Source: Deltaproteobacteria bacterium
Lineage (GTDB): Bacteria > Myxococcota_A > Polyangia > Fen-1088
DNA: 64,000 bases
Assembly: GCA_033763315.1 (NCBI GenBank)
Contig: JANRKS010000005.1
Coordinates: 205,840 to 269,839 of the forward strand
Reading direction: 5' to 3'
In this document: in pieces, positions 1 through 64,000 of the stretch
Layout of the letters: every line of letters starts with the position of its first letter
Numbering within the stretch: position 1 is the stretch's first letter
Notes under the pieces: generated by a model
The model's database searches: none
What the model was told of the DNA's origin: nothing
The model's input: the letters and a program-made list of their open reading frames with translations, nothing else
Position numbers and translations under genes: made by a program

Positions 1-1
1 T

Positions 2-1252
2 GAACTCAACACGTCCACAGGCGTGATCGCCGGCAAGCCTGCGAAAGCCGGCTCCCACTTGGTCACGCTGACCGTTAAAGACTCGTTGGGCGCCGAAACC
101 ACCCGACCGTTTAAGATCGAAATCGGCAGCAACAAACTGGCCCTGACTCCACCCATGGGTTGGAACTCCTGGAACGTGTGGGGCTTGGACGTCAGCGACC
201 AAAACATTCGCCGCGCCGCTGATTCGTTGATCACATCAGGCCTGGCCGATCACGGTTTCGCCTTCATCAACATCGACGACGCGTGGGAAGGCAAACGCAA
301 CGCAAAAGGCGAAATCGAGCCCAACGAAAAGTTTCCGAACATGGTGGCGCTCTCAGAATACGTGCATGGCAAAGGCTTGAAGATGGGCATCTATTCATCA
401 CCCGGCCCCAAGACGTGCGGCATGTACGAAGGCAGTTATCGACACGAAAAGCAAGACGCGCAGACCTACGCAAAGTGGGGTGTCGATCTGTTGAAATACG
501 ATTGGTGCTCATACGGCGGCGTCGCGAAGGGCAGCAGCCGCGAAGAGCTGATGAAGCCTTACATTCTCATGGGCAAAGCCCTGCGCAGCACCTCGCGCGA
601 TGTGGTTTACAGCCTGTGCCAGTACGGTATGGGCAACGTTTGGGAGTGGGGCCGCAAAGTGGGCGGCCACTACTGGCGCACCACGGGCGACATTGTGGAC
701 ACGTGGAGCAGCGTCGATTCAATCGGCTTTGGGCAAGCGGGCAAAGACAGCTTCGCCGGCCCCGGCGGCTGGAACGATCCCGATATGTTGGTGCTGGGCA
801 AAGTTGGCTGGAGCAAGAAGCTGCGCGACACGCGCTTAACGCCCGCAGAACAAGTGACGCACATGACGTTGTGGAGTTTGCTCGCGTCGCCGCTTCTCAT
901 CGGCGCCGATCTCGATCAACTAGACCCATGGACGTTGGATCTGCTGACCAACGATGAAGTGATCGCCGTCAATCAAGACGAATTGGGTCGCGCTGCCGCG
1001 CGTGTTGTGGATGACGCGGGCTCCGAGGTTTGGACACGCCCGTTGGCCGATGGAAGCTTGGCTGTGGGTGTTTTCAACCGCGGCCCCGTGGGCACGAACG
1101 TGAAAGTGGATCTGGGCAAGCTGGGGCGCGCCGGTAAACAGAACGTGCGTGATCTGTGGCAGCGCCAAGATCTGGGCGCGCGCGAAGGTGCTTTTGATGT
1201 TGACGTGATCTCTCACGGCGCCGTTTTATTCAAAGTTGCGGCTGCAAAATAA
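2..1252 (+). CDS. GH27 family alpha-galactosidase-like glycoside hydrolase, 5'-truncated by the window edge; N-terminal putative Ig-like domain
   Basis: Frame is open from nt 2 (the ORF track's first 'M' at 23 is GTG). Translation contains the GH27 hallmarks LTPPMGWNSWN and INIDDAWEG and a C-terminal Greek-key region. The N-terminal stretch 'TGVIAGKPAKAGSHLVTLTVKDSLG' resembles a putative Ig (He_PIG) domain. Confidence 0.8.
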   Translation, partial: ELNTSTGVIAGKPAKAGSHLVTLTVKDSLGAETTRPFKIEIGSNKLALTPPMGWNSWNVWGLDVSDQNIRRAADSLITSGLADHGFAFINIDDAWEGKRNAKGEIEPNEKFPNMVALSEYVHGKGLKMGIYSSPGPKTCGMYEGSYRHEKQDAQTYAKWGVDLLKYDWCSYGGVAKGSSREELMKPYILMGKALRSTSRDVVYSLCQYGMGNVWEWGRKVGGHYWRTTGDIVDTWSSVDSIGFGQAGKDSFAGPGGWNDPDMLVLGKVGWSKKLRDTRLTPAEQVTHMTLWSLLASPLLIGADLDQLDPWTLDLLTNDEVIAVNQDELGRAAARVVDDAGSEVWTRPLADGSLAVGVFNRGPVGTNVKVDLGKLGRAGKQNVRDLWQRQDLGAREGAFDVDVISHGAVLFKVAAAK

Positions 1253-2038
1253 ATGTCTTATCTGCCGTTTGATTGGTACGAAACGCCGCTTTACTACGAC
1301 ATTGTCTTCGATGAAGACACGCGTAAAGAAGTGGCGTTTCTTGAGGCTTTGCACAAACGCCACGTGCGCAAACCCACGCACCGGCTGCTTGAGCCTGCGT
1401 GTGGCTCGGGGCGCTTGATGGCCACCTTGGCCAAGCGTGGCTTCACGGTCTATGGCTTTGACGCCAGCGCCGGCATGTTGGCCTTTGCGCGCAAGCGCAC
1501 GCAACGCCTTGGCAAGCGCGTGCACTTGTCACAGCAGAGCATGCAAAGCTTTGCTTACAAACACAGCTTCGACATGGCGTTTTGCCTGGTCAGCACGTTT
1601 AAGTACCTGCTGACCGAGGCAGACGCTGTAAACCACTTGCGTCGCGTGGCCGAGGTATTGCGGCCCGGTGGCATCTACGCGCTGGGCTTTCATCTTACGC
1701 ACTACAACCGCACCAGCGCCGAGCGCGAACGTTGGGTGCAAAGCCGAGGCAAGCTCACCGTCACGTGCAACATCCAGATCTGGCCGCCCGATCGCCGCAC
1801 GCGCCTTGAACGCGCGCGCTCGCGTTTGTTGGTCTCCGGCTTAGCGGAGGGTGATCGCAAATACGAAACAAACTGGCACTTTCGCACGTACAGCAAGGCG
1901 CAGTTCTTCGATTTGCTGGCCAAGGTGCCTGAGCTCGAACACATCGACACGCACGACTTTTTGTACGATCCCGATTACCACCCGGTGTTTGGGGAAGAGC
2001 GCGCGGATGTGATTGCGGTGCTGCGCAAACGCGGCTAG
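1253..2038 (+). CDS. Class I SAM-dependent methyltransferase
   Basis: SAM-binding motif 'LEPACGSGRLMATLAKRGFTVYGFDASAGM' (motif I, GxGxG-like) followed by an acidic loop. ATG immediately follows the TAA of the upstream gene. Confidence 0.75.
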   Translation: MSYLPFDWYETPLYYDIVFDEDTRKEVAFLEALHKRHVRKPTHRLLEPACGSGRLMATLAKRGFTVYGFDASAGMLAFARKRTQRLGKRVHLSQQSMQSFAYKHSFDMAFCLVSTFKYLLTEADAVNHLRRVAEVLRPGGIYALGFHLTHYNRTSAERERWVQSRGKLTVTCNIQIWPPDRRTRLERARSRLLVSGLAEGDRKYETNWHFRTYSKAQFFDLLAKVPELEHIDTHDFLYDPDYHPVFGEERADVIAVLRKRG

Positions 2039-2208
2039 CGCACGAAGCCACGCGCTGCAGAACCGCCCCTGGCCGTTCGCGCAAGCCTTTCATCGCCTCA
2101 ACACCCGAGCGCAGATGGTGCGGTGAAATCAACCTGGGACAAGCGCTGGTACCCTGGGAACAGACATTGCAAATAGCTTCGCACCAGAGCTCAGGTGGGC
2201 TCGCCGCC

Positions 2209-2643
2209 ATGGAAAAACACAAGCGCAAGCCGATCATAGCGGCGGTCGACGGGTCGCCGCATTCGCACAAGGTTGCCGACTTTGCCAGCCGCCTGGCGCA
2301 TGCCTTCGAAACGCGGTTGGCCCTCTTGCATGTCGTCGAGCCGCTGCCTCACCACATGGTTTCGTCGTTTGGAATGGCAGCCAACCAGTGGCTGCAGACG
2401 CAACTGCGAGAGGGGCAAGCCGTGTTAGACGAGCTGTGCCAAGAGTTGCAGCTTGCAGACGTGGACAAGATCTTGTCGTCGGGCCCTGTGCCAGAAACGA
2501 TTTGTGGGGAAGCCGAAGAAGCCAACGCGGAGATGATTGTGCTCGGCGCCCACGGCCATGGGCCTGTGCCGCGTATCATGCTTGGTTCTGTGGGCGATCG
2601 GGTGGCGTCGCTTGCCAGCCGCACAGTGACGATCGTGCGGTGA
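2209..2643 (+). CDS. Universal stress protein (UspA family)
   Basis: 'KPIIAAVDGSPHS...' N-terminus and C-terminal 'MIVLGAHGHGPVPRIMLGSVGDRVASLASRTVTIVR', an ATP-binding USP signature. ATG at 2209 chosen inside the longer ORF starting at 2167. Confidence 0.75.
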   Translation: MEKHKRKPIIAAVDGSPHSHKVADFASRLAHAFETRLALLHVVEPLPHHMVSSFGMAANQWLQTQLREGQAVLDELCQELQLADVDKILSSGPVPETICGEAEEANAEMIVLGAHGHGPVPRIMLGSVGDRVASLASRTVTIVR

Positions 2644-2645
2644 CT

Positions 2646-3065
2646 TCAGCTATGCGCGGGCCGCTGCTTTATCAACGCTGCATCGGCCCCAGTCTCCAGC
2701 ACCTGCTGCAAGGCCGCGAGCAGCGCCTTGATGTCCACGGGCTTGGGCAGGACGGCGTTGGCCCCCGCTTCGTGGGCCTGCGCGATCGTCTGCGGATCGG
2801 TAAACGCGCTCACAACCAACGATGGAAAGCCATAGCCGAGCTGGTGCAACGCCGTGATGAGCTCGGGGCCACTTTTTCCCGGCAACCGGAAATCTGTGAT
2901 CAGCGCGTGAAATTCATCAACAGGCACCCGGGCCAAGGCGGCTTCGGCCGATTCGGCCACGGCGGCCAGATAGCCTTCGCCGTCTAGAATTTCAGCCAAA
3001 TTTTCCGCCAGTTCGGTGTGGTCGTCGACGACCAAGATGCGCCGGTGGCTGTTATTCGGGACCAT
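2646..3065 (-). CDS. Single-domain response regulator (CheY-like receiver)
   Basis: 'ILVVDDHTELAENL', 'LITDFRLPGKSG' (phospho-acceptor Asp), 'SAFTD' and 'LPKP' motifs. Lies 10 nt downstream of the histidine kinase on the same strand. Confidence 0.8.
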   Translation of the reverse strand: MVPNNSHRRILVVDDHTELAENLAEILDGEGYLAAVAESAEAALARVPVDEFHALITDFRLPGKSGPELITALHQLGYGFPSLVVSAFTDPQTIAQAHEAGANAVLPKPVDIKALLAALQQVLETGADAALIKQRPAHS

Positions 3066-3075
3066 GAGAAGGCGC

Positions 3076-4251
3076 CTATACTAGCACGACAAACGTGGCC
3101 CCCGACGTCTCGTGCGACGTTCGCGGCGCCAGGCCAATCGTGCCTTCGTGAGCCTCAAGGATGCGGCGGCACAATGACAGCCCAATGCCTGTGCCCTTGG
3201 CTTTGGTGGTGAAAAGCGGCTCGAAGATCCGATGAGCGACGTCCAAGGCCACCCCGGGCCCCTCATCGTGGACGCGGAACTCCGTCTTGTTGCCCACCGC
3301 CTTGGCGCTGACAGTGATGGTGCCCTGGCCACCCATGGCTTGCGAGGCGTTGATGAAAAGATTGGAGAACACCTGCGCCATCTGGCCTGCATCGACGCTC
3401 ACGTGCAGTCCAGGGTCAATGTCTTGCGCGACTTTGATGGTCTCCGGCAGGTTGGCCGCGCTCACGCCCAGTTCAACCACAGTTGTGGCGAGGGTGCTTT
3501 GCCGCGAGGGCGGCCGGTTGCGCGCCAGCTCGAGCAAGTCAGTGATCGTTTTGTTCGCACGCCGCACCTCACTGGCGATGCGGTCGATGTGTTTAACAAC
3601 TTTCGGATCGCCCGCTCCGTCCTGCAATCCCAAGCGTTGGCGCAGCAAAAACACGGAGCTTTCAACCACCCCTAGGGGGTTACGAAGTTCATGCCCGATG
3701 CCGGTGGCGAACTGCCCAATCGTTGCCAATCGTTCGGCAGCGCGGTTCGCCGACAGCAACGATTCGCGATACGTCTCAAGCATGATCGCCAGCTCCAAAT
3801 CCAATATCTTTTCAAGCGCGGTCGCGGTTCTGTGGCTGCGCGGTGGGTCGCCGATCAGGTTTTCATAGACCAAGCTCAACAAGCGCACGCGGATGCGGTT
3901 GATCGCCGTGAACATGTACTCTTGTGGCAGCGCGATACGCACATGCATGCGGCCGATGCGGGCGCGCTTGTCAAAGTAGCTTTCGTCGTGAGGCCCTTTC
4001 ATGAGCTCACGCAACCAATCCTTGAGCGTGTTCTTGAGCCGGTTGACCTGGTCCGCGCCGCCGGTGATGGCTTTGCGCGCGTCTTCGTGGGTCAAAATGG
4101 CTTCATAAAAGTCATCAACGATCGGGGTCACGTGGGGTTCAACCACGGGGAAAAAATCCAACAACAACGCGCTGTCGTTGTCGTTAAAGCGAACGTAGTC
4201 CTTCAAACGTTCAAAGAAGCTAAGCTGTGGGGGGACCTGGGCTTCGTCCAT
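3076..4251 (-). CDS. Globin-coupled sensor histidine kinase (N-terminal protoglobin/sensor-globin domain, HisKA and HATPase_c)
   Basis: H-box 'IGHELRNPLGVVESS', and 'DEGPGVALDVAHRIFEPLFTTKAKGTGIGLSLCRRILEAHEGTIGL' giving the G1/G2 ATP-lid. N-terminal 'LSFFERLKDYVRFNDNDSALLLDFFPVVEPHVTPIVDDFYEAILTH...RIGRMHVRIALPQEYMFTAINRIR' matches the protoglobin/GCS sensor fold, as in AfGcHK-type kinases. Confidence 0.75.
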   Translation of the reverse strand: MDEAQVPPQLSFFERLKDYVRFNDNDSALLLDFFPVVEPHVTPIVDDFYEAILTHEDARKAITGGADQVNRLKNTLKDWLRELMKGPHDESYFDKRARIGRMHVRIALPQEYMFTAINRIRVRLLSLVYENLIGDPPRSHRTATALEKILDLELAIMLETYRESLLSANRAAERLATIGQFATGIGHELRNPLGVVESSVFLLRQRLGLQDGAGDPKVVKHIDRIASEVRRANKTITDLLELARNRPPSRQSTLATTVVELGVSAANLPETIKVAQDIDPGLHVSVDAGQMAQVFSNLFINASQAMGGQGTITVSAKAVGNKTEFRVHDEGPGVALDVAHRIFEPLFTTKAKGTGIGLSLCRRILEAHEGTIGLAPRTSHETSGATFVVLV

Positions 4252-4321
4252 GGTGGCTTTTTAACAACTAGGCGTACATCTTGCAGTTGGATGGCTTCAC
4301 AATGCAACAGGTGGTGAATCG

Positions 4322-4618
4322 ATGAATTTCATGCATCCAGCTCTGCCTCGCGCCGTGCTTGGCGTGTTGCTTACTCTTGCCGGCGCCTGCGGTACAGGGC
4401 GTGTGGCCGAATCGGCCTCGCCCAGGCCCGCGTCGCAAAGTCGTTCCAAAGACACGGTGCCCGAGCGCCTATCGGCGTTACCTGGGGCGGACAAAGAATC
4501 GGATCCTGAAAACCAGGAGCGGCGTTTTGGCCTGGGCGCTGCGAAGGCCAAGCGGGAGGAAGAGGCAGAGCGCAAAGCCGCGCAAGCCAAACGAGCCAAT
4601 CTGGTGGGCAAGCCATGA
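4322..4618 (+). CDS. Small probable lipoprotein, Lys/Glu-rich C-terminus
   Basis: Signal peptide 'MNFMHPALPRAVLGVLLTLAGACG' with a lipobox-like Cys. Low-complexity charged tail. No recognisable domain. Confidence 0.4.
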   Translation: MNFMHPALPRAVLGVLLTLAGACGTGRVAESASPRPASQSRSKDTVPERLSALPGADKESDPENQERRFGLGAAKAKREEEAERKAAQAKRANLVGKP

Positions 4619-5493
4619 CAGCCATAACGGCCATGACAGCAATGACAGGCTTCATTTTGTCTTTGTGTTTATCGGCAGGGCCGCAGCCAGCGCCGACGCC
4701 TCTACCCGCGCCGTCGCCAACACCCCCCACAAAAGCACCCATCGATCTGGTGTGGATGGTGGCACCGCCATCGGCCGAAGACGCCGCGCCGCCGCCGCCG
4801 AATACAGCGGCGTTGCGATCCAAAGGGGTGGCCTTGTTCACCCAGCATTGTGCTTCTTGTCATGGCAAGCGCGGCGACGGCCGTGGGCAGGCCGCGGCTT
4901 CGTTGAGCGTTAAGCCGACCGACTTCACCAAGGCGATCTTCAAGGTGCGCTCCACACAGAGCGGCACTTTGCCTAAGGATGTGGATCTGTACGTCACCTT
5001 GTCGCGTGGCATGCATGGCACTGAAATGTTCCCGTGGGCCAAGCTTTCTTCAACCGACCGGTGGGCGCTGGTGCAAAGGATCAAAGCCTTCTCGCCGCGA
5101 TGGAAGCAAGAGCAGCCGGGCAGGGCGTTCACCTTTGCCACGCCCGCGCCGAACGAGACGGATGCCTTGCGTGCCAAAGGCAAATCGCTGTACGCGCAGC
5201 TTCGCTGTGGTGCGTGCCATGGCGTGGAGGGGGCGGCCAATGGTCCAGCTGCCGCACTCTATAAAGACCCCAGCGGCCAGCGTCCGGTTTACATCCGCGA
5301 TTTCCGCAAGGGCCAATTCCTGCGCGGATCGCAGATGCAAGACATCGTGATGACGTTACGAACGGGCTTAGATGGCACGCCGATGGGCCCTTACGACGCA
5401 TTGGCCGAGCCAGATCTGTGGGCTCTGGCAAGCTACGTGCGCGGCTTGGTGTCTCAGCGCCCTGTGCCTGAACCAACACCTGCGGTGCCATAA
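4615..5493 (+). CDS. Diheme c-type cytochrome
   Basis: Two CxxCH motifs (CASCHGKRGDGRGQ and CGACHGVEGAANG), each followed downstream by a candidate Met ligand. Pro-rich N-terminal linker. ATG overlaps the upstream stop (ATGA). Confidence 0.75.
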   Translation: MTAITAMTAMTGFILSLCLSAGPQPAPTPLPAPSPTPPTKAPIDLVWMVAPPSAEDAAPPPPNTAALRSKGVALFTQHCASCHGKRGDGRGQAAASLSVKPTDFTKAIFKVRSTQSGTLPKDVDLYVTLSRGMHGTEMFPWAKLSSTDRWALVQRIKAFSPRWKQEQPGRAFTFATPAPNETDALRAKGKSLYAQLRCGACHGVEGAANGPAAALYKDPSGQRPVYIRDFRKGQFLRGSQMQDIVMTLRTGLDGTPMGPYDALAEPDLWALASYVRGLVSQRPVPEPTPAVP

Positions 5494-5552
5494 TCGCGCG
5501 CACGCGATAGCGTGTTACGATCCCGCGTTCGGTTTGAACGCGGTGTTCGCCT

Positions 5553-7868
5553 TTGAGATCACTTCCGGTTTTCCTTTGCCTGTGTGTTGCGGCGGCCTTT
5601 GGCCTGGGCCGCCACGCGCGTGCTGAATCCGCGTTCGCGGGGCCTTCCCTGCCTGCGTTGGTAAGCAAGACGTTCCACCCCGCAAGCTATGTGCGTTCGT
5701 TGGCGCAAACAACCGACGGCTATGTGTGGATGGGAACGCAACGCGGGCTCTTTCGTTTCGACGGGATGCGCTTTGTTTTGTTCGCGAGCGATCAAACGCC
5801 CGGCATGCCCACGGGAGAGGTCACGGCCCTGTGGGCCACCCGCACCCGCAGCTTGTGGGTGGGCACCGAACACGGCCTGGCTCTGTTCGAAAATGGCCGC
5901 TTCACAAAGCCTGCAGGTATACCAACGCACATCGAAGCTGTGCGGCGTTTCACCATGGACGCCAACGGCTGGTTGTGGATGGCCACAAGTTCAGGTCTGC
6001 TGCAAACGCGCGGCGATGTTTGGGTACACCACGGTGTGGCCGAAGGTTTGCCCACCACCGACGTGACCGACGTGGTGATCGATCCAGAAGGTGGTTTGTG
6101 GGTGCAAACGAGCCAGGGTCGAGCCAAACGGCAAGGCGATCGCTTTGTGTCTGTGTCGCCCTCTTTGCAGGTGGGCGCCACGGCGTTGCCACTGCCGCTT
6201 TTTGTTTCACGCGCCGTGCGCGACAACATAGCCGCGTGGCAAAGCTTCGCGGGCACCAACGTCGCAGCGGCACTCGTGGATTCACAAGACGCCCTATGGA
6301 TTGCGCGGCCCTTTGCGGGTGGCCTGCTGCGCTGGATGGCGGGCCAACGCCAGGTGTTCACGATGCGCGACGGTCTTGCCGCAAACGTGCTCACAAGCTT
6401 GCTGGAAGACGCGAACGGTGGTGTGTGGGCTGGCACCGCGGGCGGCGGGGCATCGCTCGTGCAGGCCGCGCGCTGGCGTGAAATCAACCGCAGCGATGGT
6501 TTGCCTGGCGACGCCGTGTTCGCCTTGGCCCCGGCAAAACAGGGGGGGGTGTGGGCGGCGTTGTCGGGCGGCGTGGCACGTGTGGCGCAAAAGCGCGTGC
6601 AGGTGTGGCCGGTGGGCAAAGGCTTGCCGCAGTCGTCACCGCGCTGGGTGGCTGAAGATAAGACCGGAGCGGTCTATAGCGTAGACGTTGAAGGCCACGT
6701 GGCCGTTATGTCTGACCCTGCCGCGGAACGAGCGGCTTTTGCAGCTTTGCCCAATGTGCATTTGTCTGCGGCGACTTCGGCTTTGTTCGCGGATGAAAGC
6801 GGACGCGTGTGGCTCGCTCTTCTTGATGGCCGCGTGGATGAACTAAACAGCGAGGGCGCGATCACTGTGCGGCCGTCCGACGTCGCTTGCGCGGGCGCCA
6901 TCCCTTTGTGTCCATCGGCCGTGCGCAGCTTCGCTCAACGTAGCGCGGGGGGCCTGTGGCTTGGCACGTTCGCTCAAGGTGTTTGGCGAATGAACGCGCA
7001 AGGGCAGCTACAACAGGAGATCTCTTCGGAGCAAATCACCGATGAACCTGTGTTGTCGTTGATTGAAGACGATGCGGGCGTGTTGTGGATCGGCAATGCG
7101 CGGGGCCTCGTTCGTTTCGATGGCAAACGCGCGCGGCGGTTCACAGCGGCTGATGGTTTGGCTGCGAGCGCTGTGACAGCGTTGGTGCAAGATGGCGCGG
7201 GGCGTGTGTGGGGTGCGGGGCCCGGCGGCTTCTTCTGCGTTCATGAGGCTGGCGCGCCTGCGGCGGGTTCCACCACGTTCGTTAACTTTGGTGTGGAAGA
7301 TGGGCTCGCCAATGAAACGTTCGCGGCGTTTGGCATGGGCGCCACGCGCAGCCGTGACGGCCGCTTGTGGTTCGCAAGCCAAGCGGGCTTGGTTGCCGTG
7401 GAAGCGCCTGAAGATGTCTCGCCACCGCGCATACCACCAGTTCTCATCGAATCGGTGCAAGGCGAGGGCATCGAAGCACGCGTGGTGCTTGCGGAGGACG
7501 AACGCATTGAGGTGCCACGCAACGACGTGCGCATCCTTTTCACCGCGCCTGCGTTCAACGAGGCCCAACGTGTGCGCTTGCGCTATCGTGTGGGCCGTAA
7601 CCCGCAAGGGTGGGTAGACGTGGGGCCTCACCGTTTTGCGCATCTCGTCGCTTTGCCGCCAGGCAACATCCTTTTCGAGGTCCAAGCCTCGCGGATCGAT
7701 CGGCCGGGCGAGGTGCAAAGTGCACGCATTCGGCTAATCGTGTCGCGTCGCTACTACGAAAGGCCTATATTTGTTGTCGTTATCTTGCTGATCCTAGGCG
7801 CTTTTGCATTGGCTTTACGTGCAAAGGTCAAACGGCGCGCTCAACTGAGCGCTAAGGATCTGCGCTAA
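5553..7868 (+). CDS. Periplasmic two-propeller sensor (Reg_prop repeats plus Y_Y_Y domain) ending directly after its single C-terminal TM helix; no transmitter domain
   Basis: Signal peptide, then about 14 repeats of the 'GGLWIGTxxGLxRFDG' type typical of two-component-regulator propellers (e.g. 'LWVGTEHGLALFENGRF', 'LWIGNARGLVRFDGKR'). Y_Y_Y-like region 'RVRLRYRVGRNPQGWVD'. Terminal TM 'IFVVVILLILGAFALAL' followed by about 20 residues and a stop. The start is TTG at 5553 and is uncertain. Confidence 0.7.
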   Translation: MRSLPVFLCLCVAAAFGLGRHARAESAFAGPSLPALVSKTFHPASYVRSLAQTTDGYVWMGTQRGLFRFDGMRFVLFASDQTPGMPTGEVTALWATRTRSLWVGTEHGLALFENGRFTKPAGIPTHIEAVRRFTMDANGWLWMATSSGLLQTRGDVWVHHGVAEGLPTTDVTDVVIDPEGGLWVQTSQGRAKRQGDRFVSVSPSLQVGATALPLPLFVSRAVRDNIAAWQSFAGTNVAAALVDSQDALWIARPFAGGLLRWMAGQRQVFTMRDGLAANVLTSLLEDANGGVWAGTAGGGASLVQAARWREINRSDGLPGDAVFALAPAKQGGVWAALSGGVARVAQKRVQVWPVGKGLPQSSPRWVAEDKTGAVYSVDVEGHVAVMSDPAAERAAFAALPNVHLSAATSALFADESGRVWLALLDGRVDELNSEGAITVRPSDVACAGAIPLCPSAVRSFAQRSAGGLWLGTFAQGVWRMNAQGQLQQEISSEQITDEPVLSLIEDDAGVLWIGNARGLVRFDGKRARRFTAADGLAASAVTALVQDGAGRVWGAGPGGFFCVHEAGAPAAGSTTFVNFGVEDGLANETFAAFGMGATRSRDGRLWFASQAGLVAVEAPEDVSPPRIPPVLIESVQGEGIEARVVLAEDERIEVPRNDVRILFTAPAFNEAQRVRLRYRVGRNPQGWVDVGPHRFAHLVALPPGNILFEVQASRIDRPGEVQSARIRLIVSRRYYERPIFVVVILLILGAFALALRAKVKRRAQLSAKDLR

Positions 7869-7912
7869 CGAGGCGGCTTCGGGTGCAACTGCCCTCTTGA
7901 AAAGGTGAAACG

Positions 7913-8542
7913 ATGAACGAGACGAGCATCAAGATTTTAACCGTCGAAGATCACTTCCTGGCACGCTTGGCGTTGTCCACGCTCATTGAGGATCAAGTCG
8001 ATATGAAGGTGTTGGGAACCGCCGAAAGCGGTCGTGAGGCGGTGGAAATCTACAGCAAACTGAATCCCGATCTGGTCTTGATGGATCTACGGTTGCCCGA
8101 GATGGATGGCGTCGAGGCTTCGCGCCAGATCTGCGAAAAAGATCCGAAGGCGCGCATCCTGGTTGTTAGCAACTATGAAAGCGAAGAAGACGTCAGCCGC
8201 GCCGTGGAAGCGGGCGCTCTTGGCTATCTTAAGAAAGACGCATCCGGCGATGTGTTGCTGCAAGCCATCCGCCGTGTGGCCAAAGGCGAACGATACTTTC
8301 CGCAAGAGATGCCAGAGAAAAACAATGATCGCTCTGGGCGCTCCACGTTGACGCCGCGTGAAATCGAAGTGTTGGATCTGATCTTCAAAGGCCGAAGCAA
8401 CCGCGAAATCGCAGATCTTTTAACGATCGGCGAGGGTACGGTTCGCATTCATGTGAGCAACGTGTTGTTGAAGCTGGGCGTCAAGCGGCGCACAGAAGCC
8501 GTGGCCGTGGGTCTCAAGCGCGGTTTGCTGCGGCATGAATAA
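7913..8542 (+). CDS. NarL/FixJ-family response regulator (receiver plus LuxR-type HTH)
   Basis: 'ILTVEDHFLARLAL', 'LVLMDLRLPEMDG', and a C-terminal 'LTPREIEVLDLIFKGRSNREIADLLTIGEGTVRIHVSNVLLKLGV' LuxR HTH. RBS 'AAAGGTGA' 5 nt upstream. Confidence 0.85.
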   Translation: MNETSIKILTVEDHFLARLALSTLIEDQVDMKVLGTAESGREAVEIYSKLNPDLVLMDLRLPEMDGVEASRQICEKDPKARILVVSNYESEEDVSRAVEAGALGYLKKDASGDVLLQAIRRVAKGERYFPQEMPEKNNDRSGRSTLTPREIEVLDLIFKGRSNREIADLLTIGEGTVRIHVSNVLLKLGVKRRTEAVAVGLKRGLLRHE

Positions 8543-8547
8543 GGCGC

Positions 8548-8576
8548 TTGACGGTTGTAAGCACTTGCCTCATCAT
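8548..8576 (+). promoter_or_regulatory. Candidate sigma70-like promoter (TTGACG-N17-CATCAT) for the MFS leader transcript
   Basis: TTGACG at 8548-8553, a 17-nt spacer, and CATCAT at 8571-8576, in the 300-nt gap between the RR gene and the MFS gene. Motif reading only. Confidence 0.3.
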
Positions 8577-8753
8577 CGTGCCTCCATGTTGATTTCCGGT
8601 TCACTTGCCAAAACCCGCGCCCACGCGCTGCTGTCCGTTTCTACGGCGGTGGCCTGTGTATGGCTGCGCGTAAGCAAGCGTCGGGCAAGCGTTGCTCATG
8701 GGAGGAGCATGGAAAGCCAAAGCTGAACATTGAAGTTCCGCTTGATTCCGAAA

Positions 8754-8782
8754 CCCTCCCGCCAACCGCCGGAGGGTTTTTT
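8754..8782 (+). terminator. Candidate intrinsic terminator or attenuator hairpin (CCCTCC...GGAGGG plus T6) inside the 5' leader of the MFS gene
   Basis: 6-bp GC stem 'CCCTCC / GGAGGG' with an 11-nt loop, followed by TTTTTT (8777-8782). It lies about 60 nt upstream of the MFS ATG (8841) and 210 nt downstream of the RR stop. Confidence 0.45.
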
Positions 8783-8840
8783 CGTTACGACCTCTGGTGA
8801 ATCGGCGGTGGGGTTTGGGTTAGCTCTTGGAAGTGTCGTG

Positions 8841-10010
8841 ATGAACCCAGCCTCGAAAACCGCACCCGCCTTATTGCTCAATCCTGCACCAGCCGCGTCC
8901 TTGCTGCAGCCGGCCTTCGTGCGCCTGATGGCCATGCAAGTGGCGTTCGGCTTGTCGTTCTCGATCTTCTTGATCTTGCCGAAGCACTTGGCGGTCACGT
9001 TGCACGCGGGGCCAGCCGCCATCGGCTGGATCATGTCCATGTACGGTGTGGCGAACATCTTGTTCGCGCGGCCCATTGCTGCGTTCGTGCAACGGGTGGG
9101 CCGCAAGCGCGCGTTGCAAGCGGGCGCCTTGTGCGCCACTTTGGGTTCATCGTTGTTTGTGTTCGCTGACACAGCGGGTGTGCTCGCGGCCTCAGGTCGC
9201 TTGTTGCAAGGTGTGGCGTGGGCGCTTGTGTTCACGGCAGGAACGGCGATGGCTGCGGAGTTGGCGCCGGTGGGGCGCATGGCACACGCGATGGGTGTTT
9301 TTGCCAGTGCCGTGTTGGCGATGAACGCGATTGGACCGCCCTTGGCTGAACCTATGTTGACGGCCTGGGGCCATCGGCCCGTGTTCGCGTTGGCGTCGAT
9401 GGCGTCTTTTGTCGCCTTCTTTTTGGCTCGCCGCTTGCCCGCCCAGACAGCAGCCGCTTCCGACACACCTGCCATGCGAACCCGCTCGCCGTTGCCTCGC
9501 GCCTATTTGGCGCTGTGGGTTGTGTTGGGCGTGGCCTGTGGAACGATGTTCACGTTTTATCAGGCACTCGCGATCGATGCGCACGTGCCGCGTGTGAGCG
9601 ATTTTCTGCTTGGTTACACCGCAGCGGCGTTGCTGGTGCGTGTGTTTGGTGGGCGCTTTGTGGATCGCATTGGTTACCGCACAACGTGTCTGTGGACCTT
9701 CGTGCTCTATGGATTCGTTGTGTTCGCCATGCGCTGGATGGGACCGCACACGATCGTGATCTTGGGCGCATGTTTCGGCGTGGCGCACGGCACGTTCTAT
9801 CCGGCTATGATGGCTTTGAGCGTGGTCACCGTGCCGCCCCAGGCGCGCAGCGCGCTTATGTCAACGATCAACGTGGCCTACCACAGCGGTGCTATGGCGG
9901 TGGTGGCGTTGGGCTATGCCGCCACATACATCGGATTTGAAGCCATATTCGCGTTGGCGGCCATGGTTACATTGTTGTCACTGGGCTGGCTTCGTCCACG
10001 CCCCTCTTGA
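8841..10010 (+). CDS. MFS transporter
   Basis: 12-TM hydrophobic profile, with 'GRKRALQAGALCATLGSSLF' loop 2-3 type motifs. ATG at 8841 chosen inside the longer ORF from 8730. Confidence 0.75.
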   Translation: MNPASKTAPALLLNPAPAASLLQPAFVRLMAMQVAFGLSFSIFLILPKHLAVTLHAGPAAIGWIMSMYGVANILFARPIAAFVQRVGRKRALQAGALCATLGSSLFVFADTAGVLAASGRLLQGVAWALVFTAGTAMAAELAPVGRMAHAMGVFASAVLAMNAIGPPLAEPMLTAWGHRPVFALASMASFVAFFLARRLPAQTAAASDTPAMRTRSPLPRAYLALWVVLGVACGTMFTFYQALAIDAHVPRVSDFLLGYTAAALLVRVFGGRFVDRIGYRTTCLWTFVLYGFVVFAMRWMGPHTIVILGACFGVAHGTFYPAMMALSVVTVPPQARSALMSTINVAYHSGAMAVVALGYAATYIGFEAIFALAAMVTLLSLGWLRPRPS

Positions 10011-10042
10011 TCGAAAGCACAGGTGAGGGCAATGTGTGCGCC

Positions 10043-10564
10043 ATGATGAAGAAACAACTTGTTCTCGTAGCAATGATTCTTGGCACATCGGCCGCCCCCG
10101 CCTTGGCTCAAGATGTGTCGCCTGGGGCAACAACGTCCACGTCGTCGGGCGGCACCATCGGTCTGGGCGCGGAAGCCGGTTTGTTGGGTGGTCCCGCCGG
10201 AGCCGCGATGGTTTACGACATGGGACACTTGCGCGTCGATGGCATCTTGGGATTTGCGTCCGCAAGCGGTACAACCATCGGTTTGGGTGGTCGCGTGCTG
10301 TGGGTGTTGCATCAGAGCTCCAACGCCGACTTCGCGTTAGGTGGTGGCTTGGGCCTCATCAACCGCAATCCAGATGGCCCCGCTGATAGCACCACAGACT
10401 TTCACGTTGAAGGTTTGGCTCAGATCCGTGTGTTCCTTTCGCAAAACGTGGCCTTGAGCACAACGTTCGGCTTCGGAATCGATCTCAATGACGGTCGGGA
10501 CGATGCCTTTGCGTTTGGTGGGCAGTTCCTGTCCAACGCCGGCCTCGTCTACTACTTCCGCTAG
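10043..10564 (+). CDS. Small outer-membrane beta-barrel-like protein (porin/OmpA-like strand pattern, C-terminal aromatic)
   Basis: Signal peptide 'MMKKQLVLVAMILGTSAAPALAQD', alternating hydrophobic pattern with Gly-rich turns, and a terminal '...GLVYYFR'. Confidence 0.4.
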   Translation: MMKKQLVLVAMILGTSAAPALAQDVSPGATTSTSSGGTIGLGAEAGLLGGPAGAAMVYDMGHLRVDGILGFASASGTTIGLGGRVLWVLHQSSNADFALGGGLGLINRNPDGPADSTTDFHVEGLAQIRVFLSQNVALSTTFGFGIDLNDGRDDAFAFGGQFLSNAGLVYYFR

Positions 10565-10582
10565 ACACGCGCAGCATCGTTT

Positions 10583-12070
10583 ATGATGCGGGCCGTGCCA
10601 CGAACAACCTCCGCATCGCTTCGCACGTTGTGGATCGTGCCATTGCTGTTGGGGCTCGCCGTGGGCTGTCACTGGTTCCGGCGGGCCACCATCCGCAGTT
10701 TTTTCAAAGATGGTGTCCCGGGCCCCGGGCCTGCGCTGCACCAGCCTCCTGCCGGAGAGCCCGGCCTTGCCCCCGTACGGCGTGTGCGCGTGGTGCTCAT
10801 TGATGGCTTAGGCTTAGCGTTTGCCCCACCAACGTTGCAGCACGTGTGCGCGCAAGGCCTCGACTTGGTGGTTGACAGTGGCTTTCCCACGGTGTCGTTG
10901 CCCGTGCAGCACGTGTTGTGGACGGGTCGCACGCAAGGGCAATCTGGCGTGCTCTACCGGATCGCCGCGTTGCCCAGTCCACCGGTCGATGCGTTGCCGT
11001 TGGCGGTGCCAGACGCGGTGGCGGTGGCAGAGTCACACAACGAGATCGTTCGCTCGTTTGGCTTTGCAAAGGTGCAGGCCCCTGTGGGCATCAAAGCCGT
11101 TTCTGAGGCGGACGAACGCTGGCGCAACGTGGGCTTCGCTGCCGCCGCACGGACGGCCATCCAAAGCGAAGCGCGTTTGGCTTTCGTTCACGTCTTGCGT
11201 GTAGACGAAGCGGGGCATGCCGAGGGCCCCGCCTCGGATCGATACGCCATGGCCGTTCGATCAGCCGACGAGCTGTTGCACGAGCTTGTCAGCGCGGATC
11301 CTGAGCGTGAGACAACGCGCTGGTTGATCCTCTCGGATCACGGGCATCGGCGGGACGGCGGCCATGCCGACGCAGAAGGATCGATTCGGTTGGTGCGTGC
11401 GTGTCTATTCGGCGCTGGCCTCACACACTCACGGGCCGCTCGGCCTATCCACCTTGTGGATGTGCACCGCGCGCTGGCGGATTCGTTGGGCGTCGCAACC
11501 ACCTCAATGGGGCGCCCGCTGCCATTTGCGCTTACGCAACCGGATCGCAACGCCACACTTCCGTCGCCACGTTGGCCCGCGTGGGTTTGGGCTTTGGCAA
11601 TGTTGGCTGGGGCGGCGTGGGCCACGTGGCGTTGCGCGCGGGATGTTCTGTTCGCCTATCCGTTTTGGTTCCCGGTTGCGTATGCGGTCGTGTGGCTCTC
11701 AAGAGGTGCAATCACCTTATCGAATCCCATCGTTTATCCACCGTTGGGTCTCACGGGGCTCACCGCGTTTTGGCCCGCGTTGGTTCTGTTGTGTGTGCAG
11801 GCGTGGTTCGCCTTGTCACGCCTGCCGGTGGTGCGTGTGGCATTTGCATTGTTGTCGCTGCCTGCGGCCGCTTTGGCCGCGGTGGCTGTGCTGTGCAATG
11901 CCTTGCCCGTGTGGCTTGGCGTGGCCGATCCACCGCCGCTTGTGCCATGGTGGTCTGCACACACAGCGGTGTTTGCCAGCGTGACGAGTGCAGCGTGCGT
12001 CGCCTTATCGGTGGGCGTGATTGCGCACGCCGTGTGGCCCACGCTAAGGCGCCGGCTGGGCGCCCGATAG
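10583..12070 (+). CDS. Alkaline-phosphatase-superfamily membrane enzyme: N-terminal NPP/type-I-phosphodiesterase-like catalytic domain plus C-terminal multi-TM domain (PigN/GPI-EtNP-transferase-like topology)
   Basis: 'VRVVLIDGLGLAFAP' (metal-ligand Asp), 'VVDSGFPTVSLPVQHVLWTG' (compare NPP 'FPTKTFPNHYSIVTG', Thr nucleophile), and 'WLILSDHGH' (DHGH metal site), followed by about 6 predicted TM helices from residue ~310. Confidence 0.55.
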   Translation: MMRAVPRTTSASLRTLWIVPLLLGLAVGCHWFRRATIRSFFKDGVPGPGPALHQPPAGEPGLAPVRRVRVVLIDGLGLAFAPPTLQHVCAQGLDLVVDSGFPTVSLPVQHVLWTGRTQGQSGVLYRIAALPSPPVDALPLAVPDAVAVAESHNEIVRSFGFAKVQAPVGIKAVSEADERWRNVGFAAAARTAIQSEARLAFVHVLRVDEAGHAEGPASDRYAMAVRSADELLHELVSADPERETTRWLILSDHGHRRDGGHADAEGSIRLVRACLFGAGLTHSRAARPIHLVDVHRALADSLGVATTSMGRPLPFALTQPDRNATLPSPRWPAWVWALAMLAGAAWATWRCARDVLFAYPFWFPVAYAVVWLSRGAITLSNPIVYPPLGLTGLTAFWPALVLLCVQAWFALSRLPVVRVAFALLSLPAAALAAVAVLCNALPVWLGVADPPPLVPWWSAHTAVFASVTSAACVALSVGVIAHAVWPTLRRRLGAR

Positions 12071-14230
12071 CGCGGCACGATCGCGCTTCTGGCGCCCGCG
12101 CGTGGTGCGATCCACATCCACCTGTGACAACGCCGCATACGTGGCCATCAGCGTCGCCACCCGCTCGGGCTGTTGCGCTGAAAGATCGTGTCGTTCGGCA
12201 AAGTCATGTTGCAGATCGTAAAGCTCGGCCAAGTTCTCCTTGCGCCGCACAAGAAGCTTATGCGGCCACACAACCACGCCGAATTGATCCGATTCGTTCA
12301 TCGGCAGGGGGCGCACACGGTTGGTCAACGCTTCGGGCGCGCCCGCGAGCAAAAGCGGCAAAACGCTGCGGCCATCCACCTGTTCTGCGCCATCCAAAGC
12401 TGAAAACAACTCCAGCAAGGTGGGATGCACGTCCAGCAGGGACACAGGCTGCGAGAGCTTGCGGCCCACATGCCCCGGCAAGCGCACGGCCAGCGGCACG
12501 TGGGTCAAGGCGTTGTAAAGGTATTTACCGTGGTTTTCCGGTAAACGTTTGTCTTCGCCCAGCCCTTCGCCGTGATCGCTTAACAACACCACCACTGTGT
12601 TGCTGGCCAGCGAACGTCGGGCGAGCTCCTGCAACACACGCCCCACTTCTTCATCCACAAGTTTCACCAGCCGGCGGTACTTTTCCGCGCGCCCCAAGGC
12701 CACGCTACCGCTAAGCGCCGCGCGCACACGTTTGTCTGTGGCTTGCAGCTCGTCGTGTTCGTGCACGTCGAAATAGTGCAGCCACAAGAAAAATGGCTGC
12801 GCGTTGTATCGGTTTGCATGGTGATCGAGCAGCGTCATTCCCTGGTCCGTGGTGCGCGCCGAGGTCGAATGGCTGGCCACGTCTCGCGTATACAGATCAT
12901 TGACCAGCTCTTTGTATTCATCCACACCGCGGGTCAAAATCGGTTTGCCCACGTAACGCACGACTTCGCTGGGAATCACGGCGTAGCAGCGGCGGCCTGT
13001 GCGTTTGAGCGCTTCGGCCAGCGTGGGAGCGGTGGTGGCAAAGGGATCCACCTGGCCCGTAAGAACGCCCGACATGGACAGATCCGTGCCCGCCGATGGG
13101 GCGAAGGCGCGCGTGAAGTGCTGCGATTCGTTCAGCAGACGGCACAGATTCGGATAGGCAGCGCACGTGGTGGGTGAGCCATCAACAACGTCGGCGCGCA
13201 GGGCATCAATCGATAGCAGCAGCAAGTTCATCTGCGCCGATGCCGCCAACGCTTGCTTCACGGTTTGTGAATCGCGCCAACGTTGCGCTTCGTTGCGCTG
13301 CTGCGCGCGTTCGTTCGCCAACCGCTTGGCGGCCACGTTGTCGTCTAAGCCATCGCAGTTCTCGTCAACGCCGTTGCCGGGGATCTCCCGCGCGCCAGGG
13401 TTAATGCGCGCGTTGGCGTTGTTGCAGTCGCCGCCACCCAAAATGTTGGCATAGCCGTCGCCGTCAAAGTCGAACAAGCCTTGCGTGGCGCGCACGAGCA
13501 AACGCGTGTGTAGGCCACGCGTGGCCACGTGCCATCGTGATTGCGTTGTCTGCAAACCCGTGACAACGGCGATGATGAATGCACCCGCCACGGCCAAACT
13601 CACCACACGCGTGCGCCACAGTGAAGGCGCGGTCGCCGCTGGCCACGGGTTATGCAGCGTCTCTTCCACAAGCCGCGCGCCGAGCCCCGCGCAGACGGTG
13701 GCGACCACCAGAAGCAACGTGTGGACGTCAGGATAGCCACTGCGTTGAACTGTGCGGTTTACAGCTTCGCAAAATATCGTTCCAACGATCAAACTCACGC
13801 CCAACGTCAGGCGTCGCGCCGGTGTGCTTGCCCATGGCCCCAAAATCCACGCCACGGACGCCAACGCCATCCACGCGAGCCCCGGAAACCATAAGGGCGC
13901 CCACGCAGCACCAGGCAACGTGCTGGCTTTTGCGCCCTCAAATAAGTGCAATCCCACGGGGACCAAAGCGAACAAGCTGGGTGACGTGGCGAGCGTTGCA
14001 CGTAACCACGGCTGCCTCGCCTTGGCCGCCATCGCCTGACCCACGGCAACGCCCACCCCCACCAGCCATCCCAGCGCCGCGAACAGACTCAGCGTTGTGC
14101 CAATTAACGACAAGCTTGACGTCTGCAGCGTCACCAGTTCAAGGGGCAGCAAGAGGCCGGCGCCCACCCAACCGGTGGCCACATCGGCTGGGTTAAGCCA
14201 AGCTCGCCTCAACGAAGACAGCCGTACCAC
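12044..14230 (-). CDS. Alkaline-phosphatase-superfamily membrane enzyme (N-terminal multi-TM, C-terminal NPP/sulfatase-like catalytic domain) with an inserted MopE-type 'putative metal-binding' Cys motif
   Basis: About 7 N-terminal TM helices; 'FDFDGDGYANILGGGDCNNANARINPGAREIPGNGVDENCDGLDD' (PF11617-like motif); 'LLLLSIDALRADVV', 'SAGTDLSMSGVLTG' and 'VVVLLSDHGEGLGE' catalytic motifs. GTG start at 14230. The 3' end overlaps the convergent upstream gene by 27 nt. Confidence 0.6.
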   Translation of the reverse strand: MVRLSSLRRAWLNPADVATGWVGAGLLLPLELVTLQTSSLSLIGTTLSLFAALGWLVGVGVAVGQAMAAKARQPWLRATLATSPSLFALVPVGLHLFEGAKASTLPGAAWAPLWFPGLAWMALASVAWILGPWASTPARRLTLGVSLIVGTIFCEAVNRTVQRSGYPDVHTLLLVVATVCAGLGARLVEETLHNPWPAATAPSLWRTRVVSLAVAGAFIIAVVTGLQTTQSRWHVATRGLHTRLLVRATQGLFDFDGDGYANILGGGDCNNANARINPGAREIPGNGVDENCDGLDDNVAAKRLANERAQQRNEAQRWRDSQTVKQALAASAQMNLLLLSIDALRADVVDGSPTTCAAYPNLCRLLNESQHFTRAFAPSAGTDLSMSGVLTGQVDPFATTAPTLAEALKRTGRRCYAVIPSEVVRYVGKPILTRGVDEYKELVNDLYTRDVASHSTSARTTDQGMTLLDHHANRYNAQPFFLWLHYFDVHEHDELQATDKRVRAALSGSVALGRAEKYRRLVKLVDEEVGRVLQELARRSLASNTVVVLLSDHGEGLGEDKRLPENHGKYLYNALTHVPLAVRLPGHVGRKLSQPVSLLDVHPTLLELFSALDGAEQVDGRSVLPLLLAGAPEALTNRVRPLPMNESDQFGVVVWPHKLLVRRKENLAELYDLQHDFAERHDLSAQQPERVATLMATYAALSQVDVDRTTRGRQKRDRAALSGAQPAP

Positions 14231-14450
14231 GGGGTGTTTATAGCGGGACCGCGGCGGGTTTGCCCGTCAGCGCTAACGAATGCGCAAAACACGCCGCGCG
14301 CCTGATTTGGGAAACCCGTGCGTGCGAAAAGAACACAATCGGACGAAAGCGAAAAGGCGCGCATTTCTACGGTGTTTTGCGCGAATTTTTGCCTAACATT
14401 GCGATCATTCCCTCTAGGGCTGGCTTCGCTTCGCTGCAAAGGACCGTACG

Positions 14451-15302
14451 ATGTCGACCTCACGAACGCATCTCAAAACTATCCTGGCCGCTGCCTGTTT
14501 TGTTGGTTTCATTTCAGGGTGTGGCGCCGCCACCGGCGAGGTGGATACGGGGCAAAGCAAAGGTGGCAACGGAAGTGCCAGCGGAGGCAGTGGCGGTTTC
14601 AACGTTGATTTCGGCAACAACAACCAAGGTGGCGGCAACGTGGTGGGTGGCAACGGCTCGTCACTTGACAGCGGCGCTTGCGGGCAGATCGTCGCGACCA
14701 TCCGCGACTTTGGGGACAAACACCCCGACTTCGAGAATCCCATGCTGATTCACTCCCAAGTCATCAAGGGCATGGTGAAGGCAACGTTGGACAACGACGG
14801 CAAGCCGCAATACGTGGCAACGAACCCGATCTCGGCCACGAGCGCTCAAACTTTCTCCCAGTGGTACCGCGATGTGGGCGGTGCGAACGAAAAATTCTCG
14901 GTGGTGCTGCCTCTGCAAGAGACCACACCGGGGGTGTTCGTCTACGAGAACAACCTGTTCTTTCCGATCGATGGCAAAGGGTTCGGCAACCAAGGCCGGG
15001 ATCACAATTTCCACTTCACAACCGAAATCCGTGGCGGCTTTAAGTACCGTGGCGGCGAAAAGTTCACCTTCAAGGGCGATGACGACGTGTGGGTGTTCGT
15101 CAACGGCAAGCTCGCGCTTGATCTCGGCGGCATCCATGGTGCCGAGACCGCGGTGATCGATTTTGATGCACGCGCTGGCGAGCTGGGCCTCACGGTGGGC
15201 AAGGTTTATCCGTTGGTGGTGTTCCACGCCGAGCGCCACGTCACGCAATCGAATTTCCGCATGGAAACATCGATCGAGTGTCTGTCTGTGCCGGTGCTTT
15301 AG
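14451..15302 (+). CDS. Secreted lipoprotein with Gly/Ser-rich linker and C-terminal fibro-slime (PA14-like) domain
   Basis: Signal plus lipobox 'LAAACFVGFISGCG'; G/S/N-rich linker; 'NNLFFPIDGKGFGNQGRDHNFHFTTE...FTFKGDDDVWVFVNGKLALDLGGIHG...VYPLVVFHAERH' matches the fibro-slime domain family seen in Fibrobacter and myxobacteria. Confidence 0.55.
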   Translation: MSTSRTHLKTILAAACFVGFISGCGAATGEVDTGQSKGGNGSASGGSGGFNVDFGNNNQGGGNVVGGNGSSLDSGACGQIVATIRDFGDKHPDFENPMLIHSQVIKGMVKATLDNDGKPQYVATNPISATSAQTFSQWYRDVGGANEKFSVVLPLQETTPGVFVYENNLFFPIDGKGFGNQGRDHNFHFTTEIRGGFKYRGGEKFTFKGDDDVWVFVNGKLALDLGGIHGAETAVIDFDARAGELGLTVGKVYPLVVFHAERHVTQSNFRMETSIECLSVPVL

Positions 15303-15308
15303 TGCAGC

Positions 15309-15788
15309 CTAAAGCCGATCCAGCACTTCAAGGCCGGCTTGCGAAACCTTCACGTCATCTTCCGATGGTCCGCCGCTAAACGCTGCGAATACGAAACCGC
15401 GTTTGACCTTCTTGGTGACGCCGCCCTTCCAACCCGTCTCACCCACGTAAACAGGGCGGCCGGCGTGCCCGCTGTCTTTGCCGGTGTGGGCCATTTCGCT
15501 GGCCTTTGTGTACGCGATGGCAAGGAGGTTTGCGGGAGGCTCGGGTGCCTTGCCTTCTTTTGTGAACGAGCCAACCACGCGCATTTTGGAGCTCCACCCG
15601 GTGACGCTGGCCCCTTCGGCGAACGCCACAACCGCTGCGCCCTGAATGTGTAGTTCAGTGGCCCGCTTCTCCATGGCGAGCAACGCCCGAGTTGCCACGT
15701 CATCGAAGCTGGCAGGCTTGGCTGCATAAGCCGAGAAGCACGCCAGGGCTACGCCGCACACCGCAAGGGTCAACAAAAGGCGTTTCAT
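15309..15788 (-). CDS. Secreted GlcG/HbpS-like (DUF336) protein
   Basis: Signal peptide 'MKRLLLTLAVCGVALACFSAYA', then a core with 'AAVVAFAEGAS...GRPVYVGETGW...GFVFAAFSGG' resembling the GlcG/heme-binding fold. Moderate similarity only. Confidence 0.45.
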   Translation of the reverse strand: MKRLLLTLAVCGVALACFSAYAAKPASFDDVATRALLAMEKRATELHIQGAAVVAFAEGASVTGWSSKMRVVGSFTKEGKAPEPPANLLAIAYTKASEMAHTGKDSGHAGRPVYVGETGWKGGVTKKVKRGFVFAAFSGGPSEDDVKVSQAGLEVLDRL

Positions 15789-15866
15789 GGTCACACTTTG
15801 GCCAAAAACGGCTCGCTCAGCAAGCCCGGGGATCGTCCGTAATGGTGGCACCTGCTCCTGCCTGCC

Positions 15867-18353
15867 ATGCTAGCGGCGACTATGCCCTTGCGTCCCGAAA
15901 TTCTAGCCCCCGCTGGCGACCGCGCGTCTTTGGAAGCTGCTGTGCGCGCGGGCGCCGATGCGGTTTATTTTGGGCTTCAATCTTTCAACGCGCGGGCCCG
16001 CGCCGAAAATTTCACCGAGCAAGATCTGCCCGAACTGATGCGCTTTCTGCACACCAATGGCACCAAAGGCTACGTTGCGCTGAACACGTTGGCGTTCGAC
16101 GCCGAACTGCCGGCCGTTGAGCAAGCCATTCGCGCGTGCGCGGCCGCGGGCGTGGACGCGGTGATTGTGCAAGATCTCGGTGTGGCGCGCCTCTGCCAGG
16201 CGGTCGCGCCGGCATTGCCTCTGCACGCCTCCACACAGATGACCTGCACAGATGCGGGCGCTGTCAATTACGCCAAGGCACTAGGTGCCAAGCGCGTTGT
16301 GTTGGCGCGCGAACTTTCCCTTGATGACATTGATGCCATCGGCAAAGCCACCGACGTGGAGCTTGAGGTGTTTGTGCACGGGGCCTTGTGTATTTCATAC
16401 TCCGGGCAGTGCTTAACAAGTGAAGCCTTAGGTGGACGCAGCGCCAACCGAGGGGCGTGCGCTCAGGCGTGCCGGTTGCCTTATGAGCTTGTGGTGGATG
16501 GGCAGCTGCGGCCCTTGGCTGATGTGGCGTATCTCTTATCGCCGCAAGATCTCGAAGCCAGCGCTGTGGTACCCAAGCTTGTGGAAATGGGCGTGAGGTC
16601 CTTCAAAATTGAGGGGCGCTTAAAAGGCCCACACTATGTGGCCGCCACCACGCGGCTTTACCGTGAGGCGATCGACGCCAGCGTTGGCCAAGGTGAAAAG
16701 CCCGCGGAGCGAACGCGGCAAGTGGCGTTGCAAACCTATACGCGTGGCTCTGATGTGGGGTTCTTCGAGGGGGTCAATCACCAACGTTTGGTGGAAGGCA
16801 AACTGTGCGAGCACCGCGGGTTGCAAGTGGGGCACGTGTTGGGTACGCAAAAACGTCGCCAGCATACGTATGTGCACACGCATGTGACGGCCGAGCTTCG
16901 GCGAGGCGATGGCCTGTTGATTGAAGGCGGCCGCGTGGGTGCTGGTGAAGTGGGCGGGCGCGTGTGGGGACTTGTTCGCAAGCACAAAGATGTGGAAGCG
17001 GCCGCGGCGGGAGAGGATGTGTTGGTGTGGTTGGGGCCTGACGTTGATGCCGCGTCGGTGCGCGCCGGCCGACGTGTGTTTCGCACGGATGATCCAGGCG
17101 CGAAGAAGGCCATTGAAGCGCAGCTTGCCCATGCACACACGCGCGCCATCGACATCGACGTGGTGGGCGAGCTTGGGCAGGCCTTCGTGTTTACCGCCAC
17201 GAACAGCAAAGGCGTGCGCGTGGTGGTCAACGGCGACACCCCCTTGCAAGTGGCCAAGCAGCGTCCATTGACGGTGGCGGCGCTGCGCGATCAGTTGGGG
17301 CGTTTGGGCGGCACGCCTTACCACCTCGGTGAACTGCGGGTGCAGATGCCCACAGACGCGCTGGTGCCCATCTCGTCGCTTAACCGCGCGCGGCGCGCGT
17401 TGGTGGAGGCGTTGACTGTCGCCTCGGAGCAAGCCTGGCCCACAACTTCCGTCACGTGCCGCTCGCTGCTGGAGCAGATGCCGCTGGCTGTGACTCGCAC
17501 GGCACCCGCAGGGATCTATTTTCTGTGCCGCTCACTCGCCCAAGCGCGTGCCGCTTTGGCTGCCGGCGCCGATGGCGTGTATCTCGATTTTCTTGAATTG
17601 ACGGGCACCGGCGAAGCGTTGCGTGCACTCAAGGGTGAAGGTGCGGCCTTTGTGGGCGTGGCACCGCCGCGCATTCGCAAACCTGGCGAAGACAAGATCG
17701 ATCGATTCTTGTTGGGCCTCGCACCCGACGCTGTGTTGGTGCGTGGCTTGGGCGCGCTTGCAGAATTGCGGCCGCAAAGCACGGGCCCGCTGTTCATCGG
17801 TGACTTCTCGTTGAACGTGGCCAACCACATGAGTGCAAAGACGGTGCTGTCAGCCGGGCTCTCTGCGTTCACGCCGTCATTCGATCTCGATGCAAAGCAG
17901 TTGCAGGCGTTGCTGGATCCCAGCCTAGCGGCGCACGCGGAGGTGGTGATCCACAACCCCATGCCGCTGTTCCACATGGAGCATTGTGTGATCGCCGCTT
18001 TGCTGTCGAAAGGCCGCGACCACCGCACGTGTGGCCGCCCATGCGAAACGCACAAAGTGTCGCTGCGTGACCGAGCGGGCATGGAACACCCGGTGGAGGC
18101 CGACGTGGGTTGTCGCAACACGGTTTTTCATGCTGCGGCTCAGAGCGCAGCGGCGTGGGCCGGGGCCTTGAAGAAAGCGGGGGTCGGACGGTTTCGGGTT
18201 GAACTTGTGCGCGAACCCCCCGCGGAAGTCGCCTCGTTGGTGCAGATTTATCGCGATTTGCTCGAAGGCAGGATGGACGCCACGGCTGCCCGCCACGTGC
18301 TGAAAACGGCTTCAGGCTATGGCGTTGTGAGTGGATCGTTGCGTGTGGTGTGA
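15867..18353 (+). CDS. Peptidase U32 family protein (collagenase-like, long form)
   Basis: N-terminal 'PEILAPAGDRASLEAAVRAGADAVYFGLQSFNARARAENF' and 'GTKGYVALNTLAFDAELPAVEQAIRACAAAGVDAVIVQDLGV' are canonical U32 motifs; long C-terminal extension. Confidence 0.85.
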   Translation: MLAATMPLRPEILAPAGDRASLEAAVRAGADAVYFGLQSFNARARAENFTEQDLPELMRFLHTNGTKGYVALNTLAFDAELPAVEQAIRACAAAGVDAVIVQDLGVARLCQAVAPALPLHASTQMTCTDAGAVNYAKALGAKRVVLARELSLDDIDAIGKATDVELEVFVHGALCISYSGQCLTSEALGGRSANRGACAQACRLPYELVVDGQLRPLADVAYLLSPQDLEASAVVPKLVEMGVRSFKIEGRLKGPHYVAATTRLYREAIDASVGQGEKPAERTRQVALQTYTRGSDVGFFEGVNHQRLVEGKLCEHRGLQVGHVLGTQKRRQHTYVHTHVTAELRRGDGLLIEGGRVGAGEVGGRVWGLVRKHKDVEAAAAGEDVLVWLGPDVDAASVRAGRRVFRTDDPGAKKAIEAQLAHAHTRAIDIDVVGELGQAFVFTATNSKGVRVVVNGDTPLQVAKQRPLTVAALRDQLGRLGGTPYHLGELRVQMPTDALVPISSLNRARRALVEALTVASEQAWPTTSVTCRSLLEQMPLAVTRTAPAGIYFLCRSLAQARAALAAGADGVYLDFLELTGTGEALRALKGEGAAFVGVAPPRIRKPGEDKIDRFLLGLAPDAVLVRGLGALAELRPQSTGPLFIGDFSLNVANHMSAKTVLSAGLSAFTPSFDLDAKQLQALLDPSLAAHAEVVIHNPMPLFHMEHCVIAALLSKGRDHRTCGRPCETHKVSLRDRAGMEHPVEADVGCRNTVFHAAAQSAAAWAGALKKAGVGRFRVELVREPPAEVASLVQIYRDLLEGRMDATAARHVLKTASGYGVVSGSLRVV

Positions 18354-18394
18354 ATGCGGCGCACGCCTTGCAATGCCTGCGCGAGGAGGCTCTC

Positions 18395-19057
18395 ATGACA
18401 AGAACGTCGTTTGCTTACGTGTGCTTCGCGTGCATATCTTGGGGCTGTGCGGCGGATCCGGCGCGCCGGGTTGATCCAGATGAACGCAGCGCCCTAGCCC
18501 ACCGACAAGAGGCGGCGCATGAAGCCCAAGCGGCGCATCACCATGAATCGCAGTATTCACCGAACGCGACGGAAGTGAGCCCATTTCGTGCGCGGTCGGG
18601 TGATGGTGATCTGACAGAAGCGACGGCGGTGGTGAACCCCACAGAAATCCATCTCACCCAGGCCCAGTGGCACAAAGCCCACGCTGAGGCGCACTTGAAG
18701 GCCGCGCAACAGCTTGAGCGTTTTGAAGACGAGGCTTGCAAGGGCACGCCTGTCAAAGAGCGCGCCGCTTGCCCGTTGCTGGGCCCCGTGACCCACATCC
18801 GCGATGTGGAGGGCGGTGTGGCCATCGACTTATCGCCGAAGGTCGACGCCGCGCAAGCCACGGCGGTCATGCGTTGCCATTACGCTTTTGCCCGCACGCG
18901 TGGGTTTGCTCCTGAAGCGGCCGCCTGCCCGCTTTACGTGCGAGGCCTAAACATTGAACAGGCCGGTGCCCACACGGTTGAGATCACCGCAAAAGATGCG
19001 GCAACGGTCAAACATGTGCGAGATTCTGCGCGCGCGGAAAGTGTTGCAGCTCCTTAG
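18395..19057 (+). CDS. Hypothetical secreted/lipoprotein, His-rich N-terminal region
   Basis: Strong RBS GAGGAGG 6 nt upstream of the ATG at 18395. 'FAYVCFACISWGCAADP' is signal/lipobox-like, then 'HRQEAAHEAQAAHHHESQY'. No known domain recognised. Confidence 0.35.
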   Translation: MTRTSFAYVCFACISWGCAADPARRVDPDERSALAHRQEAAHEAQAAHHHESQYSPNATEVSPFRARSGDGDLTEATAVVNPTEIHLTQAQWHKAHAEAHLKAAQQLERFEDEACKGTPVKERAACPLLGPVTHIRDVEGGVAIDLSPKVDAAQATAVMRCHYAFARTRGFAPEAAACPLYVRGLNIEQAGAHTVEITAKDAATVKHVRDSARAESVAAP

Positions 19058-19320
19058 TGGCGCTGTGTGCGTGCGGATCGAGCGACACAGCAACATCCAA
19101 CGCCGCACTCGATGAGTAGGATTCGTTACTGAATTGCTCAAGGCTTTCTGTCGTCCCGTCGATCTTCAAAGGTCGCGGACGGGTGAAGGTCAAGCAACGC
19201 AAACGCGCGACGATGGCGTCAGGAAAGCGACGCCAAATTGTCGTGTGATTCTGCGAACCAGGAACTTCACCACGGACCGCGTGTCAACGAATTGGCTCGC
19301 AACGGGGTGGAATCAGCGAA

Positions 19321-22300
19321 ATGCGCAACGGTCTTCAGCGACGTTCTGGGGTATGCGGACAAACAAAATGGCTGGCGTTGTTGCCATGCGCGGCGGTGCT
19401 TGCCGCCTGTGGAGGTGGCGGCGGTACGGTCAGCGTTGACGGTGGCGGCACTGTCTTGCCACCGGGGGTGGATGCCAACGAGATGGCTCCCTCGCCAGAC
19501 GAAGATGCGAATACCGTGTCGGGGATGGACGCCGACGACCGGGAATCAGGTGGCGTGGTTTCAGCACAGCGCCGCCCTCAGATGCTATCGGTTCCGCCGT
19601 CATTTGTGTTGACCACCGAAGAGTATTCGTACACCCCGAAGCATTCGTATGTGGGTGACACACAATGGAATGTTGTGTCTGCACCGCAGGGCGTAGCGGT
19701 GCGTGAACGCCGAGTGGTGGCGGATCCGGGCACGTTGCCGGCAGGCGATCACATGATCGTGATCGAAGCCAACGTGAACGACACAGTCGTGCGCCAGAGT
19801 TTCCCGTTGACCGTGGCGGAACCCGTGCAGCGCGCGGCTCGCCTCGTGACCTCCGATGAGCCCGCGCAGGTTTCCGTGCAATCGGAAGTGAGCCGCGTGC
19901 GGCGCTCGGCCGTGTCCGTGCCCGCCGGGGCCGTGGAGAACGACACAATCGTTTCCATCAACGAAGTGAGCCGCGTGCCCGCGCGTGCTGCGTTTAGCGC
20001 AGGCGGCCCCGTGGTTGACTTCGGCCCTTCAGGCACTGTTTTCCGCAAGCGCGCGACGGTCACGTTGCCACTTGATTCCACGACGATGGACCCAAACAAA
20101 GTCGGCGCTTTCACCTACAACACCAAAGCCGGTCGATGGGAGCCGGTCGAAGTTTTGGCCATAGACAAGCCCAACAAGCTTGTGATCGCGAAGGCGTCGC
20201 ACTTCTCGATGTACATGGCCGCGGAATCTGCCTTCGCCTTGGAAAGTTCCCTTGGGCTCATGCCGAACCCGCCGCGCTGTGAAGGCAATGTGTCCGCACA
20301 AAGCGTGCTTAAGGCGACAGACTCAGATGTTCCCGCCGCCTCTGTGAACAATCTTTCCGACGAGATGAAGGCGCTTCTGCCCGCTTCGGTTGACGCCGAT
20401 ATGGATGGCGTTCCTGAGAAGCAGGCCTCCGTTCGTGATCTGCTGTTATCAGGAAAGTTCCGCGGCACCTTGCGCTTTGTTTATGTGACGTCGTTGTTTG
20501 AAGGGGAGGAAGCGCAACGCGTGGAAGTGGGCCAACAGGCTTTGGCCGCCTCGCTGTTCGTCGGCGACGATGGCAAAGCATTGGTGACGCTGACCGACGC
20601 CGTTGGCAACGTGCTTGAATCCAAGACCTTCGCCGATGTGGCGAACAACTTGGCTGCCATGTGGCCGCGCCTCACGGGCGCTTCGTTGCACGCGATCTTT
20701 GCAGATGCACCCAAGACGGGCCTCAGCCTCGGCGCGCGCGTGCACATGATCTATTACCCCGACAACCGCACCTCCGAAGCGTTCGGCGTGGCGGATCTGG
20801 GGCAATCGCTGGTTGAAACGTCGCCAGGCGTCAGTGTTGATCCCATGGCGCGTGCCAACGATTACGACATCGACTGTGACCACTTGGTCGGCCAGTTCGA
20901 TGGCGATGACAGCCGGTTCAGCCCCGTTGTGAGCGCGACGCCTGAGGACGTCACGTCGATGTTCGTTGGCGAAACAGTACGCCTTTCGGCCACTGTGTTG
21001 AACGTGAGCTCGACCCCCGAAGCACAGTGGGACGCCGGTGGTGGCACGCTGACGCCAGCCGCGGATGACCCGGACGCCCGCCAATTCACGGCCTCGCAGC
21101 CGGGGCGATACTCGATCGTGTTCAAGGCAAAGTCTGGTACAACCGCCTTGTCGCACACGTTCGTGGTGGACGTGTCTGCGTTGCCGATCACCAACACGCC
21201 GCCGCAATGTTCCCCGCTTGCCAGCGCTGACACGGGCGTGGTGGGTGAGGTGGTTGCACTCAAGGCCTTGGTGCAAGACAAAGAATCACCAGCGGATGCC
21301 CTGACCGTGGAATGGGGGCTTTTGGATCCAGGCGCCGATCCCTTATCAACAGTCGATGATAAGTTGGTTGCTACAGGTCTTGTTGAAGGCGAGGGCATTG
21401 TTGGTACTTTGTCGCTAAAGAACGAGGGCACCTTCACAGTGGCCTGCCGTGCGTTCGATGGCAAAGTTTGGGGGGCGCCAGGCACCACGCGGGTGGCAGC
21501 GGTGGCCAAGGGCGTGAACCAAGCACCTACCGATGTGTTTCTGTCGCCTTCCGTGGCTGACTTGCTCGTGGGGCAAACGGTTCAACTTGCCTTGCGGGCC
21601 AGCGATCCTGAAGGCAAGCCGTTGACGTTCGTTTGGAAAGCAACGCTTGGAACAACCGGCGAGGACGTGCCGCTGTTGGGCGAGCCGTTTGCCATCGTGG
21701 GTGGCAGTGCAGTGGTGTTCACTGGTTCGCAGGCTGGCGTGTTTGAGGTCCGCGCCGATGTGTCCGATGGCGAATTCAAGGGCGAAACCCAGGTGGCGAA
21801 GATCCTGGTCCGGGAGAAGGCGCCCTCCAAGGTCGATATGGACCAAGACGGATTCTCGGCGGGCACAGGACCGGGCGAAGACTGCAACGACGCCGACGCC
21901 AAGATCAACCCCGGCGCCTTCGATATCTGTGGCAACGACGTGGATGAAAACTGCGACGGCGTGGTGTCAAAGGATGATTGCGACCGAGATGGTTGGAAGG
22001 TTTGTGCGGCGGGCGCTTCCGAGGGATGCGACTGCAACGACGGCAACGCGCAGGTGAGTCCCGCGGCGCGTGAGTTGTGTGACGGCAAAGACAACAACTG
22101 TGACGGCAAGGTGGACGAGAACTTTGGCGTGGGCCTCGCCTGTACCGTGGGCCTGGGTGCGTGCCAGAACTCGGGCAAAATGCAGTGTGCGCCAGATGGC
22201 CAACGGGCTTTGTGCGCTGGTGCGCCATTGGCGGCCAAGCCAGAGATTTGTGACGACGTTGACAACGACTGCGACCTGCTCGTTGACGAGGACAATATCT

Positions 22301-24948
22301 GCATCAAAGAGACCGCAGGTGTGTTCTTCAAGTGCGCTGTGCCTACGGCCACAGACGATCCCACGAAGTTCGCCAACTGTGGCGTGCTGGCCAATGAAGG
22401 CTTTCAGTTGCGCGACGACGGCGCGATCGTTTTGCTTTCCGCGCCCAAGGGTGCGATGTACTTCGATCCAAAGGCGGCCGCTTACTGCTGGTACAACCAA
22501 GGCACGTGGCGGCTGCGCGACTCTAAGTCGATGCTCGTGAATTTGCCCGATAGCCAAGGGCAAACGTCGAACGATGTCGTGGACATCCTGTCGCGCAGCG
22601 TTGACCGAATGACGATCGGCTTTGCGAATCCAGGGCCGAATATGGCCAAGATCCAGGACAACCGCCGCATCGCCGAAAAGACCACAGGCAAGTGCGATTT
22701 TGATCCGCGTTGCTCTTCACGGCCAGAGGTGTGTAACGGCGTTGACGACGATTGCGATGGCAAGGTCGATGAGGATCTTTCATGCCCCGCTACGTGTGAC
22801 AAAGATGGCAGAGACAACAACAACAACGGCAAGGTTGACGAGCCAGGCGAGCCTTGTGCACCCGCTTGCGACATGGACAAGGTTGACAACAACGGCAACG
22901 GGGTTGTCGATGAGGCGGGTGAGCAGTGCTCTGCCCCACCTGTGGCGTGTGACAAAGATGGCAAGGACAACAATCTGGACGGCAAGGTCGACGAGGCCGG
23001 TGAGCCGTGTTCCCCGCCATGCGACAAGGATCGCATCGACAACAACGGCAATGGCGTGGTGGATGAGTCTGGTGAGGTGTGTGGCCCTGCCGCGGCTTGT
23101 GACAAAGATGGCAGGGACAACAACAACAACGGCAAGGTTGATGAACCAGGTGAGCCTTGTGCACCGGCTTGCGACATGGACAAGGTTGACAACAATGGCA
23201 ACGGCGTTGTGGACGAAACGGGCGAGGCCTGTGGCCCAGCGGTGGGTTGTGACAAGGACGGCCGCGACAACAATGGCGACGGCAAGATCGATGAGCCCGG
23301 CGAGCTATGCGGCGGAACGTCTGTGGAGTGCGACCGAGACGGGCGTGACAACAACAATGACGGCCGCATTGATGAACTGGGCGAGCCCTGCGCGCCGCCG
23401 TGCGACGCTGACAAAATCGACAACAACGGCAACGGCATGGTGGATGAGGCGGGCGAAATGTGCGGCCCCGTTACAGCCTGCGACAAAGACGGACGCGACA
23501 ACAACAACAACGGCAAGGTTGACGAGCCAGGCGAGCCTTGCGCACCCGCATGCGACATGGATCGCATAGACAACAATGGCAACGGCACTGTGGACGAAGC
23601 GGCCGAGCCATGTGGTCCCGCGGTTTCGTGTGACAAGGACGGCAAAGACAACAACGGCAACGGCATGGTGGATGAAGCTGGCGAAGCTTGTGGTCCCGCT
23701 GTCGCGTGCGAAAAGGACGGCCGCGATAACAACAACGACGGACGAGTTGATGAAGCCGGTGAGCCGTGTGCACCACCATGCGACGCTGACAAGATCGACA
23801 ACAACGGCAACGGCATGGTCGATGAAGCCGGCGAGGCTTGTGGCCCACCTGTTTCGTGTGACAAGGACGGCAAAGACAACAACGGCAACGGCATGGTGGA
23901 TGAAGCCGGCGAAGCTTGTGGTCCCGCTGTCTCATGCGAAAAGGACGGCCGCGATAACAACAACGACGGTCGAGTTGATGAAGCCGGTGAGCCGTGTGCA
24001 CCACCATGCGATGCTGACAAGATCGACAACAACAGCGACGGTCGAGTTGATGAAGCCGGCGAGGCTTGTGGCCCGGCCGTGTCGTGCGACAAGGACGGCC
24101 GCGACAACAACGGCAACGGGATGGTGGATGAAGCCGGCGAAGCTTGTGGCCCACCTGTGTCGTGCGACAAAGATGGTAAAGACAACAACGGCAACGGCAT
24201 GGTCGATGAAGCTGGCGAGCCGTGTTCTGGCCCTGTGAGCTGCGACGCTGACAAGATCGACAACAACGGCAACGGCATGGTCGATGAAATCGGCGAGGCC
24301 TGTGGTCCGGCCGTGTCGTGTGACAAGGACGGCAAAGACAACAACGGCAACGGCATGGTTGATGAGCCAGGCGAGCCGTGTGTTGGCCCACCTGTGTCGT
24401 GTGACAAGGACGGCAAAGACAACAACGGCAACGGCATGGTGGATGAAGCCGGCGAGCCCTGTTCTGGCCCTGTCACGTGCGAGGCGGATCGCATCGACAA
24501 CAACGGCAACGGGATGGTGGACGAACCGGGTGAGCCATGCAATGCGCCCCAATACTGTGACAAAGATGGCAAGGACAACAACGGCAACGGCATGGTCGAT
24601 GAAGCCGGTGAAGCTTGTGGTCCGGCCGTATCGTGCGACAAGGACGACAAAGACAACAACGGCAACGGCATGGTGGATGAGCCAGGCGAGCCGTGTGTTG
24701 GTCCACCCGTGTCGTGCGACAAAGATGGTAAAGACAACAACAACAACGGCATGGTCGATGAAGCCGGCGAGCCATGCAATGCGCCCCAATACTGCGACAA
24801 GGACGGCATCGACAACAACGGCAACGGGATGGTGGACGAACCTGGCGAGCCATGCAATTCGCCTCAATACTGCGACAAGGACGGCAAAGACAACAACGGC
24901 AACGGCACGGTCGATGAAGCCGGAGAGCTTTGCGGTCCCATCAGCTAA
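19321..24948 (+). CDS. Giant (1875 aa) surface lipoprotein: Ig-like/beta-sandwich N-terminal half, canonical MopE-type metal-binding motifs, then 28 tandem Cys-Asp-Asn-rich MopE-like/Ca-binding-like modules
   Basis: Signal plus lipobox 'WLALLPCAAVLAACGGGGG'. Canonical PF11617-like units 'CNDADAKINPGAFDICGNDVDENCDG', 'CDGKDNNCDGKVDE' and 'CDDVDNDCDLLVDED' (aa ~840-1000). From nt 22795 there are 28 repeats of 'CDKDG[KR]DNN[GN]NGMVDE[AP]GE[AP]C' alternating with 'CD[AM]DKIDNNGNG' variants. Confidence 0.8.
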   Translation: MRNGLQRRSGVCGQTKWLALLPCAAVLAACGGGGGTVSVDGGGTVLPPGVDANEMAPSPDEDANTVSGMDADDRESGGVVSAQRRPQMLSVPPSFVLTTEEYSYTPKHSYVGDTQWNVVSAPQGVAVRERRVVADPGTLPAGDHMIVIEANVNDTVVRQSFPLTVAEPVQRAARLVTSDEPAQVSVQSEVSRVRRSAVSVPAGAVENDTIVSINEVSRVPARAAFSAGGPVVDFGPSGTVFRKRATVTLPLDSTTMDPNKVGAFTYNTKAGRWEPVEVLAIDKPNKLVIAKASHFSMYMAAESAFALESSLGLMPNPPRCEGNVSAQSVLKATDSDVPAASVNNLSDEMKALLPASVDADMDGVPEKQASVRDLLLSGKFRGTLRFVYVTSLFEGEEAQRVEVGQQALAASLFVGDDGKALVTLTDAVGNVLESKTFADVANNLAAMWPRLTGASLHAIFADAPKTGLSLGARVHMIYYPDNRTSEAFGVADLGQSLVETSPGVSVDPMARANDYDIDCDHLVGQFDGDDSRFSPVVSATPEDVTSMFVGETVRLSATVLNVSSTPEAQWDAGGGTLTPAADDPDARQFTASQPGRYSIVFKAKSGTTALSHTFVVDVSALPITNTPPQCSPLASADTGVVGEVVALKALVQDKESPADALTVEWGLLDPGADPLSTVDDKLVATGLVEGEGIVGTLSLKNEGTFTVACRAFDGKVWGAPGTTRVAAVAKGVNQAPTDVFLSPSVADLLVGQTVQLALRASDPEGKPLTFVWKATLGTTGEDVPLLGEPFAIVGGSAVVFTGSQAGVFEVRADVSDGEFKGETQVAKILVREKAPSKVDMDQDGFSAGTGPGEDCNDADAKINPGAFDICGNDVDENCDGVVSKDDCDRDGWKVCAAGASEGCDCNDGNAQVSPAARELCDGKDNNCDGKVDENFGVGLACTVGLGACQNSGKMQCAPDGQRALCAGAPLAAKPEICDDVDNDCDLLVDEDNICIKETAGVFFKCAVPTATDDPTKFANCGVLANEGFQLRDDGAIVLLSAPKGAMYFDPKAAAYCWYNQGTWRLRDSKSMLVNLPDSQGQTSNDVVDILSRSVDRMTIGFANPGPNMAKIQDNRRIAEKTTGKCDFDPRCSSRPEVCNGVDDDCDGKVDEDLSCPATCDKDGRDNNNNGKVDEPGEPCAPACDMDKVDNNGNGVVDEAGEQCSAPPVACDKDGKDNNLDGKVDEAGEPCSPPCDKDRIDNNGNGVVDESGEVCGPAAACDKDGRDNNNNGKVDEPGEPCAPACDMDKVDNNGNGVVDETGEACGPAVGCDKDGRDNNGDGKIDEPGELCGGTSVECDRDGRDNNNDGRIDELGEPCAPPCDADKIDNNGNGMVDEAGEMCGPVTACDKDGRDNNNNGKVDEPGEPCAPACDMDRIDNNGNGTVDEAAEPCGPAVSCDKDGKDNNGNGMVDEAGEACGPAVACEKDGRDNNNDGRVDEAGEPCAPPCDADKIDNNGNGMVDEAGEACGPPVSCDKDGKDNNGNGMVDEAGEACGPAVSCEKDGRDNNNDGRVDEAGEPCAPPCDADKIDNNSDGRVDEAGEACGPAVSCDKDGRDNNGNGMVDEAGEACGPPVSCDKDGKDNNGNGMVDEAGEPCSGPVSCDADKIDNNGNGMVDEIGEACGPAVSCDKDGKDNNGNGMVDEPGEPCVGPPVSCDKDGKDNNGNGMVDEAGEPCSGPVTCEADRIDNNGNGMVDEPGEPCNAPQYCDKDGKDNNGNGMVDEAGEACGPAVSCDKDDKDNNGNGMVDEPGEPCVGPPVSCDKDGKDNNNNGMVDEAGEPCNAPQYCDKDGIDNNGNGMVDEPGEPCNSPQYCDKDGKDNNGNGTVDEAGELCGPIS
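22795..24945 (+). repeat. Coding tandem repeat array, about 28 units of 66-75 bp (higher-order ~132-141-bp AB periodicity), with near-identical copies toward the 3' end
   Basis: Repeated DNA strings such as 'gacaaggacggcaaagacaacaacggcaacggcatggtggatgaagccggcga' recur many times in frame. The reverse strand yields long artefactual ORFs. Confidence 0.9.
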
Positions 24949-24972
24949 GATGATGTGAAACAGGCAGCGACC

Positions 24973-24992
24973 ACGCACGGCCCGTGCGTTTT
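24973..24992 (+). terminator. Weak candidate intrinsic terminator after the giant lipoprotein gene
   Basis: 'GCACG gccc CGTGC' short hairpin followed by GTTTT, 25 nt after the stop. Confidence 0.3.
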
Positions 24993-25040
24993 AGATCGGC
25001 CGTTTACCAACCGGGCGACGCGCGATAAGGTGCGGCAGCG

Positions 25041-25613
25041 ATGCGGCACCTTCGTGCGTGTTTTGGATTGCGTCATCTGCGCGTTTTGGCGTTCGGGTGT
25101 CTCGTGCGTTCATTGGCCTCACCAGCACACGCGGCTGACGCCCCTCCTGCTGCCGCGGGTTCCGAAGCGCTTGGCGGATCGGAAGCCGCGCGTGAGCTGT
25201 GGGCGGCGCAGACCGAGTTCGAGCGCCAACGGAAGAGCCCCGCGCTTGGGTTTGCGCTTGAGCTTGCGTTGCCGTCGCTGGGCAACTTCTACGCGCGTGA
25301 ACCGGAAGAAGGCACGTTGACGTTGACGGGCCTATTGATTGGCGGCTTCTTCTTGGCTGATGGTTACGGCTTGGTGTGCGAAACGTTTAAGCACGACGAC
25401 TCTGGCTGCAAACGCAAAACGTTCAGTCTGGTGCAAGGCTGGATCTTCGTGGTGGGCAGCCGTCTGTATGGCCTGACCAGCGCGCCCATGAATGTTGCGC
25501 GCTTCAATCGCGCTTTGCGTGCGCGCCTGGGCGTCGATGCCGCCTGGTCAATGAATGTGGTGCCATGGTTGGGCCCGCGGAACGCGGGCCTCGCGTTGGC
25601 GCTACGGTTCTGA
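25041..25613 (+). CDS. Hypothetical secreted/membrane protein
   Basis: Signal peptide 'MRHLRACFGLRHLRVLAFGCLVRSLASPAHA' and one internal hydrophobic segment 'LTLTGLLIGGFFLADGYGLV'. No domain recognised. Convergent with the giant ATPase gene. Confidence 0.35.
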   Translation: MRHLRACFGLRHLRVLAFGCLVRSLASPAHAADAPPAAAGSEALGGSEAARELWAAQTEFERQRKSPALGFALELALPSLGNFYAREPEEGTLTLTGLLIGGFFLADGYGLVCETFKHDDSGCKRKTFSLVQGWIFVVGSRLYGLTSAPMNVARFNRALRARLGVDAAWSMNVVPWLGPRNAGLALALRF

Positions 25614-25646
25614 GCTGGAGCTGGGGGGCCCTAACGGGCTGAGTGG

Positions 25647-28600
25647 CTACCGCACGTCGTCTGGCTGGCGTAACGCAGCGAGCAGCTGCTCGATCTTCTG
25701 CTCCAACGCACGACGATCTTCTAGGCTGCGAGCCGCCGCGCGCACAAGCGGGATCAGCGTGCGTTCAACGATCGCCACTTGCTGCCCCAACGCTTCTTCA
25801 ACGCCGCGAGGCGCCTCGGTTTGCACGGTGAGATTCACGGGGCGCTTCTCCATCGCATGCAAGATGGCGTCGAGGCGGCCCAGGTGATCGGCCAGCCAAT
25901 GCGGCAACCCATCGCCATCTTTCTTTTCCGTGGCGGTGGTTGTGGCACGCGGCTTTTCAAGCGCGCTGCGAATGCCTTGCAGTTGGCCGCCCAGATCTGA
26001 AAGTTGCCCCGTGACCCGGGTGACGGGATCGTCTTCGGCTCCACCCAGTTTTTTCACGCGAACAAATTCGTGCTTGATGTCGTTCCACCGCTTGGCTTGC
26101 GTGGGCGATAGGGTGCCGCGCAACTCCGCCAGCTTTAGCAAATTGGTTTCCGCGCCCGTGGTCAACGTTTGTGCCTCACCCACGTAGTGATCCTCAATCA
26201 GCCGATCCAGCTCCTCGGGCGTCATCGCGCCCACAACCTTCTCGGCAAGCTTGCTCATGTTGCGGTAACTGCCTTGCAGCTTGAACGGAGGCTCCGTGCG
26301 GAACTTATCGTCGGTGGAAGCAGACGCGATGTATTGCTGGTTCACCCGCAGCAGGGTTTTCTGCACCACCATCAGGCGCTCAAGCACGGCCTTGATGTCC
26401 GCAAGTTCCACCGCCGCATAACCGTGGCTTAGATCCGTGGTGGCGAGCACCTCGCCTTGCGCCATGCGGATCAATTTATAAATGTCGGCTTGGTCGCGCG
26501 TGGCAAGCGGCGCCAAAACGGGGTTTGATGTGATTGCGTTTTCAATGTAGCTCAGTGCAAAAACATCGTCTTTGCCCGAGAGAATGTCACCCAGATTGTA
26601 GGTGTCGGCACGGTTCGCGAGCATGTCGGGAATTTGGAAGCGATCTCCCGATTCGGTGTAGGGGTTGCCCGCCATCACCACGCAAAAACGTTTGCCGCGC
26701 ATATCATACGTGCGCGTGCGGCCCTTCCACACGCCTTCGATGCGGCGTTGAGCGTCGCACAGCGAAATGAACTTTTGCAGTAGCTCCGGGTGCGTGTGCT
26801 GGATGTCGTCGAGATAAAGCATCACGTTGTTGCCCATCTCCAACGCCAAGTTGATCTTCTCCACCTCTTGGCGCGCGGTGGCGTTCGGCGCTTCTTCGGG
26901 ATCGAGCGATCGCACCTCGTGCCCAAGCGAAGGGCCATTGACCTTCATGAACACCAGACCCAGGCGGCTGGCCACATACTCCATCAACGTGGTTTTGCCG
27001 TATCCCGGTGGGGAGATCACCAGCAGCAAACCCATCAGATCGGTGCGCTTCTTTTCGCCGGCGGCACCCATCTGTTTGGCGAGGTTGTCGCCCACGAGCG
27101 GCAAATAGACTTCGTTGACCAAGCGGTTGCGCACGAAAGACGTCAACACGCGCGGTTTGAACTCGTCTAGCCGCAACCGCGTACGCTCGCGTGCAAGCAA
27201 GGCCTGCCTTTGTTGCTTGTAATCGGCAAAGCCCGGCACGCGCTCGCTCACAAACCGTTGCAGCCGTGGCAAGAATTCATCAAGGCGCAGGCGTAAGGTG
27301 CCGTTCTCGATGCGCGGGTGGTTGCCCAACAAACCCGTGACTTCCGTCATCGTCCGCGCTGTCGAGGTGCCGCGGTCGAGCGTGCGTTCGGTGAGCAAGA
27401 GCGCCGCGACCTCTGGTGCAAAATGGGTTGCGTGGGCGTCTTGGTCGCCGGGGTTGGGGCGCGCCACGAACGCATCGATCCACGCGCGTGCCACGGCCAA
27501 GCGCGCCGCCAAATCGTCTTGCAGTGAGCGAAGGTCTTCTTCGAAGGCCAAACGTTGACCGCTGCGATCCAAATGCGCGGCGAAAGCCTCGCGAATGCTA
27601 AACGCCTCATGACTGCACACGAACCGAGGTTGCGTGGCCGCCAACTCTTCGATGAGGTACCTCGCTGCTGCAGGTGCCACGTCGGTCGCGCCGCGATCAG
27701 GCAGTTTCGCGGCGAAGGTGGCCACGGCGGTTTGCAGCTCTTGCGCCAGCTCCTCGTGCGCGCGCGTGGGACCCAACAGCGCGCGCAACCGTGCCAGGCT
27801 TCCGGCCTGCCGGTGCCACTTGTCGAGCGCCGAGGCTTCCACGCCTTCGGCCCAAAACAACGTGGCCAACGCCCGCGCCTGCGGCGAAAACCGCAGCAAC
27901 CCGGCCGCTTGTCGCAGATCCAGCAGCTTTTCGAGAATCGCCGTGGCATCCGCATCGTGCACGCCGCGTTCGTAGCCCTCGTCGTAACGTGAGGCCGCCG
28001 CTTTGCGCACGTGCTCTTGCAGCCCGCCTGGCGACAACCGCGCCTCTTGCAGCGCTGCAACAGACAGATTGCCTTGCCCCGCTTCCGCCGCAAACAGCAT
28101 ACTCGCCGCCAGGTATTCGCCGCGGTAGACATCGCTGGTCTCCGAAGCCAACGTTTGGCTCCAGTAGGGGCGCGTGGCGGCGAACGCCGTGTCCGTCACC
28201 GCTTCACGATAGTCAGTCCCGGTGACGGCAAGGGCCATCGCTTCACCTTCAGCCTGCGGCACCAGCGTCAGGTCCAGCGGCTGCGTGTTGACCGTGAACT
28301 TGTGTTTGCCTAGACGAATGACATTGTCGCCGTCTTCGTAAAGATCCAGCTTGTCCTTCAGGCCACGCAGCGCTTCTTGTTGGGCGCTTTTGACCTTCGA
28401 GCCGAGTTCGTCGGCGCGCGTGCCTTCGCCCAGCTCAACCAGGCGCACAGCGAGCTCGCGCACCTTCAAGATCATCGGGTCCGCGGCGAAGTAACCGTTC
28501 AATTCGTCCACGCTCTTGAGCGTTTGTGCGCGCCGACCCACGCCCTGCAAGATGCGTTCGGCGGCGGACATCAAATTCGCCGCGCGCCGTTGCCGCTCGT

Positions 28601-30905
28601 CGAGGAGACGCTGCTTTTTTTGGTTTAGCGCTTCGTAAACCTCTTCGCGCTTTCCCGCGAGCACCGTCAGGTATTCGTCGAATTCAGAGAAGCGCGACTC
28701 CAGCTCCTCCATCTGCACCATCAAACGCGAAAGCTGCTCGTCACACGCTTGCGGTGTTTCGGCCATGCCCACCGCGCTGCTCACGCTCTGTCCGAACAGT
28801 TTGAATTGCGCCGCGAACTCAGCCTCGCCTTCGCCTTTGAGCAAGGTTTTGCGACGCGCTTCCACCGTGGCGCGCAGACGCCCCCACTGCCCAAAGGCTT
28901 CCGAGATGCGCTCTAAAATATTGGTGCGCACGGTGGGATCCTCCACCTTCAACCCACCCACCACTTCTGAAAGCACGTTGAGGCCGGCGTTGAGGGCCTC
29001 CGCTTTTTCGGCCAGTGGCGCCAACGCGCGCGTCTTTTCGACGCTGGCCACCTGATCCACAAGCTGATTGATCTCCGCCAACACAGGCGTGAACGCATCG
29101 TCTTTCAGCAGGAATCCAACGGCGGCGCCGCTGACACGTTCGAACGCTTGCACGCTGGCGGCTTCAAGCGCTTCCACCCCCTGCACCTGTATATACCGCA
29201 CCTCTTTGAGGCCGATCAGGTGACCACGTTGGGCGCGTAACTTTCCAAGCGCCTCCATAAACGGGGCCACGGTGGTCCAGGTATCGGGCCGCAACGTTTT
29301 GAACAGCGCTTCTTGTTGCTCCTGCGCTTCGCTGAATTGTTTCTGCGCCTGCGCCTGCAGCGCCTGCACCTTCTCGAATTCATCCACCACCAGCTCGGCG
29401 GTGTGGCGAATGGCCTGCAGCGGCGCCAGCAAGTGGCTGCCATCGCTGAGCAGCTGGGCGTCGCCCAACCAGTGGTGCAGATCCATCGTTCGCCCCACGT
29501 GCGCGATGAGATCTTCATAGATGCGGCGGGTGGGCTGCGTGTCCTGCACCAAGCGGCGCACCGTCAAGGCATCGGAAATGCCGCGCACCAAAGCGGCGTT
29601 GCCGATCTTGCCCAACGGCCCCGTGACTTTCGGGGCGCGCGCTGCGGCTTCATCGGAAAGAAACGGCGTGGTCCACACTTGCATCGGATGCACGCGCGTG
29701 GGCTCTTGCGATTCCGCGCGGAACACCATCATGCGGCCGTCTTCGAACAAGCTGTAACCGTGGCACCGAATGGGCGTCGATACGCGTTTTTCGATCAGGT
29801 TGTAGACCAGCAGGATGTAAAGCCCATCGTGCCGCCGGTGAAACACATAAAGCACGTCTTCGCCATTCGGCGCGCGCACGCTGCGCTCGAACTCAAGATC
29901 GGAAAAATCGCCCTCAAAGACCTTGTGTTGGCCGTCTTGCAGGTAATAGCCGCCCGGAAAGATCACGCCGTGATCTTCAGGCAGTTCGACGCACGAATGC
30001 CCGATGGCGTCGATGCGCACCACTTTTTGCGATCGCGTGGCAAACACCAAATAGCGAAACGCCTTTTCATTAAACGGCAGGACCTTCAGCAGCACCAACG
30101 TGCCGACTTTTGCGTAGAAGATGTCGGCGTCGTCCAACGCTTGGCGTGGATCGTCCACCGGCTCGCTGTAAATGCCTTCGCCGTCTTCGGTGTTGTTTTC
30201 CACCTTCACGGTTAACGTGCCGCTCACGGTCTCCACGAACAGCGTGTTCAGAATGTTCGCGTGCGGGTGCGTGCCACTGACGTGTTGATCGCGCGTCACC
30301 TCCACCCATTCGAAGGTGTGTTGGGGCGGAAAAACAAAATCACGCTCACCCCGGTTGTCGATGTAGGAAGGCACGCCATCACGGCCCACGCCCCAGCGAA
30401 ACACGCGCAGATCCGTGGCGTTGGGCCCCATGCGGAACACGGCCAAGAGCTTGGTGTCGGTGCGCGATAACTTCGTGAGCCGCGCGTGCTTGTAATACTT
30501 ATAAAGTTCGGCAAAGTCGCTTGCGAACCGCGGCTCGCGAATCAGCGCGGCGCTGGCGTCGTTGCTGGCCACAGGCACCAGATCCAGCTCGCCTTCCACG
30601 GGCTCGAAGCGATGCACGCTGAACACGTCGGCCACGGTGGTTTCGGTCTTGAGGCCCAAAAACACGTTGTAGCCAAACAGCAAATCGTTGCCCACCGTTA
30701 CGATGTCGGCGGGCACACAGTTGTTTTCGGTGCGCGCGCGGTGGGTGGAAGCCAGCACCAATTCAGTGCTGCCAAAAGCCTGCTTACGCGCTTGATTCAA
30801 CGCCTCGGCGATGCGGCCAAGCGTGCCCGCCTGTTCCACCAAGCGGGCGCGGATCACCTCATAGCCATCGCCGATGGCGGCGGGCGGTTGTTCTGATGCG
30901 GCCAT
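25647..30905 (-). CDS. Giant (1752 aa) multidomain protein with an AAA_5 (MoxR/dynein-related) ATPase domain; uncharacterised beta-rich N-terminal domain, long alpha-helical/coiled-coil middle and C-terminal regions
   Basis: Walker A 'LLLVISPPGYGKTTLMEYV', Walker B 'NVMLYLDDIQH', and 'FCVVMAGNPYTESGDRFQIPDMLANRADTY' (AAA_5 sensor/Arg-finger region) at about aa 1290-1480 (nt ~26460-27040). The first ~480 aa are beta-rich; several hundred residues are heptad-like. The ATG lies 12 nt after the flotillin stop. Confidence 0.8.
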   Translation of the reverse strand: MAASEQPPAAIGDGYEVIRARLVEQAGTLGRIAEALNQARKQAFGSTELVLASTHRARTENNCVPADIVTVGNDLLFGYNVFLGLKTETTVADVFSVHRFEPVEGELDLVPVASNDASAALIREPRFASDFAELYKYYKHARLTKLSRTDTKLLAVFRMGPNATDLRVFRWGVGRDGVPSYIDNRGERDFVFPPQHTFEWVEVTRDQHVSGTHPHANILNTLFVETVSGTLTVKVENNTEDGEGIYSEPVDDPRQALDDADIFYAKVGTLVLLKVLPFNEKAFRYLVFATRSQKVVRIDAIGHSCVELPEDHGVIFPGGYYLQDGQHKVFEGDFSDLEFERSVRAPNGEDVLYVFHRRHDGLYILLVYNLIEKRVSTPIRCHGYSLFEDGRMMVFRAESQEPTRVHPMQVWTTPFLSDEAAARAPKVTGPLGKIGNAALVRGISDALTVRRLVQDTQPTRRIYEDLIAHVGRTMDLHHWLGDAQLLSDGSHLLAPLQAIRHTAELVVDEFEKVQALQAQAQKQFSEAQEQQEALFKTLRPDTWTTVAPFMEALGKLRAQRGHLIGLKEVRYIQVQGVEALEAASVQAFERVSGAAVGFLLKDDAFTPVLAEINQLVDQVASVEKTRALAPLAEKAEALNAGLNVLSEVVGGLKVEDPTVRTNILERISEAFGQWGRLRATVEARRKTLLKGEGEAEFAAQFKLFGQSVSSAVGMAETPQACDEQLSRLMVQMEELESRFSEFDEYLTVLAGKREEVYEALNQKKQRLLDERQRRAANLMSAAERILQGVGRRAQTLKSVDELNGYFAADPMILKVRELAVRLVELGEGTRADELGSKVKSAQQEALRGLKDKLDLYEDGDNVIRLGKHKFTVNTQPLDLTLVPQAEGEAMALAVTGTDYREAVTDTAFAATRPYWSQTLASETSDVYRGEYLAASMLFAAEAGQGNLSVAALQEARLSPGGLQEHVRKAAASRYDEGYERGVHDADATAILEKLLDLRQAAGLLRFSPQARALATLFWAEGVEASALDKWHRQAGSLARLRALLGPTRAHEELAQELQTAVATFAAKLPDRGATDVAPAAARYLIEELAATQPRFVCSHEAFSIREAFAAHLDRSGQRLAFEEDLRSLQDDLAARLAVARAWIDAFVARPNPGDQDAHATHFAPEVAALLLTERTLDRGTSTARTMTEVTGLLGNHPRIENGTLRLRLDEFLPRLQRFVSERVPGFADYKQQRQALLARERTRLRLDEFKPRVLTSFVRNRLVNEVYLPLVGDNLAKQMGAAGEKKRTDLMGLLLVISPPGYGKTTLMEYVASRLGLVFMKVNGPSLGHEVRSLDPEEAPNATARQEVEKINLALEMGNNVMLYLDDIQHTHPELLQKFISLCDAQRRIEGVWKGRTRTYDMRGKRFCVVMAGNPYTESGDRFQIPDMLANRADTYNLGDILSGKDDVFALSYIENAITSNPVLAPLATRDQADIYKLIRMAQGEVLATTDLSHGYAAVELADIKAVLERLMVVQKTLLRVNQQYIASASTDDKFRTEPPFKLQGSYRNMSKLAEKVVGAMTPEELDRLIEDHYVGEAQTLTTGAETNLLKLAELRGTLSPTQAKRWNDIKHEFVRVKKLGGAEDDPVTRVTGQLSDLGGQLQGIRSALEKPRATTTATEKKDGDGLPHWLADHLGRLDAILHAMEKRPVNLTVQTEAPRGVEEALGQQVAIVERTLIPLVRAAARSLEDRRALEQKIEQLLAALRQPDDVR

Positions 30906-30917
30906 GGGCAGCCGGCC

Positions 30918-33083
30918 TTACTCGAGCCCCAGATCCTGCGCTTGCTTGACCAAACGCTCAAGCGCCGTGCGTTTGCTGCCATCAGAGGCCGAGATGACGT
31001 GGTTTAGCGCGGCCACAATGCTGAGGTTCTTGATGGCATCGGTGCCCACAGCGGGGCGGGTGAGCACGTCTTTGATGTCGGCGCGCAAGCTGCTTTGCCC
31101 CGAAGTGTATTCGCCCGCCAAGTGCGCCAAAGTTTCGCTGTTGGCCAGGGCGCCATCCACCGCGTGCCCCAAAGACACGGCCTTGAAGAATTTATCGAGG
31201 AACTGGCCATCACCACCCACGATGTTGATCTTGGCTTCGGCCAGGGCCTTGCCCATGACTTCGGCCTGTTGTTCGGACATCGACACGCGGGTTTTGAGTG
31301 TTTGCAGCGCCACTTCGGTTTGTTTTTCAAGCCGCAGCCGAAACTCTTCGTGTTCACGAGCGTCGCCTTTGAGCAGCTGCATGGCTTCGGTCTTTTGCGC
31401 CAAACCATGTGCTTCGGCTTCCATCCGCGCTCGAATCGCCGTGGCGTCAGCTGCGCCTGTGCGTTCGGTGGCCGCGGCGTTGGCTTCTTTGACCCGCACC
31501 GTGGCCAGACCCTGGGCTTCCACGCCCGCGGCCTCGGCCGACAACATCAATCGCTTGGCGTCCGCCTCGGCTTGGCCCAGCTTCGCCACCGCGCCCGCTT
31601 CGGCCTCGCGGCCTTTCGCTTGCGCCTGCATTTGCTCCATCGTCACGCGCGCCTGTGCCATGCCCACCTTTTCGGTGGCCACCGCGTCGGCTTCCTTCAC
31701 GCGCACCTGCGCCAAGCCTTCGGCCGCGGCCTCGGCCTGCACACCTTCGGCGATGCGCAGCTTCGCGCGTGCCGTGCGATCCGCGGCTTCGAGATCGGCA
31801 TCCGCCTTGGTGATCGCCTGTTTGGCTTCGTATTTGGCCACCTCGGTCTGCGCCTCAGCCTGCTTGAGCTTAAGCACCACTTGCTCCTGCGCTTTGCCCT
31901 CGGCGGTAATCACATGCGCGTCCTTCTGGCGTTTGGCTTCAGCCAGCAGGCGAATGTCTTTGATGCGCTCTTCTTCTTCCGCCACCTGCTTTTCAACGGC
32001 GATGCGCCCCGACACCACATCGGCGATCACTTTGCGTTCCACTTCCAGCGCTTTTTCCTTCTCGATGCGCTGCAGTTCCACTTGACGCTCGCGCGAGATG
32101 GCTTCAAGGTCGCGATCCTTGGTGACGCGTTCGTTTTCCACGGCCACCACGCGCTCGCGGTTCTTCGCGGCCACTTCCACCTGCCGTTTGCGGTTTTCAT
32201 CCGCGATCGCAACTTCTTCTTCCTGGCGAATGCGAGCCACCTCGGCCTTTTGCTTTTCTTCGGCCTGTACGCGCATGGTTTCAGCTTGCTCACGCGCTTG
32301 AATGCTCAAAATCTCACGCTGCTGGCGCGCCTGCGCGTCGGCGCGTTGCCGCTCCAGCTCAAAGATGGCCTCAGCCGATTCCACGTTCTTTTTCGTGATG
32401 GCCTTGAGCTCCTCTTGCTTTAGATCGTTCGTGCTCACCTTCTGGGCGGCGGTGATTTCCGTGATCTTGCGGATGCCTTGCGCGTCCAAGATGTTGCTGG
32501 GATCCAGCACTTCCAGCGGCGTTTGCTCGAGGAAATCGATGGCGGCGTCGTCAAGCACATAACCATTGAGATCTCGGCCAATGACGTCGATGATCTGGTC
32601 GCGGAACTCATCGCGCTTTGTGTAAAGCTCTTCAAACTCCAAGCGCTTGCCCACAGTCTTGAGCGCTTCGGAAAACTTCGCCACGAACAGCTGTTCAAGC
32701 GTGTCGGCGTCGGAGGCGCGCACGCACCCGATCGACTGCGCGACCTTCAGGACGTCTTCGGCCGTTTTGTTAACACGCACGAAAAATGTGACACGAATGT
32801 CGGCGCGGATGTTGTCTTTGCAGATCAACCCTTCTTTGCCCTTGCGGTCGATTTCGATGGTGCGCACCGAGATGTCCATGACCTCAGCCCGGTGCAAAAC
32901 GGGAATCACCACCGCGCCCGTGAAGGTGACCGTGGGCTCACTTTTGAGCGTGTTGACGATAAGCGCCCGGCCTTGATCCACCTTGCGGTAGAACCGCGTG
33001 ACGAATAAACCCACGGCGAAGAGCAGCACAAAAGCGCCCCCGCCGATCAACAACGCCGCTTGCAAAGTTCCGTTCAGTTCCAT
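30918..33083 (-). CDS. Flotillin-family SPFH/Band 7 protein (YqiK-like), 721 aa with an expanded EA-rich coiled-coil
   Basis: N-terminal TM plus 'FYRKVDQGRALIVNT...AVVIPVLHRAEVMDISVRTIEI...GLICKDNIRADIRVTFFVRVNKTAEDVLKVAQSIG' (SPFH), and 'LFVAKFSEALKTVGKRLEFEELYTKRDEF'. Long Glu/Ala-rich coiled-coil with internal duplications ('GLAQVRVKEADAVATE' and 'GLATVRVKEANAAATE'). Confidence 0.85.
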   Translation of the reverse strand: MELNGTLQAALLIGGGAFVLLFAVGLFVTRFYRKVDQGRALIVNTLKSEPTVTFTGAVVIPVLHRAEVMDISVRTIEIDRKGKEGLICKDNIRADIRVTFFVRVNKTAEDVLKVAQSIGCVRASDADTLEQLFVAKFSEALKTVGKRLEFEELYTKRDEFRDQIIDVIGRDLNGYVLDDAAIDFLEQTPLEVLDPSNILDAQGIRKITEITAAQKVSTNDLKQEELKAITKKNVESAEAIFELERQRADAQARQQREILSIQAREQAETMRVQAEEKQKAEVARIRQEEEVAIADENRKRQVEVAAKNRERVVAVENERVTKDRDLEAISRERQVELQRIEKEKALEVERKVIADVVSGRIAVEKQVAEEEERIKDIRLLAEAKRQKDAHVITAEGKAQEQVVLKLKQAEAQTEVAKYEAKQAITKADADLEAADRTARAKLRIAEGVQAEAAAEGLAQVRVKEADAVATEKVGMAQARVTMEQMQAQAKGREAEAGAVAKLGQAEADAKRLMLSAEAAGVEAQGLATVRVKEANAAATERTGAADATAIRARMEAEAHGLAQKTEAMQLLKGDAREHEEFRLRLEKQTEVALQTLKTRVSMSEQQAEVMGKALAEAKINIVGGDGQFLDKFFKAVSLGHAVDGALANSETLAHLAGEYTSGQSSLRADIKDVLTRPAVGTDAIKNLSIVAALNHVISASDGSKRTALERLVKQAQDLGLE

Positions 33084-33684
33084 CGTTAATCCCGTCCGTG
33101 TTTCGTGCCGGTGCTACGCCCGTCCATTTATCGGCGTTCTTGGCGCCAAGTTGTGGGAAAAAATCATTCCTGCGGAGCGAATTTGAACTTGGAGGCGGGG
33201 CTCCGAAGCCCCCGACACCGAGTCGGCCGCCAGACAGGGCGAAGGCTGATATCGAAGGACGGGTGGCGGCTGCGGTTGGGACGTGGTCCCGGCGCATGTT
33301 GTCAGATTGTGACGTGCGGCCCCAGCGCGGTTTGCTTCACTTGACCGATGACGGCGCAAAGGTGTTTGTTGTTGGTCCTTATGTCGGCTTGTGGCGATGC
33401 CGCCGGTGTCGCAGTGACGTCGCCATCCACGGACGCGCAGAGACGGGGGGGCCTCGCGCTGATCTACCGAGCGCCCACCGCGCCCACCGCACGAAGGGCG
33501 CCAGCCAGTTTGGAACGCGCCGAACAACACGCCGAAAACTTCTCTAACGAAGGCTTTGTTGAGGTTCCGCAACAAACCGGCGGAGCGATCCTAGATTTGT
33601 CGGGCCGGTTCAGACACCAATCTAGGTTGCAAATCACGCCAAGCGGGTCGACTGCAATCGGGTGCGAACGCGAAAGTCATCTAC

Positions 33685-34923
33685 ATGCGAAGTGAAGGCG
33701 CGAGGTTGGCGATCCTGGCTGTGCTCACGCCGCTCTTGCAATCCCCATTTGCTGACGCATACGCCGCGACAATCACCATCGTGAACCGCGATGGGCCCGG
33801 CGAAGGCTTTAACGATCCGTCCCCGTTTACGGCGGCGGGCGACAACGTGGCTGCGACGTTGGGGCAGGCGCGGCTCAATGCCTTTTCTTACGCGGCGAAG
33901 CTTTGGGGCGCCCGGTTGGTGAGCAAGGTGGAGATCAAAGTGGACGCCCAGATGAACCCGCTTGACTGTGGATTAACCTATGCGGTGATCGGCAACGCGG
34001 GCCCCAACACCGTCGATCGCGATTTTCCCCGCAACGACCCTGCTTATGCACCACCGCGTCCCAACACTTGGTACGCGCAGGCCGTGGCGAACGCCATTGC
34101 CGGCTTCGATCGAACAGCAACCCTTGCGGAGATCTCAGCTGAATTTAACAGCTCGTTGGGCGCCGGAACCTGCGCCCCCACAACAAGCTGGTACTTGGGC
34201 CTTGATGGGCGCGGCGCTTCCAACCAATTGGATCTTGTATCGGTGGTGTTCCACGAATTGGGTCATGGCCTTGGCTTTTCATCCTTCCTTGACCAATCTA
34301 GCGGGGCGAAACTCTCCGGTCGTGACGACGCCTTTACCAATGGCCTCATGTTGGAGGGAGCCGTGCCGGCCGCATTGTCAGCGATGACCGACGCACAACG
34401 ACTGTCTGCCATGACAGGCGATCCGAATCTGACTTGGTCCGGCAACGCGACGGCCGTCTACCTGCCTCGCCCTACGGCCGGACAAACGAATGGACGCGTC
34501 CGATTGCATGCCCCGAACCCGGTCGAGTTCGGATCTTCTGTGGGGCACTTCAGCGCCGCGCTTGCGCCGAACGAACTCATGGAGCCCTATTACAACGGTG
34601 CCAACCACAAGATGGGGTTGGCTTTGCCCGTTTTGAACGACGTCGGTTGGTTGGTGATTCCCGCCACCGTGCCTGACCACTGTCTAAGCGCGCTCACCGC
34701 CAGCAGCGATCTCGACAACGACGGCGTGGTGGACGTCTGCGACAATTGCCCCCAGGTGAGCAATCCGTCGCAAAGCGATGCGGACGCCAATGGCCAAGGC
34801 GACGCGTGCCCTTCCTCGAACGTGAAAAGCGTCCCCGCCACCGATCCTTGGCATCTGGGTCTGCTCGGCTTCGGGTTGCTGTGGCTCGGTATGGTTTCTC
34901 GTGGCCGTCGGTTCAGCGCCTGA
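33685..34923 (+). CDS. Secreted HExxH zinc metalloprotease with C-terminal thrombospondin-type-3-like Ca-binding repeat and PEP-CTERM/MYXO-CTERM-like anchoring tail
   Basis: Signal peptide; 'VVFHELGHGLGFSSF' (HExxH); 'DLDNDGVVDVCDNCPQVSNPSQSDADANGQGDAC' (TSP3-like); terminal 'PATDPWHLGLLGFGLLWLGMVSRGRRFSA' (hydrophobic segment plus basic tail). Confidence 0.65.
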   Translation: MRSEGARLAILAVLTPLLQSPFADAYAATITIVNRDGPGEGFNDPSPFTAAGDNVAATLGQARLNAFSYAAKLWGARLVSKVEIKVDAQMNPLDCGLTYAVIGNAGPNTVDRDFPRNDPAYAPPRPNTWYAQAVANAIAGFDRTATLAEISAEFNSSLGAGTCAPTTSWYLGLDGRGASNQLDLVSVVFHELGHGLGFSSFLDQSSGAKLSGRDDAFTNGLMLEGAVPAALSAMTDAQRLSAMTGDPNLTWSGNATAVYLPRPTAGQTNGRVRLHAPNPVEFGSSVGHFSAALAPNELMEPYYNGANHKMGLALPVLNDVGWLVIPATVPDHCLSALTASSDLDNDGVVDVCDNCPQVSNPSQSDADANGQGDACPSSNVKSVPATDPWHLGLLGFGLLWLGMVSRGRRFSA

Positions 34924-34954
34924 GACCAGTTCAGGCGTCGCGCCAAAGCCAGGT

Positions 34955-35674
34955 TCACGCCGGGTTGTTCGTCGCCAGCCCCGCGTCCAAGCGCTCCACC
35001 TCGTAGGCGTGCAGCTCAGCATTCCATGACACCAGCACCACCCGGTCGCCGCGCGCCAGGCCGTTGCCGGTTGCCGCACGCACCTCCACGATGAGCCCAG
35101 CGCCGCCGTCGTCGACCTTGGCTTGCCCAAAGCGCGCGTCCACCTTTCCGGTGGAGATGACACCCATCTTGCCGATCACCTGCGCCCGCGTGGGTGCCTC
35201 ATGCACCTTGAACAGCGGCCGCAGGGGGCGGCAAAGAAGTCCCGCGATGGGTAACGACAGCACAAAAACCACAACCATCAACAGGCTGCCGCGCAGAAGT
35301 GGCAACGCACCGGTCACCTTGATTGCGAAGTAACAGCCCCAAAAATTCAGCAGCACCAATGCGGTGCCGAGCACCGTGAGGGGCACCTGCCGCAAACCCA
35401 GTTTCCCCAGCAAGCCCGCGGCATCGCTGATGTGCACGTGATGGGTGTCCCCCCCGACGGCCGTGGCGGCCGCATGTGCACCGTCAGCCGCGGCGTGTGC
35501 CGCATGAAATACAGCATCAGCGGCGTGTGCCGAGGCATCTGTCGCACCATGCATCCCATCCACATCCAGGGCGCCGCCGGCCACCAGCAACCAGTAGAGG
35601 ATTACAAAGCCCAGAGCCACCGTCCACAACACGGTTGGATACACGAGCGACGCCGCGAACAAGGTCATCAACAT
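34955..35674 (-). CDS. NfeD/YqiJ-like membrane protein (DUF1449-type: N-terminal TM segments plus C-terminal OB-fold)
   Basis: 3-4 TM helices, a His/Ala-rich loop, and C-terminal 'GKMGVISTGKVDARFGQAKVDDGGAGLIVEVRAATGNGLARGDRVVLVS' typical of the NfeD OB-fold that partners SPFH proteins. Confidence 0.6.
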   Translation of the reverse strand: MLMTLFAASLVYPTVLWTVALGFVILYWLLVAGGALDVDGMHGATDASAHAADAVFHAAHAAADGAHAAATAVGGDTHHVHISDAAGLLGKLGLRQVPLTVLGTALVLLNFWGCYFAIKVTGALPLLRGSLLMVVVFVLSLPIAGLLCRPLRPLFKVHEAPTRAQVIGKMGVISTGKVDARFGQAKVDDGGAGLIVEVRAATGNGLARGDRVVLVSWNAELHAYEVERLDAGLATNNPA

Positions 35675-35778
35675 GTCGTCGACGAATATATCGCACGAGT
35701 GTGCAAGCGCGATCGATCATCGCTCTTCACGAAAGCCACTGTTCTTTTTGCACAATTGTTCTGATAACATCGTGTTCC

Positions 35779-36201
35779 ATGGCGACGAAGCGGAAGTCAG
35801 GTGGGGCATCGAAGAGCCCAAAGAAGTCTTCGAAATCGGCTAAAGCGGCGAAAGCCCCTAAGGCAAAAAAGGCTAAAAAAGCCGGGAAAAAGGCCGCAAA
35901 AGGCGCAGCCAAGAAGGGCAAGAAAGCCAAGAAGGTTGCAAAGCGCGGCGCGGGCAAGGCAGCCAAAAAGGGCGCCAAGAAAGCGGGCAAGAAAGTAGCC
36001 AAGAAGGCCAGCAAAAAAGTAGCGAAGGCTCCTAAGGCGAAAAAGGCAGCGAAAGCTGCACCGCCAGCAGCCGAAGCTCCAGCGAAGAAGAAGGGCCGTG
36101 GCGCGAAGGTAGCTCCCGCTCCGGCACCCGCTTCTGAATCTATGCCTCCTGACCTTTCAGGCGAAGGTGGCGGCGGTTCAGACGGATCGCAAAGCGAGTA
36201 G
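35779..36201 (+). CDS. Histone H1-like / Lys-Ala-rich nucleoid-associated protein
   Basis: 'MATKRKSGGASKSPKKSSKSAKAAKAPKAKKAKKAGKKAAKGAAKKGKKAKKVAKRG...' has over 35% Lys in AKK/KKA repeats and an acidic Gly-rich tail. Upstream AT-rich region with TTGTTCT direct repeats. Confidence 0.7.
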   Translation: MATKRKSGGASKSPKKSSKSAKAAKAPKAKKAKKAGKKAAKGAAKKGKKAKKVAKRGAGKAAKKGAKKAGKKVAKKASKKVAKAPKAKKAAKAAPPAAEAPAKKKGRGAKVAPAPAPASESMPPDLSGEGGGGSDGSQSE

Positions 36202-36214
36202 GCGCCCAAACATC

Positions 36215-36248
36215 AGCGAGTGACGTCGGGTCCGCTCGACGTCTCGCT
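36215..36248. terminator. Candidate bidirectional terminator hairpin between convergent histone-like and amt genes
   Basis: Inverted repeat 'AGCGAGTGACGTCG-ggtccgct-CGACGTCTCGCT' (about 12-bp stem). It overlaps the amt stop codon and starts 14 nt after the histone-like stop. Confidence 0.5.
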
Positions 36249-37599
36249 ATGATTTGGTTGTGGGTGGCAATGAAGGGCTCATCAGGTCAGGGGTTAACCC
36301 CACGCCCAGCTCTTCCTCTGTGGCAGACACCCGCAAGCCAACCGTGCGTTTGAGCAAGTAGTAAATCACGGTGGCGTTGGCGGCAGCCCAGGCGAAGCAC
36401 GCCAAGGCGCCCAGCGCCTGAACGCCCAGCTGTTGCCATCGCGGCAACGGCAAAAGCTCTGCGCGCCCAAACAGCGCCACGGCCAAAGTGCCCCACACGC
36501 CGCACACGCCATGGACGGGTATCGCACCCACGGGGTCGTCGATCTTGAGCCTGTGTAACAGCAAGTCGAATCCGATGTTGTGCAGCACCCCCGCCACGGC
36601 GCCGATGGCCAGCGCCGCCATCGGCGAAACCAAGTGGCAATTGGCCGTGATGGCCACAAGGCCGCCCAAGGCGCCGCCCAGAAACTTTTCGCCCACGTCA
36701 CGGCGCCCGGGCACCGCTTGCGCGTGCGCGAAGGCAACCAAGCCTCCCATGGCCCCTGCAAGGTTGGTGTTGAGGATGATGCCCGCGACCGCGGCGTTGA
36801 GGTGCAGCGTGCTGCCGCCGTTGAATCCCCACCATCCGAACCACAAGATAAACACACCCAAAGTGGCGTAGGCCATGCTGTTGGGGCGCAGGCTGCACGC
36901 GTTGCCATGGGCGTCGAAGCGACCACGGCGTGGCCCCACCATCCATGCGCCCACGAGCGCATACCACGCCCCGTTGCTGTGAACGGCGCTTGAGCCCGCA
37001 AAGTCGATGAAGCCGAGCTTTTGCAACCAACCCGGGTTGGTGCTGTCGAAGGCGCCGCTCCAAACCCAGTGGCCGAACACCGGATAGACCACGGCCGCTT
37101 GCCACACGCAGCCGATAAGAAAGGCCGCAAAACTTGTGCGTTCCGCGAGCGCGCCCGAAACGATGGTGGTGGATGTGCTCGCAAACGCCGCTTGGAACAA
37201 GAAGAACACCAACCCCAACGCTTGCGGTGTGGCGGCATCCTTGAGCGCAAACAAGCTTGTTCCCACCAGCCCGTGCCAAGAGTGGCCGAACAGCAGAGCA
37301 AAACCGAACAGGAAGAAAAACAAACTGGTCAGAACCCAGTTAACGAGGTTCTTCATGGCGACGGACGTGCTGCTTTTCCGCTGTGCCATCCCCACTTCCA
37401 CGCACTTGAAGCCGGCTTGCATGAAGAACACCAAGGCGGCGGCCACCAGCACCCACAGCTGGTCTAATAAGGGCGCTATGGCGGCCGGGAGTGGAAGGGG
37501 CGGCACAGTCGCGGCGCTTGCCGGGGCTGTCATGGTGGAAGCCAGCAAAACGCCTGCAGCGATGGCCTGCGTCCCTCTGCGCCTTGTGTGGGAAAACAT
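36247..37599 (-). CDS. amt: Ammonium transporter (Amt/MEP/Rh family)
   Basis: Cleavable signal peptide, 11 TM helices, and signatures 'DFAGSSAVHSNGAWYALVGAWMVGPRRGRF' and 'IDDPVGAIPVHGVCGVWGTLAV' (twin-His pore motifs). Confidence 0.9.
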   Translation of the reverse strand: MFSHTRRRGTQAIAAGVLLASTMTAPASAATVPPLPLPAAIAPLLDQLWVLVAAALVFFMQAGFKCVEVGMAQRKSSTSVAMKNLVNWVLTSLFFFLFGFALLFGHSWHGLVGTSLFALKDAATPQALGLVFFLFQAAFASTSTTIVSGALAERTSFAAFLIGCVWQAAVVYPVFGHWVWSGAFDSTNPGWLQKLGFIDFAGSSAVHSNGAWYALVGAWMVGPRRGRFDAHGNACSLRPNSMAYATLGVFILWFGWWGFNGGSTLHLNAAVAGIILNTNLAGAMGGLVAFAHAQAVPGRRDVGEKFLGGALGGLVAITANCHLVSPMAALAIGAVAGVLHNIGFDLLLHRLKIDDPVGAIPVHGVCGVWGTLAVALFGRAELLPLPRWQQLGVQALGALACFAWAAANATVIYYLLKRTVGLRVSATEEELGVGLTPDLMSPSLPPTTKS

Positions 37600-37636
37600 G
37601 CGTCGGTGGCTTGAACTTCGGACGCCGTCGCGGCCG

Positions 37637-37690
37637 CCTTAAGCGCGATCGCAACAAGTTTCACAATGGAAACAAATCCTGGCCTTAAGA
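37637..37690. promoter_or_regulatory. Symmetric candidate operator in the amt / Ser-Thr-kinase divergent region: CTTAAG - N14 - GTTTC-N6-GAAAC - N11 - CTTAAG
   Basis: Palindrome GTTTCacaatgGAAAC at 37658-37673, flanked by two CTTAAG hexamers (37638-37643 and 37685-37690). It is an AT-rich island in a GC-rich intergenic region. Confidence 0.3.
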
Positions 37691-37742
37691 GCGGCGCCGC
37701 AGACCCGATGTCTCAAGGGTCAAGCTGCGTGAAGTTGGGGCC

Positions 37743-38819
37743 ATGCCGAGCAAAGGGTTTTCACCGGGCGATGTTCTGGGCGGTAAATACCGCCTGACGG
37801 AACTCGTGGGCGAGGGCGGCATGGGCAGCGTCTGGTCCGCGCGCCATCTGTTGCTCGACAGAGACTGTGCCGTGAAACTTTTGTCCCGCAATGGCGGCAG
37901 CCGCCAAAGCCAAGCTGAACGTTTCACACGCGAAGCCAAGATCGCCGCTTCGCTGCGGCACAAAAACGTCGTGGATCTCTTCGATTTCGGCGAAGCCGAG
38001 TCGGGGGACTTCTTCATGGTGATGGAGTGGCTCGAAGGGGAGTCGCTGTCAACGCGCCTGGGTCGCGCGCCCACCTTGCCCTTACGCGAGCTGATTGGGA
38101 TCTTGTCTGAAGCGCTGGCGGGGCTAGCCGCCGTGCACGAGCGCGGCATCGTTCATCGTGATTTGAAACCCGAGAACATCTTCTTGGCCAAGGAAGATGG
38201 CGAGGTGATACCGAAGCTGCTCGACTTCGGCGTGTCACGCTTGCGGCGCGGCCTCGAAGGCCCATCGTTGACGGGCACGGGCAGCACGGTGGGCACGCCC
38301 CATTACATGTCTTCGGAGCAGGTGCGCGGCGCTCGCGATCTGGATGGTCGTGCGGATCTTTACAGCATCGGCGTGATCCTGTTTCGCAGCGTGATGGCGC
38401 GGTTTCCGTTTGAGGCCGAAGAGTTGACCGACCTGCTTTTGCAATTGGCCAATCAACCCGCGCCACGTTTGGTGCCCTTGCGGCTTGAAACGGGTGAAGG
38501 CTTATCCGCCGTAATCGATCGCGCGCTTTCGCGCGACCGCAATGACCGTTTTAGCAACGCTTACGAAATGAGGCGCGCGCTGTTGGCCACCTTGGATGCC
38601 GTGTCCCCCACAGTGCCGTGCCAATGGCGCCGCAGCGAAAGCGAATTGCCCTTTGATTCGCCCACGCAAAATTCGCCTTATCCTTGGCGCCACACACCCG
38701 GCGCTGATGCGGCCGGCCTCACCGCACGCCCTTTGTGGCTCAACCAGTGGCGCCGCTTGATACCGTTGGGTTTGGCGGCCTTGGTGGTGGGCGCCGCGTG
38801 GTTGCTCACGTCCCGGTAA
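37743..38819 (+). CDS. Membrane-anchored Ser/Thr protein kinase (Hanks type)
   Basis: 'GEGGMGSVWSA' (Gly loop), 'AVK' (Lys), 'VHRDLKPENIFL' (catalytic loop), 'DFGVSR', 'GTPHYMSSEQ', and a C-terminal TM 'LIPLGLAALVVGAAWLL'. Confidence 0.9.
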   Translation: MPSKGFSPGDVLGGKYRLTELVGEGGMGSVWSARHLLLDRDCAVKLLSRNGGSRQSQAERFTREAKIAASLRHKNVVDLFDFGEAESGDFFMVMEWLEGESLSTRLGRAPTLPLRELIGILSEALAGLAAVHERGIVHRDLKPENIFLAKEDGEVIPKLLDFGVSRLRRGLEGPSLTGTGSTVGTPHYMSSEQVRGARDLDGRADLYSIGVILFRSVMARFPFEAEELTDLLLQLANQPAPRLVPLRLETGEGLSAVIDRALSRDRNDRFSNAYEMRRALLATLDAVSPTVPCQWRRSESELPFDSPTQNSPYPWRHTPGADAAGLTARPLWLNQWRRLIPLGLAALVVGAAWLLTSR

Positions 38820-38984
38820 CCTCGTGGCGTGGCGACCCAACCGTTTGTCGCACTCTCGGATTCATCAGTTACACTGCGGGCGGTGCCAGTTCCTGTGTTC
38901 GACGATATGGCCTTGGCGCGTGGGTACACCAACGTAGCCGCGGTGCCGCTTCAGACCGCGATGTGGGCCTGCCAAAGGGCTCGT

Positions 38985-40481
38985 ATGATTGGCGCTTGGC
39001 GTGCGGCGTTCGTTGTGCTGTGGCTTTTTGCGGCCGCACCTGTCGCCGTGGCGCAATCGCTTGATCGTGATCAGGGCCCCTCCGTTGTCACGCCCGATGC
39101 GGGGGACGACGCTGGCCGGGTTGTCCCCACCTTAGCGCCACCACAAACACGCAGCGAGGCGGCTGTTTCGAGCACCACGCAGCAAACCCCCGCGCCGCCC
39201 CCCTCTGTGCCACCCACGCAACGTGGTGGCGTGATTCGCACCATTTTGGGGATCTTGGCTTTGTTGGCGTTGGCCTACCTCGGTGGCCATCCCAAGGTCC
39301 GCGCGTGGGAAGAGAAATTGGGCATCTCACAGATGATCGCTGCGGGCTTTCCCTTCGTTGTGTTGGGGATGATCGCGCACCTGCCGTCCGTGGGCGTGTT
39401 GACCGACGACGTCTTGGTGGAACTTGATCCACTTTTGCACGTGGGCCTCGGCTGCATCGGTTTCGTGTTCGGGTTTCGCTTCGACTTGCGCACGTTGCGC
39501 CTGTTTCCGCAGGGCTCCGAGCGCTTGGTGTTTTTCTCGATCCTGTTTCCGTTCACGCTGGTGTGGGCGCTCTCCGCGGTTGTGTTGGCGCTGGTCTCCC
39601 CGCCGCAGGACGCATCGATCTTCTCGGGCCCCCTGTTCGTGCGCGACGCTGTGATCTTGGGCACCGCCGCGGCGATGTCGGCCAGCACGGCAAAGCGCTG
39701 GTACAAACTTGGCAAAGCCAGCCGCCTGAGTGTGCTTGTGGTGCGCGTGGAGGAGTTCGTTGGTGTGGTGGGCTTGGCGTTGGTGGCTGCGTATTTTCGG
39801 CCGCAAAACGCGCTTTCGTCGTGGCAGCTGCCCGGCACCGCGTGGTTGTTGTTGTCGGTGGGCCTGGGCGCCACCTTGGCGCTGCTGACGTTCGCGATCT
39901 TGCAAACCGCTTCGCGCGGGCCCGAATTCCTCGTGCTTTCGTTGGGTGTGATCGCGTTTGCCGCGGGTGCTTCGGGCTACCTGCACTTGTCGTCGGTGGT
40001 GGTTACGTTTATCGCTGGGGCGCTTTTGAATGCGTTCCCGGGCGAATACCACACGCGCTTGCGCGACACGCTTCGGCGCCTTGAGCACCCCATTTTGCTG
40101 CTGTCGTTGGTGATCATTGGTGCCTTGTGGCAGCTGTCTGATTGGCGTGGCTGGCTGCTGATGCCCGTGTTCGGGTGCGCGCGGTTGGCAGGCAAGTGGT
40201 GGGCCACCAATCCCTTAATGTTGTCGCAAGAGCACATGGCGCTTAGCAACGATGAACGATACGCGCTTGGCCTTTCACCGATGGGCACCTTGGCGATCGC
40301 CATCGTGATCAACGCCAAGGTGCTTTATCCCGGTGATTCGATCTCGCTGATCGTTTCGGCTGTGTTAGGAGGCGGGGTGCTTACGGAGATCTTCGTGCAG
40401 CGTGTGCACCGCAGACACAGCGCGCGCCTGCGCAACGAACGCCCATCGCCGCCACCTGTGACCCTGGGAGGTGTGCCATGA
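38985..40481 (+). CDS. Cation:proton antiporter-family membrane protein (CPA/Na+-H+ exchanger-like) with signal peptide and Pro-rich periplasmic N-terminus
   Basis: ATG at 38985 gives signal 'MIGAWRAAFVVLWLFAAAPVAVAQS', followed by 'PPQTRSEAAVSSTTQQTPAPPPSVPP' and then 11-12 TM helices with a CPA-like profile. The stop overlaps the next gene (ATGA). Confidence 0.6.
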   Translation: MIGAWRAAFVVLWLFAAAPVAVAQSLDRDQGPSVVTPDAGDDAGRVVPTLAPPQTRSEAAVSSTTQQTPAPPPSVPPTQRGGVIRTILGILALLALAYLGGHPKVRAWEEKLGISQMIAAGFPFVVLGMIAHLPSVGVLTDDVLVELDPLLHVGLGCIGFVFGFRFDLRTLRLFPQGSERLVFFSILFPFTLVWALSAVVLALVSPPQDASIFSGPLFVRDAVILGTAAAMSASTAKRWYKLGKASRLSVLVVRVEEFVGVVGLALVAAYFRPQNALSSWQLPGTAWLLLSVGLGATLALLTFAILQTASRGPEFLVLSLGVIAFAAGASGYLHLSSVVVTFIAGALLNAFPGEYHTRLRDTLRRLEHPILLLSLVIIGALWQLSDWRGWLLMPVFGCARLAGKWWATNPLMLSQEHMALSNDERYALGLSPMGTLAIAIVINAKVLYPGDSISLIVSAVLGGGVLTEIFVQRVHRRHSARLRNERPSPPPVTLGGVP

Positions 40482-41824
40482 ACCTGGTCCTGGTGTTCGC
40501 GCTGGCGGGCCTCATGCAGGCCATCCGATCGTTTCAAGCGCCCCACCTGGGCGAGGGCTTCGGCACCACGCTGGCTTTCGGTTATTTGCTGCTCACCGCG
40601 TACTTTGCAGGCACGCTGTTCAAGGCGGCGCGTTTGCCAAAGCTTACGGGCTACATCGCGGCAGGCATTGTGGCGGGCCCGGCGGTCTTGGGCTTTTTGA
40701 CCGAGTCGATGGTGCAAAGCTTGAAGATCGTCAACGGTGTGGCCATCGCGCTCATAGCGATGACGGCTGGCCTCGAACTTGAATTTCGCGAGATGCGGCC
40801 CTTTATGCGGACCATCCTATGGATCACGGGCGTGGCCGTCACAGGCACCACGCTTTTGCTTGCCACAGCGGTGTTCTTCGCGCGGCCCTTGCTGCCGTTC
40901 ATGGCCGGCCTCGGCAGCCTTGAAGCGATGATGATTGCGTTGGTGCTGGGCGTGGTGATGGTGGCGCAGTCGCCTGCGGTGGTTATAGCGTTGCGCGATG
41001 AAACACAGGCCGAAGGCCCTGTGTCGCGCACGGTGCTGGGGGTGGTGGTGATCGCTGACCTGGCTGTGATCTTGTTGTTCGCGATCACCTCATCGGTCGC
41101 CAAGGCGTTCTTGGGCCAAGGCGCCAATGTGGGGGCCACGGTACGTTCGGTCGCTTGGGAGTTGTTTGGCTCCATGGGCGTTGGTGTGTTGATCGGCCTG
41201 CTGTTGGCCGTCTACACGCGCAAGGTGAAAGGGGGGGCGGGGCTGTTTTTACTGGCGGTGTCTTTCATTGTGGCGGAGGTGGGCCAGCGCCTGCATTTGG
41301 ATCCATTGCTGGTGGCGCTGGCGGCCGGCATTTTGATTCGCAACGCCACCCAGGCGGCGCCCGAGATTCACCACCAAATCGAAGCGTTCAGCCTGCCAAT
41401 CTATGTGTTGTTCTTCGCGGTGGCAGGCGCGAATCTGCATTTGAGCGTCTTGGCCACTGTGGGCATTCCCGCCGTCTTGTTTGTGGTGGTTCGCGGCATA
41501 GGCCTTTACTACGGCACGCGCGTGGCCACCGCATTGGCCCGTGCACCACGGGACGTTCAGCGGTTTGCCGGCTTCGGCTTGTTGCCACAAGCGGGGCTCG
41601 CCCTGGCGCTGTCGATGTTGTTCGCGAAAACTTTTCCGGAATTTGGCGACGCGGGTGCCCTGACCTTGGGTGTTGTGGCGTTAAACGAATTGATTGCGCC
41701 CGTTATCTTCCGTGCCGCGCTCGTTCGCAGCGGCGAAGCTGGAAAATTGGCGCCATCGTCCCAGCCTGAGCTGGTGGGGGGCGATGAATCGGGCCTTGTG
41801 GATCTGGGGCCTGAAAAAGCCTAG
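40478..41824 (+). CDS. Cation:proton antiporter (Na_H_Exchanger family, CPA1/CPA2)
   Basis: 'LAFGYLLLTAYFAGTLFKAARLPKLTGYIAAGIVAGPAVLGFL' (TM1-2), 'GLELEFREMRP', and 12 TM helices typical of KefB/NhaP-like exchangers. Confidence 0.75.
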   Translation: MNLVLVFALAGLMQAIRSFQAPHLGEGFGTTLAFGYLLLTAYFAGTLFKAARLPKLTGYIAAGIVAGPAVLGFLTESMVQSLKIVNGVAIALIAMTAGLELEFREMRPFMRTILWITGVAVTGTTLLLATAVFFARPLLPFMAGLGSLEAMMIALVLGVVMVAQSPAVVIALRDETQAEGPVSRTVLGVVVIADLAVILLFAITSSVAKAFLGQGANVGATVRSVAWELFGSMGVGVLIGLLLAVYTRKVKGGAGLFLLAVSFIVAEVGQRLHLDPLLVALAAGILIRNATQAAPEIHHQIEAFSLPIYVLFFAVAGANLHLSVLATVGIPAVLFVVVRGIGLYYGTRVATALARAPRDVQRFAGFGLLPQAGLALALSMLFAKTFPEFGDAGALTLGVVALNELIAPVIFRAALVRSGEAGKLAPSSQPELVGGDESGLVDLGPEKA

Positions 41825-41884
41825 CGGTGCCTGGCGCGGGGGAGTCCTGTGGCGCTGGCGCTGCGTCAGCCCTATAATGCGTTC

Positions 41885-42295
41885 ATGATCAACCAACGCA
41901 AACTGCTCTTCGCCGTGATGGCGTGGGTGTTGCCGTTGGTGATGTTGGCGTCGTGGTCGGCGCAAGCCGCGGGCATGTTCTGCCGCGCGGAGGGGGCTGT
42001 GGTTCGCAGCGGTTGCTGTTGTGGCGCTGATACAAACATTAAGCCCATCATGCCCTTGCCGGACGCAGAGCTCAGCGACGCCGGCTGCTGTGAAGTCACA
42101 GCGTCGCAGGCCCCCGTGGCTGTGCCCATGGCGCCGCCTGTGCTGAAGAGCGTTCCGCCTGTGTTGGCGGTTTTGTGTGCGCGGTTGCTCGTGCCCGAGC
42201 CGGCTGTGGTGCCGCCCGGTGGCTGGTCCCGCGCCGAAGCGCCGCGTGCACAGGGGCAGCCGCTGACGCTGTTAAAGCACGCCTTCTTGATCTGA
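41885..42295 (+). CDS. Small secreted Cys-rich protein encoded immediately upstream of the HME-RND efflux operon
   Basis: Signal peptide 'MINQRKLLFAVMAWVLPLVMLASWSAQAAG'. The mature part contains 'MFCRAEGAVVRSGCCCGAD' and 'DAGCCEVT' cysteine clusters and a Pro/Val-rich tail. Confidence 0.4.
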   Translation: MINQRKLLFAVMAWVLPLVMLASWSAQAAGMFCRAEGAVVRSGCCCGADTNIKPIMPLPDAELSDAGCCEVTASQAPVAVPMAPPVLKSVPPVLAVLCARLLVPEPAVVPPGGWSRAEAPRAQGQPLTLLKHAFLI

Positions 42296-42404
42296 TACGC
42301 CGCCCGAGGTGGGGTGCGTGCGTGTGCCTTGGCCGCGCCGCGCTCTAGGTGATTGTTGCTTGATTGGCGCGCGAGCCGTGCGCCTTGTGAACCTTGGGTG
42401 CTGC

Positions 42405-43706
42405 ATGTGTCGTTGTTCTTTCCGTTGTTCTTGCTGGGTTGCGCTTGCGTGTGCGTTGATCGTGTCTTCTGCTCGTGCCGAACCGGCTGACGAGGCGCTG
42501 GCGGCGCAAGTGCGGTTGGCGGATGTGGTGGCTTTGGCGGTGGCGCGCAGCCCCTCGCTTTCGGAGCTCCGGCAGAAGCAGGCGGCCAGCTTGGCTGATA
42601 GCCGCGCGGCCACGCATATGCCCGAGCCCCAGTTCAAATACGAGCAGTGGTCGGTGCCGCTGCGCAAACCGTGGGCTTTGAACCAGGCGGGCGCGTTGAT
42701 GGTGGGTCTGCAGCAGGTGATTCCGCCGGCGGGCACATTGAGCGCGCGCGCCGATGCACAGACCGCGCAGGTGGAAGTGTTGCGCCACAACGAAAGCATG
42801 AAGCGCTTGGAGGTGGCCGCACAAGCCGAGAGGGCCTTTGCCGCCTATTACCAAGGCTTTCATCAGCTGGCGTTGCACAACGAACACTCAGAACTAGTGG
42901 CCAAGCTGCTTGAACTAGCGCGCGTGGCTTATCAGTCAGGCGTGCGGTCGCAACAAGATGTGGTGCGGCTTGGCCTCGAAATCTCGCGCGTTCATGAAAC
43001 GTTGGTGCATATGAATCCGGAACTCGAATCCTCACGCGCTCTGTTGAACACATTGATGGCCAGGCCCGTGGACGCACCGCTGGGGCCGCCCGCAGAAATC
43101 GATGTGCAGGCGTTGCGAAAGGATGTGGTGATCGGCGCAGATCCCGCGCTGGGGCGGCCCGATGTGCGCATGGCCGAAGCGCAGGTGAAAGGCAGCCAAG
43201 CGATGGTGGCGGAGGCCCACCACAACGCAAACCGGCCCATGGTGATGGTGGGGCTCGATTACATGTACATGCCGCAAGACATGTATCAACACACGTATGG
43301 CGGCATGGTGGCCTTTGGATTGCCCTGGCTGAACCCGGGCCGCAAAGAAGAAGCTAAGGCCGCGCAACACCGCTTGAACGCCGACAAAGACGCGCTTCGG
43401 GCCGCGGCACTGGCGGCGCGTTTCGAGGTGCGCGACGCCCAGCTCCGGCTGCAATCCGCACGTGCTTCTTATGATGTTCTAAACAACGACGTTGTGCTGC
43501 AGGCGCAGCGCAATTTGGACACCGCGCGATCCATGTATGCCGCCGGCCAATCAGACGCCTCGGCGTTGCTCGATGCTGCCCGCCTTTATCTCGAAGTGCG
43601 CATCGACCGCGTTCGATCGTTGGCGCATCTGCAAGAGGCGATGGCTGATTTGAACCGCGCCTTGGCCTCAACAACGCAAGCCCACGCTGGGGAGACACAC
43701 CGATGA
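42405..43706 (+). CDS. Outer-membrane efflux protein (TolC/CzcC/CusC-like OMF)
   Basis: Signal peptide; two OEP repeat halves with characteristic 'LLNTLMARP...', 'RLGLEISRVHETLVHMNPELESSRALL' and 'ASALLDAARLYLEVRIDRVRSLAHLQEAMADLNRAL'. The start is uncertain (ATG at 42405, within the ORF from 42309). Confidence 0.75.
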   Translation: MCRCSFRCSCWVALACALIVSSARAEPADEALAAQVRLADVVALAVARSPSLSELRQKQAASLADSRAATHMPEPQFKYEQWSVPLRKPWALNQAGALMVGLQQVIPPAGTLSARADAQTAQVEVLRHNESMKRLEVAAQAERAFAAYYQGFHQLALHNEHSELVAKLLELARVAYQSGVRSQQDVVRLGLEISRVHETLVHMNPELESSRALLNTLMARPVDAPLGPPAEIDVQALRKDVVIGADPALGRPDVRMAEAQVKGSQAMVAEAHHNANRPMVMVGLDYMYMPQDMYQHTYGGMVAFGLPWLNPGRKEEAKAAQHRLNADKDALRAAALAARFEVRDAQLRLQSARASYDVLNNDVVLQAQRNLDTARSMYAAGQSDASALLDAARLYLEVRIDRVRSLAHLQEAMADLNRALASTTQAHAGETHR

Positions 43707-45046
43707 ACGCGACGAACGAATTTCAGCAAGGCCATGAAGCGCCTCCCCCGGGGGTGCGGTTCATGGCGGTGTTTCGCTGGCTGCTGGTGTTGGCCATGGC
43801 GGGCGTGGCCGTGTTCGCGGTGGCCCGCTATGTGAGGTCAGGTGACGGTGAGACGGAAGCGGGGGCCACCAAACGGCTTTACCAGTGCCCCATGCACCCG
43901 CAGATCATTTCGCCGCAGCCGGGGGAATGTCCGATCTGCGGCATGACGCTGGTTCTGGTCAAAGAAGACGATCACAAACACGACACGAATCCATCCGCCG
44001 TAAAGGGCTTGGTGCCAATTCAGCTCACGGCGGAACGCATTCAGACGATCGGCGTGAAAACGGCCAAGGCTTCACTTCGCGACGTGCCCAACCAATTGCG
44101 CACCGTGGGGCTGCTGGAGGCGAATGAACGAGGGCGTGTGGCCGTCGTGGCGCGCTTCTCGGGTTTCGTTGAAGCGCTCTACGTGAATGAAACGGGGCAG
44201 GCCGTGGTCAAGGGGCAACCGATTGCCAAGATCTACAGCCCCGAGGTCTTGCAAGCTCAAGAAGAGTTTTTAAACGCACAGCAGTGGAACACTCCCGGTG
44301 CCGCTGGGACAACCGGCGGGGGCGGGCCCACGCATCCAGGCCACGTGCAAATGTCATCGGATTTGCTGCACGACGCCCGTCGCCGGCTTGAGCTTTTGGG
44401 GTTGGCTCCGCAAGACATCGACGACATCGCCGCGCGCAAACAGACGCAAGCCACAGTGCTATTGCGTGCGCCTTCTTCGGGTTCAGTGATCTCAAAAAAT
44501 ATTCTTTCAGGTGCCGCGATCGAACGTGGCGCGCAGCTGCTGGAGATCGCTGATCTGTCGGTATTGTGGCTCATCGCGGACGTGTACGAAGGCGATCTGG
44601 CTCGCGTGAAGCTGGGCAACCCAGCCACGTTCAACACGGCTGCATTTGCAGGCGAGTCATTCCTGGCCAAGGTGCAGTTTGTATATCCCACTGTTGATGC
44701 GGCCGCGCGCACCTTGCGGGTGCGTTTGGAGCTGCGCAATCCCAAAAGCGCCAACGGTGTGAAGTTGCGCCCAGGGATGTACGGTGACGTTGTCATCGAA
44801 ACAGCATCCGCCCAAGCGTTGATGGTGCCCGCAGAAGCGGCGGTTGATACGGGTAACGCGCAATACGTGTTCATCGCTGAGAGCGACGGCCGTTTCACCC
44901 CACAACCCGTGAAACTTGGCGCGCGTCGGGGCGATTTTGTTGAAGTCATCGAAGGCTTAAAACCCGACCAGGAGGTGGTGACCACGGCCAACTTCCTGTT
45001 GGATTCGGAAAGCCGCCTGCAAGCGGCGGTGCGAGGCCAAAAATGA
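43703..45046 (+). CDS. Efflux RND periplasmic adaptor (CzcB/CusB-like MFP) with N-terminal CPMHP metal-binding motif
   Basis: 'LYQCPMHPQIISPQPGECPICGMTL' (heavy-metal-binding motif of HME adaptors), TM anchor, and biotinyl/lipoyl-like and beta-barrel regions ('GMYGDVVIE'). Overlaps neighbours by ATGA on both sides. Confidence 0.85.
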   Translation: MNATNEFQQGHEAPPPGVRFMAVFRWLLVLAMAGVAVFAVARYVRSGDGETEAGATKRLYQCPMHPQIISPQPGECPICGMTLVLVKEDDHKHDTNPSAVKGLVPIQLTAERIQTIGVKTAKASLRDVPNQLRTVGLLEANERGRVAVVARFSGFVEALYVNETGQAVVKGQPIAKIYSPEVLQAQEEFLNAQQWNTPGAAGTTGGGGPTHPGHVQMSSDLLHDARRRLELLGLAPQDIDDIAARKQTQATVLLRAPSSGSVISKNILSGAAIERGAQLLEIADLSVLWLIADVYEGDLARVKLGNPATFNTAAFAGESFLAKVQFVYPTVDAAARTLRVRLELRNPKSANGVKLRPGMYGDVVIETASAQALMVPAEAAVDTGNAQYVFIAESDGRFTPQPVKLGARRGDFVEVIEGLKPDQEVVTTANFLLDSESRLQAAVRGQK

Positions 45047-48000
45047 AGGCCGCGCTGATACATGTCATTGAGGCGTGCGCACGCAACCGCGTGGTGGTTT
45101 TGGTGGGCGTGGCAATGGCGTTGGTGGGCGCGGGCATGGCGATCAAGCGTATCAAATTGGATGCGATTCCGGATCTATCCGAGCCGCAGGTGATCGTGTT
45201 CACCGAATGGATGGGGCGCAGCCCCACGTTGATCGAAGATCAGGTGACGTATCCCATCGCCTCAAAGCTCATCGGCACGCCCAAGGTCAAAGACGTGCGT
45301 GGGTATTCGATGTTCGGCATGTCGTTCATCTACGTGGTTTTTCACGAAGGCACCGATATCTACTGGGCACGCAGCCGCGTGCTTGAATACCTCAGTGGTC
45401 TCAAAGCGCAGCTGCCACAGGGTGTGGCGCCCACGCTTGGGCCCGATGCCACGGGGGTGGGGTGGGTGTTTCAATACGCGCTTGTGGATCGTTCTGGAAA
45501 GCACAGCTTGGACGAATTGCGCACGCTGCAGGATTTCAATCTGCGTTACGCCTTGGGCAGCGTGCCCGGCGTCGCCGAAGTGGCAAGCGTGGGCGGCTTT
45601 GCCAAACAATACCAAGTGACGGTGGATCCCAACCGCCTGCGTGGCTTCGGCGTGTCTGTGGAAGAAGTGATCGCTGCCATTCGCGACTCGAACAACGACG
45701 TGGGCGGCCGGGTGATCGAAATGTCGGGCCGTGAATACTACGTGCGAGGCCGCGGCTACATCCAAGATCTGGGCGCGATCGAACGCATCCCGCTGCGCGT
45801 GAGTGGCCCGGGTGGAACACCGCTTTTGATCAAAGACGTGGCCCAAGTGCGTTTCGGTCCTGACATTCGCCGCGGTTTAATGGAATGGAACGGCGAGGGT
45901 GAGGCCGTGGGTGGCATCGTGGTGATGCGGTTTGGTGAAAACGCGCTGCAAGTGATTGAACGCGTGAAGAGCAAGCTTGATGAACTGCGCCCAAGCTTGC
46001 CCGAAGGTGTGCAAGTCGAGGTGGCGTACGACCGCAGCGGGCTCATTGAACGCTCTATCACAACGCTAAAACATGCGCTGGTGGAAGAAGCGCTGGTGGT
46101 GAGCCTGGTGATCTTGATGTTCTTGCTGCACGTGCGCAGCTCGCTGCTGCCGATCCTGTCGATACCCATCAGCGTCGCTCTTTCGTTCATCCCGATGTAC
46201 TTCCTGGACATCCCATCAACGATCATGAGCTTGGGCGGCATTGCCATTGCAATCGGCGCCACCGTGGACGCTGAGATCGTGATGATCGAGGCGGCGCACA
46301 AAAAGCTCGAGCACGCGCCCGTGGGGGCGGAGCGGCAGAAGTTGCTCGCAGAGGCGGCCAGTGAAGTGACGCCTGCCATCTTCTTTTCGCTGCTCATCAT
46401 CGCGGTGGCGTTCTTGCCTGTGTTTACGTTGACGGGCCAAGCCGGGCAGCTGTTTCGCCCGCTGGCCTATACGAAGACGTTCGTTATGTTGATCTCGGCG
46501 GTGCTTTCCATCACGTTTGCGCCCGCTCTGCGCGATTTGCTCATCCGCGGCAAGATTTACTCGGAAAAGAATCACCCCATATCGAAGGCGATCATCCGCG
46601 TCTACGAGCCGTTCGTTTATGTAGCGTTGCGGCGCCCGAAATCGACCGTGGCTTTGGGCCTCTTGGCCGTTCTTTCGGCCATCCCTGTGGCTGCGCACCT
46701 CGGGCACGAGTTTATGCCGCCGCTTAACGAAGGCGATCTGCTTTACATGCCGATCACGTTGCCCAACATTTCGATCGAAGAAGCGAAGAACCAGCTGCAG
46801 CTGCAAGATCGCTTGCTGCACAGCTTCCCTGAAGTGGATTCGGTGTTCGGCAAAATTGGCCGGGCGGAGACCGCCACGGATCCGGCGCCCCTGACGATGG
46901 TGGAGACTACGGTGCGGCTCAAGCCGCAGCACACGTGGCGCAAGGTGGCGCATCAGCGCTGGTATTCTTCATGGGCGCCCCAGTGGCTGGCCGCGGTGTT
47001 GCTCCCGTTGTGGCCCGATCAGAAGACCATGACGTGGGAAGAGTTGACGCAAGAGATGAATGCGAAAATGCAGCTGCCAGGATGGACCAATGCCTGGACG
47101 ATGCCGATCAAAACCCGGATCGACATGTTGAGCACCGGCGTGCGCACACCCGTGGGCATTAAGGTGTATGGCACGGATCTAAAGGAGATTGAAGCCGTCG
47201 GCACGCAACTTGAGTTCTTGATCGCGAAGATCCCCGGCACCCGCAGCGTGCTTTATGAACGCAACTTGGGCGGGCTTTACATCGACATCGTTCCGCGCAG
47301 TGACGCCTTGGCGCGCTTCGGCTTACGCGTGGGCGATCTGCAGCGTGTGATTGAGTCGGCCATCGGAGGCACCCCGATTGACATGACAGTGGAAGGGCGA
47401 AACCGTTTCAGCATCAACGTTCGTTACCCCCAAGATATGCGCAACGATTTGCAGCGGATGCGCGAGGTGCTGGTGCCTTTGCCGCGCACAGAAGCGAATC
47501 CGATGACCGGTGCACAAAACCCTGCAGGCATGGCGTTTATCCCGCTGGGGCAAGTGGCAGACATCAAGGTGGTGGGCGGCCCACCTATGGTGCGTGAGGA
47601 AGCGGGCATGTTGGCGGGCTACGTTTACGTGGACATCGATCAAGCCAAACGCGACATTGGTGGCTATGTGAACGAAGCCAAGCAGTTCGTGGCCACGGCC
47701 TTGGCCGATGGATCGCTGAAGCTGCCGTCGGGATACCACCTTAAGTGGACGGGGCAGTATGAGCAGCTGCAAGAGATGGCCGAACGCATGAAGGTGGTGG
47801 TGCCGCTGACCTTCTTCATCATCGTGCTGCTGCTGTATTTTCAGTTTCGCAACTTCACCGAAGTTTTGATCGTGTTGCTATCGATCCCATTTGCGTTGGT
47901 GGGCAGCGTGTGGCTCATGCACTTGCTTGATTATCGGGTATCCACGGCGGTGTGGGTGGGCGTGATCGCGCTTGTGGGCTTGGCGGCGCAAACTGGCATC

Positions 48001-48549
48001 GTGATGATCGTGTACATCGACCAAGCCTATGAAAAGCGCAAAGCCGCGGGTTTGGTGCGCGATCTGAACGACATCATTTGGGCGCATATGGAGGGCACGG
48101 TCAAACGCGTGCGTCCCAAACTCATGACCGTCTCGACGATGTTGGTGGGTTTGGTTCCGCTTTTGTGGGCCACGTCGTCAGGGGCGGATGTGATGAAACG
48201 CATTGCCGCGCCCATGGTCGGCGGCTTGCTGACCTCGGCGTTCTTGACCTTGGAGATCATTCCGGTGATCTACACCTACTGGCGGCAAGAGCAGTTGCTT
48301 TGGGAAGGCCTGGTGGCGCGCGATCCACGGCGGTTGGCTGCGCTGCAAGCCTGGCGGTGGGTGCTGTCCGCTGGGGCTGCCGCCATCGCCGTTGTTGTGG
48401 TCTCGCCGGTGTATTTGCCGCTTGGCCCTACGGCGTTTCGGACGGCGCTGGCGCTGGCCGTGGTGGTGTTCTTCGTGGGGACCGTGGTGTATTTCGCCTT
48501 GCGCCCCGCCGCGCATCGTTTGGTGTGGCCGGAGGCAACCGTGGCGTAG
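45043..48549 (+). CDS. Heavy-metal efflux RND pump (CzcA/CusA family), with a ~100-aa C-terminal extension
   Basis: Canonical HME-RND motifs 'DAIPDLSEPQVIVFTEWMGRSP', 'GIAIAIGATVDAEIVMIE' and 'AAQTGIVMIVYID', and 12 TM plus two large periplasmic loops. The extra C-terminal ~100 aa carry two hydrophobic helices. Confidence 0.9.
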   Translation: MKAALIHVIEACARNRVVVLVGVAMALVGAGMAIKRIKLDAIPDLSEPQVIVFTEWMGRSPTLIEDQVTYPIASKLIGTPKVKDVRGYSMFGMSFIYVVFHEGTDIYWARSRVLEYLSGLKAQLPQGVAPTLGPDATGVGWVFQYALVDRSGKHSLDELRTLQDFNLRYALGSVPGVAEVASVGGFAKQYQVTVDPNRLRGFGVSVEEVIAAIRDSNNDVGGRVIEMSGREYYVRGRGYIQDLGAIERIPLRVSGPGGTPLLIKDVAQVRFGPDIRRGLMEWNGEGEAVGGIVVMRFGENALQVIERVKSKLDELRPSLPEGVQVEVAYDRSGLIERSITTLKHALVEEALVVSLVILMFLLHVRSSLLPILSIPISVALSFIPMYFLDIPSTIMSLGGIAIAIGATVDAEIVMIEAAHKKLEHAPVGAERQKLLAEAASEVTPAIFFSLLIIAVAFLPVFTLTGQAGQLFRPLAYTKTFVMLISAVLSITFAPALRDLLIRGKIYSEKNHPISKAIIRVYEPFVYVALRRPKSTVALGLLAVLSAIPVAAHLGHEFMPPLNEGDLLYMPITLPNISIEEAKNQLQLQDRLLHSFPEVDSVFGKIGRAETATDPAPLTMVETTVRLKPQHTWRKVAHQRWYSSWAPQWLAAVLLPLWPDQKTMTWEELTQEMNAKMQLPGWTNAWTMPIKTRIDMLSTGVRTPVGIKVYGTDLKEIEAVGTQLEFLIAKIPGTRSVLYERNLGGLYIDIVPRSDALARFGLRVGDLQRVIESAIGGTPIDMTVEGRNRFSINVRYPQDMRNDLQRMREVLVPLPRTEANPMTGAQNPAGMAFIPLGQVADIKVVGGPPMVREEAGMLAGYVYVDIDQAKRDIGGYVNEAKQFVATALADGSLKLPSGYHLKWTGQYEQLQEMAERMKVVVPLTFFIIVLLLYFQFRNFTEVLIVLLSIPFALVGSVWLMHLLDYRVSTAVWVGVIALVGLAAQTGIVMIVYIDQAYEKRKAAGLVRDLNDIIWAHMEGTVKRVRPKLMTVSTMLVGLVPLLWATSSGADVMKRIAAPMVGGLLTSAFLTLEIIPVIYTYWRQEQLLWEGLVARDPRRLAALQAWRWVLSAGAAAIAVVVVSPVYLPLGPTAFRTALALAVVVFFVGTVVYFALRPAAHRLVWPEATVA

Positions 48550-48663
48550 CTTTGGGGGAAGGTCGCCTTACGCGAAGGTGAGATCTAGATTGAACATCAA
48601 TGCAAGACATGCCGTGGTGTTGGCGGCCAATGACAGGGGCGCACGGCGGTGCAAACTCGTGTG

Positions 48664-49440
48664 ATGTCTCAACGCCGCATCGCTTGTTCGACCTTGCCGT
48701 GGACCGATCAACCTTTGGCTTCTGTGTTGGGCACCATTGACTCCGCGGGCTTTGAGTACTGGGAGTTGCCGATCCGCGGCGACAACGTGCATCTGGGCCA
48801 CTTGGATCCCGCGGATCTCCTTGCTGATGCAGGCGCCGCGCAGTCGCTTGTCATCGCTGCACGCTCCCACCCCCGGCTGAAGTTGTTGTCGGCCGGCTTC
48901 GAGATCCACCGTGGCTCGCCCCTTGAGCGGGAATTGACGTTGTTCAACGCGTGCCTGTCGGTGTTGCAGGATCTAGGCGCTGCTTTCGTCACAATCTTTG
49001 CCTTCGATGACGGAGCGGCGCCTCGCATGCAACGGCTTGAGGCGATGGCTGAGGCTGCAAGCCGCGCAGGCCTACGCCTTCTTGTGGAGACGCACCGGCG
49101 GACGGCAACCGAGGTGCCCGAGATCGCCGCCGAGCTGGCTTCGTGCGGGTATGCGCTTACGCTCGACCATTCTCATTACGTCAGCAAGGATGTGCCCAGG
49201 CAACGCATGGCACCGCTGCGATCGCACGCTCATTTGCTGCAAGTGCGGGGCTGTGCCAGTGGCCAAGTGGAGTGCCCCGTACAAACTCACGATGAGGCGC
49301 AAGCCGCCAAAGACTGGCTGCAGTGGTTGACCTCGATGGCGCCTTCCGACGCACCGTTGGTGATAGAGCACATCGACAGGAACCGCGACTGGTGGCCGTC
49401 GATCAAGCGTTGGCAGCAATTGGCACGCGAGCTTGCTTGA
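48664..49440 (+). CDS. Sugar-phosphate isomerase/epimerase-like TIM-barrel protein (xylose-isomerase-like fold)
   Basis: 'IACSTLPWTDQPLASVLGTIDSAGFEYWEL' start, 'LLVETH' and 'LTLDHSHY' metal-ligand-type motifs characteristic of the AP_endonuc_2 / xylose isomerase-like TIM-barrel family. Confidence 0.5.
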   Translation: MSQRRIACSTLPWTDQPLASVLGTIDSAGFEYWELPIRGDNVHLGHLDPADLLADAGAAQSLVIAARSHPRLKLLSAGFEIHRGSPLERELTLFNACLSVLQDLGAAFVTIFAFDDGAAPRMQRLEAMAEAASRAGLRLLVETHRRTATEVPEIAAELASCGYALTLDHSHYVSKDVPRQRMAPLRSHAHLLQVRGCASGQVECPVQTHDEAQAAKDWLQWLTSMAPSDAPLVIEHIDRNRDWWPSIKRWQQLARELA

Positions 49441-49464
49441 TGCAGGCAAGCGGGCACGAAAGTA

Positions 49465-50385
49465 TCACGCTTCGTCTTGCAAGCCTGCAAACATCGTCAC
49501 GTTGGTCGTCACTGTGGCACCTGGTTCAAGAATTAGGCAGTGCCCGGTGCGTGCCGCTTCGACAACCGACATCGGCATCGTGGTGCACGGTTCAAGGATC
49601 GCTGTGTAGTGATTGTCGAAGCCTCCATAAGAGGCAAACAACCACGCACACGGGAACACCGCTGGATCGAAGCGATAGCGAAACAAATGCCCCGTGGCAG
49701 GACGGCGCCAAGCGATCTCACCGCGCTCGAGTTCGTAAAGATGGAGAAAGTCAGTGCTTCCGTCGCGCGCCGGAACAACGTCAGCGCGCGCGCCGGGCCG
49801 TGGGCTGGGCCAAGCAAACGCGGGCGAATCACCCCAGCGCGACCATGCAGGATCAGCCACGCGTGCACGGCGGGCCGGGCACACGATCTCATCGCCAGGC
49901 GCGATCGCGATGGCCGCATGCAGCTTGAACATGACCGGCTGCCGCCGCGTCGTCGTGTTGGTGAGTGTGTAGCGCAGGCGCACTTCAGGCGCGTCGTCCG
50001 CCAGCACCATGTCGCGCTCGTAATGTAGACCGCTGACCGGCAGACCCCCGCGCAACCGAAGTGTGTCGCCGACCACCTGCGCGGTGAGCTGGCTCGTCCA
50101 CAGCTCGCCGTGATCAGGCAGCGCCACGCCTTGCACAATCTCGGGAATGTCGTTCGGCAACAACTCATCGATGCCTCCCCAAAAGGCAGGATCGTAAGCT
50201 TCGCCTGGGTTGCAGGGCACAAGCGGCGCGCCCGGCCGTTGCCACAGAAACTCGTGACCGGTGCCCCGATGGTGAACGCTGACGACGCGTCCCCCCAGGG
50301 ACGGTGCCACATCAAGTATCAGTCGTTCACTTGTAAGCCGCACGAGCGGCACACCGTCGCGCGCGAGCCAGGACGCCGTGGGCAT
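49465..50385 (-). CDS. Aldose-1-epimerase-like (galactose-mutarotase fold) protein
   Basis: Beta-rich; 'LDVAPSLGGRVVSVHHRGTGHEFLWQRPG', 'GIDELLPN', 'GELWTSQL' and 'YTAILEPCTT' resemble mutarotase-like domains. The assignment is tentative. Confidence 0.4.
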   Translation of the reverse strand: MPTASWLARDGVPLVRLTSERLILDVAPSLGGRVVSVHHRGTGHEFLWQRPGAPLVPCNPGEAYDPAFWGGIDELLPNDIPEIVQGVALPDHGELWTSQLTAQVVGDTLRLRGGLPVSGLHYERDMVLADDAPEVRLRYTLTNTTTRRQPVMFKLHAAIAIAPGDEIVCPARRARVADPAWSRWGDSPAFAWPSPRPGARADVVPARDGSTDFLHLYELERGEIAWRRPATGHLFRYRFDPAVFPCAWLFASYGGFDNHYTAILEPCTTMPMSVVEAARTGHCLILEPGATVTTNVTMFAGLQDEA

Positions 50386-50450
50386 GGACGGTGTCTAGCT
50401 CTGTTCTCGAAAAAGAACAAGTGTTTCCTGTTGCCACGCCCCCGATCGCC

Positions 50451-50897
50451 CTAGGCTTTGCGCCGCTTGAAATGCGCCACCAGGTTATCAAGCGTTTGGT
50501 TGGTGCCGTCCGCAACACCCAGCTTTACGAACTGTTCAAGATGCTCGGCCGATGAGCACCGAATGCTGACCGTCATGTGCGTATGTTCGCCAACCTCCTG
50601 AAGACGCACGGTGCCGATGGCGCCCATGGCGTCGAACACAAGTTGCGAAGGAGGATCGACCACGCGGTAGACGCCTGTAAAATCGTGTGCATGCTGCGTG
50701 GCCATCGTGAAACGGAATGTGCCACCTGGGCGAAGATCGACGGCACAATTGGCAAGCGGCACGCCGGTGGGATCCCACCATTGCTTGATCTGAGCGGCGT
50801 CAGTCCAGGCCTCAAACACGTCCTCGCGCGAGGACGCAAACACTCTCTCGAATGAGATTGTGAAGGTTTCGTGATCGACGTTTGTACGGGTTGTCAT
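50451..50897 (-). CDS. SRPBCC-superfamily protein (AHSA1 / Activator-of-Hsp90-ATPase-like)
   Basis: 'FTISFERVFASSREDVFEAWTDAAQIKQWWDPTGVPLANCAVDLRPGGTFRF' is typical of the AHSA1 domain commonly paired with ArsR regulators. The start overlaps the arsR stop (ATGA). Confidence 0.7.
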   Translation of the reverse strand: MTTRTNVDHETFTISFERVFASSREDVFEAWTDAAQIKQWWDPTGVPLANCAVDLRPGGTFRFTMATQHAHDFTGVYRVVDPPSQLVFDAMGAIGTVRLQEVGEHTHMTVSIRCSSAEHLEQFVKLGVADGTNQTLDNLVAHFKRRKA

Positions 50898-51250
50898 TTC
50901 TTCGAGCCCTTTTGGCCAGTGGTTTTGGTGTTCTTCCGTTTCAGGAAAGCATCAAGTGAGTCAAAGCGGCGTTCCCATTGCTCACGGAATGGTCGCAGCC
51001 AAGCGTCAACGTCTTTGAGCGGGCCGCCCAGCACAAGGCGCCGCGGGCGGCGTTGGGCGTCCTTGCCTTGTTCGATCAACCCGGCTTCTTCCAGCACGCG
51101 AAGGTGCTTGGAAATTGTGGGTTGCGCGAGCCCAAAAGGCTCCGCCAGTTCGGTGACCGTGGCCTCGCCCTGGGCAAGGCGCGAAAGTATGGCTCGCCGG
51201 GTGGGGTCTGCCAACGCTGAGAATGCGAGATCAACTTGCACGCTGTTCAT
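50894..51250 (-). CDS. ArsR/SmtB-family transcriptional regulator
   Basis: 'ALADPTRRAILSRLAQGEATVTELAEPFGLAQPTISKHLRVLEEAGLI' is a canonical ArsR winged-HTH. Confidence 0.85.
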   Translation of the reverse strand: MNSVQVDLAFSALADPTRRAILSRLAQGEATVTELAEPFGLAQPTISKHLRVLEEAGLIEQGKDAQRRPRRLVLGGPLKDVDAWLRPFREQWERRFDSLDAFLKRKNTKTTGQKGSKK

Positions 51251-51253
51251 TGC

Positions 51254-51276
51254 CCATTAGATATATAGCCAAATGG
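51254..51276. promoter_or_regulatory. Candidate ArsR-type operator: imperfect inverted repeat CCATTAG-ATATATAGC-CAAATGG
   Basis: Imperfect 7-9-7 palindrome with an ATATATA core, starting 4 nt upstream of the arsR start codon in the divergent region shared with the acuI-like gene. Confidence 0.3.
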
Positions 51277-51381
51277 CAATGCTGTCCAGTCGCAGGGCTT
51301 TTTTCTCAAAAGTCAGCTGCCGATTCTCTGCTGATGCCGAGTCTTCGAGGGGGCGCCTGCTGTGGTTTAATTCCCTCCACA

Positions 51382-52386
51382 ATGCAAATGGATGCAACAC
51401 TTCTGGCGTTTCGTCTTTACGAAAACGAAGGCCGCTCGTTTGGAAAGCTTGAAACCATGCGAGTCGGCGATCTGGATGAGGGTGACTTGCTGGTGCGCGT
51501 GGCTTACTCCTCCGTGAACTACAAAGATGCGTTGGCAGCCACGGGGCAAGGCAAGATCGTTCGTCGGTTTCCGTGCGTGGGCGGCATTGATTTGGTGGGG
51601 CAAGTGGTCACGTCTGCATCCCCAGATTTTCAAGTGGGTGATGACGTGGTCGTGGGTGGCTTTGGTTTGGGCGTGAGCCACGACGGTGGTTACGCACAAT
51701 ACGCGCGCGTGCCGTCGGCATGGGCGGTGCCGTTGGCGCCACCGCTTACACCTTATGAAAGTATGGCGCTCGGCACGGCGGGCTTCACCGCGGCGCTAGC
51801 CGTTGAACGCCTTGAAGTGTGTGGCCTTCGGCCGGGCCACGGGGCTGTGGCTGTGACGGGCGCCAACGGGGGCGTGGGATCGCTCGCGATCGCACTTTTG
51901 GCGGCAAAAGGTTATGACGTGGTGGCGTTCACCAACAAACTGCATCTGCGGGAGCGCTTGCGAAATTTGGGCGCCGCCGAAGTGCAAGCGTTGCCCGCAC
52001 CCGCCGAACGCGAGGCCAAGCCGTTGTCGCGCGCGAAGTGGGCGGCGGCGATCGACAATTTGGGTGGCGATGTGCTGCCCTGGTTGGTGAGCGCCACTCA
52101 AATTGGCGGCGGCGTCGCTAGCGTCGGCAACGCTGTGGGCGCCACCTTCACAAGCAGCGTCTATCCCTTCATTTTGCGGGGCGTTTCGCTGTTAGGCATC
52201 GATTCAGCCCATTGCCCATTGCCCTTGCGGCAACGCTTGTGGGCGCAACTTGCCGTTCTTCGCGCGTCACTGCACTTGCACGAAATTACACAGGTGGTCT
52301 CTCTGCACGATCTGCCGGCGTTGATGCCGCAATTTATTGCCGGGCAAGTGCAAGGCCGCAAGGTGGTGCAGATGCCGGCGCCTTAG
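51382..52386 (+). CDS. YhdH/AcuI-family NADPH-dependent quinone oxidoreductase / acrylyl-CoA reductase-like MDR
   Basis: 'GDLLVRVAYSSVNYKDALAATGQGKIVRRFPCVGGIDLVG', 'VAVTGANGGVGSLAIALLAAKGYDVVAFT' (Rossmann fold), and C-terminal 'GQVQGRKVV'. ATG at 51382 chosen inside the longer ORF from 51223. Confidence 0.75.
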   Translation: MQMDATLLAFRLYENEGRSFGKLETMRVGDLDEGDLLVRVAYSSVNYKDALAATGQGKIVRRFPCVGGIDLVGQVVTSASPDFQVGDDVVVGGFGLGVSHDGGYAQYARVPSAWAVPLAPPLTPYESMALGTAGFTAALAVERLEVCGLRPGHGAVAVTGANGGVGSLAIALLAAKGYDVVAFTNKLHLRERLRNLGAAEVQALPAPAEREAKPLSRAKWAAAIDNLGGDVLPWLVSATQIGGGVASVGNAVGATFTSSVYPFILRGVSLLGIDSAHCPLPLRQRLWAQLAVLRASLHLHEITQVVSLHDLPALMPQFIAGQVQGRKVVQMPAP

Positions 52387-52627
52387 AGATTGCGCTTGGA
52401 ACAGGCCCTCGGTTAAAGCTGGGCGATACCCCCCAGTCTACCATTCGGTTCAGCGCGTTCGCTTGTTGCACGCGTGCGGAGCACATGTGGGATGTTCTGC
52501 GATTTAGTTCGTGCCACGCGCGAACGCTTTGTGGCCACGAGCCGCCGGTTGATGCAGACTTGACACTCGTTATCTTGACGACGATGTGTGAAGCACTTCG
52601 GCTCGGTCGCTGATACGGAGGCGCGCC

Positions 52628-53497
52628 ATGAAGTACTGGCTGTTCTTGTTGGCTGTTCTTTGGGCCTGTGGACCCGAGGAGTCGCGTACAGGGGGCGTTG
52701 GGGTTTGGGGCGGCATGGGTTCGGCGGATGGCGGATCGACTGCTGTGGCCGGACGTGGCGGCGGAGGAGGTGGCGGAGCGCCCGTGGCAAACGGCTCTGG
52801 CGGTGAGTTCGCAGCGGGGGGTACCGCCGGCGCGAGCACGGGCACGGGCGGCGTCAGCAGCGCAAGTGGTGGCGCGTCGGCAGGTATGATGGGCACAACC
52901 GGGGGCAAAGGAGGCGGCGGGAGTGCGGGCGTTAGCACGGGAGGCGCGGGTGGATCAAAGCCAGCCACGGGTGGCAATTCGGGCACAGGAGGAACGCAGG
53001 CTACGGGCGGCAGCCCTGCGACGGGAGGCACCCAGGGCACAGGCGGCGCACCCGCCACAGGCGGTGCGTCTGGAACGGGCGGCAACACGGGCAAGCCCAA
53101 CCTCGTGATGAACGCTGGGTTTGAAAGCGGTGAAAATATGTGGAAGCGCCTTTCAGGCACTGGCGCCTTGGCGAGTCCAGGCCACACGGGCAATAACCGC
53201 ATTGATGAACCCAGCCCCAATCATTGGTGGCAGCAAGATTTGTCCGGTTGGTTGGCGGGCCGCACCTATCGAATTTCCGCGTGGGGCAAAGTCACATCGG
53301 GAGAGTGCACCGTGGGACTCAAGATCGCCCTTAACACCGGCGGGGATCAGCGCATGTCCTCCCCAACGTTCACATCCACTTGGAGTGAAAAATCAATCGT
53401 GATGACAGTGCCGAACACCGCCGTTTGGTTGCAGGTGTTTTTCAGCGGCGGGGGCACCAATTGTTCGTTCGACGACGTGCAGGTCATCGAACAGTGA
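52628..53497 (+). CDS. Secreted lipoprotein with Gly/Thr/Ser-rich linker and C-terminal carbohydrate-binding module (CBM_4_9-like)
   Basis: Lipobox 'LAVLWACG'; about 120 aa of GGxGG/TGG low complexity; 'NLVMNAGFESGENMWK...WWQQDL...YRISAWGKV...VWLQVFFSGG' matches the CBM4/9/22 beta-sandwich pattern. Confidence 0.55.
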   Translation: MKYWLFLLAVLWACGPEESRTGGVGVWGGMGSADGGSTAVAGRGGGGGGGAPVANGSGGEFAAGGTAGASTGTGGVSSASGGASAGMMGTTGGKGGGGSAGVSTGGAGGSKPATGGNSGTGGTQATGGSPATGGTQGTGGAPATGGASGTGGNTGKPNLVMNAGFESGENMWKRLSGTGALASPGHTGNNRIDEPSPNHWWQQDLSGWLAGRTYRISAWGKVTSGECTVGLKIALNTGGDQRMSSPTFTSTWSEKSIVMTVPNTAVWLQVFFSGGGTNCSFDDVQVIEQ

Positions 53498-53508
53498 CCT
53501 ATCGTTTG

Positions 53509-56500
53509 TCAATTGGCCCCCGATGTGATCACTGTGTAGCGACCCGCGCGCACTTGCAGTTGCCAGCCGCCCTCGGGGAGCTTCTTCACTGCAAGCTCGG
53601 TGGCTGATGCCAACGGGCGGTTGTTAAATAGTGCCGTGGTCCCGGCCTCGGCAGGGATCACGATCGTCGCGTTGGCTGAAGGCGGCACAGCGAAAGCGAA
53701 GCGCACGCCGTTGCCTTCGCGCTTCCATTGTGAGCCCACAGTTCCGCGCACCGTGTTCACATGCGCTTCCACGGCGTCGAGACCCGCAGGCACTTGCGGA
53801 GCCATCGTGAAGTGTTCGAATCCGGGGGCCTGATCGTCAGGTTTGATGCCCGCCAAATATTCGTAGTACCAGGCGTCGATGTCGCCGAAGAAAATGTGGT
53901 TGCGCGATTCTTTGCCTTTCCAATCCTCCCACAAAGTGGTGGCCCCTTGATCGATCCAGTAACCCCACGAAGGCGCTGTGCGACGGCTTGCCACCTTATA
54001 AGCCACGTCCATGTGGCCCGTGTCGGCCAAGGCCCGTAACACAGCTTTGGCGCCAATGACGCCCGTGTCCGGGTGAAAGTCTGTGGCTTCCAGGCTCTTG
54101 ATCAAACGCGCGGCCGTGGCGGCTCGCAGCGTTTGTGGCACCAAATCATGCGTCAGGGCCACGGCCAAGGCTGTTTGTTCATCGCTGCCCACTTGGCCTG
54201 TGGACGCGTTCACGAAGGCGCGTTGAAAGCCTTGTGATACGTGATCCGCCAAAGCGTTGTAGCGTTTCGCCGCCTCCAGCAAGCGCAACGCTTGTGCCGT
54301 TTTTGCCGCCAAATGTGCGGCCCAGCGATAGCTTGCCGTGGATGTGATGGCCACCGCGGTCTTCGTTTGCCACGGCACCCAATCGCCCAACCCCACATCC
54401 ACAACGCCGTCTTTCTCGATCGACCGCAGATAGGCGAGGTAGCGCTCTTGCGCGGGCCACGCCAACTGCAAAGGCAGAACATCACCGTTGAACGTGTAGA
54501 GCGACCACGGCACAACAAACAAAGCCAATTCCCATGAAGGGCCGCTCCATTCGTTAAAGCCCCAGCCTGATGACGGCACAATGCCTGGCAGCTGCCCTTT
54601 GCTGTTTTGGGCGGATACCAAGTCGCGAATCCATTTGAGATAACCAGCCGTGTTCTCAAAGTTGAAAGCACCCGCGTCCATCGCCAAGTGCGCGTCGGCT
54701 GTCCAACCATTCTTTTCGCGCTGTGGGCAATCGGTGGGAATGCCTTGAAAATTGGCGATGTATGACCAACGCGTGGCTTGGTGAATGCTGTTCACCAACG
54801 CATCAGAGGTTTCCAACGTGCCGATGCTCTCGAAGTCGGTATGGATCACGCGTGCTTCCACATTGTTGGTGGTGGGCGTGCCTGGCAAACCCTGCACCTC
54901 CACGTAACGAAAACCGTGGTACACGAAACGTGGCTCCCAAATCTCCTCTGAGCCGCCGCGCATGATGTACTCGTCCGTTTGAAAACGGCCCTGCCGCAAC
55001 CAACCGCCGATGGATTGATCCACCCGGCCGTTGGCATCCAGCGATTCACCGTAGCGAATCACAAGCTTCGTGCCTGCCGTGCCTTGAACGTGTAAACGCG
55101 CCCAGCCGGCGATGTTTTGCCCCACGTCAAATACAGCCACGGGCCCCACTTGCTTCACGGAACGTGATGGCAGCGTTTCAAGCACACGGATAGGCGGGTG
55201 CTCCTGTCCCAGCAATGGGCCTTTGGGTGTCGCGGCAAGTTCCACGTCGCGTGCTTTGGGATCCACAAAACCCACGCGCGCAAAATCCGCTTTCTCAAGC
55301 CGCGCGTCATAATGTTCGCCATTGCGAATGCCATCAAAACGCACAGGGCCCTCGGTGACCTTCCAGGTTTTATCCGTGGCCACAACGAAGCGGTTGCCCG
55401 ATTGCGTGGTCACTTCGATTTGCAGCAGCAACTTTGGATTGTCGCGCCAAGGCGCCGTGGCGAACCCCACGGGATCTCTGGCGTGCTGGTTGTAAAAGCC
55501 GTTGCCCAAGATCACGCCCACAGCGTTCTTGTTGGGATCTAACAAGCGCGTGATGTCGTGCACCACATATTGCACATTCTTGCTGTAGTCCGTGTACCCC
55601 GGATCGAGGACGTGATCGCCCACGCGGCGGCCATTGATGTAAAGCTCGTAGTAACCGAGGCCCGAGATATAAGCCCGCGCGCTTTTGATCTGTTCGGGGG
55701 CTGCGAATTCCTTGAAGAAGTACGGAGCGGGAGCGGCCCAAGCGTCGGTGCGGGGGCGGCCATCGAACGGTGGCTCGTCCCACTTCGCCACTTGTTCTGC
55801 AGCCACAAATCCCGCGGGGCTACCCACGTTCAACCAGCCGGAACTTGGCTGTTTCGCGGCTTGCCAGCCCACGTCGCCCGTGTTGATGGCAAAGCCGCCG
55901 CCATCGCGTGTGACCAATTGCAAAGACGCCAGCAAACCTGCCGGGCCGCCTTTGTTGTAGACGTCGGCGCCCAATACGTTGCGGCCTGCGTGCAGCAGTG
56001 ATGTCACGTCAACGGCTTCGCTGACGTCACCGGCGTCGACACTGAACACCTTCTTGCCGTTGACGAACACATCCGCGCTGTCATTCGCACCCACCAACAG
56101 CGATGCCTTTTGCACCTGCGCTCCCAGCGGCATCGCGAACTCATTGCGAAACCAGCGGTGAGCGGCCGGCGCCGCCTTCTTTGCGTTCTCATCTGGGTGC
56201 CAGATCCACGCGGCCGCTTGCAGCACCGCAAGCGGTGATTCCGTGGCGTCGGTGGGCCGCGTGATCCATTTGGCTGTCCAGTCGGTGCCTTGCAACAAGC
56301 CCATCTCAAACGACGTGGGCTCACTCCACGCTGAAAGGTTGTCGGCTTGGTTCCATACGCGCACCGCCACGAAGACGCGTTGACGCGACGTCAAAGCTGG
56401 ACCCGCCCACACCACGCCCACATTCGCGTGGCTTGCCACCTTGCCCGTGTTCCACAACAAGCCCTGCCCACCGGTGATGCCCTCGGGTGTGACCGCGGCA

Positions 56501-56724
56501 ACGATCTGGTATGCGGTCTGTGCGGCGCCCGCGGCCTCGGACTGCAGGCGCCACGAAAAACGCGGCGTGCTGGTGAGCCCCAACGGCGCCTTCAGCCAAT
56601 TCACCTTCACGTCGACGACCCGATGCTCGGAACCCGCACCGGTGTCTTTTAACGTCGTGGTTGCGCCCCCACAGGCAATCGCCAGGGGCAACACCAACAT
56701 CAATAGCTTTTGCGGGCTCGTCAT
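53509..56724 (-). CDS. Alpha-L-rhamnosidase (GH78) lipoprotein
   Basis: Lipobox 'LVLPLAIACGG'; the GH78 N-terminal domain 'NWLKAPLGLTSTPRFSWRLQS...AYQIVAA'; a central (alpha/alpha)6 region 'GWTADAHLAMDAGAFNFENTAGYLKWIRD'. The start is set at the internal ATG (56724) preceding the signal peptide. Confidence 0.8.
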   Translation of the reverse strand: MTSPQKLLMLVLPLAIACGGATTTLKDTGAGSEHRVVDVKVNWLKAPLGLTSTPRFSWRLQSEAAGAAQTAYQIVAAVTPEGITGGQGLLWNTGKVASHANVGVVWAGPALTSRQRVFVAVRVWNQADNLSAWSEPTSFEMGLLQGTDWTAKWITRPTDATESPLAVLQAAAWIWHPDENAKKAAPAAHRWFRNEFAMPLGAQVQKASLLVGANDSADVFVNGKKVFSVDAGDVSEAVDVTSLLHAGRNVLGADVYNKGGPAGLLASLQLVTRDGGGFAINTGDVGWQAAKQPSSGWLNVGSPAGFVAAEQVAKWDEPPFDGRPRTDAWAAPAPYFFKEFAAPEQIKSARAYISGLGYYELYINGRRVGDHVLDPGYTDYSKNVQYVVHDITRLLDPNKNAVGVILGNGFYNQHARDPVGFATAPWRDNPKLLLQIEVTTQSGNRFVVATDKTWKVTEGPVRFDGIRNGEHYDARLEKADFARVGFVDPKARDVELAATPKGPLLGQEHPPIRVLETLPSRSVKQVGPVAVFDVGQNIAGWARLHVQGTAGTKLVIRYGESLDANGRVDQSIGGWLRQGRFQTDEYIMRGGSEEIWEPRFVYHGFRYVEVQGLPGTPTTNNVEARVIHTDFESIGTLETSDALVNSIHQATRWSYIANFQGIPTDCPQREKNGWTADAHLAMDAGAFNFENTAGYLKWIRDLVSAQNSKGQLPGIVPSSGWGFNEWSGPSWELALFVVPWSLYTFNGDVLPLQLAWPAQERYLAYLRSIEKDGVVDVGLGDWVPWQTKTAVAITSTASYRWAAHLAAKTAQALRLLEAAKRYNALADHVSQGFQRAFVNASTGQVGSDEQTALAVALTHDLVPQTLRAATAARLIKSLEATDFHPDTGVIGAKAVLRALADTGHMDVAYKVASRRTAPSWGYWIDQGATTLWEDWKGKESRNHIFFGDIDAWYYEYLAGIKPDDQAPGFEHFTMAPQVPAGLDAVEAHVNTVRGTVGSQWKREGNGVRFAFAVPPSANATIVIPAEAGTTALFNNRPLASATELAVKKLPEGGWQLQVRAGRYTVITSGAN

Positions 56725-56785
56725 GGCCGCGCAGACTACAACAACCTGGCCGCAGCGTGCGCAAAGCGATGAAAGACAGCGCTTT

Positions 56786-57535
56786 TTACCGACGACCGCG
56801 CGGCGGTGGCCGCTTGCCACCCGTGTCCTTGCGGGCCGGCTCGTGGGGCGGGCGCGGGGGCCGCGGTGGCCGTAACAAACGCGTGCCGAGGTAGACAAAG
56901 TGAATGCGCCCGCCTTGCCCGGCACGAACGCGCTGCAATTCGAAACCACCCACGCCCATGCGATTCTCAAACGGTTTGTCCGGCTCTTCAGACCACACGG
57001 CGAATATGCCCTTGGGCTTGAGCGCGTTCCATGCCATCGCGATGGCCGTGGTTCCGTAAAGGGGATCGCGCGGCCCGTTCACGGCGTCGTGTGGCCCTTC
57101 GTAAAGATCAATGATGATGGCTTGGTAGTGACCGGCGGGCGCGCGCGCGATCACATGCGCAACATCTTTGACGATCACATTCACACGACGATCGCTAAGC
57201 GCGTTGTCGCTGAGCACGGCCAACGGTCCTTGGCACCAGCTGACCACCGCTTGGTTCAGCTCCACCACGTCTACGGTGGCATCGCCGGGCAAATGATCAA
57301 GCGCCGCCCGCAAGGTGAAGCCCATGCCCAATCCACCCAACAGAACCCGCGGCTTCACAGTGCCAGCGATGGCCTCGCACGCCGCGATGGCCAACGCGTC
57401 TTCAGACCGGTGGGCCGTGCTGGTCATCAACACGCGGCCATCGATCGTGATCAAAAAGTCTTTCTCACCACGCTGACGCAGCTCCAAAGGGCCGGCGGGG
57501 GTGCCTACTTTCTCAAGGGTCTGCCACGGACGCAT
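56786..57535 (-). CDS. Spermidine-synthase-like (PABS fold) SAM-dependent methyltransferase-family protein
   Basis: 'VLLGGLGMGFTLRAALDHLPGDATVDVVELNQAVV' (GxGxG plus acidic residue) and 'DLYEGPHD' are typical of spermine/spermidine synthase-like proteins. Pro/Arg-rich C-terminal tail. Confidence 0.5.
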   Translation of the reverse strand: MRPWQTLEKVGTPAGPLELRQRGEKDFLITIDGRVLMTSTAHRSEDALAIAACEAIAGTVKPRVLLGGLGMGFTLRAALDHLPGDATVDVVELNQAVVSWCQGPLAVLSDNALSDRRVNVIVKDVAHVIARAPAGHYQAIIIDLYEGPHDAVNGPRDPLYGTTAIAMAWNALKPKGIFAVWSEEPDKPFENRMGVGGFELQRVRAGQGGRIHFVYLGTRLLRPPRPPRPPHEPARKDTGGKRPPPRGRR

Positions 57536-57692
57536 AAGGAAACCTTGATAGCACGCGGGCGCGCTGCAGGTATGCGGGAATGATGCTGGGTGGCCGGTTT
57601 GCTCACACGCACCCTTTTGTCGCCATTTGTGACGTTCGCGGTAAATGGCAAGCGCTGTTACCCTTAGAGGGTCCATTCACAACGGAGCCGCC

Positions 57693-58832
57693 ATGGGCAT
57701 GAACAACGCCGTGTTCCTTGAGGTCATCGAGTGGTTTGATTCCGCGGGCAACGAGATGGTGGCTCGCATTCCGGCCGAAGGTTCGGGCGAGATCAAGTGG
57801 GGCGCGCAATTGATCGTGCGCGAAAGTCAGAACGCCGTGTTCTTCTATGGCGGCAAAGCCATCGCGGTGTTCGAGGCTGGCCGCCACACTCTAAAGACAG
57901 GCAACATCCCTGTTCTGAATAAGCTGTTGGCGGCGCCTTGGGGCGGCACGAGCCCGCTGCGCGCCGAAGTTTATATGGTGGGGCGCCAAGTGTTCCCCAA
58001 CTTGAAATGGGGCACCCGAGAGCCGGTCGCTTACCGCGACAGCATGCTGGGCTTGGTGCGCATCCGCGCGCACGGCGTGTTCAACGTTCAGATTGTGCAA
58101 CCGTTGTTGTTCATCAATCGCTTCGTGGGCACATTGGGCTTAACCACAACCGTGCGCATCGAGGATTATTTGCGCAGCGTGATCGTGTCGCGCTTTAACG
58201 ATGTGCTTGGCGAGCATCTCACCAGCTTGGTTGATCTGCCCGGCTCTTACGATGTGATTGCCACGGCACTGCAGGAACGCCTTGCGGACGACTTTACGCA
58301 TTTCGGTTTGGCGTTGACGCAGCTTTATCTCACCTCTGTGTCGCCGCCCCCCGAGGTGCAGCAGGCGATCGACGAACGCAGCAAGATGCAGGCGGTAGGC
58401 GTTTCGAACCTCGATGATTTCGTGAAATTCAAGGCCGGCGTTGCCATGGAACGCGCCGCTTCGAACGCTGGTGCAGCGGGCGAGAGTCTGGGTGTGGGCA
58501 TGGGCTTCATGATGCCGTCGATGATGGCGCAGGCGTTGGCAGCGCGTCCGTCCGCTCCCGTTGCGCCTCCGATCGCCGAAGCTTCGGTGCCGTGTCCTGA
58601 ATGTAAACGCCCAGCATCTGTGAGCGCCCATTTTTGCAGCGGTTGTGGCCATCAACTTGTGGTGTTCGACGAATGCCTCACCTGCAAAGCCACCTTGCAA
58701 CCGGGCGCGAAATTTTGCGCCCAATGTGGTCACAAGGTGGAACAATTGCCTGCGGCTCCGAAATGTAGAAGCTGCGGCTGCGAGAACTTGGCTGGGTCCG
58801 TGTTCTGCAACCAATGCGGCGAGCGTTTGTAG
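57693..58832 (+). CDS. SPFH-superfamily Band_7_1-type protein with C-terminal triple zinc-ribbon
   Basis: RBS GGAG 6 nt upstream of the ATG. 'NAVFLEVIEWFDSAGNEMVARIP...QLIVRESQNAVFFYGGKAIAVFEAGRHTL' matches the Band_7_1 (YdjI-like) family. The C-terminus carries three CxxC...CxxC pairs ('CPECKR...CSGCGH', 'CLTCKA...CAQCGH', 'CRSCGC...CNQCGE'). Confidence 0.6.
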   Translation: MGMNNAVFLEVIEWFDSAGNEMVARIPAEGSGEIKWGAQLIVRESQNAVFFYGGKAIAVFEAGRHTLKTGNIPVLNKLLAAPWGGTSPLRAEVYMVGRQVFPNLKWGTREPVAYRDSMLGLVRIRAHGVFNVQIVQPLLFINRFVGTLGLTTTVRIEDYLRSVIVSRFNDVLGEHLTSLVDLPGSYDVIATALQERLADDFTHFGLALTQLYLTSVSPPPEVQQAIDERSKMQAVGVSNLDDFVKFKAGVAMERAASNAGAAGESLGVGMGFMMPSMMAQALAARPSAPVAPPIAEASVPCPECKRPASVSAHFCSGCGHQLVVFDECLTCKATLQPGAKFCAQCGHKVEQLPAAPKCRSCGCENLAGSVFCNQCGERL

Positions 58833-58892
58833 GGCGCCTACATTGACTGTAACGCCACCGCTACGTTAAAACGCTGCTCGAAAGAGGGCGAT

Positions 58893-59489
58893 ATGAAGAT
58901 GACGGACATGAAGCTTGTTATGTGTGTTTTGAGTTGTGTGGCGGGTGTTGGGTTCGTGGCTTGCGGCGGTAGCGATGAGAAGATGTCAACCACGGGCGGT
59001 ATGGGGGGTGGCTCGGGCACCGGGACGGGTGGCACCGTTGGCGCTATGGGCGGTTCGGGGGGCGGGTCAACCGTTGCCGACCTGTCAGCCTTTGTGGGCG
59101 GCTGGCAATACGTGGCGGGCACGCAGAACCTTGTCTGCACGTCTATCGGTGTCAATGAGACCGAACAGCTGACGGGTGACAAGTACACAATCGCCAAAGG
59201 TGTGGATGCGCCCTTGGTGTGGTCGGAGCCAGATTCAAAATGCATCTGGAAGTACAACTCCAATGGCCAGGTGATGACCCTATTGCCCACGCAGATGTGC
59301 ATGGACAAATTCAGCGATGAGACGCTGGGCACCGTGGACGTTACCGTCACGCCCATCGCTTCAACAATGACTGTGACGGGTTCGACCGCCACCGTGGCTT
59401 TTTCTGCAAATTACGCTTTGAACATTGCCGGCAGCATCGTGAACTGTTCGGTCACGGCGAGCGGCAACGTTATGAAGATCTCGAACTGA
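58893..59489 (+). CDS. Hypothetical lipoprotein
   Basis: RBS AGAGGG; signal/lipobox 'LVMCVLSCVAGVGFVACGG'; Gly-rich linker; Cys-containing beta-rich C-terminal domain of unknown family. Confidence 0.45.
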   Translation: MKMTDMKLVMCVLSCVAGVGFVACGGSDEKMSTTGGMGGGSGTGTGGTVGAMGGSGGGSTVADLSAFVGGWQYVAGTQNLVCTSIGVNETEQLTGDKYTIAKGVDAPLVWSEPDSKCIWKYNSNGQVMTLLPTQMCMDKFSDETLGTVDVTVTPIASTMTVTGSTATVAFSANYALNIAGSIVNCSVTASGNVMKISN

Positions 59490-59547
59490 TCGCTGTGAGG
59501 GGATACGGCCGCGGCTTGCGTAGGCGAGCGCGGCCGAGCCATTGAGC

Positions 59548-60831
59548 TCACGCCGCCCGTGCGGGCGCCGCATCTGCCATGACCATCTTGTGGATGCCGT
59601 ACAACAACAGCATGGCGGCCACCATCGCGCCGGAAACCACGTAGCCAAGGATGTTGTAGTGCAGAAGCTTGCCGCTGGCGGTCTGCACCACGATGAGGCC
59701 GGCTGCGTACGAGGCGATGCCGCCGGAGATTTGTTGCACGGACGAATTTACGGACATAAACGAGCCCCGGTTTTGCGGCGCGGGTACGGCTGACATTAAG
59801 GCCTGGGCGGAGATCATGCGGCTTGAGATGCCGATGAATAAAATGCCGTTAAGCAAGATCACCAACCACAGCGGCGTGAGCCCCAGGTTGCAGTAGATGC
59901 ACACGATGGTGATGCTGATCGTTGAGCCGATGCAGAACATCCAGAATTTGCCGATGCGATCGCTCAGGCGGCCAACGAACGGCCCCGTCAACATCGCGAC
60001 GACGCCTGTGACCATGTAGACGGCCGGCAGCTGCTCCATCGAGATGCCTTGGTTGTGAACGCTAAAAGCGCTGCCAAACGGCATCAACATAAACCCACCC
60101 GTGACAAGCAGTCCCGTGGTGGCGAAGGCACGTAGATGCCGGCGGGTTGTGATCGTGTTCCACAAATGAACGAATGGGTTGTGTTCGTTCTCATTAAGGT
60201 GCGCGTTGATGGGCTTAAGCCCGATGATGATCACCACGCCCACCACCAGCCCCACCGCCAAGATCAATAAGAAGGGCATGTGCCAACCCCATTTGTTCGA
60301 TAGATAAAGCCCAAGCGGTATGCCCAGGATTTGGCTGCCCGCGAACGCCGTTTGCACATATCCCATCACGCGGCCGCGCATCTGGAAGGGAAACATGTCA
60401 GCGATGATCGCGAAGCTGACCGAACCGATCACGCCGCCAAATACACCCGTTAACATGCGCGCCAACACCAACCTGTGATAATTCGGCGCAAGGCCGCAAA
60501 ACAGCGTGCCCAACAAAAAGCCACCATAGAAGAACAGCAAAAAGCGTTTGCGATCAAATCTGTCCGCGAAGCCCGCGGCCAATAAACCAGAAGCGCCGGC
60601 GCTGAAGGCATAGACGGACACCACCAAACCAAACTGCTGGGTGCTGATGTGAAGGTCCCGCAGCAACATCGCTCCAAGCGGCGACAAGATCATGAAGTCC
60701 AAGATGATCGTGAACTGCAAGAAGGCCAAGATGGCCACCACGAAGGCCTCGTAGCGGCTGAACTTCGGGGCCGCCGGGGGGGTGACGGCAGCGCGCGTGA
60801 CCAGGCTCGGAGATTCTGCGTGCGTTGTCAT
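59548..60831 (-). CDS. MFS transporter
   Basis: 12 TM helices, with 'GFADRFDRKRFLLFFYGGFLLG' (MFS loop 2-3 motif). Start taken at the internal ATG (60831). Confidence 0.8.
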   Translation of the reverse strand: MTTHAESPSLVTRAAVTPPAAPKFSRYEAFVVAILAFLQFTIILDFMILSPLGAMLLRDLHISTQQFGLVVSVYAFSAGASGLLAAGFADRFDRKRFLLFFYGGFLLGTLFCGLAPNYHRLVLARMLTGVFGGVIGSVSFAIIADMFPFQMRGRVMGYVQTAFAGSQILGIPLGLYLSNKWGWHMPFLLILAVGLVVGVVIIIGLKPINAHLNENEHNPFVHLWNTITTRRHLRAFATTGLLVTGGFMLMPFGSAFSVHNQGISMEQLPAVYMVTGVVAMLTGPFVGRLSDRIGKFWMFCIGSTISITIVCIYCNLGLTPLWLVILLNGILFIGISSRMISAQALMSAVPAPQNRGSFMSVNSSVQQISGGIASYAAGLIVVQTASGKLLHYNILGYVVSGAMVAAMLLLYGIHKMVMADAAPARAA

Positions 60832-60953
60832 AGGAGCGCGGGTATAGCAAACCTCGATACCAATGATCTTGGGCACTTGCGTGCATGAACCGATACAAGA
60901 ATCGAACCGTGAGCTGCTTTTTGCCCCGGCGGTGACTTACAATAAAGAAGTCC

Positions 60954-61571
60954 ATGACCCACGCCTCGCGTTTTTCGTCCGCCAAACCCGTGTCGTTCCT
61001 GGGCGGCGATGGGGAGCTTGTGGCTGGGCTCAAAGCGGCCAACCCGGCAGCGCAGCAGGCTTTTTTCGGACGCTACGCGCGGTTTGTGGAGCGCTTGCTG
61101 CTTGGCGTGTTGGGGCCCGACGCTGATCTCGGCGACGTCATGCAAGACACGTTCATGGCGGCGTTCAGACAAATTACGAATCTGCGCAGCGCGGAGGCGT
61201 TAACCGAATGGTTGCGTACGATCGCCGTGGGTGTGGCGCAAAACCGCATTCGCTCGCGCACGCGCAACAGATGGTTGTTGTTCTTCGCACCGGAACAGTT
61301 GCCGGACGTGCCGTTGCTGCCCGCTCGCGCCGAAGCCACACAGGCGTTGCGGGCGGTTTATGCCGTGCTTGATCAAATGCCTGCGCACGAGCGTGTGGTG
61401 TTTGCGCTGCGCCACATTGAAGACATGACGGTGCCTGAGATCGCTGCTGCGACCAAAGTTTCGGAATCAACCGTTAAGCGGCGGCTACAGCAAGCGGAAC
61501 GGCTGTTCGACGATGGCAAATACAAACACCCGGCGTTGGCCGATTGGGTGGCGGGGATGGAAGCATCATGA
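60954..61571 (+). CDS. ECF-subfamily RNA polymerase sigma-70 factor
   Basis: Region 2 'FMAAFRQITNLRSAEALTEWLRTIAVGVAQNRIRSR' and region 4 'DMTVPEIAAATKVSESTVKRRLQQAERLF'. Confidence 0.85.
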   Translation: MTHASRFSSAKPVSFLGGDGELVAGLKAANPAAQQAFFGRYARFVERLLLGVLGPDADLGDVMQDTFMAAFRQITNLRSAEALTEWLRTIAVGVAQNRIRSRTRNRWLLFFAPEQLPDVPLLPARAEATQALRAVYAVLDQMPAHERVVFALRHIEDMTVPEIAAATKVSESTVKRRLQQAERLFDDGKYKHPALADWVAGMEAS

Positions 61572-62737
61572 CCAGTCGCTATGCGAAGTTGGGCCGCGCC
61601 GCGCGGCATGAGCTCGATGAGCTTGTTTCGCGATCGCGCGTGTCTGCTGATGTGCAAGCGCGGCTGTTTGCAACGCCGCACCCGGCGGCGCGTTGGTTGT
61701 GGCACTGGGTGGCCGCCGCGAGCCTGGGCTTGGCCGTTGCTGTGGGTGTCATCGTGTGGCTGTGGCCACCCGTTCCGTTGACCTTCACAGTGGCAGGCGA
61801 GGGCACTGGGCTTGTGGGCGCGCCGATCACTTCCGCCGATGACACCAAGCTCTTGGCGTTTTCCGAGGGCACGATGGTGTGGGTCGCGCCTCACAGCACC
61901 ACGCGCGTTGAGCGTGCGCAGACCCGTGGCGCCGAGGTGGCGTTGGAAGGCGGCACGTTGCGGGCCCAAGTAAAACATAAGGGCGACACGCGCTGGCTGT
62001 TTCACGCAGGGCCCTACGAAGTGCTGGTGACGGGCACCAAGTTTGATCTGTCTTGGGATACACAAACAAAGAAGCTCGCCGTCGCGATGCACGAAGGGCG
62101 TGTGCTGGTGCAAGGCGGCCTTTTGAGTGTGCCGCGTGAAGTGCGCGCTGGTGAACGCTTCATGATGGGCGGTCACTCACAGGAACCGTTGGCACCGCCG
62201 GGGGGGGCGACGCCTGCGACAGAAGCCCCAGCGCCATCCTCGGCGCGAAAGTTCAACGAGGAGCCTCTCTCAGCTGATCTCGCAGCGCGGACAACACGCA
62301 AAGGTCAGGCTCTCGCCATGCGTACCGCGGCCGCGCCTCCCGAGCTTAAGCCGGAACACGATAAACAAAATGTGGCCGCTGCCTTGTTTGCACGCGCGGA
62401 TGCCGCGCGCTTGTCTGGCAACGAGGCGCAGGCGGTGGCGTTGTTTGAAGAAGTTGCGGAACGCTTTGCCTCCGATCGCTTGGCCGGCTTGGCGTCGTTT
62501 GCCGCCGGGCGCTTGTGGTTGGTCCGCCTTGGCGACGCCCGCGCTGCCTTGATCGATCTGCAACGCGCGCGCCGTTTAGGTTTGGGTGCTCCGTTGGATG
62601 AAGATTGCCACGCGCGCATTGTGGAAGCGCTGAGCGCTTTGCAACGTATGGACGCGTGCAAAAAGGAGCAGGCGCTTTACCTTGCGTCCTACCCGCGCGG
62701 CCCGCACGCGGGGCTTGTATCGAAAGCGTGTCGTTGA
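61568..62737 (+). CDS. Anti-sigma factor, FecR-like (single TM, periplasmic FecR-type domain, C-terminal TPR-like region)
   Basis: Overlaps the sigma gene (ATGA). TM 'WLWHWVAAASLGLAVAVGVIVWLW'; 'GTKFDLSWDTQTKKLAVAMHEGRVLVQGG' is FecR-like; C-terminal Ala-rich helical repeats. Confidence 0.6.
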   Translation: MTSRYAKLGRAARHELDELVSRSRVSADVQARLFATPHPAARWLWHWVAAASLGLAVAVGVIVWLWPPVPLTFTVAGEGTGLVGAPITSADDTKLLAFSEGTMVWVAPHSTTRVERAQTRGAEVALEGGTLRAQVKHKGDTRWLFHAGPYEVLVTGTKFDLSWDTQTKKLAVAMHEGRVLVQGGLLSVPREVRAGERFMMGGHSQEPLAPPGGATPATEAPAPSSARKFNEEPLSADLAARTTRKGQALAMRTAAAPPELKPEHDKQNVAAALFARADAARLSGNEAQAVALFEEVAERFASDRLAGLASFAAGRLWLVRLGDARAALIDLQRARRLGLGAPLDEDCHARIVEALSALQRMDACKKEQALYLASYPRGPHAGLVSKACR

Positions 62738-63690
62738 GACAGATTTGGTTTGTGGTTCTTATTGGTGTGTGGTTGGCAAGCGTCGGCCTGGCACGTGCTT
62801 GTGCTCCCGCGGCCCGCGGTTGGGTTTTGTTTCAGCTAAGCCCAGATTTCGATGCTGCGTTTGCTGAAGCGGCGCGCGCGCACCTCGCGGCGGAGCTTGA
62901 GCCGCGTGGGGTGGCCGTGTGCACAGAGCTGCTTTCCGATACCAGCCGCCCGCCTCTGGCTCGCGTGTTTGTGCAAGGCGCGCCCGATGGTGTCGCGGTT
63001 TTACGCATTGAAGACGACGTCACGCAAACAACAGTAGAGCGGAGGATCGATTTTTCCCACGTGCCGTCTCAAGGGCGCGCGTTGACATTTGGTCTAGCCA
63101 CGGATGAGTTGCTCGGCGTGGGCTGGGCCAGTGTCGTGGCGAAACGCGCGCCGCCCGCCGAAGTTGCCAGGCCGCTGGCAACGCCCCTGCACCAAATGAC
63201 GCTCGGCCTCGACGTGTCGTCGTTCACGAACGGGCCGACGCTGGCGGGGCCTGCTTTCGTGTTCTCCACGACGCGAGGGCGTTGGTCTCCCCGCCTGCGC
63301 CTCGGCGCGCGGTATGGCCCCTCGCTTGGGGCAGTGCATGGCGACGTGACCTTTCGCGAATGGCACGCGGGTTTAGGCCTTGCGTGGTTGATCACACCCG
63401 ATCGCGGGGCTTGGCAGATCGGCCCCACGATAGATGCAGAAATGTTGCGCGTGACAGTGCAGGGGCAAGCGCAAGCGGGTGCGCTGGCGGGGCGAGGGGA
63501 CGCGTGGGCCGCCTTGGCCACAGCGGGGCTCATCGCGCATTGGCGCGTGAATCGCACGGTGTTTGTTTCATCGCGTGTGTGCGGCGGCTATGTGCTTGCG
63601 CCTGTGCGCGCTGCCGACGCCGGCCAAAGGGTGGGCGGCATGCAATCGTTCGTGGCGCAAGTGTTGCTGGGCATGGGGGTGGCATTTTGA
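62734..63690 (+). CDS. Hypothetical secreted protein downstream of the ECF sigma/anti-sigma pair (TTG start overlapping the anti-sigma stop)
   Basis: The frame is open from the TTG at 62734, giving signal peptide '(M)RQIWFVVLIGVWLASVGLARACA'. Gly/Ala-rich, beta-strand-like alternation. No domain recognised. Confidence 0.4.
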   Translation: MRQIWFVVLIGVWLASVGLARACAPAARGWVLFQLSPDFDAAFAEAARAHLAAELEPRGVAVCTELLSDTSRPPLARVFVQGAPDGVAVLRIEDDVTQTTVERRIDFSHVPSQGRALTFGLATDELLGVGWASVVAKRAPPAEVARPLATPLHQMTLGLDVSSFTNGPTLAGPAFVFSTTRGRWSPRLRLGARYGPSLGAVHGDVTFREWHAGLGLAWLITPDRGAWQIGPTIDAEMLRVTVQGQAQAGALAGRGDAWAALATAGLIAHWRVNRTVFVSSRVCGGYVLAPVRAADAGQRVGGMQSFVAQVLLGMGVAF

Positions 63691-63698
63691 AATCAACC

Positions 63699-64000
63699 AT
63701 GGGGGTTTGCGTTGGCCTTGCGCTTGTGTGCGCGTGCGACGGCATCACTTTGAATGTCCTTGATGGCCCGGGCGCCTGCGTGTCCATTGGCAACATGAAC
63801 GCGCAAGCCGCGCGCAGCACCGATGAATTTGTCAATTCCATAGGGCTCAAGCCACTGGGCCTTGACTCTTCTGATCCGCGCCTGACTGAGAGCATCGCCA
63901 CGTTAGGCATCCGTCACATCATCCTGAGGGAGGACTGGATGGGTGCGATCAACGCGCTTGATCTCCGAGGCTTGGTGACGATCGAAGATCTCGCCGATGC
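63699..64000 (+). CDS. Hypothetical lipoprotein, 3'-truncated at the window edge
   Basis: ATG at 63699, 8 nt after the previous stop. 'MGVCVGLALVCACDG' is lipobox-like. The frame is open to the end of the window. Confidence 0.3.
   Translation, partial: MGVCVGLALVCACDGITLNVLDGPGACVSIGNMNAQAARSTDEFVNSIGLKPLGLDSSDPRLTESIATLGIRHIILREDWMGAINALDLRGLVTIEDLAD

Follow-up and report, generated by a model that had tools for sequence, protein, structure and literature searches.

Several described systems share features with the protein analyzed here. In MopE, Cu(I) is held by Kyn130, His132 and His203 (PDB 2VOV), in a crystal structure that starts at Gly47, and CaCl2 stabilizes this protein against proteolysis (PMC3423442). 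The bacterial MopE motif has already been aligned to the C-rich domain of teneurin (Tucker et al. 2012, PMC3278476). The 1.5 A structure of teneurin-4's C-rich domain contains three Ca2+ ions, with D840, K842(O), D843, N844, D845, D847, L849(O), D851 and other residues as ligands, and sites I and II were described as T3-like (Meijer et al. 2022, PMC9058538); the stretch concerned reads C838-G-D840-S-K842-D843-N844-D845-G-D847-G-L849-V-D851-C852-M-D854-P-D856-C857 in PDB 7PLP. Dx[DN]xDG is a validated Ca2+-binding linear motif whose additional acidic ligands lie a few residues downstream (Rigden et al. 2011, PMC3123361). The stiffness of RTX-type adhesin extenders depends on bound Ca2+, and their copy number varies between species (PMC4083281, PMC7493085, PMC5466336). 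Finally, an HFS tripeptide at the C-terminal end of a ZU5 domain is associated with autoproteolysis of the PIDD, Nup98 and FIIND type, with cleavage between F and S (PMC3210808).

The array gene lies in a 64,000-nucleotide stretch of DNA (the window) from the metagenome-assembled genome of an uncultured, Polyangia-related myxobacterium. It is a complete open reading frame with an ATG start and encodes 1875 aa; its features are collected in Table 1.

Table 1. Features of the array gene and its upstream neighbor, with positions in the window
Feature	Position	Strand	Basis or remark
Small ORF upstream of the array gene, 235 aa, without family match	18350..19057	+	tblastn, synteny in L001
Array gene, ORF	19321..24948	+	NCBI annotation 'MAG: MopE-related protein [Deltaproteobacteria bacterium]'
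Signal peptide; lipobox L-A-A-C with Cys30 predicted to be lipidated; then Gly-rich linker	19321..19410	+	PROSITE-type pattern
ZU5-like region, aa ~185-296, ending in H294-F-S296 (nt 20200..20208)	19873..20208	+	Candidate autoproteolysis site
Ig-like region, aa 520-860	20878..21900	+	Pfam PKD and bacterial cadherin-like matches
Cys-rich region with three canonical PF11617 (MopE-type) motifs, aa 850-1010	21868..22350	+	PF11617, 84.6 bits, 3 stretches
Fourth canonical PF11617 motif CNGVDDDCDGKVDE, aa 1133-1151, just 5' of the array	22717..22773	+	PF11617, 28.7 bits, profile positions 12-30
28 tandem two-Cys units, aa 1159-1875 (C-terminal 717 residues)	22795..24945	+	TRF, unit alignment, composition
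Most recent higher-order duplication, units 12-14 vs 15-17	23629..24084	+	Two 228-bp blocks, 93% identical

In the N-terminus MRNGLQRRSGVCGQTKWLALLPCAAVLAAC, the PROSITE-type lipobox pattern is matched with Cys30 as its cysteine, and GGGGG comes next. The predicted signal peptide is composed of a basic n-region (R2, R7, R8, K16), a hydrophobic h-region and the lipobox (WLALLPCAAV-LAAC30), and the lipobox and Gly run are kept in the orthologue P0002 (LAGC and GGGG). These matches bear out the lipoprotein claimed in an earlier note on this DNA, and from them we infer a lipid-anchored envelope protein, presumably located at the surface. The Ig-like domains of the same note were also recovered: PKD matches two stretches of aa 520-860 (E = 2.8e-7, 30.9 bits, best at aa ~750-817), and the bacterial cadherin-like family Cadherin_4 matches aa ~623-706 (E = 3e-4). 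For PF11617 (Cu-binding_MopE, putative metal-binding motif; 30 profile positions, gathering cut-off 27 bits), the whole protein scores 69.4 bits in four stretches, none of which lies in the array (they fall in aa 850-1010 and 1133-1151); the number of canonical motifs, given earlier as three, is corrected to four. No meaningful family was obtained for the protein from NCBIfam, only chance Ig matches were found for it among PDB sequences, the promoter and terminator scan around the gene gave nothing informative, and no Rfam family was detected in the window.

The ZU5-like region scores below the Pfam ZU5 (PF00791) cut-off of 21 bits both in the array protein (13.6 bits) and in P0002 (17 bits). 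Pairwise comparison links it at E = 1e-11 with P0155, whose ZU5 score of 31 bits is above the cut-off, and the HFS tripeptide (aa 294-296) is conserved in P0002. An AlphaFold2 model of aa 85-520, built from a two-sequence alignment, was unusable (pLDDT 30), and the homology search with aa 175-520 missed both the query's own protein and P0002, so that its sensitivity is doubtful.

The count of 28 tandem units with two Cys each, stated previously, is exact for aa 1159-1875. Comparison of the units revealed the core C-x2-D-x2-D-N-N-x-[ND]-G-x-[VI]-D-E-x-G-E-x-C, in which C1, D4, D7, N8, N9, G12, D15, E16, E19 and C21 are invariant in all 28 units, position 14 is a conserved hydrophobic V/I, and position 13 is variable (M/K/R/V/T, with Met in 14 of the 28). 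The array had been described as perfectly periodic; the units are in fact 24, 26 or 27 aa long, they alternate between A and B only over roughly the first 11, and TRF periods of 78, 150, 228, 315 and 381 bp were found over the array. Its composition is strongly acidic (pI 4.05; 176 acidic vs 56 basic residues), D, E, N, G and P account for 434 of the 717 residues, and His, Trp and Phe do not occur. The array contains 56 Cys residues, with 3-6 residues between C21 and C1 of the next unit, and forms the distal C-terminus of the protein; no head domain follows it.

At nine invariant residues, codons differ in 32% of unit-pair comparisons, all synonymously, and thus these residues are under purifying selection. 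Since the array is present in syntenic orthologues and its invariant residues are kept despite synonymous divergence, an array of this type is far beyond chance. Array fragments of 3, 8 and 9 units match PF11617 with 14.2-16.2 bits, below the cut-off and at profile positions 18-30 only, and the 11-unit, 17-unit and whole-array fragments gave no match to this family; at the level of sequence, derivation of the two-Cys units from the MopE-type motif is supported. Other assignments were rejected. The Pfam 'Eas hydrophobin' match (30.2 bits on aa 1641-1875, but 17.8 on a longer fragment) is a sum of short repeat matches, since the array has a pI of 4.05 and lacks hydrophobic residues, and the Protamine_like, IPP-2 and zf-MYND matches are compositional noise. 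A multi-core RiPP precursor was also considered and discarded: a lipoprotein N-terminus of 1158 residues is no leader peptide, and maturase genes are absent from the neighborhood.

At the DNA level, most unit cores are 60-90% identical, and only the pairs 12/15, 13/16, 14/20 and 21/25 reach 95-98% over 63 bp (98% for the cores of 12/15 and 13/16). The near-identity over 66-75 bp reported earlier therefore applies to a few pairs and not to most units, and a hypervariable count produced by slippage of near-identical units does not agree with units that are mostly diverged. Orthologues in three independent assemblies have 28, 17 (P0002) and 10 units, with intact arrays and stop codons present. 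Copy number thus varies between relatives, with concerted evolution; the variation is seen between species or genera, and the expected strain-level variation does not follow from it. Array length would shift over evolutionary time via unequal recombination between units. The longest exact direct repeat in the array is only 59 bp, so the risk of collapse in short-read assembly, raised in the same note, is low; repeated k-mers of at least 77 nt are absent.

Among the 155 collected proteins, nearly all of which came from an exhaustive search, 106 have at least three canonical PF11617 motifs and six have at least three two-Cys units, three of these six being the orthologues. The unit is not unique to the array protein and is also found in P0008, P0025 and P0040; by this census, the two-Cys unit type is rare, not unique. 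Related units serve as linkers between protease or other domains and the anchor in P0019, P0094 and P0040, and they make up nearly the whole of P0008, a sortase-anchored protein in which the array must therefore be functional in itself. The searchable literature contains no experimentally characterized PF11617 array, in line with the earlier impression that a long degenerate-MopE array had not been characterized.

Word-indexed homology searches returned only the protein itself, P0002 and canonical-motif matches, and no relative of the N-terminal part was found in species-representative genomes; one further fragment, L082, was retrieved from metagenome contigs via the peptide pattern SHFSMYM. 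Two-Cys array units were absent from all 80 Polyangia loci compared, each centered on the syntenic U32 peptidase. The 235-aa ORF upstream of the array gene has tblastn matches only in L001 and L082, both array-gene loci, whereas the 80 other Polyangia U32 loci gave no match; judging by this co-occurrence, it is inherited together with the array gene. A large ATPase pair is also encoded in the neighborhood, for which PADLOC gave no matches.

Unit positions 4-15 align without gaps with residues 840-851 of teneurin-4, a match of pattern over 12 residues and not a statistical one. The six side-chain ligand positions (D4, D7, N8, N9, N/D11 and D15) carry D or N without exception throughout the 55 units of the three orthologues, and the non-ligand positions 5, 6, 10 and 13 vary among them. 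C21 is six residues past D15, as is C857 past D851 in teneurin, where C857 is disulfide-bonded to C838. A search of PDB sequences with the unit profile did not retrieve teneurin at E <= 10 and gave six weak matches (E >= 0.22), in each of which DNNGNGxVD is aligned with the Ca2+ loop of an EF-hand or a dockerin; in PDB, there was no statistically significant sequence or profile link from the unit to a solved Ca2+ site (best E 0.22). The pattern Dx[DN]x[DN]GxxDE is found in 28 of 28 units and the strict form Dx[DN]xDG in 6. None of the 28 contains the thrombospondin type 3 (T3) 12-mer DxDxDGxxDxxD or the PROSITE EF-hand PS00018, the latter because loop position 12 is Gly18, and the T3 family PF02412 gave no match at E <= 10 on the array and its fragments. 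The register of D4 to D15 with the T3-like teneurin-4 site, together with the six PDB matches that are all Ca2+ loops, argues for the Ca2+-loop character proposed in the earlier note.

We lean, with moderate confidence, towards the reading that the array is a chain of 28 small disulfide-stapled Ca2+-binding loops forming a structural acidic rod, as suggested by the unit sequence and by analogy with solved Ca2+ sites. In each unit, D4-x-x-D7-N8-N9-x-[N/D]11-G12-x-[V/I]14-D15, aided by E16 and E19, would wrap one, perhaps two Ca2+ in the manner of the teneurin C-rich domain or thrombospondin type 3 repeats, a C1-C21 disulfide within the unit would close the loop, and short Pro/Gly/Ala linkers would join the units. 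Loading with roughly 28-56 Ca2+ would neutralize a large share of the net charge, about -120, and turn the otherwise floppy array into a stiff acidic rod that resists proteases and makes up the protein's far end. It would most likely serve a structural role, as a fiber or spacer of the cell envelope or matrix that depends on Ca2+. We infer Ca2+ binding, disulfide pattern, rigidity and biological role alike. In favor of the Ca2+-rod reading, we also counted the purifying selection on the invariant residues, the Dx[DN]x[DN]GxxDE pattern in every unit, the low pI and absence of His, Trp and Phe, the use of related units as linkers, the P0008 array, and the stabilization of MopE by Ca2+. Against it, we counted the failure of the units to match the EF-hand and T3 patterns, the want of a significant profile link to a solved Ca2+ site, the lack of a confident AlphaFold2 fold, the departures from teneurin in ligands and in the spacing of the first Cys, and the replacement of the loop Gly by Ala in 10 of the 17 P0002 units, or 11 when the sequences are read directly; the position of the array at the distal end without a head domain, which is unusual, was counted against a pure spacer role. 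A bolder version is tentative and, on balance, doubtful: by analogy, the 26-residue two-Cys unit may be a minimal, self-contained bacterial Ca2+ 'wire', with the array itself as the working fiber or adhesive, sheddable via ZU5-type self-cleavage at HFS.

The array could instead be an intrinsically disordered polyanionic tail that lacks discrete ion sites and binds cations non-specifically, in which case it would serve as an entropic bristle, as a layer of charge or as a polymer that nucleates mineral. The extreme composition fits such a tail, as do the lack of a significant match to solved folds and the AlphaFold2 model of a 5-unit fragment, which has a pLDDT of 47, almost no secondary structure, no helices and no confident fold. 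However, that model was built on a shallow pseudo-alignment whose 32 registers all came from the array. Thrombospondin type 3 repeats, too, have no secondary structure but fold around Ca2+, so a low pLDDT is expected when ions are left out. A non-specific polyanion would not need ten invariant positions per unit with exact spacing, two Cys and V/I14, all kept by purifying selection, and the unit spacing reproduces a crystallographic Ca2+ site. We consider this alternative unlikely.

Quite unlikely, in our assessment, is a Ca2+-dependent adhesive module for a specific ligand (polysaccharide of the prey or of the bacterium itself, or a mineral) that is released or exposed by HFS autoproteolysis. 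It would account for the array being the most distal part of the protein, for the near-complete, sortase-anchored array of P0008, for the PKD and cadherin-like domains and the ZU5-like region with its conserved HFS in the same protein, and for the lineage-specific partner gene upstream. It is opposed by the absence of any matched ligand-binding family, the sub-threshold ZU5 score and a surface exposure that is presumed; moreover, its Ca2+-loop mechanism is that of the Ca2+-rod reading, from which it differs only in role.

Binding of copper or another transition metal by the array, either through Cys pairs (a metallothionein-like CxxxC between units) or through Met13, is improbable. It is prompted by the pass of the protein in PF11617, a family named after MopE, by the 56 closely spaced Cys, and by Met13 in half of the units. 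The only part of MopE* that the array protein matches is residues 6-44 (E = 0.11), and this PF11617 stretch of MopE is disordered in the crystal and lies away from the Kyn/His/His Cu site. Position 13 is variable, and its counterpart in teneurin is a backbone-carbonyl ligand; the Cys of an exported lipoprotein are expected to be oxidized, and the homologous teneurin Cys form disulfides. Because the array is below the PF11617 cut-off, the motif is off the Cu site, and the array has no His or Trp, the label 'MopE' is misleading, the MopE-like or transition-metal binding suggested at first was not upheld, and the array probably has nothing to do with copper.

Tandem repeats are known to cause misassembly, and the genome is metagenome-assembled, which raises the suspicion that the array or its unit count arose in assembly, or that the array is a pseudogene in decay. 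Either is scarcely credible, because the longest exact repeat is so short and syntenic orthologues with intact arrays exist in independent assemblies; the reading frame is also open across 5.6 kb, no long k-mer recurs, and the units are under purifying selection.

PF11617 motifs, annotated as 'Cu-binding' or 'MopE-related', occur widely among exported proteins, both in Myxococcota and in other bacteria, and the array, with 28 stripped-down units in which selection has kept two Cys and a constellation of D, N and E, is the cleanest test object for them. If the units bind Ca2+ as teneurin does, thousands of 'copper-binding' annotations would become Ca2+-stabilized structural repeats, the proposed bacterial ancestry of the teneurin C-rich domain would gain a structural footing, and protein engineering would gain a compact, genetically tunable Ca2+-dependent rod. 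If they do not, the protein is merely one more repetitive orphan from a metagenome-assembled genome. Should the Ca2+ 'wire' reading be true, the array would be a high-capacity, Ca2+-switchable rod of ~700 residues tethered to a lipid-anchored stump; with HFS shedding added, it would represent a new class of bacterial envelope fiber and assign Ca2+, not Cu, as the function of PF11617.

Comparison of the array protein with the described systems reveals the following likenesses and differences. With MopE/CorA of methanotrophs it has in common the PF11617 motif, which is N-terminal in those proteins, whereas their Kyn/His/His Cu(I) site and the MopE fold are absent from it. Canonical PF11617 arrays ('MopE-related protein') are common in Myxococcota and other bacteria; the array units correspond to the C-terminal part of this motif (profile positions 18-30), without its N-terminal half and middle Cys (DNDCDG to DNNGNG). 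On sequence grounds, the array protein is a rare variant of a common bacterial PF11617-type motif.

The likeness to the teneurin-4 C-rich core comprises D-x-K-D-N-[DN]-G-[DN]-G-[LM]-V-D, and the side-chain ligands in residues 840-851 are spaced identically. In teneurin, one domain of 38 residues contains six Cys (paired 1-3, 2-5 and 4-6 in disulfides), three Ca2+ and a conotoxin-like tail, whereas the array has 28 tandem units with two Cys each. The counterparts of D845 and D847 are mostly Asn in the units, giving less negative charge at the site; the units have E16 and E19 in place of the ligands D854 and D856, whose positions are taken by G18 and P20; and the spacing from the first Cys to D4 is one residue longer than in teneurin.

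Thrombospondin type 3 repeats (TSP-1, PDB 1UX6) are likewise tandem, Asp-rich and disulfide-stapled, and form a Ca2+ 'wire' without secondary structure, but they differ from the array in Cys pattern, in repeat length and in having Asp where the array has Asn. The Ca2+-rigidified adhesin extenders (MpIBP region II, SiiE and other RTX proteins) are also long tandem arrays on cell-surface proteins. Each of their repeats is an Ig-like beta-sandwich of ~100 residues, Ca2+ sits at the linkers, and the proteins are exported through T1SS and hold out a ligand-binding head, whereas the array consists of ~26-residue loops on a lipoprotein and is itself the free C-terminal end.

The 28-unit array was confirmed in the window. 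Its gene is an uninterrupted open reading frame, and the N-terminus of the encoded lipoprotein, MRNGLQRRSGVCGQTKWLALLPCAAVLAAC-GGGGG, matches the lipobox pattern with Cys30 as the predicted lipidated residue; LAGC-GGGG is retained in the orthologue P0002. The unit core comprises 21 residues, C-x2-D-x2-D-N-N-x-[ND]-G-x-[VI]-D-E-x-G-E-x-C, within which every one of the 28 units keeps C1, D4, D7, N8, N9, G12, D15, E16, E19, and C21. The array is acidic (pI 4.05; 176 acidic versus 56 basic residues) and contains no His, Trp, or Phe; the stop codon directly follows unit 28, and neither a sorting signal nor a head domain lies at the C-terminus. The earlier note had the unit count and consensus right, and other parts of its description were corrected: (i) the canonical PF11617 motifs number four, not three, (ii) the array is not perfectly periodic, since two unit types alternate in its first third only and unit length is 24-27 aa, (iii) the near-identity of the 3' units was overstated, as most cores share 60-90% DNA identity and only the pairs 12/15, 13/16, 14/20, and 21/25 reach 95-98%, the mark of a duplicated 3-unit (228-bp) block with 93% identity between its two copies, and (iv) short-read collapse is not a serious concern, since exact direct repeats do not exceed 59 bp (no repeated k-mers of at least 77 nt) and the array is therefore resolvable by ordinary short reads.

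Features of the array protein (residue numbers, aa) and of its neighbourhood (window positions)
Feature	Position	Strand	Remarks
Sulfatase-family protein	12044..14230	-	one canonical PF11617 motif ahead of catalytic domain
PA14-domain protein	14451..15302	+	gene order as in L001
U32 peptidase	15867..18353	+	two-domain, with DUF3656; gene order as in L001
Small ORF	18350..19057	+	235 aa; no family match; His and Cys (three-His run)
Array protein	19321..24948	+	1875 aa
Signal peptide and lipobox	aa 1-30		PROSITE-type pattern
ZU5-like match, weak	aa ~199-250		Pfam 13.6 bits
ZU5-like region closing with H294-F-S296	19873..20208 (HFS 20200..20208)		HFS conserved in P0002
PKD and bacterial cadherin-like domains	aa 520-860		PKD 30.9 bits
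Three canonical PF11617 motifs	aa 850-1010		84.6 bits
Stretch of about 110 residues	aa ~1011-1124		no family match
Fourth canonical PF11617 motif	aa 1133-1151		28.7 bits
Tandem units, exactly 28	aa 1159-1875		24, 26, or 27 aa each; repeat count
DUF3686/DUF7902/AAA ATPase	25647..30905	-	1752 aa; within extra ~11 kb
Orphan protein	30918..33083	-	721 aa; within extra ~11 kb
ORF	within 25041..~36200		190 aa
Thrombospondin type 3 repeat protein	33685..34923	+	412 aa; PF02412, E = 8e-8

Codons at nine invariant positions (G12 left out) differ in 32% of unit-pair comparisons, and every difference is synonymous; for example, the TGC/TGT ratio goes from 19:9 for C1 to 9:19 for C21, and the GAC/GAT ratio from 19:9 for D4 to 7:21 for D15. 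This divergence indicates that the invariance of the units is kept by purifying selection and not by recent copying.

Among 5.8 billion clustered proteins, P0002 (1612 aa, 61% identity) is the sole full relative, and its locus is syntenic, with the U32 peptidase, small ORF, and array genes in the same order. Searched exhaustively with HMMER, 1.84 billion representatives yielded no more than 240 matches to the repeat region at E <= 1e-3, including a third, fragmentary orthologue (P0006) with the same downstream synteny; a metagenome scan added a single N-terminal fragment (L082). The third word-indexed homology search (query taken from window positions 19843..20880) missed both the array protein and P0002 despite their containing the query, and its negatives need caution. 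The arrays contain 28 units in the window and 17 and 10 in the other two orthologues, and the nearest unit lies within the same array for 25/28, 16/17, and 6/10 units, respectively, which reflects concerted evolution by unequal recombination. This demonstrates a change of copy number at the level of lineages, as opposed to the strain-to-strain variation proposed earlier, and hypervariability by slippage was overstated, given units mostly 60-90% identical.

The units are likely Ca2+ loops, judging from their sequence register with teneurin-4. The PF11617 consensus was previously aligned to the teneurin Cys-rich region (Tucker et al., PMC3278476). In the C-rich domain of teneurin-4, solved at 1.5 A, three Ca2+ ions are coordinated by E835, D840, D843, N844, D845, D847, D851, D854, and D856 together with the carbonyl groups of A837, K842, and L849; two of the sites, I and II, are thrombospondin type 3-like, and C838-C857 is one of three disulfides (PMC9058538). 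With the teneurin-4 sequence confirmed from PDB 7PLP and the DN[DN]G[DN]G core as anchor, unit positions 4-15 align with residues 840-851 without gaps, and each of the six positions that correspond to side-chain ligands is D or N without exception in the 55 units of the three orthologues. The variable positions 5, 6, 10, and 13 fall on backbone-ligand and non-ligand sites, and conservation extends to the structural Gly12 and V/I14; in P0002 the loop Gly is Ala in 10 of the 17 units by position count, or in 11 by reading the printed sequences. C21 lies six residues past D15, exactly as C857 lies six past D851, which suggests a C1-C21 disulfide within each unit. Unlike in teneurin-4, most units carry Asn at two of the Asp ligand positions, and nothing in the unit corresponds to D854 and D856.

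The ten invariant positions, their exact spacing, and the purifying selection favour a defined structure over a disordered polyanion, the main rival explanation. The pattern Dx[DN]x[DN]GxxDE fits all 28 units, the validated Ca2+ motif Dx[DN]xDG (PMC3123361) fits six, and neither the PROSITE EF-hand nor the T3 12-mer matches any. The unit profile found only weak matches among all PDB sequences (E 0.22-7.6), none a statistically significant link to a solved Ca2+ site, and each placed DNNGNGxVD onto an EF-hand or dockerin Ca2+ loop; both AlphaFold2 models attempted gave no usable structure. The calcium-loop character suggested in the earlier note is likely.

The MopE-like or transition-metal role also raised there is unlikely, as the array stays below the PF11617 cut-off (fragments of 3-9 units score 14-16 bits versus 27, at profile positions 18-30 only, and larger pieces give no match) and, lacking His and Trp, cannot form a MopE-type copper site. 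That Cu(I) site is Kyn130/His132/His203 in a crystal model starting at Gly47 (PMC3423442), which places the MopE motif within the disordered N-terminus. The canonical-motif region of the array protein matches MopE* (PDB 2VOV) at residues 6-44 only (E = 0.11), and protection from proteolysis by CaCl2 is a feature of MopE. NCBI annotates the array protein, encoded on a 385-kb contig, as 'MAG: MopE-related protein [Deltaproteobacteria bacterium]'. A Pfam 'Eas hydrophobin' match at 24241..24945 (aa 1641-1875; 30.2 bits, cut-off 27) drops to 17.8 bits on a longer fragment and looks like a repeat-summing artefact, which may mislead automatic annotation.

In a comparison set of 155 collected proteins, almost all from the exhaustive HMMER scan, 106 have at least three canonical Cys-containing motifs, and six have at least three two-Cys units without the middle Cys: the three orthologues, P0008, P0025, and P0040. 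P0008 (L084:3364-4188; 274 aa; organism GC 69%) consists almost wholly of seven units (CETDGVDNNGNGYIDENGEPC...) and has a signal peptide and an LPLTG motif, with a sortase gene directly downstream; thus, in an unrelated lineage, the array-type repeat serves as a protein anchored to the cell wall. P0025 and P0040 carry CGDGIDNNGDGQIDEGC units joined by poly-Pro linkers, in P0040 between phosphoesterase and discoidin domains. Teneurin-style units (CDDGIDNNGNGLVDCDDPxC) separate a trypsin-like protease from a C-terminal membrane anchor in P0019 and P0094, and Cys-free DGxDNDGDGxIDEPGE loops occur in pilus-associated and in pseudopilin-like proteins. The loop itself is widespread; what is rare is its occurrence as a long two-Cys array on a lipoprotein, a variant of the known yet uncharacterised PF11617-type repeats.

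The neighbouring U32 peptidase assigns the organism to Myxococcota, class Polyangia, with at most 64% identity to any species representative; two-Cys units occur in none of 80 Polyangia loci around this peptidase. The small ORF is present in array-gene loci only (L001, L082) and absent from the 80 others, and therefore forms a lineage-specific pair with the array gene. A 4-bp overlap between its start and the U32 gene makes co-translation of these two genes possible. The sulfatase carries its PF11617 motif as an accessory module of an exported enzyme. A stretch of ~11 kb (25041..~36200) is missing from L001 and L083; in these orthologous loci, only three small genes lie between the array gene and that for the ammonium transporter. 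PADLOC defence models matched neither the ATPase nor the orphan nor the 190-aa ORF of this stretch. The PF02412 protein indicates that the classical T3 Ca2+ repeat is also in use in this genome.

In the proposed mechanism, each unit would be a disulfide-closed loop with one or two Ca2+ ions inside, and 28 units would build an acidic rod, stiff, Ca2+-dependent, and resistant to proteases, that forms the distal end of the lipid-anchored protein. P0019, P0094, and P0040 support, by their architecture, a role as structural element or spacer; the architecture of P0008, together with the missing head domain, suggests that the array may also be the functional part itself, in adhesion or Ca2+ capture. 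The HFS motif self-cleaves in PIDD and Nup98, with a related SF/S in CARD8/NLRP1 (PMC3210808). If active here, cleavage would split a lipid-anchored N-terminal stump from a 1579-aa array-bearing fragment and, since the conserved HFS ends the ZU5-like region, this fragment might be held non-covalently and be sheddable, which we regard as a lead only. The array offers a clean test case for reassigning a widespread motif from 'copper' to 'calcium'. Tandem extenders rigidified by Ca2+ are an established principle in RTX adhesins (PMC4083281, PMC7493085, PMC5466336), whose repeats are quite different from the array units.

Follow-up and report, generated by a model that had tools for sequence, protein, structure and literature searches.

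The window, that is, the whole 64-kb stretch of DNA analysed here, carries on its minus strand a gene for a predicted flotillin and, immediately after it, a gene for a giant ATPase. Is this adjacency incidental or does it reflect a module and, in the latter case, what could such an ATPase do at a flotillin?

The flotillin and ATPase genes

Both open reading frames were confirmed, at 30918-33083(-) for the flotillin (721 aa) and at 25647-30905(-) for the ATPase (1752 aa). As a preliminary description of this DNA had claimed, they lie on the same strand with a 12-nt junction (30906-30917(-)) between the flotillin stop and the ATPase start, which reads CTCGAG TAA GGCCGGCTGCCC ATG. The same description took the two genes to be translationally coupled, which is unproven: no clear Shine-Dalgarno sequence was seen in the 12-nt gap, and across the family the gap has a median of about 61 nt and is 30 nt or shorter in 22 of 71 relatives. 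Tight coupling is not a feature of the family, while the short gap found in most relatives fits co-transcription of the two genes.

Several lines of sequence evidence support the assignment of the 721-aa protein as a YqiK-type flotillin, with an N-terminal anchor, an SPFH region and an EA-rich coiled coil. It matches E. coli YqiK over residues 17-429 (BLASTP; E 5.5e-36, 27% identity) and the flotillin-1 structures 9l3g and 9bq2 (phmmer; E 4e-4), and its homologues are annotated as 'flotillin family protein' or 'SPFH domain-containing protein'. A single N-terminal hydrophobic segment, predicted to be the membrane anchor, covers residues 5-32 (nt 32988-33071(-)); the SPFH region comes next, beginning near residue 39 (nt ~32439-32969(-)). 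Residues 216-600 contain 20% Ala and 16% Glu, and the C-terminal tail (residues 600-721) is conserved. The internal duplication reported for the EA-rich part is real: repeats 421-489 (nt 31617-31823(-)) and 492-558 (nt 31410-31610(-)) align with a score of 107, compared to 61.5 +/- 7.9 for shuffled sequences. Note that the protein gave no matches in Pfam (including Band_7 and Flot), NCBIfam or PADLOC, and that Band_7 is detectable in only 2 of 16 members of the flotillin-like family.

A displaced third gene

The preliminary description stated that the usual NfeD/YqiJ partner is not adjacent to the flotillin gene. This is literally true, but the partner is present, merely displaced: a gene for a 239-aa YqiJ/NfeD-like membrane protein, missed at the time, lies 1.9 kb upstream on the same strand (34955-35674(-)), with a single, opposite-strand gene (33685-34923) inserted in between. 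The order on the minus strand is therefore yqiJ-like, flotillin, ATPase. In support of this identification, the family of third genes conserved in related loci matches the window at exactly this position (tblastn; E 2e-26), and the protein is 53% identical (E 3e-82) to the product of the gene directly upstream of flotillin in the closest relative, L086, where all three genes are contiguous. The HMM of the family aligns with E. coli YqiJ nearly over its full length (HMM positions 41-226), with a modest score of 24 bits, and the Hymenobacter orthologue is annotated as DUF1449, the YqiJ family. The window protein itself gave no Pfam matches. Its layout consists of an N-terminal TM segment, an acidic/His-rich linker, more TM segments and an OB-like domain at the C-terminus (about residues 160-230; nt 34985-35197(-)). 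The yqiJ-like gene is the third member of the flotillin-ATPase module.

Architecture of the giant ATPase

Unlike flotillin and the YqiJ-like protein, which both belong to the membrane, the 1752-aa ATPase, named 'DNA repair ATPase' in the databases, has no predicted TM segment and is soluble. The family has one architecture, and its complete members are all approximately 1590-2036 aa long. After a long helix (residues 15-44) comes a divergent beta-propeller-like domain (residues 50-412; 29670-30758(-)), which forms the core of Pfam DUF3686 (residues 30-478; nt 29472-30818(-); E 1.8e-199). The AF2 model of this domain has about 28 strands and a pLDDT of 88.5, and its significant Foldseek matches in the PDB are all beta-propellers, with low TM-scores of 0.15-0.32. 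A helical-bundle, spectrin-repeat-like region follows (residues 430-700; 28806-29618(-)), inside which Pfam DUF7902 is found (residues 603-686; nt 28848-29099(-)). Next is a conserved central block, about residues 860-1110 (27576-28328(-)), with near-invariant alignment columns including the motifs HKFTVNTQPLDLT at residue 868 and RYDEGYERGVHDADA at residue 973 (alignments A1 and A2), and with no match to Pfam or any other domain. The approximately 550 residues from about 700 to 1250, which include this block, could hold the real activity of the protein.

The AAA+ module (about residues 1260-1620; 26046-27128(-)) belongs to the MoxR / AAA_5 clade. Its Walker A (PPGYGKTT; nt 26988-27011(-)), Walker B (MLYLDDIQH; nt 26796-26822(-)), pre-sensor-1 beta-hairpin (nt 26703-26744(-)), sensor 1 (AGNP; nt 26661-26675(-)) and ANRAD arginine (nt 26604-26618(-)) were located. 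Members from different phyla share at least 76.6% identity in the core and keep Walker A, Walker B, sensor 1 and the arginine intact. The best fold matches are NorQ and CbbQ, at a sequence identity of only 15-17%. The MoxR/dynein-type core proposed for this protein holds, as MoxR-class by fold. Note that its Walker B is DD and not DE, and that by eye no aromatic-hydrophobic-Gly pore-loop motif was seen between Walker A and Walker B. Characterised MoxR ATPases (MoxR, RavA, NorQ, CbbQ) normally pair with a partner that carries a VWA domain (MIDAS). Pfam scans of the ATPase and of 20 neighbouring window ORFs revealed no VWA domain, and neither the four loci that carry annotation nor the conserved flank clusters include a VWA partner.

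Conservation of the module and its prior description

The comparison of related loci answered the first question. In 71 of 74 loci the gene immediately upstream of the ATPase gene, and on its strand, is flotillin-like. The linkage is not incidental, and the pairing is a conserved functional module, as had been suggested: a lack of conserved linkage, which the preliminary description had named as a refutation, is clearly contradicted by these counts. A yqiJ-like gene directly precedes the flotillin gene in 62 of 69 loci. The adjacency is not obligatory, since in three loci (L013, L058 and L062) the ATPase has no upstream flotillin gene. The loci span at least seven phyla (Myxococcota, Pseudomonadota, Planctomycetota, Bacteroidota, Actinomycetota, Deinococcota and Acidobacteriota), and this three-gene membrane module is widespread, with a distribution that is probably both vertical and horizontal.

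The module had been considered undescribed. However, Ravi et al. (mSystems 2024, PMC11237479; preprint 2020) catalogued by comparative genomics the order YqiJ/YuaF, Band-7+coiled-coil+flotillin, beta-propeller+coiled-coil+AAA-ATPase, exemplified by the neighbourhood of Dokdonia donghaensis ANH61663.1, and reported that an 'abbreviated' form of the operon, without PspA, is widespread. We independently recovered the full form, in which a dyad of CesT/Tir (YjfI/DUF2170) and PspA/IM30 comes first, from 21 of the 86 related loci; this CesT/Tir-PspA pair precedes the yqiJ-flotillin-ATPase trio in Gammaproteobacteria and Bacteroidota. In the window, tblastn found neither PspA nor YjfI anywhere in the 64 kb, and the absence of the dyad makes this locus an abbreviated form, which it fits in gene order, strand and domain folds. 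The published operon shares with the window its three core genes, their order and the propeller/coiled coil/AAA+ layout of the ATPase, with PLD as an optional addition; the window differs in lacking the CesT/Tir-PspA dyad and PLD and in having its yqiJ-like gene split off by the gene at 33685-34923. The published account gives the AAA+ domain no class and reports no experiments, and the MoxR-like assignment is added here. No experimental work on the flotillin-YqiJ-ATPase operon was found in the literature.

Possible role of the module

The role proposed here starts from the gene content, gene order and conservation, the domain folds and the intact, highly conserved ATPase motifs described above. 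The locus is the PspA-less form of a three-gene operon that comparative genomics had earlier tied to envelope maintenance of the PspA/ESCRT-III type. We propose, with a probability of about one half, that in it the ATPase remodels a flotillin-YqiJ scaffold at the expense of ATP, which we see as the likeliest role; the chaperone-like/membrane-dynamics role that the published account suggests for such operons speaks in its favour. The N-terminally anchored flotillin, with its YqiJ-like helper, would assemble at the inner membrane, on the cytoplasmic side, into an oligomeric SPFH scaffold or cage. The ATPase may dock on this scaffold via its N-terminal propeller-like domain, with the spectrin-like helical rods serving as a spacer, and upon membrane stress its MoxR-type ring would hydrolyse ATP to remodel (assemble, disassemble or open) the scaffold or proteins that it holds. 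The physical interaction between ATPase and scaffold, the substrate and the physiological trigger are what we infer in this scheme. Counting against a remodeller role are E. coli yqiJK and many other flotillin-YqiJ pairs, which work without a giant ATPase; the missing VWA partner, the DD Walker B, the lack of PspA in the window, the three loci whose ATPase has no upstream flotillin gene and the possibility that residues ~700-1250 hold the real activity count in the same direction.

A bolder version, which we offer tentatively, is that the giant ATPase is a dedicated ATP-driven machine for assembly and disassembly of flotillin (SPFH) cages, a MoxR-class functional analogue of Vps4. If true, flotillin microdomains in these bacteria would be actively turned over on membrane damage. 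To our knowledge, no assembly or disassembly enzyme of this kind has been described for an SPFH protein, whatever the domain of life.

Another possibility, which we regard as doubtful, is that flotillin and YqiJ are a mere landing platform, and that the ATPase acts in the manner of NorQ and CbbQ on other clients (for example to mature membrane protein complexes, insert their cofactors or extract them) or on PspA polymers, and does not remodel the flotillin assembly itself. NorQ and CbbQ, the nearest folds, remodel specific client enzymes; clients could be bound by the propeller-like domain and by the long conserved block in the centre; PspA is co-encoded in the 21 loci mentioned above; and Ravi et al. 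[quoted passage not shown] However, besides the flotillin and YqiJ-like genes no conserved client was found in the neighbourhoods, most loci, like the window, lack PspA, and there is no VWA adaptor.

The neighbourhoods also bear on whether the module could be an anti-phage or conflict system, for example one of membrane-based abortive infection in which flotillin/YqiJ would detect disturbance of the envelope, with the ATPase as effector or switch. The patchy spread over many phyla suggests horizontal transfer, the trio occurs on megaplasmids such as pQBR103, where it is placed after yjfKLMC-type genes, and 7 loci have a linked gene for a PLD-family hydrolase. Searches against PADLOC-DB v2, however, gave no match for flotillin or the YqiJ-like protein and, for the ATPase, just hits at the P-loop or coiled-coil level (E 0.004-0.04), none significant, of which the very weak similarities to IetA and mad8 are confined to the P-loop; the window neighbours are not defence genes, their sole PADLOC match being a generic Ser/Thr kinase. 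In addition, a search of 50,697 phage records gave no match to the ATPase, and one of 72,556 plasmid records gave only 13. Neighbourhoods vary by lineage, and the linked genes that recur (PspA, YjfI, rhomboid and PLD) point to the membrane and envelope stress and not to defence; rhomboid and PLD are downstream accessory genes, as is a Zn-ribbon gene. The earlier reading as a membrane module is in line with these data, and its remark that no RM or integrase genes lie nearby is true for the genes scanned (from ~10.6 to 48.5 kb of the window). We found no support for a defence role and consider it unlikely.

Finally, a role of the giant protein in DNA repair, as an SMC/SbcC/RecN-like ATPase with an irrelevant flotillin neighbour, is highly improbable, as this reading draws on database names (Pfam DUF3686 'ATPase involved in DNA repair', NCBI 'DNA repair ATPase') and a weak coiled-coil-type similarity to LmuB (E 0.007), against which stand one contiguous internal MoxR-type P-loop module at residues ~1290-1450 in place of a split ABC/SMC head, no nuclease, DNA-binding, SMC or ABC match in Pfam or NCBIfam, membrane proteins as conserved neighbours and a repair role without literature support, so the database name looks like a misnomer.

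Comparison with known systems

E. coli yqiJK and B. subtilis yuaF-floT share with the module an NfeD/YqiJ-type membrane protein encoded just upstream of flotillin, and a flotillin composed of an N-terminal anchor, SPFH and an EA-rich coiled coil. E. coli K-12 differs in having no giant ATPase after yqiK, and the window flotillin is longer than YqiK (721 vs 553 aa) and too divergent for Pfam Band_7/Flot. NorQ and CbbQ, each only about 250-270 residues long, act with separate VWA proteins, NorD and CbbO. In contrast, the protein analysed here carries one AAA+ module near the C-terminus of 1752 residues, with a propeller and helical rods, a DD Walker B and no VWA partner found. The AAA_5 modules of dynein and midasin are a more distant likeness.

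FtsH and Vps4 belong to the classical AAA clade and have pore loops, and FtsH contains a protease domain as well, whereas the giant ATPase is MoxR-class, soluble and without a protease or MIT domain. The concept is nevertheless similar to that in HflK/C-FtsH and Vps4-ESCRT-III, a membrane scaffold (SPFH cage or ESCRT-III/PspA polymer) served by an AAA+ machine, an analogy drawn both in the preliminary description and by Ravi et al. (PMC11237479). SPFH proteins build membrane cages, including QmcA-YbbJ, HflK/C and a flotillin 44-mer, as cited in PMC13086221 and PMC13000311, and in B. subtilis an SPFH protein is required for the recruitment of PspA to the membrane (PMC8581546).

A conserved flotillin-ATPase gene pair

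Our results suggest, with a probability of roughly 0.9, that the locus encodes a module made up of a YqiJ-like membrane protein, a YqiK-type flotillin and a giant MoxR-class AAA+ ATPase. The preliminary description had proposed a membrane module formed by the last two, and both ORFs were recovered where it had placed them on the minus strand: the flotillin gene (721 aa; ORF call and homology) at 30918-33083, and the ATPase gene (1752 aa; ORF call) at 25647-30905. The flotillin stop and the ATPase start codons are 12 nt apart (junction CTCGAG-TAA-GGCCGGCTGCCC-ATG), and this interval shows no evident Shine-Dalgarno sequence. The GC content of the window is approximately 0.59-0.63.

The preliminary description had made its proposal depend, beforehand, on a conserved linkage between the two genes. 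A scan for relatives, using one genome per species, identified at least 575 loci encoding an ATPase relative; 80 were fetched, and four annotated loci from other phyla were added to this set. In 71 of the 74 loci with sufficient upstream DNA, a flotillin-like gene was located directly upstream of the ATPase gene and on the same strand, which upholds the linkage and excludes an incidental adjacency. The exceptions were a Polyangiaceae MAG (L013) and two contigs of Methyloprofundus (L058, L062); in all three, the upstream DNA available (about 3-10 kb) contains neither a flotillin-like nor a YqiJ-like gene. Carriers belong to the Myxococcota, Gammaproteobacteria, Planctomycetota, Bacteroidota, Actinomycetota, Deinococcota and Acidobacteriota, with tractable examples in Pseudomonas, Cellvibrio, Vibrio, Proteus, Streptomyces, the Myxococcota and the megaplasmid pQBR103.

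Short intergenic gaps fit an operon. The translational coupling proposed initially may apply to the 12-nt gap of the window, but the tight spacing is not conserved, since the median distance in the family is about 61 nt (30 nt or less in 22/71 loci). A promoter and terminator scan gave the same counts as shuffled sequence and therefore does not delimit the operon.

Flotillin and YqiJ-like membrane proteins

The 721-aa protein gave no match in single-sequence scans against Pfam, NCBIfam and PADLOC, and neither did the YqiJ-like protein of the window (34955-35674, minus strand); homology was therefore established through E. coli YqiK and YqiJ and through family profiles. Judged by sequence similarity, the 721-aa protein is a YqiK-type flotillin. 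In support of this, E. coli YqiK matches its residues 17-429 (BLASTP, E 5.5e-36), and its homologues are named 'flotillin family protein' or 'SPFH domain-containing protein', 2 of 16 matching Pfam Band_7. Human flotillin-1 structures match it weakly (single-sequence phmmer, E 4e-4), and the flotillin-family profile matched no PDB sequence at E <= 1e-3. The protein has a single N-terminal hydrophobic anchor (residues 5-32) and an Ala/Glu-rich tail, whose internal duplication, noticed initially, proved to be real (residues 421-489 versus 492-558; score 107, shuffles 61.5 +/- 7.9). This repeat is detected by local alignment with a shuffle control and missed by BLASTP self-comparison. In two other loci (L017, 6278-7081 and 7455-9689; L023, 4674-5210 and 7763-9898), the main flotillin gene has a further, incomplete flotillin-like match upstream of it, which could have arisen by local duplication or be a second SPFH paralogue belonging to the operon.

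The NfeD/YqiJ partner, initially noted as not adjacent to the flotillin gene, is not missing: it is present in the window as the third gene of the trio, displaced by an opposite-strand insertion. Clustering of the flanking ORFs revealed, in 65 loci, an upstream neighbour of the flotillin gene that encodes a membrane protein of some 240 aa. This gene adjoins the flotillin gene in 62 of 69 eligible loci, and in five of the other seven it is nearby, displaced or inverted. The family HMM aligns to E. coli YqiJ near full length and with the same layout, with a modest score of 24 bits, and the Hymenobacter orthologue is annotated as DUF1449, the YqiJ family. The window protein shares 53% identity (E 3e-82) with the product of the gene adjoining the flotillin gene upstream in L086, the closest relative with context. 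Since both genes are contiguous in L086, the gene that separates them in the window, at 33685-34923 (plus strand), looks like a lineage-specific insertion splitting the operon; it encodes a secreted-looking protein of 412 aa with a thrombospondin type-3 (TSP3) repeat. The stretch upstream of the flotillin gene that such an insertion would leave (33084-33684, about 600 nt) is non-coding.

Architecture of the giant ATPase

The exact ATPase protein is present in NCBI as 'MAG: DNA repair ATPase [Deltaproteobacteria bacterium]', and its best relatives come from the Myxococcota. Pfam assigns DUF3686 (residues 30-478, E 1.8e-199; Pfam name 'ATPase involved in DNA repair'), DUF7902 (residues 603-686) and, weakly but over threshold, AAA_5 (residues 1295-1417), all encoded on the minus strand. 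The N-terminal region comprises a propeller-like domain and helical rods, and no transmembrane segment was predicted in the 1752 residues. Because sequence and profile searches against the PDB matched only the Walker A/P-loop region, the class was set by fold comparison, in which the predicted P-loop region is a single MoxR-type AAA+ module; the AAA+ class had thus been read correctly from the outset.

The AAA+ core is at least 76.6% identical in all 86 loci examined, against 43-60% for the whole proteins. Walker A (GYGKTT) is kept in 84/86 loci, Walker B ([LVI]DD[IV]QH) in 86/86, and sensor 1 ([AS]GNP) and the [AS]NR[AS]D arginine are present in all 86. Walker B (26796-26822, minus strand) has the form hhhhDD (LDDIQH) rather than DE, is invariant across phyla in these loci and, as we take it, resembles the DnaA-type 'DDIQ' Walker B. 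A strongly conserved central block (27576-28328, minus strand; residues ~860-1110), which has no Pfam match, contains the near-invariant motifs HKFTVNTQPLDLT at 868 and RYDEGYERGVHDADA at 973, and could be a binding or catalytic domain.

The N-terminal domain defines a compact family, with 722 clusters (50% identity) in a set of 1.84 billion proteins, and all complete members have about 1,590-2,036 aa with this domain at the N-terminus. The architecture of the family is fixed, and so is its partner.

Genomic neighbourhood

Upstream of the trio, 21/86 loci (from Gammaproteobacteria and Bacteroidota) carry a PspA/IM30 gene together with a YjfI/DUF2170 or Tir-chaperone gene, and the genes that often follow the trio encode proteins of the Zn-ribbon (14 loci), rhomboid (16 loci) and PLD-family (7 loci) types. 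On pQBR103, the P. fluorescens SBW25 megaplasmid (L085; NC_009444.1, 86425-103539), rhomboid, DUF2491, DUF350, DUF1190 and glutathionylspermidine-synthase-family genes directly precede the trio, and an MvaT/MvaU-family gene lies downstream. The preceding genes are of the yjfKLMC type, which marks the polyamine-linked class of PspA operons in Ravi et al. The ATPase has no match in 50,697 phage records, and its 13 matches among 72,556 'plasmid' records fall mostly on megaplasmids, chromids or mislabelled chromosomes; on these counts, a phage-borne or otherwise mobile element was rejected.

No PspA was found in the window, where the neighbours are unrelated to the trio: a peptidase U32, a MopE-repeat giant protein, an ammonium transporter, a Ser/Thr kinase, a Na/H exchanger and an RND efflux system. 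The giant protein (1875 aa; 19321-24948, plus strand) has three MopE-type putative metal-binding motifs, a motif also carried by a sulfatase-domain protein (12044-14230, minus strand). Its gene converges with the 3' end of the ATPase gene, with a 190-aa ORF of no family match between them (25041-25613). The efflux operon is of the Cus-like heavy-metal type (42309-48549, plus strand), with an OEP outer-membrane factor, an HlyD_D23 and HMBD membrane-fusion protein and an AcrB/CusA-type pump. The kinase (37743-38819, plus strand) matched many PADLOC 'PD-T4-6' models (E down to 3e-81). Since Ser/Thr kinases are abundant in Myxococcota, this probably reflects generic kinase-domain similarity and is not evidence for a defence gene.

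Proposed function and alternatives

Taken together, the fixed trio of two membrane proteins and a soluble ATPase, with its recurrent linkage to PspA-type envelope-stress genes, agrees with the conserved membrane module proposed initially. MoxR ATPases are remodelling chaperones, and the motor of this one is MoxR-class, with intact motifs and unusual conservation. Together with NfeD partners, SPFH proteins assemble into cages attached to the membrane (QmcA-YbbJ, HflK/C and the flotillin 44-mer, cited in PMC13086221 and PMC13000311), and in B. subtilis the recruitment of PspA to the membrane depends on an SPFH protein (PMC8581546). From these three precedents we infer that the ATPase may dock onto the flotillin-YqiJ scaffold via its N-terminal domains and would spend ATP on remodelling this scaffold, or what it contains, under membrane stress. 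Direct remodelling of the flotillin assembly is a tentative proposal to which we give somewhat less than even odds.

In the main alternative, which we consider unlikely, the flotillin-YqiJ scaffold is a platform only, and the ATPase acts on other clients or on PspA. A defence role is improbable, PADLOC having matched only the generic kinase among the window neighbours. A role in DNA repair, suggested by names that have spread over thousands of proteins ('ATPase involved in DNA repair', Pfam PF12458; 'DNA repair ATPase', NCBI), was rejected as barely credible: the protein has a single MoxR-type AAA+ module and not an SMC/ABC head, neither a nuclease nor a DNA-binding domain was found in it, and its fixed gene partners encode membrane proteins. 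The name, without domain or context support, is probably a misnomer that would have arisen from coiled-coil similarity to SbcC/SMC-type proteins.

For the study of flotillin biology the module is a good point of entry. An AAA+ enzyme that is soluble, extremely conserved and almost always encoded beside a flotillin-YqiJ pair offers an experimental handle on flotillin function, and on how SPFH cages open, load or recycle. What is gained here is the correction of the 'DNA repair ATPase' name, the assignment to the MoxR class and the demonstration of a fixed architecture and partner.

Relation to the published operon

The literature searched contained no experimental work on the operon and no relevant paper on DUF3686/PF12458, on flotillin with a DNA repair ATPase or on MoxR with flotillin, and the ATPase is not covered in a P. 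aeruginosa SPFH survey (PMC13086221) or in an ESCRT survey (PMC10936438). The module is not undescribed, as had been thought: it was published in silico, as a comparative-genomics observation, by Ravi et al. (mSystems 2024, PMC11237479; bioRxiv 2020), and the flotillin-ATPase association is already known and not new here. Their operon combines a CesT/Tir-PspA dyad with three genes, one of them for a 3TM protein typified by YqiJ/YuaF, and sometimes includes a PLD hydrolase; their Table S3 lists the identical gene order in Dokdonia donghaensis (PMC11237479). The window differs from the full operon in having no PspA, whereas the core trio is common to both. Since the same three genes are present, the window locus is a member of the abbreviated, PspA-less form of this catalogued operon type.

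Follow-up and report, generated by a model that had tools for sequence, protein, structure and literature searches.

In bacteria, the organisation of membrane microdomains, survival of envelope stress and tolerance of antibiotics all depend centrally on flotillins and PspA, and we know of no energy source for the building, clearing and recycling of the large assemblies which they form. Flotillin together with NfeD holds unfolded membrane proteins and does not need ATP to do so (PMC11222466), and according to a 2025 review a Vps4-like ATPase is apparently absent from bacteria (PMC7619361). The NfeD2–SPFH2 operons of E. coli (yqiJ–yqiK) and B. subtilis (yuaF–floT) are homologous to the first two genes of the module we report here; E. 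coli and many other bacteria use yqiJK without a giant ATPase. An operon which does include such an ATPase, with the same architecture as ours, has been described (section 19 of PMC11237479) and an mSystems 2024 paper is cited for the system. Here we describe a giant ATPase gene found directly downstream of a flotillin gene in a 64 kb stretch of DNA (referred to as the window) and compare it with homologs from other phyla.

A giant AAA+ ATPase of the DUF3686/DUF7902 family

The minus-strand ORF at 25647–30905 is a real gene, and the protein it encodes is 100% identical to a GenBank entry named 'DNA repair ATPase' (MDX2019569.1). Its domains, motifs and gene context place it amongst the DUF3686/DUF7902 'DNA repair ATPase' proteins, with DUF3686 scoring 663 bits (Pfam cut-off 25, E = 1.8e-199, profile positions 3–448 of 448) and DUF7902 scoring 89 bits. 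The features of the gene are as follows (aa, residues of the ATPase; AF2, AlphaFold2 models of two monomer halves):

25647–30905, minus strand: giant AAA+ ATPase gene, 1752 aa plus stop codon, identical to MDX2019569.1
30774–30866, minus strand: long N-terminal helix ahead of the propeller, aa 14–44 (AF2 DSSP)
29472–30818, minus strand: Pfam DUF3686, aa 30–478, a propeller-like core (aa 50–415) followed by capping helices
28326–29465, minus strand: helical-bundle region, aa 481–860, 85% helix, which includes DUF7902
28848–29099, minus strand: DUF7902, aa 603–686, inside the helical-bundle region (Pfam)
28191–28325, minus strand: small beta subdomain, aa 861–905 (AF2)
27381–28190, minus strand: globular all-helical region of short helices, aa 906–1175 (AF2 and conservation)
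27285–27380, minus strand: second small beta element, aa 1176–1207 (AF2)
27036–27284, minus strand: long helix (aa 1208–1244) and linker helices into the AAA+ core, aa 1208–1290 (AF2)
26571–27035, minus strand: AAA+ alpha/beta core, aa 1291–1445 (Pfam, AF2 and conservation)
26991–27014, minus strand: Walker A, S1298-PPGYGK1304-T1305 (motif scan and conservation)
26799–26819, minus strand: Walker B, L1363-YLD1366-D1367-IQ (motif and conservation)
26688–26744, minus strand: predicted pre-sensor-1 beta-hairpin, aa 1388–1406, RIEGVWKGRTRTYDMRGKR (AF2 DSSP; the hairpin is also given as 1388–1401)
26604–26675, minus strand: MAGN1414PYTESGDRFQIPDMLANR1432AD, aa 1411–1434 (putative motif assignment)
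26106–26570, minus strand: helical lid and post-lid region, aa 1446–1600 (AF2 and conservation)
26256–26273, minus strand: invariant EPPFKLQGSYR1548NM, candidate sensor 2, within the post-lid region
25650–26105, minus strand: helical tail, aa 1601–1752 (AF2 and conservation)

A sequence-only reading of this DNA had regarded the architecture as unusual, but the same domain layout is common to homologs which number in the thousands across at least six phyla, and the family is already catalogued by Pfam (as DUF3686 and DUF7902) and by PGAP (as 'DNA repair ATPase'). The window protein is an ordinary case, one more member of a widespread, catalogued but uncharacterised family. Literature searches with DUF3686, PF12458, DUF7902, PF25472, IPR020958 and 'DNA repair ATPase' plus flotillin returned no paper, and no experimental work on any family member was found in the literature. 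The protein has no TM segment (maximum Kyte-Doolittle 19-mer score of 1.38) and is predicted to be soluble and cytoplasmic.

The proposal that the N-terminal region forms an independent beta-sandwich or propeller-like domain was borne out by Foldseek matches to prolyl-oligopeptidase, YncE, WD40 and PON1 propellers (E from 3e-6 to 1e-3), with ~29 strands in the AF2 core that are consistent with roughly seven blades. DUF3686, which matches this region, is a family without an established function, and placement in a family of known function, which would have counted against the earlier reading, was therefore not seen. In contrast, the ~800-residue coiled coil that had been likened to a dynein, SMC or dynamin-like stalk was overcalled: residues 481–1290 form 29 mostly short helices in AF2, the longest being 51 residues, plus two small beta subdomains, and only ~175 residues are heptad-like (this comparison combines a crude, home-made and uncalibrated heptad scan with the AF2 secondary structure). 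SMC and other long coiled-coil proteins have hundreds of residues of continuous heptads, and SMC proteins also have ABC-type heads, which is not what we see here. The all-helical region at aa 906–1175 is among the less conserved structured regions (mean identity of 38%).

The AAA+ core has a mean identity of 83% across phyla, and the AAA_5 unit is single, as had been suggested, with one P-loop motif in the 1752 residues, one AAA fold in the AF2 models and AAA_5 as the best Pfam match. The Ser-substituted Walker A (SPPGYGKT) and the Walker B (YLDDIQ) were also read correctly, and both are non-canonical yet functional-looking in sequence. No variation was seen among six phyla in SPPGYGKT, DDIQH, AGNPYTE, PDMLANRAD or LQGSYRNM, and the Asp–Asp rather than Asp–Glu of the Walker B is likewise invariant. 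N1414 is a candidate sensor-1 Asn and R1432 a candidate arginine finger, and oligomerisation of the ATPase is plausible because this possibly trans-acting Arg, which lies in PDMLANRAD, is invariant. Between beta2 and helix 2 the AF2 model has, with high pLDDT, just a loop that contains short helical turns, and the loop after beta2 (NGPSLGHEV) is invariant and lacks an aromatic pore-loop residue, which fits a remodeller better than a threading unfoldase. PDB sequence and profile searches with the AAA region matched the P-loop alone (~35 residues), and so no AAA+ clade can be assigned. The helical tail expected after the AAA+ module is present in AF2, with low-confidence and poorly conserved linkers at 1651–1667 and 1688–1700.

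A conserved flotillin and YqiJ gene context

The ATPase is preceded by two further genes of a conserved module, which are separated in the window by an inserted gene:

30918–33083, minus strand: YqiK-type flotillin, 721 aa, with a TM anchor, SPFH/Band_7, Glu/Ala-rich helices and a C-terminal IVGGDG
33685–34923, opposite orientation: inserted gene between the yqiJ-like and flotillin genes
34955–35674, minus strand: YqiJ/NfeD2-type membrane protein of 239 aa, whose gene opens the conserved module

Neither the full-length flotillin nor the 239-aa protein is recognised by Pfam or NCBIfam, and we identified them by searching with sub-domains and by comparing profiles with actual sequences from E. 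coli. The flotillin has an N-terminal TM anchor, a Band_7 domain on aa 1–201 (E = 5e-13 in a Pfam sub-domain search) and homology to E. coli YqiK (BLASTP E = 5e-36, 27% identity over 428 aa), and also matches the PDB structure of flotillin-1 (9l3g, E = 4e-4). The 239-aa protein has a multi-TM N-terminal half and a C-terminal NfeD-like OB domain, and a profile of 31 sequences of this family aligns with E. coli YqiJ (hhalign 95.3% probability, E = 2.3e-8). Ten of these 31 members match Pfam YqiJ_N, and the top PDB match of the family, a weak one, is YuaF (2k14, E = 0.74).

In the window the flotillin stop codon lies 12 nt ahead of the ATPase ATG. Of 81 related loci, 72 have a flotillin gene in the same orientation directly upstream of the ATPase (median gap of 56 nt), and in five of the nine exceptions the DNA upstream is <1.3 kb long; a YqiJ-like gene is near the ATPase in 65 of the 81. 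This operon context is the decisive evidence and was not used in the sequence-only reading. ATPase genes without an adjacent flotillin gene were found in Sorangium, a Polyangiaceae MAG contig and two Methyloprofundus loci. Scans of 24900–35900 for promoter and terminator consensus sites returned no more sites than shuffled sequence. Apparent flotillin–ATPase fusions, which might have provided Rosetta-stone evidence, were rejected, as one (L080) has an internal stop and three more (P0194, P0229 and P0256) are metagenomic gene calls that are chimeric and frame-shifted.

Clustering of the ORFs that lie up to 5 kb from the module, carried out for the 81 loci and followed by a Pfam scan of the recurrent families, identified DUF2170 (YjfI), PspA, rhomboid, zinc ribbon and PLD proteins as recurring neighbours. 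DUF2170/YjfI (3e-50) and PspA_IM30 (6e-47) genes are upstream of the module in 20 loci, and it is in the Gammaproteobacteria and Bacteroidota that the YjfI/Tir-chaperone gene and PspA are added; both are also annotated on pQBR103, where polyamine genes share the operon, and on a Hymenobacter plasmid. A downstream PLDc_2 gene is present in seven loci, and 16 have a rhomboid gene. The family is also found on megaplasmids, which include pQBR103 and plasmids from Streptomyces, Deinococcus and Hymenobacter. PspA, YjfI and PLD genes were not found within the 64 kb of the window.

A proposed role in membrane remodelling, and alternative functions

Because its gene is nearly always directly after the flotillin gene, the ATPase probably supplies the energy-using part of a machine with which bacteria maintain their membranes. 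In our judgement the balance is about even for a more specific role, in which it would be a cytoplasmic, oligomerising AAA+ remodeller of flotillin/PspA assemblies and the ATP-hydrolysing subunit of a conserved membrane module. The three genes of this module encode, in order, the YqiJ/NfeD2-type protein, the YqiK-type flotillin and the giant AAA+ ATPase, and in other phyla it is extended upstream by the YjfI/CesT-Tir-like chaperone and PspA (ESCRT-III family). The single AAA+ module would most likely assemble into a ring, with the invariant R1432 completing the active site of the neighbouring subunit, and the beta-propeller and helical-bundle regions may serve as a docking and spacer part which recognises the cytoplasmic flotillin cage, the YqiJ partner, polymers of PspA or clients bound to any of these. 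The turnover of ATP might then assemble, disassemble or unload these membrane-associated assemblies, in a manner akin to Vps4 acting on ESCRT-III or to MoxR-type chaperones rather than to a polypeptide-threading unfoldase. Given that the holding of proteins by flotillin and NfeD is ATP-free and that a Vps4-like ATPase is reported to be apparently absent, an AAA+ partner encoded in the same operon is a plausible source of the missing activity. Against the remodeller role count the ATPase loci that lack an adjacent flotillin gene, the absence of PspA from the 64 kb of the window, the bacteria which use yqiJK without the ATPase, and the Asp–Asp Walker B, which might point to a slow nucleotide switch rather than a motor.

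The name given by GenBank/PGAP and in the Pfam description of DUF3686 implies instead a DNA repair ATPase, with an action on DNA comparable to that of RuvB or of SMC-type proteins. In Foldseek searches with the AAA region the best E-values (5e-5) were to RuvB chains, the E. coli RuvB profile aligns with 95.7% probability and the pre-sensor-1 hairpin fold, predicted for the window protein, is found in RuvB too; however, the alignment spans just 44 columns around the P-loop and goes no further, the classical AAA proteins NVL, Rix7 and p97 are as good a match to this stretch, and the RuvB models score below their cut-offs (RuvB_N 19–22 bits against 27, NCBIfam RuvB 19 bits against 282). Pfam and NCBIfam detected no DNA-binding, nuclease or helicase domain, the genes conserved next to the ATPase encode membrane proteins with no DNA-metabolism gene among them, there is no RuvA/RuvC context and no DNA-related neighbour, and no paper was found linking the family to DNA repair. 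We conclude that nothing supports the database name, which is probably misleading, and that such a role is very improbable. We also think it quite unlikely that the ATPase is the NTPase of an anti-phage or conflict system, activated by a flotillin/YqiJ membrane sensor which in some versions would also activate a PLD-family (HKD) effector. Conflict systems often include large NTPases that carry propeller or repeat domains, and the megaplasmid members and the downstream PLDc_2 and rhomboid genes would be in keeping with this. On the other hand, an effector is missing from the core module of three genes, the conservation of the AAA core across phyla is unlike that of fast-evolving defence genes, and the recurrent partners (PspA, the YjfI chaperone and polyamine genes) are envelope-stress genes. 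PADLOC-DB gave no significant match (best E of 0.004–0.04, to P-loop or helical segments only), the best for the ATPase being mad8 (E = 0.004, P-loop only), with LmuB matching the helical region alone (E = 0.007) and zero matches for the flotillin, and the peptide patterns which found 575 relatives in genome contigs found zero in 2.9 million viral contigs. Nothing supports phage defence.

Two further possibilities both seem rather doubtful to us. A MoxR-type chaperone might mature or insert a cofactor into a specific client, as for RavA–ViaA, CbbQ–CbbO and NorQ–NorD, with the flotillin merely localising it. The AAA_5 match (30.3 bits, cut-off 22, over 123 of 139 profile positions), the highest target-normalised TM-scores, which were to NorQ and CbbQ (0.55–0.62), and the lack of an aromatic pore loop all point this way, as does NPxExxGxxFxxPxxxxxR, which we take to resemble the MoxR/AAA_5 sensor-1 to Arg-finger region. 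The likeness to MoxR/RavA drawn in the earlier reading is nevertheless weak, with hhalign returning just 8.6% probability against E. coli RavA over 83 columns from Walker A to Walker B; the helix-2 insert hairpin is absent from the AF2 prediction, the protein is 4–6 times the size of a MoxR protein, and no neighbour gene recurs beyond YjfI, PspA, rhomboid, zinc-ribbon and PLD (by ORF clustering in the 81 loci, in which no recurring gene looked like a VWA partner of the MoxR kind). The ATPase might also be no motor but a nucleotide-gated scaffold or switch: a large rod-like tether between flotillin cages and some other structure of the cell, whose oligomerisation ATP binding would control. Some 1290 residues are non-ATPase protein-interaction modules, and the invariant Asp–Asp Walker B (DDIQ) is also found in DnaA-type switch ATPases, which makes a slow nucleotide switch possible; against this, none of the candidates for sensor 1, the Arg finger and sensor 2 varies, which argues for selection on hydrolysis as well as on binding.

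A stronger version of the remodelling role is tentative and, we think, somewhat unlikely: the family could be the missing bacterial counterpart of Vps4, driving the ATP-dependent disassembly or recycling of flotillin cages and PspA polymers at the inner membrane. The invariant, acidic-residue-rich propeller would then sense whether these are assembled or under stress, or would bind a small cation such as a polyamine (the latter because polyamine genes share the pQBR103 operon). Hundreds of species encode the ATPase and flotillin in one operon, and this linkage and the 83% identical core make it the obvious candidate for the energy supplier. The question is testable in tractable hosts including Pseudomonas fluorescens SBW25/pQBR103, Proteus mirabilis, Vibrio campbellii and Streptomyces.

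Comparison with known systems

E. coli K-12 has no ATPase gene after yqiK, unlike the window module, and the ATPase-linked flotillins are 100–200 aa longer than those of the yqiJK and yuaF–floT type operons and share a C-terminal HEEFR...IVGGDGxFFDxFxKAxSxG, which does not align with YqiK (a single outgroup). The MoxR family (RavA, CbbQ and NorQ; AAA_5/AAA_3) has the best Pfam and TM-score likeness to the AAA core, and, as in these proteins, a pre-sensor-1 hairpin is predicted and there is no aromatic pore loop, but MoxR proteins are ~300–500 aa long compared with 1752 aa for the window protein. Dynein and midasin-type giants have several concatenated AAA+ modules rather than one.

The resemblance to Vps4 acting on ESCRT-III in archaea and eukaryotes is one of working only, and lies in the genetic coupling of an AAA+ protein to a PspA polymer in the extended operons; the window ATPase is not of the classical AAA clade (p97, Vps4, FtsH and katanin), as it matches positions 1–72 of 131 of Pfam AAA and has no aromatic pore loop 1, no MIT domain was detected in it and the window has no PspA. 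FtsH–HflK/C likewise pairs an AAA+ machine with an SPFH-family cage protein, but the window ATPase has no protease domain or TM segment and its partner is a flotillin-type SPFH protein, not of the HflK/C type. The system of PMC11237479 has the same ATPase architecture, flotillin partner and YqiJ partner as the window, and its full forms (with CesT/Tir-like and PspA proteins, and sometimes a PLD (HKD) protein) were found again among the relatives of the window protein. Compared with those carrying PspA, YjfI or PLD, the window has the 'abbreviated' form, and here the yqiJ-like gene is split from the flotillin gene by the inserted gene.

Domain anatomy and family membership

The giant AAA+ protein (the ATPase) is encoded on the minus strand at 25647..30905 by an ORF with an ATG start, and its 1752 residues are 100% identical to GenBank MDX2019569.1 ('MAG: DNA repair ATPase [Deltaproteobacteria bacterium]'). 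Pfam places DUF3686 at aa 30–478 (E = 1.8e-199) and DUF7902 at aa 603–686 (E = 2e-25), and aa 1292–1417 give weak matches to generic AAA models (the best being AAA_5 at 27–30 bits, cut-off 22). The domain anatomy was established with two AlphaFold2 models and a 77-sequence alignment (mean pLDDT of 88.4 for aa 1–720 and 86.3 for aa 700–1752):

aa 14–44: N-terminal helix of 31 residues
aa 50–415: beta-rich domain of ~29 strands (the propeller), with capping helices up to 480
aa 481–860: helical region, 85% helix, with only three helices of >40 residues
aa 861–905: small beta subdomain
aa 906–1175: globular all-helical region of short helices
aa 1176–1207: second small beta element
aa 1208–1290: long helix and linker helices
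aa 1291–1445: AAA+ alpha/beta core
aa 1446–1600: helical lid and post-lid region
after aa 1600: helical tail, with low-confidence, unconserved linkers at 1651–1667 and 1688–1700

Invariant polar and acidic residues are unusually dense in the propeller (window 29661–30758, minus strand; for example HPH 213–215, K234-x-E236-x-N238-T239 and P346-NGEDV-351), and this density suggests that a specific ligand or partner binds there.

A word-indexed protein search with the ATPase returned 6148 clusters at E ≤ 1e-5. The sequence-only reading had called the architecture unusual, but all 120 of the 6148 clusters that were listed share the same Pfam architecture (1658–2044 aa), and the named entries among these are always 'DNA repair ATPase'. 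When the N-terminal 480 residues were searched exhaustively with HMMER, 722 clusters (50%-identity level) matched, 256 of them with E ≤ 1e-30; as nearly all full-length matches (about 1590–2036 aa) carry the domain at the N-terminus, DUF3686 is essentially limited to a single architecture, and the shorter matches look like fragments. Family membership was also established for at least 575 relatives when one genome per species was scanned with peptide patterns, including Myxococcota, many Gammaproteobacteria, Planctomycetota, Bradymonadia and others, and the same peptide patterns found no relative among 2.9 million viral contigs. A plasmid database holds relatives from Streptomyces, Nonomuraea, Deinococcus, Hymenobacter, Halomonas, Vibrio, Photobacterium and Proteus, as well as one on the P. 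fluorescens megaplasmid pQBR103.

The AAA+ module

The sequence features quoted in the sequence-only reading are really there, with the sole P-loop at S1298-PPGYGK1304-T1305 and the Walker B strand at L1363-YLD1366-D1367-IQ. That reading had allowed for a pseudo-ATPase with degenerate Walker motifs; they are non-degenerate, being identical across relatives of several phyla. Conservation is established for ISPPGYGKT, DDIQH, AGN1414PYTE, PDMLANR1432AD and LQGSYR1548NM, which are identical among the relatives compared from Myxococcota, Gammaproteobacteria (Pseudomonas pQBR103, Proteus, Vibrio), Actinomycetota, Deinococcota and Bacteroidota, and among 24 diverse members the alpha/beta core has a mean identity of 83% compared to 38–54% for the other structured domains. 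Judged by motif position, N1414 would be sensor 1, R1432 the arginine finger and R1548 sensor 2.

AlphaFold2 predicts a beta-hairpin at 1388–1401, after the Walker B helix and before the sensor-1 strand; a hairpin in this pre-sensor-1 position is characteristic of the AAA+ superfamily's RuvB/Clp/MoxR/MCM/dynein half. Foldseek matches of the AAA region to the PDB are all weak (13–18% identity). RuvB leads by E-value (5e-5) and NorQ and CbbQ, both MoxR proteins, lead by target-normalised TM-score (0.55–0.62), with Skd3/ClpB, MCM and dynein ranking next. Sequence and profile similarity to solved proteins covers only ~35–45 residues around the P-loop, where it is equal for classical AAA proteins (NVL, Rix7, p97) and RuvB. 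The resemblance to MoxR/RavA is weak at profile level, where alignment to authentic E. coli RavA reaches 8.6% probability only; given this and the P-loop-confined similarity, we regard the module as a separate AAA+ lineage within the pre-sensor-1-hairpin group and do not count it among the MoxR members. Strand 2 is followed by an invariant NGPSLGHEV loop, whose lack of an aromatic residue argues against a classical polypeptide-threading pore. In DnaA-type switch ATPases, too, IQ follows an Asp-Asp Walker B box, and by analogy hydrolysis may be slow or regulated.

The flotillin operon and its variants

The decisive evidence is genomic context, in which the ATPase gene follows two others:

30918..33083, minus strand: flotillin gene (721 aa), its stop 12 nt ahead of the ATPase ATG
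30918–31400, minus strand: C-terminal flotillin block (flotillin aa ~560–721)
34955..35674, minus strand: YqiJ-like membrane protein gene (239 aa), the third conserved gene of the module

The flotillin is membrane-anchored at its N-terminus and carries an SPFH/Band_7 domain (aa 1–201 match at E = 5e-13), is homologous to human flotillin-1, and shares 27% identity with E. coli YqiK over 428 aa (E = 5e-36). Operon linkage is established, since in 72 of 81 related loci the gene immediately upstream of the ATPase is a flotillin homologue (median intergenic gap 56 nt). In five of the other nine the upstream DNA is missing from the sequence, and four are true solo ATPases. These solo copies (L001, Sorangium cellulosum; L014, a Polyangiaceae MAG contig; L059 and L063, Methyloprofundus) are recognised as such because several kb of upstream DNA is present, yet no flotillin or yqiJ gene adjoins. 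Of the 81 loci, 65 carry a member of the 239-aa family, as a rule immediately ahead of the flotillin gene; the family profile matches E. coli YqiJ (95.3% probability, E = 2.3e-8), 10 of 31 members match Pfam YqiJ_N, and the top PDB match, a weak one, is B. subtilis YuaF.

In alignment, ATPase-linked flotillins have a common C-terminal block, HEEFRLxLE ... AKInIVGGDGxFFDxFxKAvSxGxxvDG. The block is a candidate docking site and could not be aligned with E. coli YqiK, the one outgroup compared, which has no ATPase partner. Three metagenomic entries resembling NfeD/flotillin–ATPase fusions (P0194, P0229 and P0256) were rejected as probable assembly or gene-calling artefacts because of their frame-shifted, low-complexity stretches and internal deletions.

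The operon, otherwise tight, is broken between the yqiJ-like and flotillin genes by a plus-strand gene (33685–34923) that carries a thrombospondin type-3 repeat (Pfam TSP_3, 8e-8) and in NCBIfam weakly matches a metalloprotease family and the MYXO-CTERM protein MtsC. At this junction 6 of 59 related loci, every one from Myxococcota, likewise hold more than 500 bp of extra DNA. A 1875-aa ORF (19321–24948, plus strand), convergent with the ATPase gene at the latter's 3' end, contains three putative metal-binding motifs of the MopE-like kind (Pfam Cu-binding_MopE, 2.9e-19); we place it outside the module since it was found in only 2 of the 81 loci. Other neighbours look unrelated to the module:

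14451–15302, plus strand: PA14-domain protein
15867–18353, plus strand: U32 collagenase-like peptidase
36247–37599, minus strand: ammonium transporter
37743–38819, plus strand: Ser/Thr protein kinase (homologues in 11 related loci, at varying positions)
40478–41824, plus strand: Na+/H+ exchanger

In 20 loci, nearly all gammaproteobacterial, DUF2170/YjfI (E = 3e-50) and PspA/IM30 (E = 6e-47) genes lie upstream of yqiJ, and rhomboid (16 loci), zinc-ribbon (14 loci) and PLD-family (7 loci) genes often follow the module. RefSeq annotation repeats this pattern, with these orders:

pQBR103 (NC_009444.1 84437–97641): YjfI, PspA, rhomboid, DUF2491, DUF350, DUF1190, glutathionylspermidine-synthase-like, hypothetical, SPFH, 'DNA repair ATPase'
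Hymenobacter: 'chaperone Tir', PspA, DUF1449, hypothetical, 'DNA repair ATPase'
Streptomyces: flotillin gene directly ahead of the ATPase gene
Deinococcus: unannotated, flotillin-sized hypothetical protein directly ahead of the ATPase gene

The 10-gene pQBR103 version merges the flotillin/ATPase module with the first seven genes of its order, which links the ATPase also to polyamine-type PspA operons.

Proposed role and comparison with known systems

A functional link between the ATPase and flotillin is probable. The best-supported reading overall, which we hold at about even odds, is that the ATPase would be a cytoplasmic, ATP-using remodelling partner of the YqiJ–flotillin module, and of PspA where present. 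Its oligomerisation, its partners and the direction in which it acts are what we infer here: the AAA+ module would drive oligomerisation, consistent with the invariant trans-acting arginine, and the propeller and helical-bundle regions may dock on the flotillin cage, PspA polymers or their clients. The docked ATPase might then remodel its target like Vps4 or a MoxR-type chaperone and not as a threading unfoldase, a mechanism we advance tentatively.

A MoxR-like maturation chaperone serving a specific client, to which the NorQ and CbbQ scores would point, is improbable, and we rate a nucleotide-gated scaffold or switch, with which the DnaA-like Walker B box would agree, no higher. A conflict or defence system is less probable again, as there is no significant PADLOC match, the core module is without an effector, and conservation is very high. 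The annotated 'DNA repair' role is very improbable, with no DNA-related domain or neighbour and a likeness to RuvB only at the P-loop, and the database name is probably misleading.

Flotillin with NfeD stabilises unfolded proteins with no ATP needed (Ukleja et al. 2024, PMC11222466), and a 2025 review (PMC7619361) notes that an ATPase of the Vps4 kind to regulate ESCRT-III/PspA dynamics 'appears absent in bacteria'. It is rather doubtful that the ATPase acts on flotillin and PspA assemblies as a functional analogue of Vps4 in bacteria. The finding is real but not new, the family being already catalogued and computationally described but experimentally uncharacterised, and we found no experimental work on any member in the literature. 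Its value rests on the family, an AAA+ protein of very large size and high conservation that is linked to flotillin/PspA biology and has members in tractable hosts. E. coli K-12 differs in having yqiJ–yqiK only and no ATPase. Ravi et al. (mSystems 2024, PMC11237479) already describe exactly this system and report that 'abbreviated operons' without PspA are widespread; with no PspA, YjfI or PLD gene within its 64 kb, the window carries an operon of this abbreviated type.
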